A DNA stretch of 28,415 nt from an uncultured Planctomycetaceae bacterium. Lineage in GTDB: Bacteria; Planctomycetota; Planctomycetia; Pirellulales; Thermoguttaceae. This document shows, in pieces, positions 1-28,415 of this stretch. Under the pieces are notes generated by a model. The model searched no databases. It saw only the letters and a list, made by a program, of their open reading frames with translations, and was not told the origin of the DNA. A program made the position numbers and the translations under genes. How positions within the stretch are numbered: the stretch's first letter is position 1; the number at the start of each line of letters is the position of its first letter. The stretch lies in NCBI GenBank assembly GCA_964392255.1, contig CAYMQL010000002.1, forward strand, positions 1-28,415. The letters are read 5' to 3'.

Positions 1-396
1 CATTCCCAGGTAGTCTTAATTTCGGTGTTCGTCATCAGCGTCTCATTGATGGTGCTTTGCTGGCAGATTATCACCGGCCCGCCGCGATCGTTTTTCCACC
101 AGTTCGGCGCGTTGTGGTTCTATTTGCAGCCGACGCTGGTTGCGGCGTTCCTGCTGCTGCCGATCGTGATCAGCGACGTGGTTCGTTTTAGCAATCGTTT
201 TGCAGGCCCGCTGCTGCGGCTGCGGCGTTCGATGCGGGCAATGGCCCGCGGCGAGCAGGTCGAGCCGCTTGAGTTCCGCGACGCCGATTTCTGGCAAGAG
301 ATCGCCGACGAGTTCAACGCGGTTCGCGCCCGGGTGCAGACCGAGGCCGATCCCTCGCCCGTCGCGCACGAAGAAGAGCCGGCCGTGGTCGGCTGA
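1..396 (+). CDS. Membrane protein with C-terminal HAMP-like domain, 5'-truncated by the window edge
   Basis: Frame is open from base 1. Two hydrophobic segments are followed by SNRFAGPLLRLRRSMRAMARGEQVEPLEFRDADFWQEIADEFN, a HAMP pattern. Confidence 0.7.
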   Translation, partial: HSQVVLISVFVISVSLMVLCWQIITGPPRSFFHQFGALWFYLQPTLVAAFLLLPIVISDVVRFSNRFAGPLLRLRRSMRAMARGEQVEPLEFRDADFWQEIADEFNAVRARVQTEADPSPVAHEEEPAVVG

Positions 397-472
397 TTCG
401 CATTTTGCGACAGGGTTGATTCTCGGGATATGCACGTCCCGTTTTGTCGCCGCCGGCCATGTACTATGCCTG

Positions 473-775
473 ATGGTACGTTCTGCACGCGACGGCGCCG
501 ATGCTGTATCCGCCGCCATTTCCGTGCTGCCCCTTTTGTCCTTCCAGTCCGTTTTGTCAACGGAAGGGACTCTCGCCCCCGTTTGTCTTCTCCGCGATCG
601 CGCGGCGGCCGGATTAACCCGACGCAAGTTGGCCGAGAGAGCCGGAATCCGCGTTGAAACGCACTGCCGGATTGAGACTGGCAAACACACCCCCAGCATT
701 CCGACCGTGGATAAGCTTGATCGGGCATTGAAGCGATGCGTCAAGCCGAAAACCCGACGGCATAGGGCAGAGTGA
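473..775 (+). pseudogene. XRE-family helix-turn-helix protein, probably 5'-truncated or degenerate
   Basis: The C-terminal half LRDRAAAGLTRRKLAERAGIRVETHCRIETGKHTPSIPTVDKLDRAL fits HTH_XRE. The N-terminal part looks non-homologous and has no clear RBS. Confidence 0.6.
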
Positions 776-810
776 ATCGCCGGCTTCTCTCCCTGAAACA
801 TTCTAGCTGC

Positions 811-3800
811 TTACGGACCCTTGCTTGCGGCTTCTGCCGCCGCCCGACGTAGATTCAACTCCAGCAGCTTGGCCAGCAGTTCCTCGTCGCTCATGCCGGG
901 GTCCCAGCCGTAGGCCGCGAACACCACGGCGTCGAGCTTCTGGTGGGCCAGTTCTAGCCAAGCCGGCCGCTCGTTGTAGAGGTTCGTCAGCGTCCGCTTT
1001 TTGAGACTCTCGGCACAGTCGGGGTCTTTTGGGACCAATCGCGGCCAGCGGACCGTGCCGATGGATTGCATCGGCTGCACCGTGGCCGGGTCGATGTAGC
1101 GGGCCCACGGCCCGTCGACCGAGCCGGGAAACTCGATCACTTCGGTCTTGGTCCACTCGGGCGGATTAAGCCAGCGGTTGCGGAGTTCGTCCAATTCCCG
1201 CGCCGCGGCGGCAATCGCCTCGCGTAGGGCAGGCAATTTGCCTGCCGATTCTGCTGCCGCCCTTTTTCCCGCCTTCTTCCCGCCGCGCTTCGCTGCGACA
1301 GGCAGGATGCCCGTCCTACGATCGTCCCACACACACTCCGGCAGCGGAAACGTCTCGAAACAGCTCGTCGGCGTGTAACGCGGCCGAGTTTCCAGTTGCG
1401 TTCCGAGCCGCAACGCCCAAACTTCGTGGATGCGGGAATGCAAGACGCCAAAGAAGCAGTCGTCGGAACGGGCAAAAGCAATTAGCTGGTGATCCGGCAG
1501 GACCGGTGAGCAGAACCACACAAAGAGCCGATGTTTCGACACGGTTGTCGTAACAACGACACGGCTCAACGGACGAAGTGCTGATCGCATCGCGGGACGC
1601 GGTTCGACATGAATCCACCAGCGTTCCCTGTATGACTGCCGCTTGTTCTTCACTCTTTCTGGACGAACCTCTTGCGTTACGCGATTGAAAGGCGATTCGT
1701 AGCAAGCGGCCTCCTCGATGGGCATATCCACCCCGAAGTCGATTATCCAGAAGTTACGGGGCCGCCGAGTAATATCCATTCCATTGATCCAAGGAAGCAC
1801 CACATCCGAGTTTGGACGCCCGTGCGGGTTGGGGGAATGCAGCATTTCAACTGCAAGCTGTTCGGGAAGGTCAAATGCGCCCCCTTTCGTGTCGGCCATG
1901 AATGATAAAGCACGATTCTGTCGCATCAACTGCGCCGTGGTCGTATCCGCAGTCGCTCGCAGGTTCGCGTTGATCTGCGCAACCGGGTTCCCGTCAAGGA
2001 TGCGGGCGGTCTGTTCGCCGCGGTCGAATCCCAGCATCGAGACGTGTACATTGGCCCCGTCGAGTACCCAGTCGCGGTCGCTTTCGGCGAAAAACACGTC
2101 GCCCGTCTGCTTGATCCGCTCGACCACCTTTCGATTTGCGCCGCCGCGAATCCCCTGAGTGGCCAGAAGACCCGCGCGCGAACATCGAGCGCGTTCAATG
2201 TGTCGCCGAGCGATCTCGAACCAATAGCAGCACAGGTCGGCCTCGCGCGGCACGCGGTCGGCCCAGACGCGGAACATGGCGTCCACGTAGTCGTCGCCCA
2301 AATTGGTCCGCAGCAGTTTTCCGCCCAGAAATGGCGGATTTCCCACGATAAACTCGGCGGCGGGCCACTCGGGCTCCTTCGGATGCTTGGGGTCGGAGAG
2401 GTCGAGAATCGCGTCCTGGCAGCGGATATTTTCGATCGGCTGCAACACCGGGTCGTCGGGCGTTTTGAACCCGTTGTGGTGCATCCACTGCAAATAGCCG
2501 ATCCACAAAACCACCTGGGCCAACTGCTGGGCGTAGGGGTTGATCTCGAGCCCGGAGAGTTGCGTGGGATCGACGTGGGGCACCAGCGACAGCCCGCGCG
2601 CGGCCGCGTAGCCGATCACCTCTTTCTCCAAATCCAACAGCAATTTGACGGCCACGTAGAGGAAATTGCCCGAGCCGCAGGCCGGATCGAGTACGGTGAC
2701 GTGGTGCAGCCGCTCGGCGAAGTCGAGGATGGCGCGGTCGAAGGTTTTGCGGGCCTTCGAGTCGCGGGCGGCGCTGCCGCGGCGCCCGGCCTGGACCTTG
2801 GGCCAAAGCCGCTCTTCGCAGCGCTGTTTGACTTGTTGCCACTCGCGCCGCAGCGGGGCCATCAGCACCGGCTCCAACAGCGTAAGGATGTCGGCCTCGC
2901 TGGTGTAGTGGGCACCGATCTGCGAGCGCTTCGCGGGATCGAGGGTCCGCTCGAAGAGCGTGCCGAAGATCGAGGGCTCGACGTTCGCCCAGTCGTAGCC
3001 GTTGATCGCGGCGAGGATGTTGATTTCCTGGGCGTTTAGCGGGATGGCCTCGTTGTCGGCGAACAGCCCGCCGTTGAATCGCAAAATGGTTTCGGCCCCG
3101 TAGTCGCCGCCGACGGCCATGGCGCTGAAGAGCGATTGCAGCCGCCGGGTGAGCATGGCCGGATTGGCCTTGGCGGTTTCCAGCAGCTTGCCGAACAGCT
3201 TTGGCGGCAGCAAGCCAATGTCCTCGCCGAACATGCAAAACATCAGCTTCATCAGGAAGTGGGCCGCCCGCTGAGGCGAGACGTCCTTGTGCATCCGCAG
3301 CCGCTCGGCCAGGTCGCCGAATCGCTCGGCGGCCTCCTTGGTGATGGCCTCGGCATGGAGGTCGGGCCGCAGGGCGTCGGGCTCGGCGAACAGCTTGCGC
3401 AGGATGTCGAGATTGGCCGGCTGGGCCAGCCCGTCGAGATCGAAAGCATAAACCCGCTTCGTCGTGTTGGTGAAGTTCGTGTGAATCTCGAAGCGGTTGA
3501 GGTCGCAAACGACTAGCAGCGGCGGGTTCTCGAGGTCCTCGCGGTAGTCGAGCAATTGCTGGTAGGCAGAGGCAAGGTTTTTGTGAGGCCCCTTGTACTC
3601 CCAACCGAAATGGCCGCGCATCCAGACGTCGGCCCAGCCTTGGCCGCCGGCGGTTTTGCGGACTCCGCGTTCGAAGGCATACCAAGCGCCGTCGGGATCG
3701 GCGGCGGCGGGTTTGGGCTGACCGAGCAGTTCGCAGAGGTCGAGAAAGTGCTGCTGGCAGGCGCTGCGTTCCGAGAGATTTGCCCGCTGCCACTTAGCGA

Positions 3801-3819
3801 TGAATTGCTGAGGAGTCAT
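811..3819 (-). CDS. MmeI-like type IIL restriction-modification enzyme (fused nuclease, N6-adenine methyltransferase and target recognition domain), 1002 aa
   Basis: Start re-placed at ATG 3819 (MTPQQFIAKW). Contains a PD-(D/E)xK-like ADVW...WEYK motif, SAM-binding VLDPACGSGNFL, catalytic GNPPF and a C-terminal RTLTNLYNERPAWL. Confidence 0.9.
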   Translation of the reverse strand: MTPQQFIAKWQRANLSERSACQQHFLDLCELLGQPKPAAADPDGAWYAFERGVRKTAGGQGWADVWMRGHFGWEYKGPHKNLASAYQQLLDYREDLENPPLLVVCDLNRFEIHTNFTNTTKRVYAFDLDGLAQPANLDILRKLFAEPDALRPDLHAEAITKEAAERFGDLAERLRMHKDVSPQRAAHFLMKLMFCMFGEDIGLLPPKLFGKLLETAKANPAMLTRRLQSLFSAMAVGGDYGAETILRFNGGLFADNEAIPLNAQEINILAAINGYDWANVEPSIFGTLFERTLDPAKRSQIGAHYTSEADILTLLEPVLMAPLRREWQQVKQRCEERLWPKVQAGRRGSAARDSKARKTFDRAILDFAERLHHVTVLDPACGSGNFLYVAVKLLLDLEKEVIGYAAARGLSLVPHVDPTQLSGLEINPYAQQLAQVVLWIGYLQWMHHNGFKTPDDPVLQPIENIRCQDAILDLSDPKHPKEPEWPAAEFIVGNPPFLGGKLLRTNLGDDYVDAMFRVWADRVPREADLCCYWFEIARRHIERARCSRAGLLATQGIRGGANRKVVERIKQTGDVFFAESDRDWVLDGANVHVSMLGFDRGEQTARILDGNPVAQINANLRATADTTTAQLMRQNRALSFMADTKGGAFDLPEQLAVEMLHSPNPHGRPNSDVVLPWINGMDITRRPRNFWIIDFGVDMPIEEAACYESPFNRVTQEVRPERVKNKRQSYRERWWIHVEPRPAMRSALRPLSRVVVTTTVSKHRLFVWFCSPVLPDHQLIAFARSDDCFFGVLHSRIHEVWALRLGTQLETRPRYTPTSCFETFPLPECVWDDRRTGILPVAAKRGGKKAGKRAAAESAGKLPALREAIAAAARELDELRNRWLNPPEWTKTEVIEFPGSVDGPWARYIDPATVQPMQSIGTVRWPRLVPKDPDCAESLKKRTLTNLYNERPAWLELAHQKLDAVVFAAYGWDPGMSDEELLAKLLELNLRRAAAEAASKGP
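1223..1320. repeat. GTAG-type REP doublet (inverted pair) lying in frame inside the R-M gene
   Basis: 1223-1247 CGTAGGGCAGGCAATTTGCCTGCCG and the reverse complement of 1296-1320 (CGTAGGACGGGCATCCTGCCTGTCG) match at 19 of 25 positions. Each arm has an 8-bp hairpin after GTAG. Confidence 0.75.
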
Positions 3820-4136
3820 AGTAATCCGAGGAATCCGCAGGACTTGCGTCAAGCAGCCAAAATGAGAGTTGCCCCCAGAATACGCGTTGCTTCGACCGTC
3901 AGCGGCTTGTGGTAAGCCATGGAAACGCCCTGCGAACGTGCAGAGGCGTGGACGCAGGAAAAATATACCCCGCGTATCCGCCGCACACAAGCGCCGCGCA
4001 CGGTAAATGGGACAGTCCCCCGGATTCGGCCAATTGCTTGACTTGTCGCCGGCTCACGGGTAGGCTGTAAGGAGCGTTTGCGACGCTTTTTATCAACCTC
4101 TTATACTGGGCTGCTAGACTGCAAAGGGCCAACAAA

Positions 4137-5942
4137 ATGCGTCTCCGGCCATTCTCGTGCGGCGCTAACGGACTCATAACTCTCGCAATCCTTGCGGCTC
4201 TCATCTTCGCGGATTGCCGCGATGTTCGGGGCGCGGCGATTATCATTGATCACACGCGGACGAACATCACCGCGATTTCCGAAGAGGCCATCCTCGACGC
4301 GAAACAGAAATTGCACATCGCCTACGCACATACCTCGCACGGCAGCCAAGTGACGTACGGAATGACCGGGCTGGTGGCTTTCGCCAACGGCCACGGCAAA
4401 GGATTGGACTTGCCCACGAACATCTTCGCCTGGAACAACGGCGGCACGGGCGGCGCACTCGACCTGCACGATTATTTCGTCGAGGGCGACCTGGGCAACC
4501 CGGACCGCGTCACCTGGGCAAGCCGCACGCGCACGTATCTCGATAACCCGGCCAACAGCGACGTCAACGTCGTCATGTGGTCGTGGTGCGGGCAAGTGGG
4601 CGGAACAGAGGCCGAGATCAATACCTACCTGAACTTGATGAACCAACTGGAAATCGATTATCCCCAAGTCAAGTTTGTCTATATGACCGGGCACTTGAAC
4701 GGCAAGGGCTTGACCAGCAGCGTGCATCTTCGGAACGAACAGATTCGCAACTACTGCCGCGCGAACGACAAAATCCTTTACGACTTCGCCGATATCGAAA
4801 CCTACAATCCCGACGGCGTTTATTTTGGCAACAAGTATCCCGACGACGATTGCTCGTACGATCCCGACGGGGCGCTGCCTCGCAATGGCTCGGGCAATTG
4901 GGCCATCGAATGGCAAAACAGCCATACGCTGAACGTCGATTGGTACGACTATGAGGCCGCCCACTCGCAACCGCTCAACGGCAATCAGAAGGCCTACGCG
5001 GCGTGGGCCCTTTGGACCAGCATCGCCGCCTCGCTCGACCCGAACGTCACTTGGACGGGCGGCGGCGGTTCTGATTGGAGTACGGTCGCCGGATCGGGCA
5101 ACTGGAAGAGAACCAGCGACGGCATCTCAGCCAACTACAGCAACGGCGCCGAGGTGGTCTTCGACGATAGCGCCACGGGTTCATTGACCGCCAACATCAG
5201 CGCGGCAAACGTGTCGCCGGCCAGCGTCGTTTTCAACAACTCCAGCAAAGATTTTCACGTCGCGGGTTCCAAAGGCATCGTCGGCGACGCAACCGTCCTC
5301 AAACAGGGCACGGCCAAGACGACCCTCAGCAGCGTGAATAGCTATTCCGGCCGCACGACGGTCGAAGGCGGCACGCTGCAACTCAACGGCGCAGGGGCCC
5401 ACAACCCGGTTCTCAATCTCGGCGGCGCGGATATCAAGGCGGGCAAAATGGTTTTCGACTACGCCGGCGGCAGCGATCCGAGAACAACAATACGCAGCTT
5501 GCTGACCGCCAGCTATCACAGCGGCAGCGCAACGCACTTCGACACCGGCAAGTTCCAAAGCTCGACGGCCGACGCCGATTATGGTTTAGGCTGGACGACG
5601 ACAATCAATTATCAAGTGATCGTTGCCCGCACGCTCTACGGCGACGCCACGCTGGACGGGGACGTCGGGGTTTCCGATCTGGCGGCCTTGGGGCAAAACT
5701 GGAACGGCGCGGAGAAGAACTGGGCTCAGGGCGATTTCAATTACGACGGCAAGGTCGACATTTCGGACCTGTCCCTGCTTGGTCAGCATTGGAATCAGAG
5801 CGCGGCCGGTTTTGCCGGCACAGCGACCGTGCCGGAGCCTGGAAGCATGATGCTGCTGGCAGCGGGCGGGGCAACGCTTCTGGGCCTCGCCCGGCGACGG
5901 AGCCGCAGGGGACGGCCTGCGGCCGCCAAGTGGATAGGGTGA
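4137..5942 (+). CDS. Secreted PEP-CTERM protein: SGNH-like N-terminal domain, autotransporter-associated beta-strand repeat, dockerin-like pair, PEP-CTERM anchor
   Basis: N-terminal signal-like hydrophobic stretch; VLKQGTAKTTLSSVNSYSGRTTVEGGTLQL; GDATLDGDVGVSDL...GDFNYDGKVDISDL; VPEPGSMMLLAAGGATLLGLARRRSRR. Confidence 0.85.
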   Translation: MRLRPFSCGANGLITLAILAALIFADCRDVRGAAIIIDHTRTNITAISEEAILDAKQKLHIAYAHTSHGSQVTYGMTGLVAFANGHGKGLDLPTNIFAWNNGGTGGALDLHDYFVEGDLGNPDRVTWASRTRTYLDNPANSDVNVVMWSWCGQVGGTEAEINTYLNLMNQLEIDYPQVKFVYMTGHLNGKGLTSSVHLRNEQIRNYCRANDKILYDFADIETYNPDGVYFGNKYPDDDCSYDPDGALPRNGSGNWAIEWQNSHTLNVDWYDYEAAHSQPLNGNQKAYAAWALWTSIAASLDPNVTWTGGGGSDWSTVAGSGNWKRTSDGISANYSNGAEVVFDDSATGSLTANISAANVSPASVVFNNSSKDFHVAGSKGIVGDATVLKQGTAKTTLSSVNSYSGRTTVEGGTLQLNGAGAHNPVLNLGGADIKAGKMVFDYAGGSDPRTTIRSLLTASYHSGSATHFDTGKFQSSTADADYGLGWTTTINYQVIVARTLYGDATLDGDVGVSDLAALGQNWNGAEKNWAQGDFNYDGKVDISDLSLLGQHWNQSAAGFAGTATVPEPGSMMLLAAGGATLLGLARRRSRRGRPAAAKWIG

Positions 5943-6480
5943 GAGTCGTCAGACGCAATCTGCAAGTATTTTTATTTCAAGGACATGCGTCATTTGTTCT
6001 TTTGTAAATCCCCCACAAAAATCCTCCCAAACGATTGCGTACTCTGTCAGCCAAGACGCTCCCACTCCTGAACGTTATTCGGTGAATTATCCGACTTCAC
6101 CCCAATCTGCAATAGTGGGTCTCGCCGCCACAGCACGAGTTTCGCCCCATCTTCCGTTCGGACCCAAGCCCCGCCCTGGGCCTCTATGTCCGATTAGGAG
6201 ATTCTTGTGTTCCCTCCCGACACCAATTTTGAAAACGGAGTAACGGACTGGGATTGATTCGCCTGTCATAATGTTGCCCCGCCGGCGATTTGCGGTTCAG
6301 AAAACCATGGCTCGATCAAACGTCTCGGAAAACGGACGAAAACAGCCGTTTTTTCACTTTTGCTCGTCTTTTTTCGTCTCGATCGAACTATTGATTCCCG
6401 GCCCCCTCAGGCGTTTTTGACGCCGACCACTCTACCACGCTTTGTCGTAACTCGTTATCATCAAGCACGTAAGGAATAGA

Positions 6481-6556
<76 letters not shown>

Positions 6557-6631
6557 CTGTGTCATCGGAACACCTTTGATATCAAGCCGGTACGCTTGAG
6601 GCTTATCTGTTTTCGCCGTGGATCAACCGAA

Positions 6632-6865
6632 CTAAAGCCTCGGGCGACGATACCGGCGAGGCAGTTCATTCATTTTTGAGCACCGGGCAAGAAACATCCC
6701 CGAATCCACCGGCTTCACACGCCACTGCGACCGTCCACCCCGTTTGGTTGCCAAGTTCGCTGCGGGGAGTTCACCGTCGTTGATCCAAAGGCGAATCTTG
6801 TCGGGATGGATGCCCTATCGCTCGGCAAGCTCGAGTGGTGACAACGATACACGTTCATCGTACAT
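6632..6865 (-). pseudogene. Excisionase/HTH_17 (MerR-like winged helix) gene interrupted by an in-frame TAG
   Basis: AGGAG RBS precedes ATG 6865. Translation is MYDERVSLSPLELAER*GIHPDKIRLWINDGELPAANLATKRGGRSQWRVKPVD..., with the stop at codon 17 (6815-6817). Confidence 0.75.
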
Positions 6866-7278
6866 AGCCAAGACTCCTAAAGAAAAAGGGGACGCCGTCA
6901 AGGCTGCTCCCTCCACCCCCGCCAAGGGGCACAAGCAAACCGCGCAAGGCCGGCGTTCCCTTTTGAGGGAACGGGCTTCGCTGCTTTGCTTTGCTCAAGG
7001 GCTATTTGCCCAAGTTGGCGGTTTGGAGGGAAGCAGGTTGACGCCAAAAGGCGTCACGTCAAACTACGGGATTGATTCTATCTCAGTGCGGTACCATTGG
7101 AAATGCTCCGTCCAAACTGGCCAAAGACCTGCATTGTCACATATTCCCTAGCTCGGTATTATCTCGTTCGTGTCGTATCGGTTGAGCGGTTTGTGCAGAC
7201 GTGACCTGATCAATCACACCACCCACGAGGGTTGTTTCGTGCCTTTGCCGAGACACGTGTTAGGATTATCTAGGGTGA

Positions 7279-7308
7279 TTGTAGGCAAGTCGCCGAGTGT
7301 GGTAGTAT
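7279..7308 (+). promoter_or_regulatory. Putative sigma70 promoter of the islet operon
   Basis: TTGTAG-N18-TAGTAT with an extended -10 TG, about 28 nt upstream of ATG 7337. Confidence 0.3.
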
Positions 7309-7336
7309 GAGGTGCTCTGGTTGTGGAGGAATTTCT

Positions 7337-8095
7337 ATGAGCGACAGTACCAAGAAGAATGAAATACCATCCGTTGGGATTCCTTTGCCACAATTCCAGG
7401 CCGCCGTTGACGCATTGGTCGCTTTGCGTGATTCCGGTAAGTTTCTTATCTTTCTCGGGCGTCGTTCGCGGGCAAGATTGATCGGTGATCTCAATGATTT
7501 TCAGGCGACGATGGCCGAGGTTGCGAAAGAGGCAGTCTCGCTGGAAGATGCCACCCGCATCCTTGACGAAATCAGAAGGTATTGCAGCGCATGTATGGAC
7601 ATGCAAGACGTCAAGGCGCTGAAACAGTTCCTCATGCGTGCAGTTTACGAAGACGACTTCACGAAGCACAAACGTCATAACGCAGAGCTTGAGAGACAAT
7701 TGGAAGCCAAGATCAAGCTTGTGTCGGGGAAGCTTGTTACGGACGCAATGAAGCAACGCTCAAAACGGATGCAGAGCGCTACCGTTGCTTGTTTAGAGGA
7801 CGTTGACGTCGAGATCGTGCAACATCGCCGTGAGAATTTCTCTTCTGCTAGCCGGAGTAGTGAGGAGGCATTTTTACGATTGAGGGTTCGGCATTCGGAT
7901 GGGGTGGACTTATCTGGCTCGATCTTCTTCCCATTTCACATGTGGGGTCCGTGGGAAGGCACAAACTCAAACGCATCTAGCTTCGAGATTGAATGCGATG
8001 AGTCGGACATTGACCTACTTGTGGTTCGTCTATTGGAAGCAAAAAACGCCCTTCTCAAAGCACGTGAGTCTTCGAGCGGCGAGAGTGTCACATGA
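7337..8095 (+). CDS. Hypothetical protein, 252 aa; helical N-terminus, C-terminus with a COMM-domain-like beta-beta-beta-alpha pattern
   Basis: GGAGGA RBS 6 nt before ATG 7337. The stop overlaps the next start (ATGA). The fold call is pattern inference only. Confidence 0.8.
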   Translation: MSDSTKKNEIPSVGIPLPQFQAAVDALVALRDSGKFLIFLGRRSRARLIGDLNDFQATMAEVAKEAVSLEDATRILDEIRRYCSACMDMQDVKALKQFLMRAVYEDDFTKHKRHNAELERQLEAKIKLVSGKLVTDAMKQRSKRMQSATVACLEDVDVEIVQHRRENFSSASRSSEEAFLRLRVRHSDGVDLSGSIFFPFHMWGPWEGTNSNASSFEIECDESDIDLLVVRLLEAKNALLKARESSSGESVT

Positions 8096-8949
8096 GCGAT
8101 AAAGCAAAGCACTTAATGACTACTCGTCACACAAATCTGTCTATTGAAGAGCCGACACAACAGGACGTTGCTTCGGCATCTTCTAGCGTGACAGAAATAC
8201 TGGAGCTTTTCAAGGAATTTCGGAACATGCCTTCGATGTCCCACGACAGCATTTCTAAGATTTGGCTTGAACAAGCTCTGGGTTCAGTACTCCGTGATCG
8301 AGAAAGAGAAGGATTTGTCCCTTCACACTGGGAAATCGAATCGGTTATTAAGAAGTGGTTGGCTATACGTTTAGAGAGCCACCCTTCTTTGGATGCCTTC
8401 ATTGTAACAAAGCAGACTCCTACAGAAGATGCCGAGAGTACACGATCCGAAAATGAACGCCTGCGGATTCAAGTAGATCGGTTGCGGTCTCAGGTAGAGA
8501 TGTTGAAGTCCCTTGTAGCCCAAGAACGTCGGGGCGCCGCTAAAGCAGTACGAATGCACGATCAGTTGTTGGCCCATCACGACGCGGCTGAGAAGAGCCT
8601 ACTCGATACCTTAGCGCAGCGAGATGGAGCGATTAGTACGATCCAGGCAGCCCTAATCGGCAAAGCTGAGGGGCGACTGTGTATGACGGAACACTATCAC
8701 GGTGAGGTAGTGGATGTTTCGGACAATCGAATCACAGCCGTCTTCCATATCGGCGATGAGTTGATAGAGCAGACATACGAGTCCAAGCAGTTCCTTGACG
8801 GCCAACTGCCCAATAAAGGCGATGAGTTGGAGGCGTGTGTCTACATCGCCAAATCTCTTCCAAGACAGCACGAAGCGGGTTCTTCTCATGGCACCGGCGA
8901 ATCACGAACACCACGGAGGAACGTCATCCCACTCCCGCGCACATTCTGA
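8092..8949 (+). CDS. Hypothetical protein, 285 aa; central coiled coil, C-terminal beta-rich (OB-like) domain
   Basis: ATGA coupling to the upstream gene; heptad-like ENERLRIQVDRLRSQVEMLKSLVAQE; beta-rich HYHGEVVDVSDNRITAVFHIGDELIEQTY...KGDELEACVYIA. Confidence 0.8.
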   Translation: MSDKAKHLMTTRHTNLSIEEPTQQDVASASSSVTEILELFKEFRNMPSMSHDSISKIWLEQALGSVLRDREREGFVPSHWEIESVIKKWLAIRLESHPSLDAFIVTKQTPTEDAESTRSENERLRIQVDRLRSQVEMLKSLVAQERRGAAKAVRMHDQLLAHHDAAEKSLLDTLAQRDGAISTIQAALIGKAEGRLCMTEHYHGEVVDVSDNRITAVFHIGDELIEQTYESKQFLDGQLPNKGDELEACVYIAKSLPRQHEAGSSHGTGESRTPRRNVIPLPRTF

Positions 8950-10021
8950 TTCAGTTTGTGTAGAGGTTCTTCTTTTTCCGTGTGGGCATGGCGACACGAT
9001 TCTGCTCAGGTTCCCAGGGAATCGTTGGGCCTTGATTGACTGTTATCTACCAGATAACGGAACACGTAAGGCTTTCTTCGACTTCGTGGAGGCGCAGGGC
9101 ATCCGGCGTCTGGAATGGATATTCCAAACGCATCCCGATCTGGATCATTTTTTCGGAATGACCGATGTCCTCGACTATTTCTCGCGTGAGGAAAGATCGC
9201 TCGGTTGTTGGTGTGACTCCGGCCTGAATGCAGCAGAAATCAGGGCGTTGATTAGGTGGGGAGGCATGAGTCAAACCGAATATGGAAAGCTCCAGAATCG
9301 GCTCGATGAATTGGACAGGGAGAACCGCATTCAATTTGTTGAACTCAACGATCGTGTAGAACCGATTTCGCCCGATGGCTTCACTGACAAGATCAACATC
9401 CAGCCAATTGGGCCAAGAGCGTGGTTGAAGCGGAGGAGTGTCCGCAAGGACATTGGTAAGTTCAGCACGAATCCGAATGCACGATTTGAAGCTAACGATA
9501 TTTCGGTAGTGCTTCTGTTGTTGATTCGACAGAATGGCAAAGACTGCAATATGCTTATCCCCGGCGATGCTGGGGCTGACGTGTTGTCCGATGCTCTTGG
9601 TGCATGGTCTGAACGGACTGGAGTCGTATCAGCTCCACATGTGTTCGATGTGATAAAGGTACCGCACCACGGCTCCAAAGCTTCGCATTCGCCTTCCCTC
9701 TGCAAATCCACGGCGAACAGTCCGTCTCGACGAATTGCAGCAATCTCGGCTGGTACAAGGAAGGCGTTGCCAGACCGTGAGGTTCTTCGGGACTATATCT
9801 CGGAGGGGTGGACTGTCGTAGCTACCACAACTCGCAAACTCGCTGATCGTGTGGATTCGCCGCTATTCCTCGCGGGCCGGCGTCAAAGCGATTCGGGGGG
9901 AGCCACGAAGCAACATCTGATCCGAATACGCTGGAGTCCAGCTAGCGGTTTGGAATATGAACCGCCGGAATCGACACTCGTCGAACTTGACCTTCCGATG
10001 TACGACACTGCAAGTACGTAG
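8888..10021 (+). CDS. ComEC/Rec2-type metallo-beta-lactamase-fold hydrolase (soluble, putative nuclease); start uncertain
   Basis: Motifs GHGDTILL, LIDC, THPDLDH, NDISVVL, PGDA, KVPHHGS and AISAG. The nearest in-frame ATG is 8888, overlapping the upstream gene. Confidence 0.88.
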   Translation: MAPANHEHHGGTSSHSRAHSDSVCVEVLLFPCGHGDTILLRFPGNRWALIDCYLPDNGTRKAFFDFVEAQGIRRLEWIFQTHPDLDHFFGMTDVLDYFSREERSLGCWCDSGLNAAEIRALIRWGGMSQTEYGKLQNRLDELDRENRIQFVELNDRVEPISPDGFTDKINIQPIGPRAWLKRRSVRKDIGKFSTNPNARFEANDISVVLLLLIRQNGKDCNMLIPGDAGADVLSDALGAWSERTGVVSAPHVFDVIKVPHHGSKASHSPSLCKSTANSPSRRIAAISAGTRKALPDREVLRDYISEGWTVVATTTRKLADRVDSPLFLAGRRQSDSGGATKQHLIRIRWSPASGLEYEPPESTLVELDLPMYDTAST

Positions 10022-10147
10022 CTGGCCTTCATTCCTGTTGCGTGTTACAATCACCCGCTGAAAGTGCGTTCTGGCGGCAGCCGGGTGACATGATTGCTGC
10101 GGAATTGTTAAGATAGGCAATTTAGACCCACGGTTTTAGAAACCGTG

Positions 10148-10192
10148 TTCCTAAACCGTAGGTCGCAGGTTCGATTCCTGCCAGGCGCGCTT
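10148..10192 (+). repeat. attR, 45-bp copy of the tRNA-Arg 3' half
   Basis: Identical to 6512-6556. The 5' half of the tRNA is absent here. Confidence 0.95.
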
Positions 10193-10241
10193 GTTTGATT
10201 CTTTGGGGCAGACTCGATACGACAACCGAACGGTTGCGTCC

Positions 10242-11561
10242 ATGTCGGTCATCAAGCAGCAAACTACGCTTCGCCGCCCTGTTTCCGCTTATGCGGAAGA
10301 ACCGGCCGTGATTCTTGTTGTCGAAGACGACGTTGCCTTGTTGAAGCTGATCGAGAAGCGGCTTGCGGCGGCGGGCCACCGCGTGGTGGGCGTTTCGGAC
10401 GGCCGTTCGGCACTGGCGTGGTTGAAGCAGGATTCGCCCAGCCTGATCGTGCTGGACTACAGTCTGCCCGACATGCGCGGCGAGCAGCTTGTCGCGGAGA
10501 TTCACGCTCACGGGCGGCGCGTGCCTTTTCTGGTGGCAACGGGTCACGGAAGCGAGAGCGTCGCGGTCGAGATGATGAAGCGCGGCGCTTCCGACTATCT
10601 GGTCAAGGGCGCGACCTTCATGCAGCTTCTGCCGGCCGTGGTCGATCAGGCGTTGCAGCGGGCGCGCCAGGCGCAGCGGCTGGCCCAGGCCGAGGAGCAA
10701 TTGCGCGAGGCCCACGAGGAGTTGGAGCAGCGCGTCGAGCAGCGGACCTGGCAATTGAACGAAGCGAATCACCGGCTGCGTGTTGAGATCGAGGAGCGGC
10801 GCCGCGCGGAAGAGCAGGTGCAGCAGCATCAGGCCGAGTTGGCGCACGTGGCCCGGCTGAGCACCGTAGGCGAGATGGTGGCGGAGCTGGCGCACGAGTT
10901 GAATCAGCCGCTCAGCGCGATTTCGAGCTATGCCCAGGCGGGGCGGCGGCTGTTGGTGTCGGATCGGCCCGGCGACGCCGAGGAATTGCTGCAATCGTTG
11001 AAGCAGGTGGGCGAGCAGGCGGATCGGGCGGCGGAGATCATCCGCCGGCTGCGCCGTTTCGTCGCGAAGGCCAAGCCGACGCAGGTGGTAGTGGACATTA
11101 ACGCGCTAATCCGCGATATTGCTAAGCTGACCGACATCGACGCGCGCATGGTTCAGGCGAAGGTGTGTTTCGACCTGACCGAGCCGCTTCCGCCGGTCGT
11201 CGGCGACCGGATTCAACTGGAGCAAGTGATGGTCAATTTGATGCGCAACGCTTTCGAGGCGATGCGTGACGGCCGGGCGGAGTCGCGGCGGCTGCTGGTG
11301 CGCACGGCCGTCGACGGATCGCAGTGCGTTGCGGTTGAAGTGTGCGACAACGGCGACGGCATTCCGGCCGGCGCGTTGCCTTATATTTTCGATCGTTTTT
11401 TCACGACCAAGCCCGATGGAATGGGCATGGGCTTGTCAATCAGCCAATCGATCATCAAGCGGCACGGAGGAACGCTCTGGGTCACGCCCAACGCCGACCG
11501 TGGGGCGACCTTCCACTTCACCTTGCCCATCGACCAGGGAGAGCACAACCGTGGAAACTGA
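10242..11561 (+). CDS. Hybrid histidine kinase (REC, coiled coil, HisKA, HATPase), FixL/TtrS-like H box
   Basis: ILVVEDD...LDYSLPD receiver; ELAHELNQPL H box; NLMRNA, DNGDGI, FFTTKPDGMGMGL boxes. Start placed at ATG 10242. Confidence 0.9.
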   Translation: MSVIKQQTTLRRPVSAYAEEPAVILVVEDDVALLKLIEKRLAAAGHRVVGVSDGRSALAWLKQDSPSLIVLDYSLPDMRGEQLVAEIHAHGRRVPFLVATGHGSESVAVEMMKRGASDYLVKGATFMQLLPAVVDQALQRARQAQRLAQAEEQLREAHEELEQRVEQRTWQLNEANHRLRVEIEERRRAEEQVQQHQAELAHVARLSTVGEMVAELAHELNQPLSAISSYAQAGRRLLVSDRPGDAEELLQSLKQVGEQADRAAEIIRRLRRFVAKAKPTQVVVDINALIRDIAKLTDIDARMVQAKVCFDLTEPLPPVVGDRIQLEQVMVNLMRNAFEAMRDGRAESRRLLVRTAVDGSQCVAVEVCDNGDGIPAGALPYIFDRFFTTKPDGMGMGLSISQSIIKRHGGTLWVTPNADRGATFHFTLPIDQGEHNRGN

Positions 11562-12198
11562 ACCGACCATTTTTGTCATTGACGACGATCCCGCCGTGCG
11601 CCAGGCGCTTGCGGTGCTGATTCGCTCGATGCGGCTGCGGGCCGAGGCCTATGAATCGGCGCAGCAGTTTCTCGGCACATTCGACGCCAACCGTTCGGGA
11701 TGCCTGCTGCTCGACGTGCGGATGCCGGGCATCAGCGGCTTGGAACTGCTCGAACAGCTCAGCCGCAACGACGTGCATCTGCCGGCCATCGTGATGTCGG
11801 CCTATGGCGACGTGCCGATGGTGGTTCGCGCGATGAAGGCCGGGGCTTTGAATTTTCTGGAGAAACCGTGTCGCGATCAAGAGCTTTGGGAGGCGATTCA
11901 AGAGGGTTTGCGGTGGGACGCGGCCCATCGCCAGCAGATGGTCGCCCGCACCAAGGCGTACCAGCGGCTCCAGCGTCTGACGCCCGGCGAACACCTGGTG
12001 CTGCGGCTTCTGGTCGATGGGAAATCGAACAAGGCCATCGCCTCGGAACTGGGGCTGAGCGTGCGAACCATCGAGGTTCGCCGGGCCAAACTGATGAAAA
12101 AAATGCGTGCTGAATCGTTGGCAGAATTGATACGACTTACGCTTGCGGCTGATCCCCACTACGGGAAACCACAAGTCGGCACCGCAGTTTCCCCATAA
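11551..12198 (+). CDS. FixJ/NarL-family response regulator (REC plus LuxR HTH)
   Basis: GTG start at 11551 overlapping the kinase end; FVIDDD, LDVRMPG, FLEKP; LTPGEHLVLRLLVDGKSNKAIASELGLSVRTIEVRR. Confidence 0.9.
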   Translation: METEPTIFVIDDDPAVRQALAVLIRSMRLRAEAYESAQQFLGTFDANRSGCLLLDVRMPGISGLELLEQLSRNDVHLPAIVMSAYGDVPMVVRAMKAGALNFLEKPCRDQELWEAIQEGLRWDAAHRQQMVARTKAYQRLQRLTPGEHLVLRLLVDGKSNKAIASELGLSVRTIEVRRAKLMKKMRAESLAELIRLTLAADPHYGKPQVGTAVSP

Positions 12199-12306
12199 TT
12201 GCCATAATTCTCAGGCACAATACAGCTATCGTATGATATAGTCATTGGTAGTAGTTGGCCTGGGGGCAGCCATCAGTTATCTCAACAGCATACCCCGCTG
12301 GACGTT

Positions 12307-12753
12307 ATGGAAATGGAACCCTCCGGTCGGCTTGCCCCCGCCGACCGACTCAACGGCCGTATTCTTGTGGTCGAAGACGATTGCGACCACCAGCCGCTGC
12401 TTATGCGGATGCTGCAAAGGGCCGGCGCCGAGGTCGCTTTGGCCGAGAACGGCCGTTCGGCCGTCGATATGGCTTGTGCCGCCCGCGACGCCGGCGTTCC
12501 GTTCGATCTGATCGTGATGGATCTGCAAATGCCGGTTCTCGACGGTCTGGCCGCTACCGAAGAACTCCGCTCGCTGGGATTCCGCAATCCCATCGTTGCC
12601 GTGACGGCGCGGGCGTTTGCGACCGACCGCGAGCGCTCTTTTGCCGTCGGCTGCGATGCTTTTGTCGCCAAACCCGTGGTTCGCAACGATTTTCTGCATC
12701 TGATCGCCAAATTTCTACAGGGCGATCCGGCCGTCGCATCCGCCCTGGCGTAG
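12307..12753 (+). CDS. Single-domain response regulator (CheY-like)
   Basis: ILVVEDD, MDLQMP, AVTA and FVAKP motifs. Confidence 0.88.
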   Translation: MEMEPSGRLAPADRLNGRILVVEDDCDHQPLLMRMLQRAGAEVALAENGRSAVDMACAARDAGVPFDLIVMDLQMPVLDGLAATEELRSLGFRNPIVAVTARAFATDRERSFAVGCDAFVAKPVVRNDFLHLIAKFLQGDPAVASALA

Positions 12754-12769
12754 TCGAAGGGGTTTCCGC

Positions 12770-13078
12770 ATGGTCTTGCTCGATTTCAGCATGTATCCCC
12801 TTGGCGAGGGGGAAAGCGTCAGTTCCTATGTCGCGCGGGTTGTGGATATCGTCGACCGCAGCGGATTGACCTACCGCTGCCACGCGATGGGAACCACCCT
12901 GGAGGGTGATATCGGTCCGCTACTGGCCGTCGTCCAGCGCTGTTTCGAGGCCTTGGCTGCCGATTGCAACCGCGTCGAGTGCTCGATCAAGCTCGACTAT
13001 CGCAAGGGGCGCAAGGGCGGACTCGACGACAAAGTAGCCGGCATTGAACGGAAGCTCGGCCGCCCGGTCAAGAAATGA
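12770..13078 (+). CDS. MTH1187/YkoF family thiamine-binding protein (DUF77)
   Basis: FSMYPLGEGESVSSYVARVVDIVDRSGLTYRCHAMGTTLEG pattern. Confidence 0.85.
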   Translation: MVLLDFSMYPLGEGESVSSYVARVVDIVDRSGLTYRCHAMGTTLEGDIGPLLAVVQRCFEALAADCNRVECSIKLDYRKGRKGGLDDKVAGIERKLGRPVKK

Positions 13079-13198
13079 CCGGTGGTCCGGGGCAAAAAGG
13101 CTATAATTGCCGGAAGTCGTCGGCAGTCGGTCGCATGTCCGCTTCCGTCGGCGCGGTCGGCTTGTCTGGCCGGCCGCTAACCGCTAACGCTCCGAGCA

Positions 13199-14593
13199 AT
13201 GTCCGCCTTGCTTTCCGAACTCCGCACAGCGCTCGGTCGTGAGAACGTTCTCTCGGCCCCGTCGGAGTTGGCGGTCTACGACGGCGACGCCTATGCACTG
13301 GAACGTTGCCGACCGGAAATCGCGGTGCTGCCTTGCACGACGCAGCAAGCGGCCGAAGCGCTGGCAATATGCCGGTGTTACGGAGCGCCGGTGGTTGCCC
13401 GCGGGGCGGGGACCGGACTGGCCGGCGGATGTTTGCCGCAAAGCGGCGGCGTGTTGCTGTTGCTCTCGCGTATGAATCGCGTCCTGGCCGTCGATCGGCG
13501 CAATCGAATGGCCGAGGTCGAGGCGGGCGCCACCGGCCGGCAGCTTGCCGACGCGCTGGCCGGCACGGGATTTTATTTCGCCCCCGATCCCGCAAGCGGA
13601 TGCGCCGGCACGATCGGCGGCAATTTCGCCGCCAATGCCGCCGGTCCGCACTGTGCGGCATGCGGCGCGACGGTCGATCATGTTCTCGGCGTCGAGGCGG
13701 TGCTGGTCGATGGTTCGATCCTTCAACTCGGGCCGGTCGACGACCCCGCCGGGCTCGATCTGATCGGGGCGCTTGCCGGCAGCGAAGGCACGCTGGCCGT
13801 CGTCACAAAAGTTTGGGTGCGTCTGACGCCCGAACCGCAAAGTCGCCAGACAATTCTTGCCATATTCAACACGGCCGACGACGCTTGCAGAGCCATCGAT
13901 CGAATGCTTGCGGCCGGCATTGCGCCCGCTGCCGCGCAGTTGCTCAATCAGGCGGCGATTGCGGCCGTCGAAGGAGTATTCCACGCGGGTCTTTTACCCG
14001 ATGCGGGCGCGGTGCTGCTTGTCGAACTCGAAGGCGGCGGCGACGACGATTTAGATCGACGCCGCGAGCAGGTTTTCGCGGCGTGTCGGCAATTCGGCGA
14101 TCGGGCGGTGTTGCCCGTTTCGGCCGGCGAAGCGCAACGCATCCAAAAACGGTGTCGTGAATTGATCGCCGCGGCCGGTCAATTCGGACCGAACTTTTTG
14201 GTTTTTAGCGCCGCTGTGCCGCGCAGCCGTGTGGCCGAGATGATGGTTCAAACCAACGAAATCGGGCGGAAGCACTCCCTGCGCATCGTCGGCGTCGCGC
14301 AGGCCGTCGAAGGCGCAATCGACGCGATTCTGCCGTTCGACGGCCGGGTTTCCGCACAACGCGAGCAGGTTTTGGCGGCCGGGCGCGAAATCTATGAGGC
14401 GTGCCTTGCGGCCGGCGGCGCGATTGCGGCCCGCCACGGCGTCGGCGTCGCGCGGGTCGATTGGATGGAGCGATTTTCGACGCCGGCCGACTTGGAGGCG
14501 ATGCGCCGCGTTCGCCATGCGTTTGATCCAAACGATCGGCTCAATCCCGGCAAGCTGGTTCCAAGCCGGAAAACGCCCGAATTGAATTCGTGA
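13199..14593 (+). CDS. glcD: FAD-linked oxidase, GlcD-like (divergent active site)
   Basis: ARGAGTGLAGG, PDPAS...TIGGN, GSEGTLAVVT and C-terminal LNPGK; first gene of a glcDEF-like order. Confidence 0.75.
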   Translation: MSALLSELRTALGRENVLSAPSELAVYDGDAYALERCRPEIAVLPCTTQQAAEALAICRCYGAPVVARGAGTGLAGGCLPQSGGVLLLLSRMNRVLAVDRRNRMAEVEAGATGRQLADALAGTGFYFAPDPASGCAGTIGGNFAANAAGPHCAACGATVDHVLGVEAVLVDGSILQLGPVDDPAGLDLIGALAGSEGTLAVVTKVWVRLTPEPQSRQTILAIFNTADDACRAIDRMLAAGIAPAAAQLLNQAAIAAVEGVFHAGLLPDAGAVLLVELEGGGDDDLDRRREQVFAACRQFGDRAVLPVSAGEAQRIQKRCRELIAAAGQFGPNFLVFSAAVPRSRVAEMMVQTNEIGRKHSLRIVGVAQAVEGAIDAILPFDGRVSAQREQVLAAGREIYEACLAAGGAIAARHGVGVARVDWMERFSTPADLEAMRRVRHAFDPNDRLNPGKLVPSRKTPELNS

Positions 14594-14606
14594 GAATCGG
14601 AATTTG

Positions 14607-15827
14607 ATGAGCGACCGCCTTCCCATCGCCGAAACGTTTGCACCGGCCGATCCGGCCGCCGCGGCCGACGCGGTGCGCGACGCGGCCGGCAGGGGGCTGG
14701 CTGTGTATCCGATCGGCGGCGGAACCCTGTCGGACTGCGGCCCCGCTGGGGTTCGGCCGGGCGTTGCCCTTTCTTTGTCCCAGCTCAACCGCATCGTCGA
14801 ATATCCCGCCGACGAAATGACTATTACCGTCGAGGCCGGCACGACGATCGCCTCGCTTCAAAATGTTCTCGCCGAGCGGCGCCGGCGGTTTCCGGTCGAC
14901 GTGCCGCATTCCGATCGCGCGACGATCGGCGGCGCGGCGGCCGTCAACGCCGGCGGTCCGCGCCAATGCGCCTACGGGACGATTCGCGACCATGTATTGG
15001 GGCTGACGGCCGTCGACGGCGCCGGCTCGACGTTTTCGTGCGGCGGCCGGTCGTTTCACACCGCGGGCTACAATCTTTGCCGCATGATGGCGGGTTCGTT
15101 TGGCACGCTCGGCGTCGTAACGCAACTCACGCTTCGGGTTCAACCGCAGCCCGAAACCTCGGCGCTGCTGGTCTGCGACGCGGCCAATTTTGAGATCGTC
15201 GAGCGGTTGCTGTCCGAGTTGGCCGGCCCGACGGTGCGGCCGGCGGCCATCGCGTTGACGGCCGGTCGGCAAACGGAGCAAGACGCAACGCTCGGTCCGG
15301 TGTTGCCCGACCACGTCGGACGGCTGTACGTCGGCTTCGAGGGCGGCGAGTCGGAGGTCGACGCGACGGTCGAACGGCTTCGCAACTGCTGGACGGCCGC
15401 GGGGGCCACCGCGCCGATGTCCGTGCCTGCCGCTCGGGCCGAACGCATCTGGCGATTGCTGGTCGATTTTACGCCCGACGCGGCCATTTATGTCCTGCCG
15501 GGAGCGGCGGTGAAGACGGTTGAAGCCGTTTTGACCCTGCTGCCGCGGGCAGCCGTTCAAGCCCACCCGGGCCGCGGCGCGATTGGCGTTCGATGGCCCG
15601 GCGCATCGGGCGAGAATCGCAATGCTTTAGAGGATATCGCTGCGTTGCGCAGCATTGCGGCAGGATCGGGCGGCAAGCTGATCGTGCGCCAAAGTCCGGA
15701 CGGCGCCCCCCTGACCTGCGCCGACGCCTGGGGGCCGCCAAGTCCGGCGTTGCGCGTCATGCGGGCCGTCAAAGAGCGTTTCGACCCGCAAAATGTTTTG
15801 AACCCTGGAAGATTCGTTTTCGATTAA
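14607..15827 (+). CDS. glcE: FAD-binding subunit, GlcE-like
   Basis: EYPADEMTITVEAG, ATIGG, AGYNLCRMMAGSFGTLGV and RFDPQNVLNPGRF. Confidence 0.75.
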   Translation: MSDRLPIAETFAPADPAAAADAVRDAAGRGLAVYPIGGGTLSDCGPAGVRPGVALSLSQLNRIVEYPADEMTITVEAGTTIASLQNVLAERRRRFPVDVPHSDRATIGGAAAVNAGGPRQCAYGTIRDHVLGLTAVDGAGSTFSCGGRSFHTAGYNLCRMMAGSFGTLGVVTQLTLRVQPQPETSALLVCDAANFEIVERLLSELAGPTVRPAAIALTAGRQTEQDATLGPVLPDHVGRLYVGFEGGESEVDATVERLRNCWTAAGATAPMSVPAARAERIWRLLVDFTPDAAIYVLPGAAVKTVEAVLTLLPRAAVQAHPGRGAIGVRWPGASGENRNALEDIAALRSIAAGSGGKLIVRQSPDGAPLTCADAWGPPSPALRVMRAVKERFDPQNVLNPGRFVFD

Positions 15828-15855
15828 CGGCAAAACGTTTGACCCGGCCACGCGC

Positions 15856-17178
15856 ATGAACGACGAAGCTCTCAACAACGCGATCGACGGCGGCAATTTC
15901 GCCGCGGGAATCCGTCCGGAGTTGTTCCTGCGCTGCATTCGCTGCGGTCTGTGTCTGTCGCAGTGTCCGACCTACGCTGAGACGTGCGACGAAAACGACG
16001 GCCCGCGCGGCCGCATCCAAATTATGCGATGGGCGTCCGAGGGCCGCGGCGCGCTAAGCGACCGCATGCGCCGGCATCTCGACCTGTGCCTCGATTGCAG
16101 GGCTTGCGAAACGGCATGTCCGTCGGGCGTGCGCTATGGGCAGATGATCGTGCCGTTCCGCACGGCGCTTGCACAGTCGGAGACGCGGCCCGAGCAAAAA
16201 TACGATTGGTTTCACCGGTTAATTCTGCCGGGATTGCTGCCGCATCCTCAACGGATGCACCGTTTGCTTGCGGCGGCGCGTTTGGTGCAGCAAACAGGCG
16301 CGTTCGATGCGGCGGAACGGTTGGGGCTGCTCGATCGGATTCCCGGCCGGCTGGGCCGGTTGATTTCGATGCTGCCGCCCTGGAGCCGGCCGGGGCCGAA
16401 GCTGCCGCGATTTCTGCCGGCGGTCGGCCGGAAGCGCGCGCGGGTGGCTTTGTTCACCGGCTGCATCGCCGATGCGCTGTTCCGGCCGACGCTATGGGCC
16501 ACGGCCCGCGTGCTGCAACAAAACGGCTGCGACGTGTTCGTTCCGCCCGAGCAAGGCTGTTGCGGGTGGCTGCATCTTCAGGCCGGCGACAGCCGCGGGG
16601 CGCGCAGCATGGCTGACGCCAATCTCGTGGCCTTCGAGTTGGATCGTTACGACGCGATTGTAGTCCCTTACGCAAGCTGCGGCGCGATGCTGAAGGAATA
16701 CGGCTTGCATTGGCGCGACGGATTGCAGCCGCATCGCGAGAAATTCGCCGCGAAAGTCAAAGACGTTCACGAGTTTCTCGACGGGCTGGGACTAATCGCG
16801 CCGCAAGGCCGGATTGAAGCGACGGCCACATATCACGACGCCTGCCGGCTGGCCCACGCCCAGGGTATCACGTCGGCACCGCGGCGGCTGCTGGAAACGA
16901 TACCGGGCATCGAGCTGCGCGCGTTGCCGGAGTCGGATTTTTGCTGCGGCTCGCCCGGCGCGTTCGGGCTGGCCATGGCCGAGATGTCCGACCGGCTTGC
17001 CGATCGGAAGATCAAAAACATTCTCCGCACCGGGGCGCAGATTGTTTTGGCGGCCGACGCCGGATGCCTGCTGCAAATTCAGCGAGAGGTGCGCCGCCGG
17101 AAGCTGCCGTTGCGGGCGATGCACCCGATGGACCTGTTGGACCAAAGCTACGGCGCCGGGCAAGGCAATCCGCCGTAA
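15856..17178 (+). CDS. glcF: Fe-S subunit, GlcF-like (two [4Fe-4S] motifs and two CCG domains)
   Basis: CIRCGLCLSQCP, CLDCRACETACP, GCCG, YHDAC and CCGS motifs. Confidence 0.82.
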   Translation: MNDEALNNAIDGGNFAAGIRPELFLRCIRCGLCLSQCPTYAETCDENDGPRGRIQIMRWASEGRGALSDRMRRHLDLCLDCRACETACPSGVRYGQMIVPFRTALAQSETRPEQKYDWFHRLILPGLLPHPQRMHRLLAAARLVQQTGAFDAAERLGLLDRIPGRLGRLISMLPPWSRPGPKLPRFLPAVGRKRARVALFTGCIADALFRPTLWATARVLQQNGCDVFVPPEQGCCGWLHLQAGDSRGARSMADANLVAFELDRYDAIVVPYASCGAMLKEYGLHWRDGLQPHREKFAAKVKDVHEFLDGLGLIAPQGRIEATATYHDACRLAHAQGITSAPRRLLETIPGIELRALPESDFCCGSPGAFGLAMAEMSDRLADRKIKNILRTGAQIVLAADAGCLLQIQREVRRRKLPLRAMHPMDLLDQSYGAGQGNPP

Positions 17179-17186
17179 AAAACCGG

Positions 17187-18101
17187 CTAACCGGCCCGCT
17201 GCGAGAAGGCGCCGATCTCCAACGCGATGAGCTGATCGCGCAATTCGCGCGGCGTCTGCGGGCGGCGCAGCGGCTCGTTGGCCATCATTCGCCGCACCAG
17301 TTGAACGACGTCGCCGGGCACGTGCGGCGCCAGTCGCGACAACTCCGCCGGCGAGGTCTGCCGCTGCTCGTTGACCAATTCGATCAACGTTTCGCTGCAA
17401 TAGGGCCTCCGCCCGGTGAATATCTCGTAGAGCACCACGCCCAGGCTGTAGATGTCGCTGCGGATGTCGGGCCGCAACGCCGAAACCAGATGCTCCGGCG
17501 CCAGGTAGCTGCACGTGCCCATAATCGGACGATCGACGACCGCTGTGATTTCATCGGCGCGTTGGGCGAAGCTCAAATCCAGAAGGGTAACGTGTCCGCT
17601 GGAAGCAATGTGGAGATTGCCGGGCGTTACGTCGCCGTGCGTCCAACCGGCTTCGTGCAGCGCGTCGAGGGCCTCGGCTGTTTGTCTTGCGATCCAAAGG
17701 GCCTCGGGCACGCCGAATTGCTGCCCGTCGGCAAGCCGCGCCCCGAGCGACGCGCCCTCGAGCCAGGGCATCACCAGCAACCGCGGCGGATCGACCACGT
17801 GGGCGGCCAGAATTGGCACCAGATGGGCGTGCGAAACGGTTCGGCCCACCAAGGCCTCGCGTTGCAAAAGCCGAATCGCCCCGTCGTCGTCCTGCCAACA
17901 GGGCCGCAGCATCTTGACCGCATACGTTGCAGGGCGGTCGTCCGGCGCGCCTGCGGGCCTCGCCCGATACACATGGGCAAGGCTTCCCAAACCGGCAAAC
18001 TCAACCAACTCCCACTGTCTTGCCCGAGCGGCAGGCTTTGACGCGCGGCCGAAAATGGCGTCTGCGGCATTGCCGACCGGCGGTAGCGAAGTCTCGATCA
18101 T
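17187..18101 (-). CDS. Hanks-type Ser/Thr protein kinase with atypical motifs
   Basis: YAVK, HGDVTPGN, DLSF, GTCSYLAPE and DIYSLG motifs. Confidence 0.85.
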   Translation of the reverse strand: MIETSLPPVGNAADAIFGRASKPAARARQWELVEFAGLGSLAHVYRARPAGAPDDRPATYAVKMLRPCWQDDDGAIRLLQREALVGRTVSHAHLVPILAAHVVDPPRLLVMPWLEGASLGARLADGQQFGVPEALWIARQTAEALDALHEAGWTHGDVTPGNLHIASSGHVTLLDLSFAQRADEITAVVDRPIMGTCSYLAPEHLVSALRPDIRSDIYSLGVVLYEIFTGRRPYCSETLIELVNEQRQTSPAELSRLAPHVPGDVVQLVRRMMANEPLRRPQTPRELRDQLIALEIGAFSQRAG

Positions 18102-18315
18102 CGGGCAGCCCTGCCGGAAAAGAACCGAATCGGAAGCGGACTATCCTAAGCATCGGCCGGCGCGTATTGGCAAGGTTAGTCCGGCTTGACGTGAATCGAG
18201 GGGGGGACGCGATGTGCAGAAAACCACCGCGCGATCGGCGGCCTCGTCTCCAAACAGTTGCCCCCGGCCCGCGATTGGGCAACATCCCGGCGAACGTCTG
18301 CAATTCGGACTTTCT

Positions 18316-19461
18316 TCAGACCGACGCCAGCGCTTGCTCGATGTCTTCAACGAGCCGTTCGGGCGGTTCGATGCCGATGGAAAGGCGAACGGTGTTTTCT
18401 TTAACGCCGAAAACCGTTCTCCGCTCGGGCGGAAGGTAAAGCATCGTCGTCAGATAGGGAATGCAAATCAAGGACTCGGTCGCGCCGAGACTGACGGCGT
18501 GATAGATGACCCGCAGACCGTTGATGAAACGCCTGGCGTCTTCTTGATGTTGGCCGACGTCGAACGCCAACATGCCCCCGAAGCCGTTGTGCATTTGCTT
18601 GACGGCAATGTCATATTTGGGATGTGAGGGCAGCCCGGGATACGACACCCGCGAGACTTTGGGATGCTGTTGGAGATGTTCGGCAACGGCCTGCGCGCCG
18701 CGGGCCATCGCCGCCGCGCGAATTTCAAACGTTTTCAGGCCGCGGTCCAACAGAAAAGCGGAATAGGCGTCCAGGGTCGTGCCGATGGCCTGACGTGTAA
18801 ACCAAAGTTCGTTGTAATTCTTTTTCGGCCCGGCGATGGCGCCGGCCATGATGTCGTTGTGTCCGCCCAGGGCTTTGGTCGCGCTATGCACCACCAGATG
18901 CGCGCCCAGTTGAAGGGGTTTTTGGTGATAGGGCGTGGCGAAGGTGTTGTCGGCCACGACCATGGCCCCGACTTCGTCCGCGGCTTTGCGAACCGCCGCA
19001 ATATCGACCATTTTGCAGAGCGGATTGCTCGGCGTTTCCAGAAAGATCAGCCGGGTGTTGGGACGCAGTTCTTTGCCGATATTCGGGGCGTCGTCGGCGT
19101 CCATCCAGGAAACTTGCATGCCCATTTGCTGAAGAATGAGCGACACCTTGTAATTGGCGCCATAGGTGTCGTGAAAAATCAGCAGATGATCGCCGGCCCG
19201 AAGATACGTCAGAAAAATCATCGTGCAAGCGGCCATTCCCGAAGTGCAGATGACGCAATCTTCGGCCTCTTCCAGGGCCGCGAGTTTCCGCTCGACTTCG
19301 CGGACGGTCGGGTTGTCGTCGCGATGGTACGTATAGCCGTCGATCTCGCCTTCGGTGATCTGGCGCAGCACCTCGAACGAGGCGTATTCATAATTGACGG
19401 CATTGACGATGGGCGTGACCATCGGCCGATTGCCGTAGGGGGTCAATGGATCGGGGGGCAT
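18316..19461 (-). CDS. PLP-dependent transsulfuration-family enzyme (cystathionine gamma-synthase/lyase or methionine gamma-lyase type)
   Basis: YHRDDNPT, SGMAA, ETPSNP, DNTFATP, HSATK (PLP lysine), SLGATES and RLSIGIE. Confidence 0.9.
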   Translation of the reverse strand: MPPDPLTPYGNRPMVTPIVNAVNYEYASFEVLRQITEGEIDGYTYHRDDNPTVREVERKLAALEEAEDCVICTSGMAACTMIFLTYLRAGDHLLIFHDTYGANYKVSLILQQMGMQVSWMDADDAPNIGKELRPNTRLIFLETPSNPLCKMVDIAAVRKAADEVGAMVVADNTFATPYHQKPLQLGAHLVVHSATKALGGHNDIMAGAIAGPKKNYNELWFTRQAIGTTLDAYSAFLLDRGLKTFEIRAAAMARGAQAVAEHLQQHPKVSRVSYPGLPSHPKYDIAVKQMHNGFGGMLAFDVGQHQEDARRFINGLRVIYHAVSLGATESLICIPYLTTMLYLPPERRTVFGVKENTVRLSIGIEPPERLVEDIEQALASV

Positions 19462-19655
19462 AGGCGTTTACCCTTTGTATATTCCGGATTGTGGCGTGAA
19501 CCCTGCCGCTAAAACACTATCAGACCCTGAAAGCGGAGTTTTGTCCAGTGTCTCGGAATCGCGTGATTTTTTACTGACCATCAGGCAATTCATGCCGGGC
19601 GACTGGAAGCAAACCGCTCCCAAAATGTGCGCCGGCGCCGTATTTACAGGCAAAC

Positions 19656-19684
19656 TTGTACCGGCCGGCTCGTATTGGTATACT
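19656..19684 (+). promoter_or_regulatory. Putative sigma70 promoter giving a leaderless or near-leaderless mRNA for the R-M gene
   Basis: TTGTAC-N17-TATACT with extended -10 TG. The ATG is only 7 nt after the -10 box and there is no Shine-Dalgarno. Confidence 0.55.
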
Positions 19685-19691
19685 CGGCGCC

Positions 19692-22541
19692 ATGCCGCTT
19701 TCATGGAACGAGATTCGCCACCGCGCCATCGTCTTTAGCAGAGACTGGAAAGGCGTTGCCCGCGAAGCCGCCGAGCGTCAAACTTTTTGGAACGAGTTTT
19801 TCAACGTTTTCGGCGTCCGCCGCCGCACGGTAGCCACCTTCGAGGAGCCTGTCAAAAAGCTCTCGGGCGATTGGGGCTACATTGATCTGTTCTGGCCGGG
19901 CCGCCTGTTGGTCGAACACAAGTCCGCCGGCGCGGATTTGGGGAAGGCGCATGCTCAGGCCATGGCCTATATCCGCGGTCTCAAAGACAGCGGGCGCGAC
20001 CGCGAGATTCCCCGCTGGCTGATCGTCTCGGATTTCGCGCGCATCGCGCTGCACGATCTTGAGCCGGAGCAAGAACCCGACTTGCCGCTGTTGAACCGCT
20101 TGCCGCCGAGCGTCGAATTTACGCTGGCCGACTTGCATCAATGGATTCGCCATTTTGCCTTTATCGCCGGCTACACCCAACATCGGCTCGACCCCGAAGA
20201 CCCGGCGAACCTCGAAGCCACGCAACTGATGTGCGATCTGCACGACGCCCTGGAAGCGGGCGGCTATGCCGGGCACGAACTCAAGCGTTTTCTGGTCCGC
20301 ATTCTCTTCTGTCTCTTTGCCGAAGACAGCGGCATCTTCCCCCAGAAGGCCTTTGAATTGTTTCTCCGCGACCGCACCGCCGCAGACGGTTCCGATCTCG
20401 GCGTCCGGCTCGAACAGCTCTTTCACGTCCTGAACACCGACATCCCGCGACGCCAACGCAATCTGGACGAGGAGCTCAGCCAGTTTCCCTACGTCAACGG
20501 CGACCTGTTCGCCGAACGCCTCGCCTTCGCCGAGTTCAACAGCGACATGCGGAACTGTCTGCTCGCCTGCTGCGGGTTTCGCTGGGAAACGATTTCTCCC
20601 GCCGTGTTCGGCTCGCTTTTTCAGGCCGTCATGGACGGCAAGGAGCGCCGGCAGATCGGCGCGCACTATACGGCGGAAAAGAACATCCTCAAGCTTATCC
20701 GCTCGCTGTTTCTCGACGAACTCCGCGCCGAGTTCGAGGCGATCAAGGTCGACCGCTCCACTCGCCGCGCCGCACGATTACAGGAATACCATAAAAAACT
20801 GGCCCAACTCCGTTTTCTCGACCCGGCGTGCGGCTGCGGCAACTTTCTCGTGATCACCTACCGCGAACTCCGCGCGTTGGAACTCGAAGTGCTTGTGGCA
20901 ATTCACGGCCGCCAGCAAGTACTCTCGCTCGACGACGTGAACCGGCTCTCCAAACTCGACGTCCATCAGTTCTACGGCATCGAGATCGAGGAGTTTCCCG
21001 CCCGCATCGCCGAGGTCGCGCTGTGGCTGACCGACCATCAAGCGAACGTTGCACTTTCTCAGGCGTTCTCGCAGCTCGTCCTTCGTCTTCCGCTTCGCGC
21101 CTCGCCGCACATCCACGTCGGCAATGCGCTGCGCATGGACTGGCGGGAAGTCATTCCGCCGGACCAGTGTTCCCACATCCTCGGCAATCCGCCGTTCGTC
21201 GGCGGGAAATACCAGACCGACGAGCAACGCGCGGACATGGACGTTGCGGCGGCGGGAATCAAAAACGCGGGGTTGCTCGATTATGTAACGGGTTGGTACT
21301 TCAAGGCGGCCGACTACATCCAAGGCACTCGCATAACCGTGGGCTTCGTTTCTACCAACTCGATCACGCAGGGCGAGCAAACGGGCGTGTTGTGGAACCC
21401 GCTCTTTCATGATTTCGGCCTGAAAATTCATTTTGCCCATCGCACATTCCCGTGGGAAAGCGAGGCTCGCGGCAAAGCGCACGTCCACGTCGTGATTATC
21501 GGTTTCGGCGCCTTCGACATCGGCAACAAGAAGCTTTATGATTACGATGGAGGCGATGCCACCCTCAACGTCGTCAACAATATCAGCCCTTATCTCGTGC
21601 AAGGTCCCGACCGCGCCGTCACAAACCGCACGAAGCCGATTTGTGCGGTCCCGCAGATGGGCATTGGCAACAAGCCCATTGACGACGGTAATTATCTGTT
21701 CACGCCTGAAGAAAAAGCGGAATATCTGCGGCTTGAACCGCTGGCGAAACCGTTCTTCCGCCGTTGGATCGGCTCCGAGGAGTTCATCAACGGCATCGAA
21801 CGGTGGTGCCTATGGCTGGGCGACTGTCCGGCTGCGCAGTTACGGAATATGCCGCAAGCGTTGGCCCGCGTCGAAGCGGTGCGCAAGTTCCGTTTAAAAA
21901 GCAAAAGCGCGCCGACGCAAAAATTGGCTTCGACTCCAACGCGGTTTCATGTTGAAAACTTTCCCCAGCGTTCCTATCTCGTTGTTCCCAAAGTCAGTTC
22001 GGAGCGTCGCACCTATATTCCCATCGGTTTCATCAGGCCGGAAGTGTTGAGCAGCGATCTGCTGCAAATTGTCCCCGAGGCCGCGCTCTATCACTTCGGC
22101 GTTCTTTCCTCCGCGATGAATATGGCGTGGGTCCGGCATGTTTGCGGCCGGTTGAAGTCTGATTACCGGTATTCCAACCGACTTGTGTACAACAACTTCC
22201 CTTGGCCGGAATCACCGACTCAAGCCCAACAGGACGCTGTGGAGAACTGCGCCCGAAAAGTTTTGGAATTGAGATTGGAATATGGCGACGGTCGACACGG
22301 ATATCTGCCGACCAAGAAACCCCGAGTTGTGCCGGCTACGCTGGCCGATCTCTACGACCCGTTGACGATGCCGGCCCCGCTGTTGAAGGCCCATCAAGCG
22401 CTCGACCGGGCGGTGGATCGCTGTTACCGCAAAGAGCCCTTCCCGAGCGACCGCCATCGCGTCGAATATCTCTTCGCCCTTTACGAAAAGATCACGGCCC
22501 CGCTGCTGCCGGCGGGAAAGCCGAAACAAAAGAAACAATAA
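19692..22541 (+). CDS. MmeI-family type IIL restriction-modification enzyme (YeeA-like), 949 aa
   Basis: MPLSWNEIRHRA start; YIDLFWPGRLLVEHKS nuclease motif; GAHYT; FLDPACGCGNFL; GNPPFVG; C-terminal TLADLYDP. Confidence 0.92.
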   Translation: MPLSWNEIRHRAIVFSRDWKGVAREAAERQTFWNEFFNVFGVRRRTVATFEEPVKKLSGDWGYIDLFWPGRLLVEHKSAGADLGKAHAQAMAYIRGLKDSGRDREIPRWLIVSDFARIALHDLEPEQEPDLPLLNRLPPSVEFTLADLHQWIRHFAFIAGYTQHRLDPEDPANLEATQLMCDLHDALEAGGYAGHELKRFLVRILFCLFAEDSGIFPQKAFELFLRDRTAADGSDLGVRLEQLFHVLNTDIPRRQRNLDEELSQFPYVNGDLFAERLAFAEFNSDMRNCLLACCGFRWETISPAVFGSLFQAVMDGKERRQIGAHYTAEKNILKLIRSLFLDELRAEFEAIKVDRSTRRAARLQEYHKKLAQLRFLDPACGCGNFLVITYRELRALELEVLVAIHGRQQVLSLDDVNRLSKLDVHQFYGIEIEEFPARIAEVALWLTDHQANVALSQAFSQLVLRLPLRASPHIHVGNALRMDWREVIPPDQCSHILGNPPFVGGKYQTDEQRADMDVAAAGIKNAGLLDYVTGWYFKAADYIQGTRITVGFVSTNSITQGEQTGVLWNPLFHDFGLKIHFAHRTFPWESEARGKAHVHVVIIGFGAFDIGNKKLYDYDGGDATLNVVNNISPYLVQGPDRAVTNRTKPICAVPQMGIGNKPIDDGNYLFTPEEKAEYLRLEPLAKPFFRRWIGSEEFINGIERWCLWLGDCPAAQLRNMPQALARVEAVRKFRLKSKSAPTQKLASTPTRFHVENFPQRSYLVVPKVSSERRTYIPIGFIRPEVLSSDLLQIVPEAALYHFGVLSSAMNMAWVRHVCGRLKSDYRYSNRLVYNNFPWPESPTQAQQDAVENCARKVLELRLEYGDGRHGYLPTKKPRVVPATLADLYDPLTMPAPLLKAHQALDRAVDRCYRKEPFPSDRHRVEYLFALYEKITAPLLPAGKPKQKKQ

Positions 22542-22619
22542 CGCAACGAGGTTCATTGGCCTTTCCTCTATACGAGGCGATCGGCGGCAGTCGAGCTAGG
22601 TGAATTACGAGGAGTTAAC

Positions 22620-23546
22620 GTGGCAAGTCATGTTTTCGGACCCGTGCCGTCTCGACGTCTTGGACGGTCGCTAGGCGTTGACCTTGTTCCGCTGAAAACG
22701 TGTTCCTACGACTGCATCTACTGCCAACTCGGTCGAACCACATGCAAGACCGTCGAGCGCAAAGAGTGGGCGCCGCTCGAACAAGTATTGGAGGATGTGA
22801 AACAAAAACTCGACGCGCGGCCGGATTATATCACGCTGAGCGGTTCGGGAGAGCCTACGCTCTTTAAGCCTTTGGACAAACTCATCGACGGCATTCGGGC
22901 GATGACCGACATTCCGATCGCCGTGCTGACCAACGGTTCGCTGTTGCATCTCCAAGAAGTCCAGTCGGAATTGTCTCAGGCGGATTTAGTGATACCCTCG
23001 TTGGATGCCGGCACGGAGGGCGCTTTCCGGCTGGTCAACCGCCCGCATGAGTCGATTTCTTTTGAAAGCATGTTGTCGGGGTTGATTGAATTTCGCCGTC
23101 GTTTTCGCAAGTCCTATTGGCTGGAAGTCTTCTTAATTGGCGCGTATACGACTTATGAAGAAGAGCTTTCTGAGATCCGCCGCTGCGTCAAGTTGATTTG
23201 TCCCGATCGCGTCCAGTTGAACACCGTGACCCGTCCTCCGGCGGAAAACTACGCTGCCGCGGTCCCGCGCGAGCAAATGGAGAAAATCGCCGCGACGTTT
23301 TCACCGCCGGCGGAAGTCATCGCCGAGTTTCGCTCCGCCGCCGAGAAGGAAGTTGGTCAAGCCGGCCGCGACGAAGTTTTTCAACTGCTCAAGCGGCGAC
23401 CTTGCTCAATCGACGACATCGTCGGCGGCCTGACCATGCACCGCAACGAAGTCCTAAAACATGTCGAGCATCTTTGCGCTGATGGTCTATTGGAAGAAAG
23501 CCGGGTTGGAGAGAAGCTTTACTATAAAGTTGCGCAACAATCGTAG
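22620..23546 (+). CDS. Radical SAM Fe-S oxidoreductase with C-terminal winged-helix-like segment
   Basis: GAGGAG RBS, GTG start, CSYDCIYC, GSGEPTL and LTNGSLL. Confidence 0.88.
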   Translation: MASHVFGPVPSRRLGRSLGVDLVPLKTCSYDCIYCQLGRTTCKTVERKEWAPLEQVLEDVKQKLDARPDYITLSGSGEPTLFKPLDKLIDGIRAMTDIPIAVLTNGSLLHLQEVQSELSQADLVIPSLDAGTEGAFRLVNRPHESISFESMLSGLIEFRRRFRKSYWLEVFLIGAYTTYEEELSEIRRCVKLICPDRVQLNTVTRPPAENYAAAVPREQMEKIAATFSPPAEVIAEFRSAAEKEVGQAGRDEVFQLLKRRPCSIDDIVGGLTMHRNEVLKHVEHLCADGLLEESRVGEKLYYKVAQQS

Positions 23547-23649
23547 TTCCGGCGGCCTGCGCTGGACCTGCCGATCAGATCCATCGCGAAAATGGTTTAG
23601 AATACCCGTATTTTCTCGCTGTCGATGACCCCCAGCGACCATTCGGGCA

Positions 23650-23852
23650 GAAGTTGCCTTTTGCGCCGCGTCTATCCCGGCAGAAAAGGCGGTGCTGGTG
23701 GATTGCGATGGGGACGCCGCCGACCTGCACCTGGTTTACGAACCGCGGATCGACCGGCGCGAGGCTATTTCGACCGGCAGCAAGGCGAGGATCAAAGCGG
23801 GCCGCAGCACGGCCTGCGGCTACGCGAGACGCCGTGACGGTTTGATGCAATC
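23650..23852 (+). pseudogene. Fragment of a MinD/ParA-type P-loop ATPase with inserted ferredoxin domain
   Basis: AEKAVLVDCDGDAADLHLVYEPRIDRREAISTGSKARIKAGRSTACG, then RFDAI in a shifted frame (23838-23852). Walker A and most cysteines are missing. Confidence 0.6.
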
Positions 23853-23921
23853 TGTTTTGACATGGCTATGTTCTTTCGACCCGGGAACAGTTATAATTCG
23901 AGACAAAAAGCGGGAAGATGA

Positions 23922-24395
23922 ATGGAACGAGCATTTCAGGATTATTATCCGGACGAGCTAAGCCTTTGCTACGGCTGCGGTCGGCTGAACGAACACGGCC
24001 TGAAGGTGAAAAGCTATTGGAACGGCGAAGAAACCATCGCCGTGTTTCATCCTCAACCTTACCACATGGCCGCCCCGGGCTATGTGTACGGCGGCCTGCT
24101 CGCCTCGATCATCGACTGTCACGGCACCGGGACCGCCGCGGCGGCGGCCTATCGCGCGGAGCATCGGGCAATGGATACGCAGCCGGCGATTCGATTTGTG
24201 ACGGCCTCGCTGCACGTAGACTACCTCCGCCCCACGCCCTTGGGCGTGCCCTTGGAAATCCGCGGAAAGGTCAAGGAGATCGTAGGCCGCAGGATTGTGG
24301 TCGCGGCTACGGTGTCGGCCAATGGAAAAACGTGCGTTAAGGGAGAGGTCGCGGCGGTTCGGCTTCCCGCAGGTTGGTTGCCAAAACCCGGCTAA
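23922..24395 (+). CDS. PaaI-family hotdog thioesterase
   Basis: CYGCG, PGYVYGGLLASIIDCH and VTASLHVDYLRPTP. Confidence 0.88.
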   Translation: MERAFQDYYPDELSLCYGCGRLNEHGLKVKSYWNGEETIAVFHPQPYHMAAPGYVYGGLLASIIDCHGTGTAAAAAYRAEHRAMDTQPAIRFVTASLHVDYLRPTPLGVPLEIRGKVKEIVGRRIVVAATVSANGKTCVKGEVAAVRLPAGWLPKPG

Positions 24396-24419
24396 AAAAC
24401 ACAATCCACGGTCATTCCC

Positions 24420-24671
24420 ATGCCTGACTCAACTGCACTGAACGTATTGAATCGCGAGTTTCTGGCCATTCGCTGTCGGCTTGTCGACCTTGCCGCCGCG
24501 CTCGATCGCGTTGATCGAGCAGACGGTCGGGCGACTGACGATCCGCGATGGCGCCAACTGCAACAGGCCGTCGGGGTGCTGGCCGATCCGGACGGCAACC
24601 GCGCCGAACGGGTGCAAATGGCGTTTTCGCTGCCCTATTTCGCAGACTGGCGGCGCCAGTACGGCGTATAA
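24420..24671 (+). CDS. Small helical hypothetical protein, 83 aa
   Basis: Codon usage and operon position fit a real gene; LNREFLAIRCRLVDLAAALDRVDRA. Confidence 0.7.
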   Translation: MPDSTALNVLNREFLAIRCRLVDLAAALDRVDRADGRATDDPRWRQLQQAVGVLADPDGNRAERVQMAFSLPYFADWRRQYGV

Positions 24672-24720
24672 AGCGGCAGCACGCAGCATCCTATTAAATT
24701 TCCGGAAAAGGAGAAATCGC

Positions 24721-25125
24721 CTGATTTCACAAGAGATAAAATCGTTGTTCGACGGCAAACACACCTGTTGGATTGCCACGGTTGACGCCTCGGGCGTTCC
24801 AAACGTCGCGCCGATGCGAAACGCATGGTGGTTTGGCGAGCGGAGCATCGTCGTCGGCGACGTGTTTATGAAGGCCACGGCCGCCAATGTTCGCTCGACA
24901 GGCAAGGCGTGCATCGGCGTTTACGATCCGGATGCCGAACGGTCATGGAAGCTGACGGGCTCGGCCGCATACGCGACCGACGGGCCGTGCTGCGAATTCG
25001 CCCATGCCGAATTGCAAAAAAAGAAGCCCGGCAATCAATTCAAGGGCGTCGTCGTATTGAATGTTCAGGCCGTGTATGACCAGGCCCCCGGGCCCAATGC
25101 CGGCAATCGGGTCGTCTCGCTTTAG
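24721..25125 (+). CDS. Pyridoxamine 5'-phosphate oxidase-like FMN-binding protein, apparent CTG start
   Basis: AAGGAG at 24708-24713, then an in-frame CTG at 24721. IATVDASGVPNVAP...KATAANVRSTGKACI pattern. Confidence 0.75.
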   Translation: MISQEIKSLFDGKHTCWIATVDASGVPNVAPMRNAWWFGERSIVVGDVFMKATAANVRSTGKACIGVYDPDAERSWKLTGSAAYATDGPCCEFAHAELQKKKPGNQFKGVVVLNVQAVYDQAPGPNAGNRVVSL

Positions 25126-25136
25126 ATGGATAAATC

Positions 25137-25949
25137 ATGCACTTTATCGATCCGCATATTCACATCGCGTCCAGAACGACCGACGATTTACAGGCCATGG
25201 CCAACGCCGGATGCCTGGTCGTAGGCGAACCGGCCTTTTGGATGGGCTACGATCGCAGCAGCGCGGGCAGCTTCTACGACTATTTCCGGCAGCTTACCGA
25301 GTGGGAGCCGAAACGAGCCGCCAACTACGGCATTCAACATTATGCCTGGATGGGCATTAACGCCAAGGAGGCCGAAAACGTCGGCTTTGCCAAAGAGGTG
25401 ATCGCCCTGCTGCCCGAATTCCTCGATCGGCCCAATGTGCTGGGCATCGGCGAGGTCGGACTGCACAAGAACACGAAAAACGAAGTACTCACGCTGTTGG
25501 AACTGATCGAATTGGCCGTCCAACGCAACGAGCAATTGCTATTTCACACGCCGCATCTTGCCGACAAATATCAAGGCACGCGGATGATTCTCGATCTGTT
25601 GCGGGCCGACCGCCGGATCGACCGCAGCCGCGTGTGCGTCGATCACTGCGAAGAACACACCGTGCGCATGGTGCTCAACGAGGGCTACTGGGCGGGAATC
25701 ACGCTGTATCCGACGACCAAGGCCACGCCCGAGCGAACCGTGGATATGGTCGAAACGTTCGGCTCGGAGCGCATCCTGGTGAACTCATCGGCCGACTGGG
25801 GGCCGTCCGATCCGTTGGCCGTGCCGAAGTTTATGGCCGCCATGCGCCGCCGCAACCATCCCGAGTCGTTGATCCGGCGAATCGTCTATGAAAACCCGCT
25901 GGCCTTTTTCAACCAGAGCGTCCATTTCAAGTTCTCTTGCCCAAGCTAA
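25137..25949 (+). CDS. TatD-family metal-dependent hydrolase, EboB-like
   Basis: FIDPHIH...SRTTDD, EPAFW, IGEVG, FHTPH, DHCEE and NSSADWG. Confidence 0.85.
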   Translation: MHFIDPHIHIASRTTDDLQAMANAGCLVVGEPAFWMGYDRSSAGSFYDYFRQLTEWEPKRAANYGIQHYAWMGINAKEAENVGFAKEVIALLPEFLDRPNVLGIGEVGLHKNTKNEVLTLLELIELAVQRNEQLLFHTPHLADKYQGTRMILDLLRADRRIDRSRVCVDHCEEHTVRMVLNEGYWAGITLYPTTKATPERTVDMVETFGSERILVNSSADWGPSDPLAVPKFMAAMRRRNHPESLIRRIVYENPLAFFNQSVHFKFSCPS

Positions 25950-26027
25950 CCCGCAATTTTTTAACTCGCGGGTAAAACTCCCGGCGGCGTGTTCTATTTA
26001 GTTTCTGTTGCGGAAAGCTCGAAATCC

Positions 26028-26098
26028 ATAGGATGCGTGCTTGCACGCATCTGATTTCACGGCAAATCCATATTGGTGCGTGCAAGCACGCACCCTAC
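26028..26098. repeat. GTAG-type REP doublet
   Basis: 26034-26049 TGCGTGCTTGCACGCA is the exact reverse complement of 26077-26092. The right arm reads GTAGGGTGCGTGCTTGCACGCA on the minus strand. Confidence 0.75.
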
Positions 26099-26408
26099 CA
26101 AGACTGCACATCCCCAACGCGGGAAATCTTGTGCCGGCTATCCTCTAAAGCGGAGGGCAAGGGATTCCGAACCACCGCAAATTCATCGGAAAAACCGGGG
26201 ATTCCTGAGCAAGACAGCTTTAAATCCAGCTCTGTTACGGACGGAAGCCAAGCAGGCGACGTAGACAGTGCATCCTTGCGGGTTGTAGCGATTGCGCGGC
26301 CGCACCTTGGCCAAAAACACAAACGCGATATTCTAGCGATCGTCCGCCTGGCCTCCGAGGATAACCGAGGCTGGTGCTGTGCTTTTGAAGAAATCGACGA
26401 TGATTGAG

Positions 26409-27017
26409 TCAACCTACTCCTTCTCCGGTATAACTTACTGGATTTAGTGCCCACTGAACATTTGCAAGACCAGTGAAGAGCATAAGTACAACCCCCAAAA
26501 AGACATTCCTTTGGTCATCATCATTCCTCCACTCATTCATATCCATCAAGTCCTTTTGCCAACATGGTATCTGCCGTCCATCACTGAGCGCCACTGTGCA
26601 ACAATGCTCCACGCTTTCAAGCCAGTCTTTCAGTATCCGAAAATTACCGCTTACTTCATCGTCCGAAAGCACAATCGTGAAATCCGAATGGGCAATAGCG
26701 TTGCGAATATCCTGAACGGCCTTTAATGCCGCGCAATCCTGATTTTCAAGAAAGCCTGCTTCATTACAACGTTTCAGGTTCCTTCCAATACTCCACGAAA
26801 ACTTGCAGTCTGGATTGTGTGCTTTCAAACATCGACATATTCCTTTATTTAGAAACTCCGTACCCATGAGCACTTGTGCAAGTTCTGTTTGGCCACGTAA
26901 AACGCCGAGAATGGGCTGTCCCTTCTTATTTAAGAATTGTGGAGCTATCACCATGCGCCCATCAAGCGTTCCTCTTGCACTTGTTCCGCGTGGGAACGGC
27001 AAAAAGTCCATCCGCAT
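26409..27017 (-). CDS. HEPN/MtlR-like helical protein with RxxxxH motif
   Basis: GGAGG RBS favours ATG 27017 over 27032; CAALKAVQDIRNAIAHS; C-terminal hydrophobic helix. Confidence 0.6.
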   Translation of the reverse strand: MRMDFLPFPRGTSARGTLDGRMVIAPQFLNKKGQPILGVLRGQTELAQVLMGTEFLNKGICRCLKAHNPDCKFSWSIGRNLKRCNEAGFLENQDCAALKAVQDIRNAIAHSDFTIVLSDDEVSGNFRILKDWLESVEHCCTVALSDGRQIPCWQKDLMDMNEWRNDDDQRNVFLGVVLMLFTGLANVQWALNPVSYTGEGVG

Positions 27018-27162
27018 TTTTTGGCCCTCCATTGAATGTGCTACTGTCCCAATTTGTGGTTACGTCTGAACCTACAGGGTAAGATGATGCTGTCAAGATG
27101 GCGATGGCCTGTGGCATGTGATGGGGGGCTGCAAGTGCCTACTCTGCTGGATAAGTCGGTCA

Positions 27163-27191
27163 TTGACAACCGGAGAGGGATTAGGTAGGGT
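27163..27191 (+). promoter_or_regulatory. Putative sigma70 promoter of the vapBC pair
   Basis: TTGACA-N17-TAGGGT upstream of an AAGGAGG RBS. Confidence 0.6.
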
Positions 27192-27213
27192 TTATGAAGG
27201 AGGGATGATCGCC

Positions 27214-27447
27214 ATGCTTTCATTAACCGTGGAACTTGACGAGCAGGTGGCCGAGGCCGTTCGCAATATGGCTGCGGCCCAGCGCCGTAGCGAACGTGAA
27301 ATCGTTCAAGAAGCCGTCGCGGCCTATGCCCACGGTGCCCGGCCTATGCCGCAAGGCATTGGTAAATACCGAAGCGGCCAGACCGACGTTTCGGAAAAGG
27401 TCAAAGACATTCTCCGCGACGAGGCGAAGGAACGACGATGGCCTTAG
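27214..27447 (+). CDS. vapB: Ribbon-helix-helix (CopG-like) antitoxin
   Basis: LTVELDEQVAEAVRNMAAAQRRSEREIVQEAV; overlaps the downstream PIN gene by 10 nt. Confidence 0.8.
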   Translation: MLSLTVELDEQVAEAVRNMAAAQRRSEREIVQEAVAAYAHGARPMPQGIGKYRSGQTDVSEKVKDILRDEAKERRWP

Positions 27448-27863
27448 TGTGCGATACCGGCGGCGTGTACGCCCTATACGACGCCGACGACAAGCATTAC
27501 CCCGCTGCCAAGCGAGTTGTGGAGGACGAAGTAGGGCCATTGTATTTGCCTGTGGTTCTGCTGGCGGAAATCGACTACCTGCTTACGACGCGGCTGGGCG
27601 TCGATGCAGCCTTGGATTTCCTCCAGAGCGTCGAAGCATTGGCCTTCACATTGGTAGAACTAGCGACGGAAGACCTTGCCCGCTGCCGCGAGTTGGTGGC
27701 TCAATACCGAGACATGCCGCTTGGAATCGCCGATGCCGCCGTTGTGGCGACGGCAGAACGCTTGAAAATCCAGCGTCTTCTCTCTGTGGACGAGCGGCAT
27801 TTTCGAGCAGTCAAGCCGCGAGGGCTGAATAATTTCGTCCTCTTGCCGACAGACCAAGAATGA
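27438..27863 (+). CDS. vapC: PIN-domain toxin
   Basis: CDTGGVYA, LAEIDY, LGIADAAVVA and SVDERHF acidic PIN motifs. Confidence 0.9.
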   Translation: MALVCDTGGVYALYDADDKHYPAAKRVVEDEVGPLYLPVVLLAEIDYLLTTRLGVDAALDFLQSVEALAFTLVELATEDLARCRELVAQYRDMPLGIADAAVVATAERLKIQRLLSVDERHFRAVKPRGLNNFVLLPTDQE

Positions 27864-28084
27864 TGATCTACAGCCGCTCGCTGACGTATAACCATTCGCC
27901 CAAAACACAGCAGGATCAGCCGAAAAGGACAGCGTTAAATCCAGCTTTACGGCAGCGTTAAATGCAGATTTGGACACGGCGACCCATTCTGCGCCATGTT
28001 TCCCGTTTCTTTCGCAACCTCTTGGGCTGCATCAGTTTGGGGCAGCACGTCCCAACATAGGACATCATGCACCACCCCCTAAAG

Positions 28085-28166
28085 CGGAGGGCAAGGGAGT
28101 CGAACCCTCAACGGCTTGCGCCGCATCTGATTTCGAGTCAGACTGCTAACCATTCGCGTACCCTCC
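28085..28166 (-). tRNA. tRNA-Ser(CGA), long variable arm, atypical acceptor/D junction
   Basis: Minus strand GGAGGGT...TCTGA-CTCGAAA-TCAGA, variable arm GCGGC-GCAA-GCCGT, T loop TTCGACT, 3' GCCCTCC-G; 82 nt. Confidence 0.88.
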
Positions 28167-28234
28167 AGGCTGCCTGGCCCGCGGGGCAGACCCTGCAACA
28201 GAGATCGAGACTTGCGCCGCGATCTCCTCACTCG

Positions 28235-28262
28235 ATTCTATCACAAAAGCCGGTCCCGCCAA
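28235..28262 (-). promoter_or_regulatory. Putative promoter of tRNA-Ser
   Basis: Minus strand TTGGCG-N16-TAGAAT with extended -10 TG. Confidence 0.35.
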
Positions 28263-28299
28263 GGCCGGCCCTGGGGCCGCTTGTCGGCGGCGTCTAGCC

Positions 28300-28413
28300 G
28301 CCTGTTGAAATAGTCGTTTTTGTGGAAGTTTGTGTGCCACTGGCTCTGCCAGTGCCGTGCTATTTTGGATCACCCTGCACTGGCAAAGCCAGTGGCACAC
28401 AATTTCAACAGGC
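28300..28413. repeat. MITE-like element: 12-bp outer inverted repeat enclosing a 26-bp REP-like inverted pair
   Basis: GCCTGTTGAAAT (28300-28311) and ATTTCAACAGGC (28402-28413). The inner arms 28330-28355 and 28377-28402 match at 25 of 26 positions. Confidence 0.65.
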
Positions 28414-28415
28414 TG

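Follow-up and report, generated by a model that had tools for sequence, protein, structure and literature searches.

A COMMD-like protein, a coiled-coil adaptor and a ComEC-type hydrolase encoded together in a tRNA-Arg islet of a Planctomycetaceae bacterium: a candidate defence module

Introduction

The stretch of DNA analysed here, 28,415 nucleotides of a contig from an uncultured Planctomycetaceae bacterium (hereafter, the window), carries next to a tRNA-Arg gene a small islet in which only three genes are intact, and the question it raises is what these genes do and whether they work together. An earlier note on the same DNA regarded them as a candidate for an undescribed three-gene defence system that consists of a COMM-like protein, a coiled-coil/OB-like protein and an MBL hydrolase (denoted g1, g2 and g3, in gene order). 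The defence repertoire of Planctomycetota is barely charted. Examination of the islet and of the related loci suggests that g1-g2-g3 functions as one module and moves horizontally, its most likely role being that of an anti-phage or anti-plasmid device that combines a nuclease with its keeper, a reading to which we would give about an even chance; the defence role is likely, and the evidence for it is circumstantial.

The islet and its decayed mobility genes

The islet lies between two exact copies of a 45-nt repeat, the left one of which includes the 3' part of the intact tRNA gene (Table 1); in the repeat search of the window, the match extends over 50 nt (96% identity), of which the first 45 are identical. 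Start to start, the two copies are 3,636 bp apart, and the GC content of the islet is ~0.47-0.55 compared with 0.60-0.67 in the flanks, a drop of ~9 points. The locus thus has the makeup of a tRNA-integrated genomic island, namely, DNA of foreign composition between directly repeated copies of the tRNA 3' end, without the functional integrase and excisionase of such an island. The ORF list contains no integrase within the islet, and there is no space for one either, and the excisionase-type HTH gene is a pseudogene, with a translation that runs MYDERVSLSPLELAER, the stop, and then GIHPDKIRLWINDGEL..., and that matches Pfam HTH_17 when the stop is masked (E 6.4e-07; 30 bits against a cutoff of 27). 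An Rfam scan of the islet recovered no RNA besides the tRNA. The description in the earlier note, of three genes as the only intact cargo of a 3.6-kb, att-flanked, AT-richer islet with dead or missing mobility genes, was therefore accurate. This setting is unique to the window among the loci compared: the tRNA-Arg att core was matched in 0 of 112 loci, and the only other tRNA beside a copy of the module is a tRNA-Asn that adjoins a degraded copy (L016), where a flanking repeat was sought and not found.

Table 1. Features of the islet, with positions in the window
Feature	Coordinates	Strand	Basis or remark
tRNA-Arg(CCT), integration target, intact	6481..6554	+	ARAGORN; Rfam tRNA, 72.3 bits
attL, left copy of 45-nt exact direct repeat	6512..6556		From anticodon loop to tRNA 3' end plus 2 nt
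Excisionase-type HTH pseudogene	6632..6865	-	In-frame TAG at 6817-6815; sole mobility remnant
Promoter-like site TTGTCA-17-TATTAT	7134..7162	+	10 of 12 consensus matches only
g1, COMMD-like protein, 252 aa	7337..8095 (ORF from 7307)	+	AF2 model, Foldseek against PDB, alignment
g2	8092..8949	+	ATG of ATGA at 8092-8095 overlaps g1 stop
g2 N-terminal region, residues 1-105, hypervariable cassette	8092..8406	+	DNA identity, pairwise identity, dN
g2 coiled coil, residues 106-190	8407..8661	+	AF2, HMM; conserved ENERL(K/R)S.V.EERR motif
g2 small beta-barrel (residues ~191-256), acidic linker and conserved C-terminal tail	8662..8949	+	Alignments, HMM
g3, soluble ComEC-type MBL-fold hydrolase, 377 aa, presumed DNase	8888..10021	+	Pfam, profile, invariant motifs
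attR, right copy of 45-nt repeat	10148..10192

The three genes and their products

The three genes are on the same strand and, as previously noted, each overlaps the next, g1 and g2 through a shared ATGA, and g2 and g3 by 62 nt (the g3 ORF opens at 8795, with the first ATG at 8888). Comparison with the copy of the module in another locus, L005, reveals purifying selection on all three genes, with a dN/dS of ~0.25 (0.24 for g1, 0.25 for the coiled coil and barrel of g2, and 0.25 for g3). Given these values, along with the recurrence of the gene order in independent contigs, g1, g2 and g3 are real genes rather than chance ORFs.

The ATG of g1 at 7337 follows a GGAGG by 8 nt, and the L005 orthologue starts at the same position. 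The AF2 model of the protein (pLDDT 81.6, pTM 0.76) has a helix and a hairpin at the N-terminal end (residues 17-50); residues 52-147 form a helical, HN-like domain, and residues 152-251 a COMM-like domain composed of three strands (152-161, 179-187 and 213-220) and a long C-terminal helix (222-251). The motif SFEIECDESDIDLL is invariant in the family alignment. The top 19 matches in a Foldseek search of PDB are all COMMD or bacterial COMMD-like chains, and isolated COMM domains match the model with target-normalised TM scores of 0.70-0.77; as modelled, g1 has the COMMD-like topology, with a helical HN domain followed by a COMM domain, in agreement with its initial designation. At the sequence level, g1 is connected neither to the Pfam COMM_domain family nor to solved COMMD proteins: it has no match in Pfam at E<=1, COMM_domain included, and nothing significant in PADLOC, NCBIfam or PHROGs, and neither the family profile nor three remote relatives (P0164, P0167 and P0171) matched any PDB sequence. 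A PADLOC match to Drt8 (E 0.0058, over a helical stretch) was taken as noise. The prokaryotic members of the COMMD-like proteins are not readily found by sequence methods (PMC13392464), and the missing sequence match is thus compatible with membership of g1 in this group.

Prokaryotic COMMD-like proteins were described structurally in 2026 (PDB 9q6a and 9q6c, octamer; Liu et al., Nat Commun, PMC13392464), and no function, predicted partner complex, nuclease link or phage link is given for them in that description. Together with the human Commander COMMD ring, these proteins are the best PDB fold matches of g1, and they share with the g1 model the succession of an HN-type domain, three antiparallel strands and a long C-terminal helix. 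Unlike them, g1 contains the additional, conserved N-terminal helix-hairpin, and is encoded by a gene translationally coupled to those for a coiled-coil protein and a presumed nuclease; it belongs to a separate small family without detectable sequence similarity to the described members. This family is rare and patchy, with 137 clusters at 50% identity among 1.84 billion representatives, and comes from Planctomycetota in every record that names an organism.

In g2, a long coiled coil, modelled by AF2 as one helix over residues 114-188 (roughly 75 residues, pLDDT ~80), is followed by a small beta-barrel that is apparent in the alignments, and the protein ends with an R/K-rich tail that terminates in PLPRTF or GPIEF. 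The coiled-coil part of the earlier assignment thus holds up but the OB-like part does not, the barrel having no significant fold or sequence match; the best match of its profile among PDB sequences, to FXR Tudor/Agenet domains, reaches only E 0.13. Foldseek matches of g2 to ribosomal proteins, PWWP and dsRBD had probabilities of <=0.54 and were disregarded, and nothing significant was found for g2 in Pfam, PADLOC, NCBIfam or PHROGs, where the matches to generic coiled-coil models were taken as noise. The AF2 model of the complete g2, built from two sequences, is poor (pLDDT 55), and the barrel fold is accordingly putative, as would be a contact with g3.

The N-terminal region of g2 is a different matter and was swapped as a cassette between two otherwise ~95%-identical copies, those of the window and L005. 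The DNA identity between these copies is 40-62% over positions 8100-8499 compared with 88-100% on both sides, and dN for the region is 0.71, with dS saturated. Between loci, the N-terminal 60-120 residues are unalignable, and the mean pairwise identity in the N-terminal region is 24% compared with 20% in a shuffled control.

Judging by its motifs and profile matches, g3 is an MBL hydrolase, as first proposed, of the branch that includes ComEC and defence nucleases. It matches Pfam Lactamase_B (8e-06) and, at the profile level, the MBL domain of ComEC (9ic4_A; E 9.7e-17, in two blocks), the closest solved structure. The two-metal site is intact, with the complete series of metal-binding motifs (D, H-x-[DH]-x-D-H, D and HHGS); the second of these is THPDLDH at residues 81-87 (nt 9128-9148), and D36, H82, D86, H87, D227, H260, H261, G262 and S263 are conserved without exception in 32 sequences. 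Compared with ComEC/Rec2, with which it has these motifs in common, g3 carries the MBL domain only, without the DUF4131 and Competence membrane domains (Pfam, NCBIfam), and possesses an insertion of ~40 aa between motif 2 and the later motifs as well as a C-terminal extension of ~65 aa. The nearest named relatives in PADLOC and NCBIfam are defence nucleases, matched weakly, namely, Avs1a, the LmuA-MBL, 6A-MBL, PDC-M48B and an RT-associated MBL. In PADLOC, the MBL model listed under LmuA comes first (2.1e-11), and Avs1a is matched in part (7.5e-08); PDC-M48B gives 1.2e-10. The bit scores fall well short of the thresholds of the families (NCBIfam Avs1a, 45.5 bits against 420; 6A-MBL, 39.5 against 220), as does that for the ComEC/Rec2 model TIGR00361 (25 against 190). 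By analogy with the published activity of ComEC, HamM, Avs1a and CanC, g3 would be a DNase.

A two-gene core with an optional COMMD-like component

The three-gene order is found in ~14 independent Planctomycetota loci, and in 22 of the 22 non-redundant loci with upstream sequence, the gene directly upstream of g3, usually overlapping it, encodes the g2 barrel (the barrel HMM, g2bb, matches the gene upstream of every g3 orthologue). By contrast, g1 is missing from six distinct loci, in which g2 carries TIR, CsrA or other N-terminal modules (E 4.8e-12 for the TIR_2 fusion and 2e-12 for the CsrA fusion); in another locus, a separate CsrA gene follows g3. No hidden g1 was detected in such doublets by unfiltered hmmsearch and hhalign, the upstream ORFs in L012, L013, L015 and L112 being unrelated. 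Where g1 is present, the coiled-coil g2 follows in every locus with downstream sequence bar one, where an insertion with an IS1-type transposase gene and endonuclease VII genes lies in between, and the coiled-coil HMM (g2cc) matches the g1-carrying loci, with no significant score in any g1-less locus. The invariant core thus consists of the g2 barrel and g3, with g1 optional and tied to the g2 coiled coil; the three genes do co-occur, as the earlier note proposed, but the obligate unit is two genes rather than three. In the g3 tree, triads are intermixed with doublets that lack g1, and in two loci, the C-terminal domain of g2 and the MBL are jointly replaced by a different domain and a DUF7689 protein (3.3e-31). 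Exchange of modules in this manner is a trait of defence systems, and it speaks for the defence reading. An apparent fusion of g2 with a FabF-like sequence (L097) was judged to be an assembly or deletion junction and not a new architecture.

A core in which the putative inhibitor gene comes first and is translationally coupled to the nuclease gene is also compatible with a toxin-antitoxin (addiction) module that stabilises the islet, with g3 as the toxin, the g2 barrel as the antitoxin and g1 tuning stoichiometry or stability, in the absence of any phage sensing; the location on a degraded mobile islet that lost its integrase points the same way, and short two-gene versions, such as that in L013 with a 168-aa g2, resemble such pairs. 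This explanation is unlikely, given that a simple pair leaves unaccounted for the hypervariable, swapped N-terminus of g2, the TIR and CsrA fusions and the repeated acquisition of a 250-aa protein of the ring type, and that most copies are outside recognisable mobile elements. Toxin-antitoxin and defence are, furthermore, compatible readings because many toxin-antitoxin-like modules act in defence.

Genomic context

In 20 of the 20 loci, the GC content of the module is below that of the flanks, by 8.4 points on average, and the flanking genes are different in every locus. These observations, and the rarity and patchiness noted above, argue against a housekeeping or stress-related nucleic-acid processing complex (in DNA repair or uptake, or in CsrA-linked RNA turnover) that would be found in variable regions by chance. 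Such a role would be in keeping with the relationship of g3 to the ComEC competence nucleases, with the RNA-binding CsrA domains fused to or located beside the core in some loci, and with the several loci that have only ordinary metabolic neighbours. It is nevertheless very unlikely: there is no conserved neighbourhood, the window copy resides in an att-flanked islet, the cassette swap in g2 speaks against a conserved cellular substrate, and g3 lacks the competence domains, with a true ComEC encoded separately elsewhere in the same locus in L112.

Defence genes are located near some copies of the module. In L110, g1 is preceded at a distance of 61 nt by a full HEC-01A ATPase (6.9e-152), of which L001 has a truncated copy; in L008, a dCTP deaminase (2e-85) is encoded 3.3 kb upstream; and in the window, a type IIG R-M gene (5e-277) precedes g1 by 3.3 kb. 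At ~5 of the 22 loci, the association is anecdotal. A PADLOC scan of 91 further neighbouring ORFs matched, among the best 25 of 43 families, PD-T4-6, mad6, C3a189 (kinase) and MkoA, through three ORFs; the families are mostly Ser/Thr-kinase models and hence uninformative for enrichment. Genes for Ser/Thr kinases are common in Planctomycetota. Among protease families, a trypsin-PDZ (HtrA-type) gene is located 6 kb away in L001, and M14, M20 and M28 metallopeptidase genes are found in L106, L109 and L110; in the loci annotated by Pfam, no trypsin-like or caspase gene adjoins any module. IMG/VR contains no g1 relatives and only distant MBLs, plasmid records contain no g1 and match g3 only through haloarchaeal ComEC-type MBL genes, and g1 has no match among viral folds; with no copies found on phage or plasmid records, no direct link of the module to phage or plasmid biology emerged.

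It is highly improbable that the MBL or the DUF7689 protein is an interbacterial toxin delivered by secretion, with g2 as an adaptor or chaperone: Myxococcota COMMD-like genes are associated with T6SS-like components, MBL/DUF7689 swapping is also typical of polymorphic toxins, and a WHH toxin and SUKH immunity pair is encoded near the L007 copy, but there are no VgrG, PAAR, Rhs, DUF2169 or secretion genes among the Pfam-annotated neighbours (a subset of the loci) and no conserved immunity gene 3' of g3, and g3 is free-standing, its N-terminus, read by eye, having neither a signal peptide nor a PAAR/Rhs-type delivery domain.

Relationship to known systems

The combination of g1, g2 and g3 is not covered by any system model in PADLOC, NCBIfam or Pfam or by any paper found in the literature and, as the earlier note anticipated, PADLOC gives no full-system match. 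Neither 6A-MBL nor PDC-M48 nor Lamassu is represented by its full set of components: the MBL match is weak, and g1 and g2 match none of their models. Lamassu (the LmuA effector, the SMC-like coiled-coil ATPase LmuB, and LmuC) is similar in having three genes and in combining a swappable effector, MBL included, with a coiled-coil protein, and provides the best PADLOC match of g3; however, g2 lacks an ATPase head and matches neither LmuB nor LmuC, and g1 is unrelated to LmuC.

For the ComEC-like MBLs of Hachiman, AVAST, Lamassu and Canu, a role as latent DNase effectors is proven (PMC12799240; 10.1101/2025.09.03.673762). These gated pro-nucleases (HamM in Hachiman, Avs1a in AVAST type 1, the Lamassu- and DRT-associated MBL, and CanC in Canu) come from the same MBL branch as g3, with HxDxDH-type and HHGS motifs, and are likewise free-standing, soluble, encoded beside a regulator and endowed with insertions relative to ComEC. 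Apart from the low scores of g3 against their families, the difference is that each of them comes with a partner protease, trypsin-like or caspase, by which the gating loops are cleaved, whereas the module includes no protease, and the invariant partner of g3 is a beta-barrel domain on a coiled-coil protein. With the partner protease absent, the control mechanism of the known defence MBLs is not simply transferable to g3, and the constant presence of a small barrel domain beside the nuclease suggests that a bound keeper, rather than proteolysis, exerts the control. Every defence MBL nuclease characterised so far is unlocked by a partner protease, and the module possibly represents a new control route.

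The third parallel involves eukaryotes. In the CCC core of Commander, a COMMD ring is bound by the coiled-coil proteins CCDC22 and CCDC93 (e.g. PDB 8f2r, 8p0w), and the module similarly combines a COMMD-fold ring protein with a coiled-coil partner, the pairing being suggested here by strict co-occurrence and gene overlap. The parallel is one of analogy only: nothing relates g2 to CCDC22 or CCDC93, and the output of the module would be a nuclease rather than membrane trafficking. In a published survey, no prokaryotic homologues of CCDC22 or CCDC93 were found (PMC13392464).

A possible mechanism and its implications

If g1-g2-g3 is a defence module, the barrel and tail of g2 would bind g3 and keep the nuclease latent, and the coiled coil of g2 would dock on a homo-oligomeric ring of g1, comparable to the octamers and decamers that have been solved for bacterial COMMD-like proteins and that assemble through COMM-domain dimers. 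Displayed on this ring, the variable N-terminal part of g2 would then be the specificity or sensor element; binding of a cue derived from the invader would release or activate g3, which would degrade DNA and stop the infection, with the cell itself probably sacrificed.

The module may be the first functional context for bacterial COMMD-like proteins, the function of which was left open in the 2026 description, and the genetic tie of the g1 family to a coiled-coil adaptor and a putative nuclease offers a lead that can be tested, along with a candidate for the binding partner. A broader and quite unlikely generalisation is that bacterial COMMD-like rings are immune scaffolds, the ring of this module binding a coiled-coil adaptor by which a hypervariable sensor is displayed and a nuclease is held. 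If true, this assembly of a ring and a coiled coil would prefigure the COMMD-CCDC22/93 core of the eukaryotic Commander, and the COMMD fold would have worked first in conflict systems, to be recruited to membrane trafficking later. Being compact (2.7 kb) and consisting of parts that swap naturally (the sensor cassette, TIR or CsrA, and MBL or DUF7689), the module appears tractable for studying the exchange of immune specificity modules.

Two further features of the islet are located at the edges of the gene block. The promoter-like site (Table 1) is ~175 nt upstream of g1 and ~40 nt before the point where the DNA identity to the L005 copy reaches 90%; in the alignment of the window with L005, the identity climbs to 91% from about position 7200. 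At the other end, just 5' of attR, there is a perfect 7-bp hairpin, CACGGTT-TTAGA-AACCGTG (~10128-10146).

A conserved three-gene module in a tRNA-associated islet

The three plus-strand genes g1, g2 and g3, which encode a COMMD-like protein, a coiled-coil/beta-barrel protein and a ComEC-type MBL (metallo-beta-lactamase-fold) hydrolase, respectively, very probably constitute a single conserved functional module. In the window, they take up most of the interval between the two copies of a 45-nt repeat at tRNA-Arg(CCT), which are 3,636 bp apart (start to start), with the GC content of 0.47-0.55 between the repeats compared with about 0.60-0.67 in the flanks (see the table). A longer g1 ORF, starting at 7307, finds no support from orthologues. 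The only other recognizable gene of the islet, of the excisionase type, is killed by an in-frame TAG (6817-6815); there is no integrase gene in the islet, nor sufficient space for one, and Rfam detected no RNA genes there besides the tRNA. Everything that the earlier note had observed in this region, namely the three genes with their overlaps, the tRNA repeats, the elevated AT content and the dead or missing mobility genes, is correct. A perfect 7-bp hairpin (CACGGTT-TTAGA-AACCGTG, about 10128-10146), which resembles an anticodon arm, abuts the right repeat copy (attR) and could represent either what is left of the element's end or a recombinase site.

In all 20 loci compared, the module is poorer in GC than the flanks (mean deficit of 8.4 points), and the flanking genes differ at every locus. 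With 137 clusters at 50% identity in a set of 1.84 billion representatives, the g1 family is very small; it was not found in IMG/VR viral contigs or plasmids.

Features of the window and of other loci (L-numbers) with relatives of the module
Locus	Feature	Position	Strand	Remarks
Window	MmeI-family type IIG R-M gene	811-3990	-	PADLOC REase_MTase_IIG, E 5e-277; 3.3 kb upstream of g1
Window	tRNA-Arg(CCT)	6481-6554
Window	45-nt exact repeat, left copy	6512-6556		3' part of tRNA-Arg(CCT) from anticodon loop onward
Window	Excisionase-type HTH gene	6865-6632	-	Pfam HTH_17, 30 bits (cutoff 27)
Window	Promoter-like site	7134-7162		About 40 nt before identity with L005 reaches 90%
Window	g1	7337-8095	+	GGAGG 8 nt before ATG
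Window	g2	8092-8949	+	ATGA at 8092-8095: start overlaps g1 stop
Window	g3	8888-10021	+	ATG at 8888; 62-nt overlap with g2
Window	45-nt exact repeat, right copy (attR)	10148-10192
Window	Second MmeI-family type IIG R-M gene	19656-22541	+	PADLOC REase_MTase_IIG, E 0
Window	Radical-SAM gene	22620-23546	+	Directly downstream of second MmeI-type gene
Window	Second low-GC patch (0.46-0.49)	26250-27250		tRNA-Ser(CGA) (28084-28166) lies about 1 kb away
Window	207-aa ORF in this patch	26409-27032	-	RNAIAH (Rx4H, HEPN-like) motif
Window	Two overlapping small genes next to tRNA-Ser	27118-27447; 27438-27863	+
Window, L005, L001/L095, L110, L006, L008, L010, L011, L014, L092, L096, L099, L100, L115	Full triad			Same order, usually overlapping
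L012/L113, L013, L015, L106, L109, L112	g2 barrel + g3			No g1
L012; L113	CsrA fused to g2 N-terminus	7080-7874; 1081-1836		No g1; Pfam CsrA 2e-12
L109	TIR_2 fused to g2 N-terminus	707-2119		No g1; Pfam TIR_2 4.8e-12
L106	Separate CsrA-domain gene after g3	9223-9693		No g1
L098; L101	g1 + coiled-coil protein with different C-terminal domain + DUF7689	1479-3505; 1-1343
L007	Disrupted triad	5921-14748		g1 apart from g2-g3 by about 6.6 kb
L016	Degraded triad	6111-8969		g1 in three frame-shifted pieces
L110	HEC-01A-type ABC/AAA_21 ATPase, full-length	4978-6429		61 nt upstream of g1; PADLOC 6.9e-152
L001	HEC-01A-type ATPase, truncated	6901-7566		Same position; Candidatus Anammoximicrobium

The three proteins

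The g1 protein (252 aa) has no match in Pfam, PADLOC, NCBIfam or PHROGs. Its AlphaFold2 model, built from 13 homologues, is confident (pLDDT 81.6, pTM 0.76) and consists of a helix and hairpin (residues 17-50), a six-helix domain (52-147), and three strands (152-161, 179-187 and 213-220) followed by a long C-terminal helix (222-251). In a Foldseek search of the PDB, 19 of the 19 best matches are COMMD proteins, including the octamer of bacterial COMMD-like proteins (9q6a/9q6c) and the COMMD ring of human Commander (8p0w/8f2r/8esd), with E-values of 3e-4 to 1e-2 and probabilities of 0.96-1.0 for the whole chain, and target-normalised TM-scores of 0.70-0.77 for isolated COMM domains; the first non-COMMD match has a probability of 0.08. 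Conservation is highest in the COMM-like part, with the invariant SFEIECDESDIDLL. By its predicted fold, g1 is a COMMD-like protein, in line with the assignment originally made by inspection. According to the 2026 paper that defines the COMMD-like proteins of prokaryotes, their function is unknown; it reports no predicted complexes with neighbouring gene products and makes no mention of nucleases, phages or defence (PMC13392464); a literature search found no report linking the COMM domain to anti-phage defence.

The g2 protein (285 aa) consists of four parts: residues 1-105, which are unalignable between loci; a single long helix (about 114-188) with the conserved motif ENERL(K/R)S.V.EERR, modelled by AF2 with pLDDT of about 80 within an overall poor structure; a small four-strand barrel (about 191-256) with invariant G14, Y39 and Q43 (alignment A4 numbering); and, after an acidic linker, a basic, hydrophobic C-terminal tail that ends with PLPRTF or GPIEF. 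The helix agrees with the coiled coil that had been proposed; the suggestion that the barrel is OB-like is unproven, no significant sequence or fold match having been found for it.

The g3 protein (377 aa) is an MBL-fold hydrolase, as anticipated, given its Lactamase_B match (Pfam, 8e-06), the residues invariant in 32 orthologues (D36, H82, D86, H87, D227, H260, H261, G262 and S263), and the match of the family profile, in two blocks, to the ComEC MBL nuclease domain (9ic4_A, E 9.7e-17), relative to which g3 contains an insertion of roughly 40 aa and is extended at the C-terminus by roughly 65 aa. Among named families, defence MBLs come closest, with every score far under the cutoff: Avs1a (45.5 bits, cutoff 420), 6A-MBL (39.5 bits, cutoff 220), PADLOC LmuA (2.1e-11), PDC-M48B (1.2e-10) and RT-associated MBL (2.2e-07). 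For g1 and g2, PADLOC v2 and NCBIfam release 20 contain no models; the PADLOC check gave no full-system match, as the earlier note had expected. The g3 protein is a relative rather than a member of the Avs1a, HamM, 6A-MBL and LmuA-MBL families; those are defined by a protease partner, which g3 lacks, and no trypsin-like or caspase gene adjoins the module in any annotated locus.

Modular architecture across Planctomycetota

For g1, g2 and g3, protein searches yielded 13, one and 35 relatives, respectively. Their contigs, together with further loci taken from genomes in GTDB and from JGI metagenomes, gave a sample of about 25 non-redundant and often short contigs, where all ORFs were scored by four HMMs, one each for g1, the coiled coil of g2, its barrel with the tail, and g3. 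All organisms named in the locus records are Planctomycetota (Pirellulaceae, Isosphaeraceae, Tepidisphaeraceae, Phycisphaerales, Thermoguttaceae and Candidatus Anammoximicrobium). The g1-g2-g3 order recurs in many loci, which is the co-occurrence that the earlier note had suggested looking for; six distinct loci have the g2 barrel and g3 without g1, and the invariant unit is the g2 barrel with g3: a gene ending in the barrel plus tail lies directly upstream of g3 in 22 of the 22 non-redundant loci with upstream sequence. Strong coiled-coil matches (E below 1e-20) are confined to g2 genes of g1-carrying loci, with weaker ones (E 4e-07 and 1e-04) in the two loci that encode DUF7689 and nothing significant in g1-less loci save a marginal match in L013 (E 3.5e-04). 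The CsrA-g2 fusion is present in several Isosphaeraceae loci. In L098 and L101, a DUF7689 protein with a Cys...His motif (Pfam 3.3e-31) takes the place of the MBL, the adaptor domain and the effector having been swapped together. In a rough neighbour-joining tree of g3, triads and g1-less doublets are interleaved, so g1 has been gained or lost several times. From the HMM scores, the variants and this tree, the module therefore resolves into an invariant pair of adaptor domain and effector, a coiled coil tied to the COMMD-like gene, and a freely exchangeable N-terminal element.

The exchange can be traced by comparing the window copy with that in L005. At the DNA level, the two are 88-100% identical over about 7200-7999 and again between 8500 and the stop codon of g3, 77% over 8000-8099, and 40-62% over 8100-8499, which encodes the g2 N-terminus; the homology stops exactly at the module borders. 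The dN/dS ratio is 0.24 for g1, 0.25 for the g2 coiled coil and barrel, 0.25 for g3, and undefined for the g2 N-terminus (dN 0.71, dS saturated). Averaged over all pairs of ten complete triads, identity reaches 43% in g1, 39% in the coiled coil of g2, 43% in its barrel and 46% in g3, compared with 24% in the g2 N-terminus (20% in a shuffled control); this N-terminus therefore looks like a swapped cassette and not merely a relaxed linker.

Two loci contain damaged copies. In L007, an insert carrying an IS1-type transposase gene as well as two genes for endonuclease VII separates g1 from g2-g3; a WHH toxin and SUKH immunity pair is encoded upstream. L016 is the second case of a copy close to a tRNA: the degraded module begins 86 nt beyond the gene for tRNA-Asn(GTT), and a flanking repeat was not found there.

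A possible role in defence

The chances that the module is a defence or conflict system working roughly along the lines set out at the end of this section appear to be about even. In favour of such a role, effector and sensor modules are swapped, as is typical of defence systems, the variable g2 element has been replaced through recombination, and the domain fused to g2 in L109, TIR, is a hallmark of immune proteins. The MBL nuclease branch that includes g3 supplies latent DNase effectors to several defence systems (PMC12799240; 10.1101/2025.09.03.673762); against the defence reading, the known defence MBLs require a partner protease.

The support from neighbouring genes is anecdotal. With two MmeI-family type IIG enzymes encoded in the window, both matching all Pfam MmeI domains, the surroundings of the islet are already rich in defence genes. 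The HEC-01A-type ATPase could be a fourth component in the L110/L001 lineage or an adjacent system, and in L008, the gene for a dCTP deaminase (2e-85) lies 3.3 kb upstream of the module. A point against the defence role is that, when another 91 ORFs from the neighbourhoods were scanned with PADLOC, the 25 of 43 families that were listed included only PD-T4-6, mad6, C3a189 (kinase) and MkoA, each matched by three ORFs.

If the module is a defence system, the g2 barrel and tail might bind g3 and keep it latent, a role that the inhibitor-first, translationally coupled gene order fits. The coiled coil could dock on a homo-oligomeric g1 ring, by analogy with the solved bacterial COMMD-like proteins, which form octamers and decamers (PMC13392464). 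On such a ring, the variable N-terminus of g2 would be displayed in multiple copies and would recognise an invader-derived molecule and thereby release or activate the g3 nuclease; in g1-less variants, TIR, CsrA or other N-terminal modules would serve the same purpose. Any particular activation step of g3 is considerably more doubtful than the defence role itself. As a modular sensor-adaptor-nuclease conflict system, it would be of a known kind, the new elements being the COMMD-like scaffold and a protease-free partner for an MBL nuclease.

Other features of the window

The radical-SAM gene matches the PADLOC pVip (viperin) models with E 3e-09, too weak for a call. The 207-aa ORF has no Pfam or PADLOC match. 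The second of the small genes next to tRNA-Ser, the product of which begins MALVCDTGGVYALYDADD..., has no PADLOC match; by eye, it resembles a PIN/VapC toxin, with the upstream gene as the antitoxin. The second low-GC patch may be another small acquired element.

Follow-up and report, generated by a model that had tools for sequence, protein, structure and literature searches.

A low-GC islet in the genome of an uncultured Planctomycetaceae bacterium carries three overlapping genes, the first of which (gene A) is supported by structure prediction as encoding a COMMD-like protein of a divergent bacterial type, in which an HN-like, helical N-terminal domain precedes a COMM domain without the Trp of eukaryotes. 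The second gene (gene B) encodes a predicted coiled-coil/OB protein and the third (gene C) a putative stand-alone MBL-fold hydrolase. Taken as a whole, the observations are probably best explained by a mobile cassette headed by the COMMD-like gene, in which the products of genes A and B would provide the scaffold or input of an MBL nuclease, with a plausible part in genetic conflict. The window analysed is a stretch of 28,415 nts, and the features under study are collected in Table 1.

Prokaryotic COMMD-like rings were already described by Liu, Collins, Healy et al., Nat Commun 2026 (PMC13392464), hence the presence of the COMMD fold in bacteria, published in 2025-26, is not new. In that study, octameric and decameric homo-rings were solved (PDB 9q6a/9q6c, protein MBK5214510 of a Flavobacteriaceae bacterium) and the family was reported to include 250 bacterial sequences (PMC13392464). 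The function of prokaryotic COMMD-like proteins was described as "currently unclear": members from Myxococcota have T6SS-like neighbours, no complex with neighbouring gene products was predicted, and nucleases, lactamase, phage or defence are nowhere mentioned in the paper (PMC13392464). It was also suggested that the bacterial oligomers may need "additional components" for stability (PMC13392464). [quoted passage not shown]

Table 1. Positions of the islet, its genes and their predicted domains in the window
Feature	Position	Strand	Basis
tRNA-Arg(CCT), integration target of the islet	6481..6554	+	ARAGORN
attL, exact direct repeat of 45 nts, 3' half of the tRNA	6512..6556		repeat search
Excisionase-like HTH pseudogene, TAG in frame at codon 17	6641..6865	-	translation
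Promoter-like site TTGTCA-17-TATTAT	7134..7162	+	DNA similarity to locus L022 starts at 7132
Gene A, predicted COMMD-like protein, 252 aa	7337..8095	+	ORF, homologue alignment, AF2, Foldseek, hhalign
A residues 1-147, helical HN-like domain with inserted conserved beta-hairpin (residues 36-50)	7337..7777	+	AF2 DSSP, Foldseek
A residues 152-252, COMM-like domain	7790..8092	+	AF2 DSSP, Foldseek, hhalign
Gene B, 285 aa, start overlapping the stop of A (ATGA)	8092..8949	+	ORF
B residues 1-110, hypervariable N-domain	8092..8421	+	comparison with L022
B residues 114-193, single helix of 80 residues, coiled-coil type	8431..8670	+	AF2
B residues 198-252, small S1/OB-like beta-barrel	8683..8847	+	AF2, Foldseek-type fold matches, C-side loci
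Gene C, putative stand-alone ComEC-type MBL-fold hydrolase, 377 aa	8888..10021	+	Pfam, PDB, NCBIfam, PADLOC
B C-terminal tail RRNVIPLPRTF	8914..8946	+	conserved motif RRxxIxGPxEF / PLPRTF
attR, right-hand 45-nt repeat copy, followed by host-type GC	10148..10192		repeat search

Gene A and its predicted structure

The start of gene A was placed at the ATG at 7337 because a GGAGG lies 8 nts upstream of it and because all 13 close homologues begin there; on the same grounds, the ATG at 7307 was dropped. The AF2 monomer model, calculated from an input alignment of 13 sequences, reaches a pLDDT of 81.5 and a pTM of 0.76. In its N-terminal part, DSSP assigns a helix (17-32), a hairpin (strands 36-40 and 46-50) and six further helices up to residue 147. 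The COMM-like domain was delimited as beta1 (152-161), beta2 (178-187), a variable loop (188-212), beta3 (213-220) and a helix (222-251), with DSSP opening the second strand at residue 179 and the model showing low confidence in the loop between 193 and 210.

The motifs singled out in the preliminary description were all recovered in gene A between residues 152 and 241, namely CLEDVDVEIV (152-161), AFLRLRVRH (178-186), SFEIEC (215-220) and DESDIDLLVVRLLEAKNALLK (221-241), and the beta-beta-beta-alpha topology that it proposed for the C-terminus is borne out by the DSSP assignment. Its statement that about 150 helical residues precede these motifs holds for the helical character of the region, which is not purely helical since the model inserts a beta-hairpin at residues 36-50. 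This hairpin (LRDxGKFLIFLGRR) is conserved, lies between the first two helices, is shared according to hhalign with the Trp-bearing sister family discussed below, and is not described for the HN domain of COMMD proteins.

In the model, one face of the sheet is hydrophobic (V156/V158/I160, L180/L182/V184 and F216/I218/C220), which is compatible with the rule of an obligate COMM dimer quoted by Liu et al. One face also displays a near-invariant ladder of acidic, basic and acidic residues (D155/D157/E159, R181/R183/R185 and E217/E219/D221), followed by D224 and D226.

Fold comparison with COMMD proteins

When the model of gene A was compared to the PDB with Foldseek, each of the top 18 matches was a COMMD or COMMD-like chain, and 16 had E<=0.011 and a probability of at least 0.97. 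The best were 9q6c_A/9q6a, the bacterial COMMD-like octamer (E 2-4e-4, probability 1.0), followed in rank by the human COMMD ring chains 8p0w, 8f2r and 8esd, while unrelated folds appeared only at E>0.3 and with low probability. Hence the outcome that would have spoken against the COMM-like layout first proposed for gene A, a lack of any COMMD structural hit, did not occur, and the layout is upheld by both the modelled C-terminus and the fold matches. The model of gene A displays two features of the prokaryotic COMMD-like family, a three-stranded antiparallel sheet with an extended helix and a homology detectable by Foldseek. Whirly/Pur-alpha proteins and the chlamydial CT584, considered as look-alikes, do not feature in the first 50 matches of this search.

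Chains restricted to the COMM domain (6bp6_B, 8p0w_F, 8f2r_F and 8esd_S) superpose on gene A with a TM of 0.72-0.78 and an rmsd of 2.9-4.6 A. For full-length COMMD chains, the TM is only 0.26-0.37 over alignments of 229-260 columns, a low global value that is expected because the monomer model of gene A is compared with swapped, extended protomers. In the Foldseek search, full-length chains nevertheless outscore COMM-only chains 100-1000 times, which suggests that the N-domain of gene A contributes to the match.

Sequence evidence for the COMM domain

A word-indexed search with gene A recovered 13 relatives, and an HMM scan of 1.84 billion representatives, in which the gene A family was clustered at 50% identity, yielded 137 at E<=1e-3, including 93 at E<=1e-30. 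Conservation within the family is highest in the C-terminal motifs. Since this holds across the 137 representatives, 93 of them at that stricter threshold, the motif match of gene A lies far beyond chance.

A direct link to the eukaryotic domain model did not materialize: none of 13 family members matched Pfam COMM_domain (PF07258) at E<=1. Gene A stays below the gathering threshold of this model (22.4 bits) and lacks the Trp of its first strand (LxDxxWRVD). Residue 158, at the corresponding place, is never Trp in the 94 full-length representatives, among which V (36), F (15), A (11), I (10), Y (7) and T (5) occur. Profile searches of the PDB with the gene A family (A1) and with a merged alignment of 106 sequences (A7) gave no COMMD match; the matches that they returned (NifU-like, a designed TIM barrel and Med28) were discarded as spurious. 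A search of a viral fold library gave nothing below E 0.2.

The gap in sequence between gene A and COMM appears to be bridged by a sister family (A2) of 215-237 aa, which was drawn from the weak tail of the representative search and carries the motif xxWEVxxRxxD. The A1 and A2 profiles align with a probability of 99.7% in hhalign (E 3.7e-26, 220 columns), placing V158 of gene A at the invariant Trp of the sister family. In turn, the best PDB match of the A2 profile is the COMM domain of human COMMD9 (E 0.077), in register over the whole domain, with the Trp of A2 aligned to that of the COMMD9 sequence LVDLDWRVD. The earlier reading that the conserved Trp is replaced by Val in gene A was thus correct. 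Two A2 members match Pfam COMM_domain end to end (E 0.05-0.07), and scores of the sister family against this model are 13.7-14.1 bits, under the threshold. Single sister-family proteins retrieved nothing relevant from the PDB. The loss of Trp does not disqualify gene A, because several of the ten prokaryotic COMMD-like exemplars of Liu et al. have few or no Trp residues (PMC13392464).

The sister family differs in its neighbourhood: the next gene overlaps by 1 or 4 nts and its product has two C-terminal transmembrane helices, with a further small membrane protein downstream in two loci (L020 and L021). A metagenome scan with a narrower alignment of the sister family found only four short contigs.

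The COMMD resemblance of gene A could be a product of convergence or modelling, with gene A as an unrelated alpha+beta protein whose C-terminal three strands and helix would be a coincidence. The model draws on no more than 13 sequences, the global TM to full-length chains is low, gene A has no significant direct match to COMM models, and look-alikes of uncertain relationship (CT584 and Whirly/Pur-alpha) are mentioned by Liu et al. (PMC13392464). Against this, COMMD and COMMD-like chains fill the top 18 fold matches, from which, as from the top 50, Pur-alpha, Whirly and CT584 are missing; both domains of gene A align with COMMD; and the COMM Trp is present on the homologous strand of the sister family, whose profile picks COMMD9 in register. 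Such a coincidental resemblance is therefore considered highly improbable, and gene A is very probably homologous to COMMD-like proteins.

Relation to known COMMD proteins

Like the proteins of Liu et al., gene A is a single gene of about 220-250 aa whose product combines a helical N-domain with a three-stranded, one-helix COMM domain, and it is undetectable by sequence from the eukaryotic COMMDs. It differs from the protein of 9q6a/9q6c by an identity of about 14%, by the beta-hairpin in its N-domain and by its charge ladder. Furthermore, the gene A family is fixed in an operon whose other products are a coiled-coil/OB protein and an MBL hydrolase, which sets it apart from the proteins of Liu et al.

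The predicted two-domain fold is also that of the eukaryotic COMMD1-10 ring (8p0w, 8f2r, 8esd and 6bp6), whereas the identity to COMMD1-10 is only 9-15%, with neither the beta1 Trp nor a match to the Pfam model. [quoted passage not shown] In contrast to Commander, gene A is presumably homomeric, gene B is unrelated to CCDC22/93, and the setting is a nuclease cassette rather than membrane trafficking.

Genes B and C

The AF2 model of gene B has an overall pLDDT of 66.5, with a helical, poorly predicted N-terminal part and a disordered tail. The long helix between them is mostly predicted at 88-96, falling to about 71 towards its C-terminus; the values for the barrel are 85-90. This barrel resembles S1/OB-type domains (NusA, DHX8, bS1, RRP44, eIF5A and Mop; E 0.02-0.2, probability 0.9-1.0). 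A word-based search with the barrel region found only gene B itself and its counterpart in L022, a locus closely related to the window. Neither gene A nor gene B matched anything in PADLOC and NCBIfam, and no NTPase domain or antitoxin-type DNA-binding domain was found in either of them.

Gene C starts at the ATG at 8888, overlapping the end of gene B by 62 nts. Its product is, by its sequence, a ComEC-type MBL hydrolase with intact metal motifs: residues H82, D86, H87 and D227 do not vary among nine orthologues, and matches were obtained with Pfam Lactamase_B (8.9e-6) and with the ComEC MBL domain in the PDB (9ic4, 2e-6). Matches to NCBIfam models (Avs1a, 5.7e-12; 6A-MBL, 4.6e-10) and to PADLOC models (LmuA, 2.8e-11, partial; PDC-M48B, 1.6e-10) all lie far below the family cut-offs.

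The ComEC-type MBL core of gene C is also found in Avs1a, 6A-MBL, LmuA, PDC-M48B and ComEC itself. Membership in AVAST type 1, Lamassu, 6A-MBL, PDC-M48 or ComEC was rejected because the partner genes are absent and the scores far below the cut-offs. As Avs1a, gene C reaches 45 bits for a cut-off of 420 and has no STAND NTPase partner; as 6A-MBL, 39 bits for a cut-off of 220. For Lamassu, only gene C matches, in part, LmuA, while genes A and B match neither LmuB nor LmuC, and for PDC-M48, genes A and B give no PDC-M48A match. A ComEC/Rec2 channel was dismissed since the 377-aa product corresponds only to the terminal MBL part and has no polytopic membrane domain. Unlike AVAST, Lamassu and ComEC, the cassette contains no STAND NTPase, SMC-like LmuB, other ATPase or ComEC membrane domain and, in contrast to anti-phage MBL systems, the partners of gene C are a COMMD-like protein and an OB/coiled-coil protein.

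An islet at a tRNA gene and its conserved cassette

The three genes lie in a low-GC block of the window (about 50%, compared with 60-65%) that begins directly after the tRNA-Arg(CCT) gene. Between the att repeats, only an xis-like pseudogene (translated as MYDERVSLSPLELAER before the in-frame stop and GIHPDKIRLWINDGELPAANLATKRGG after it), the promoter-like site and the overlapping genes A, B and C on the forward strand were found. No integrase gene is present within the islet, which is a grounded element of 3.6 kb at tRNA-Arg. Relatives of gene A were found neither in IMG/VR contigs nor in phage genomes or plasmids.

Loci with relatives of gene A come from Thermoguttaceae, Pirellulaceae, Planctomycetaceae, Candidatus Anammoximicrobium, Hydrogenedentales, Chthoniobacterales and several metagenomes. 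The order A-B-C on one strand is maintained in 12 of 14 sequence-distinct loci belonging to three phyla; in one exception (L006) the trio is split by IS-type insertions, and in the other (L008) gene A is accompanied by a B-like protein without barrel and by no gene C. The overlaps are conserved as well, being ATGA or 8 nts between A and B and about 50-60 nts between B and C, and no further conserved neighbour surrounds these loci. Gene A can hence be described as the first gene, coupled in its predicted translation, of a three-gene cassette with its own promoter-like site. The att repeats at tRNA-Arg and the recurrence of the trio bear out the coupling, raised in the preliminary description, of the COMMD-like gene with an enzyme of nuclease type in a mobile setting.

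The comparison with L022 reveals the borders of the cassette. DNA similarity to the window is confined to the stretch from 7132, at the promoter, to 10030, 9 nts past the stop of gene C, with 91-95% identity, and is absent between 8078 and 8446. Accordingly, 222 of 252 residues are identical in A, 358 of 377 in C and 155 of 175 in the C-terminal part of B, while only 26 of 101 are identical over the first ~110 residues of B, the rest of the cassette being 88-95% identical. This low identity within an otherwise near-identical cassette shows that the N-domain of B has been exchanged as a module.

The barrel and MBL pair in other contexts

Seven relatives of gene C (35-49% identity) were sampled independently of gene A. 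In all seven, a protein composed of a barrel and a tail overlaps the start of C, whereas gene A is present in only one of them (L025) and is therefore dispensable for this effector pair. What precedes the barrel varies: L023 and L029 have a short helical part, L024 a CsrA domain and a coiled coil, L026 a receiver domain that follows a GAF histidine kinase, L027 a TIR_2 domain in a protein of 470 aa with the tail RRRPKNFVPLPRTF, and L028 an N-domain of no known kind with an extra uncharacterised gene upstream. In L023, a CsrA gene also lies downstream of C.

The barrel and the MBL enzyme thus behave as a portable effector pair, present in 7/7 relatives, in 6/7 without gene A and with differing front ends. 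Gene A, together with the N-terminal part and the helix of B, appears to be one front end among several, serving as input or scaffold of this pair.

Proposed role of the cassette

By analogy with the solved bacterial COMMD-like proteins, the product of gene A would dimerise through its COMM domain and build a ring of 8-10 subunits. This ring may bind the long helix or the N-domain of B, as the COMMD ring binds CCDC22/CCDC93, while the barrel and tail of B would hold C. Gene A and the N-terminal part of B could then act as an input and scaffold module, which restrains or positions the MBL nuclease until the variable domain of B meets its trigger. Once the trigger is sensed by the exchangeable N-domain, gene C would degrade nucleic acid. 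The likeliest setting for such a mechanism would be genetic conflict, i.e., anti-phage defence or element addiction. A physical action of gene A with B and/or C is considered probable.

A role of the cassette in conflict or defence is plausible, if somewhat short of probable. It is favoured by the low-GC islet at a tRNA gene and the spread over three phyla, by the swapping of the N-domain of B between near-identical cassettes, by the TIR-barrel fusion that partners C, and by the defence MBL proteins that are the best family matches of C. Three of the contexts moreover include a defence gene: the window encodes an MmeI-type R-M enzyme (811-3990) at a distance of 2.5 kb from the islet, the cassette of L025 is directly preceded by a HEC-01A ATPase (E 6.9e-152), and L014 has a type III REase-like gene as a neighbour. 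On the other hand, no component of the cassette matches a curated defence model, its neighbours are mostly housekeeping genes, and the pairs linked to receiver and CsrA domains look regulatory, which suggests ordinary regulation rather than immunity for these pairs.

This last observation points to an alternative in which gene A is COMMD-like and the cassette is a regulated physiological module for nuclease activity or RNA turnover, where signals would set the barrel and the MBL enzyme to work on nucleic acid of the cell, with gene A as a structural regulator. The MBL fold is also that of RNase J, RNase Z and CPSF. The barrel of B is similar to RNA-binding S1 domains (NusA, DHX8, bS1 and RRP44), and the receiver behind a GAF histidine kinase, the CsrA fusion and the CsrA gene following C, together with the mostly housekeeping flanks, fit such a module. 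It accounts poorly for an integrated, low-GC islet bounded by att repeats, for the patchy distribution across phyla, for the hypervariable N-domain of B and its TIR-fused variant, and for the defence MBL effectors that are the closest families of C. Islets, patchiness, hypervariability, TIR fusions and kinship to defence MBL proteins are typical of conflict systems, not of core physiology. A purely physiological module is hence regarded as unlikely.

It is very unlikely that the trio is instead an addiction or toxin-antitoxin-like module stabilising a mobile element, with C as toxin, A and/or B as neutralisers and no anti-phage role: the operon is compact, translationally coupled and preceded by a promoter-like site, the trio is intact in an islet that has lost its integrase and whose xis is broken, and a VapC-like PIN gene, as read from sequence only, adjoins the cassette in L010, but a nuclease encoded last, behind two large proteins, and a sensor-like domain of hypervariable sequence are unusual for type II TA systems, and A and B have no antitoxin-type DNA-binding domain.

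Implications for COMMD-like proteins

Within the favoured reading of a COMMD-headed mobile cassette, the boldest version is that the COMMD-like ring itself holds B and, through the barrel and the tail, the nuclease, in a "ring plus coiled-coil partner" arrangement parallel to the COMMD-CCDC22/93 core. This assembly would serve a mobile immune system as sensor or scaffold, and the effector pair of that system would be common to the versions linked to TIR, receiver and CsrA domains. This version is speculative and improbable. If true, it would give prokaryotic COMMD-like proteins a first function and would suggest that the core of Commander descends from the scaffold of a conflict system.

The novelty lies in the fixed association of gene A, within a mobile islet, with an MBL hydrolase and a coiled-coil/OB adaptor. 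The S1/OB-barrel protein and the ComEC-type MBL enzyme emerge as a portable pair that is wired to COMMD-like, TIR, receiver and CsrA inputs. The gene A family gives COMMD-like proteins a concrete set of partners, in the form of a conserved, mobile three-gene unit with an MBL hydrolase as its enzymatic output. Because this cassette is tight, ends in an MBL output and includes a coiled-coil partner reminiscent of CCDC22/93, the role of a prokaryotic COMMD ring and the identity of its binding partner become directly testable.

The tRNA-Arg islet and its neighbours

The excisionase-like helix-turn-helix (HTH) gene of the islet is disabled, as its codon 17 is an in-frame TAG, the only such stop, and the interval between the att repeats contains no integrase, so the islet is grounded. 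Lying 2.5 kb upstream of the islet is a gene for a type IIL restriction-modification enzyme of the MmeI family; the enzyme is complete, with matches to each of its N, helicase-spacer, MTase and TRD domains. Between this gene and the tRNA lies the gene of a PEP-CTERM-anchored protein carrying an autotransporter-type repeat and dockerin repeats.

Location of the features discussed
Feature	Sequence	Position	Strand
MmeI-family enzyme gene	window	811-3990	-
PEP-CTERM-anchored protein gene	window	4137-5942	+
Excisionase-like HTH gene	window	6641-6865	-
Charge ladder of A (residues 152-226)	window	7790-8014	+
First ~110 residues of B	window	8092-8421	+
Counterpart of the B N-part	L022	1255-1626	
A separated from B-C	L006	6748-13417	
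A and B-like genes	L008	1219-2889	
CsrA fusion	L024	1081-1836	
HEC-01A match	L025	1978-3429	
Receiver fusion	L026	2821-3477	
TIR_2 fusion	L027	707-2119	

The COMMD-like protein and its sister family

In the COMMD-like protein A, the predicted COMM sheet carries on one of its faces a nearly invariant charge ladder, formed by D155/D157/E159, R181/R183/R185 and E217/E219/D221, followed by D224/D226. A Trp-bearing sister family (L017-L021; 215-237 aa) is followed by a gene that overlaps it by 1 or 4 nt and whose product has two C-terminal transmembrane helices; an additional small membrane protein comes next in L020 and L021.

Variation of the cassette

In L025, the gene directly upstream of an A-B-C cassette, in which B encodes the barrel protein and C the MBL-fold hydrolase, is a full-length match (E 6.9e-152) to HEC-01A, a PADLOC candidate defence ATPase. 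In L006, ~7 kb of DNA with an IS1-type transposase gene and Endonuclease_7 genes lies between A and the B-C pair, so insertions have disrupted the cassette there. In L008, the B-like protein encoded after A has retained the coiled coil, its C-terminal domain is a different one that lacks the barrel, and no MBL gene comes next.

Barrel-plus-tail proteins partnering the MBL enzyme are also fused to a CsrA domain, to a response-regulator receiver domain (with a GAF histidine kinase ahead) or to a TIR_2 domain, and the COMMD-like gene is absent from all three fusion loci. Outside the N-part of B, the window cassette and its near relative L022 are 88-95% identical, and that part is replaced, with only 26 of 101 residues identical, as though a sensor-like domain had been swapped as a module.
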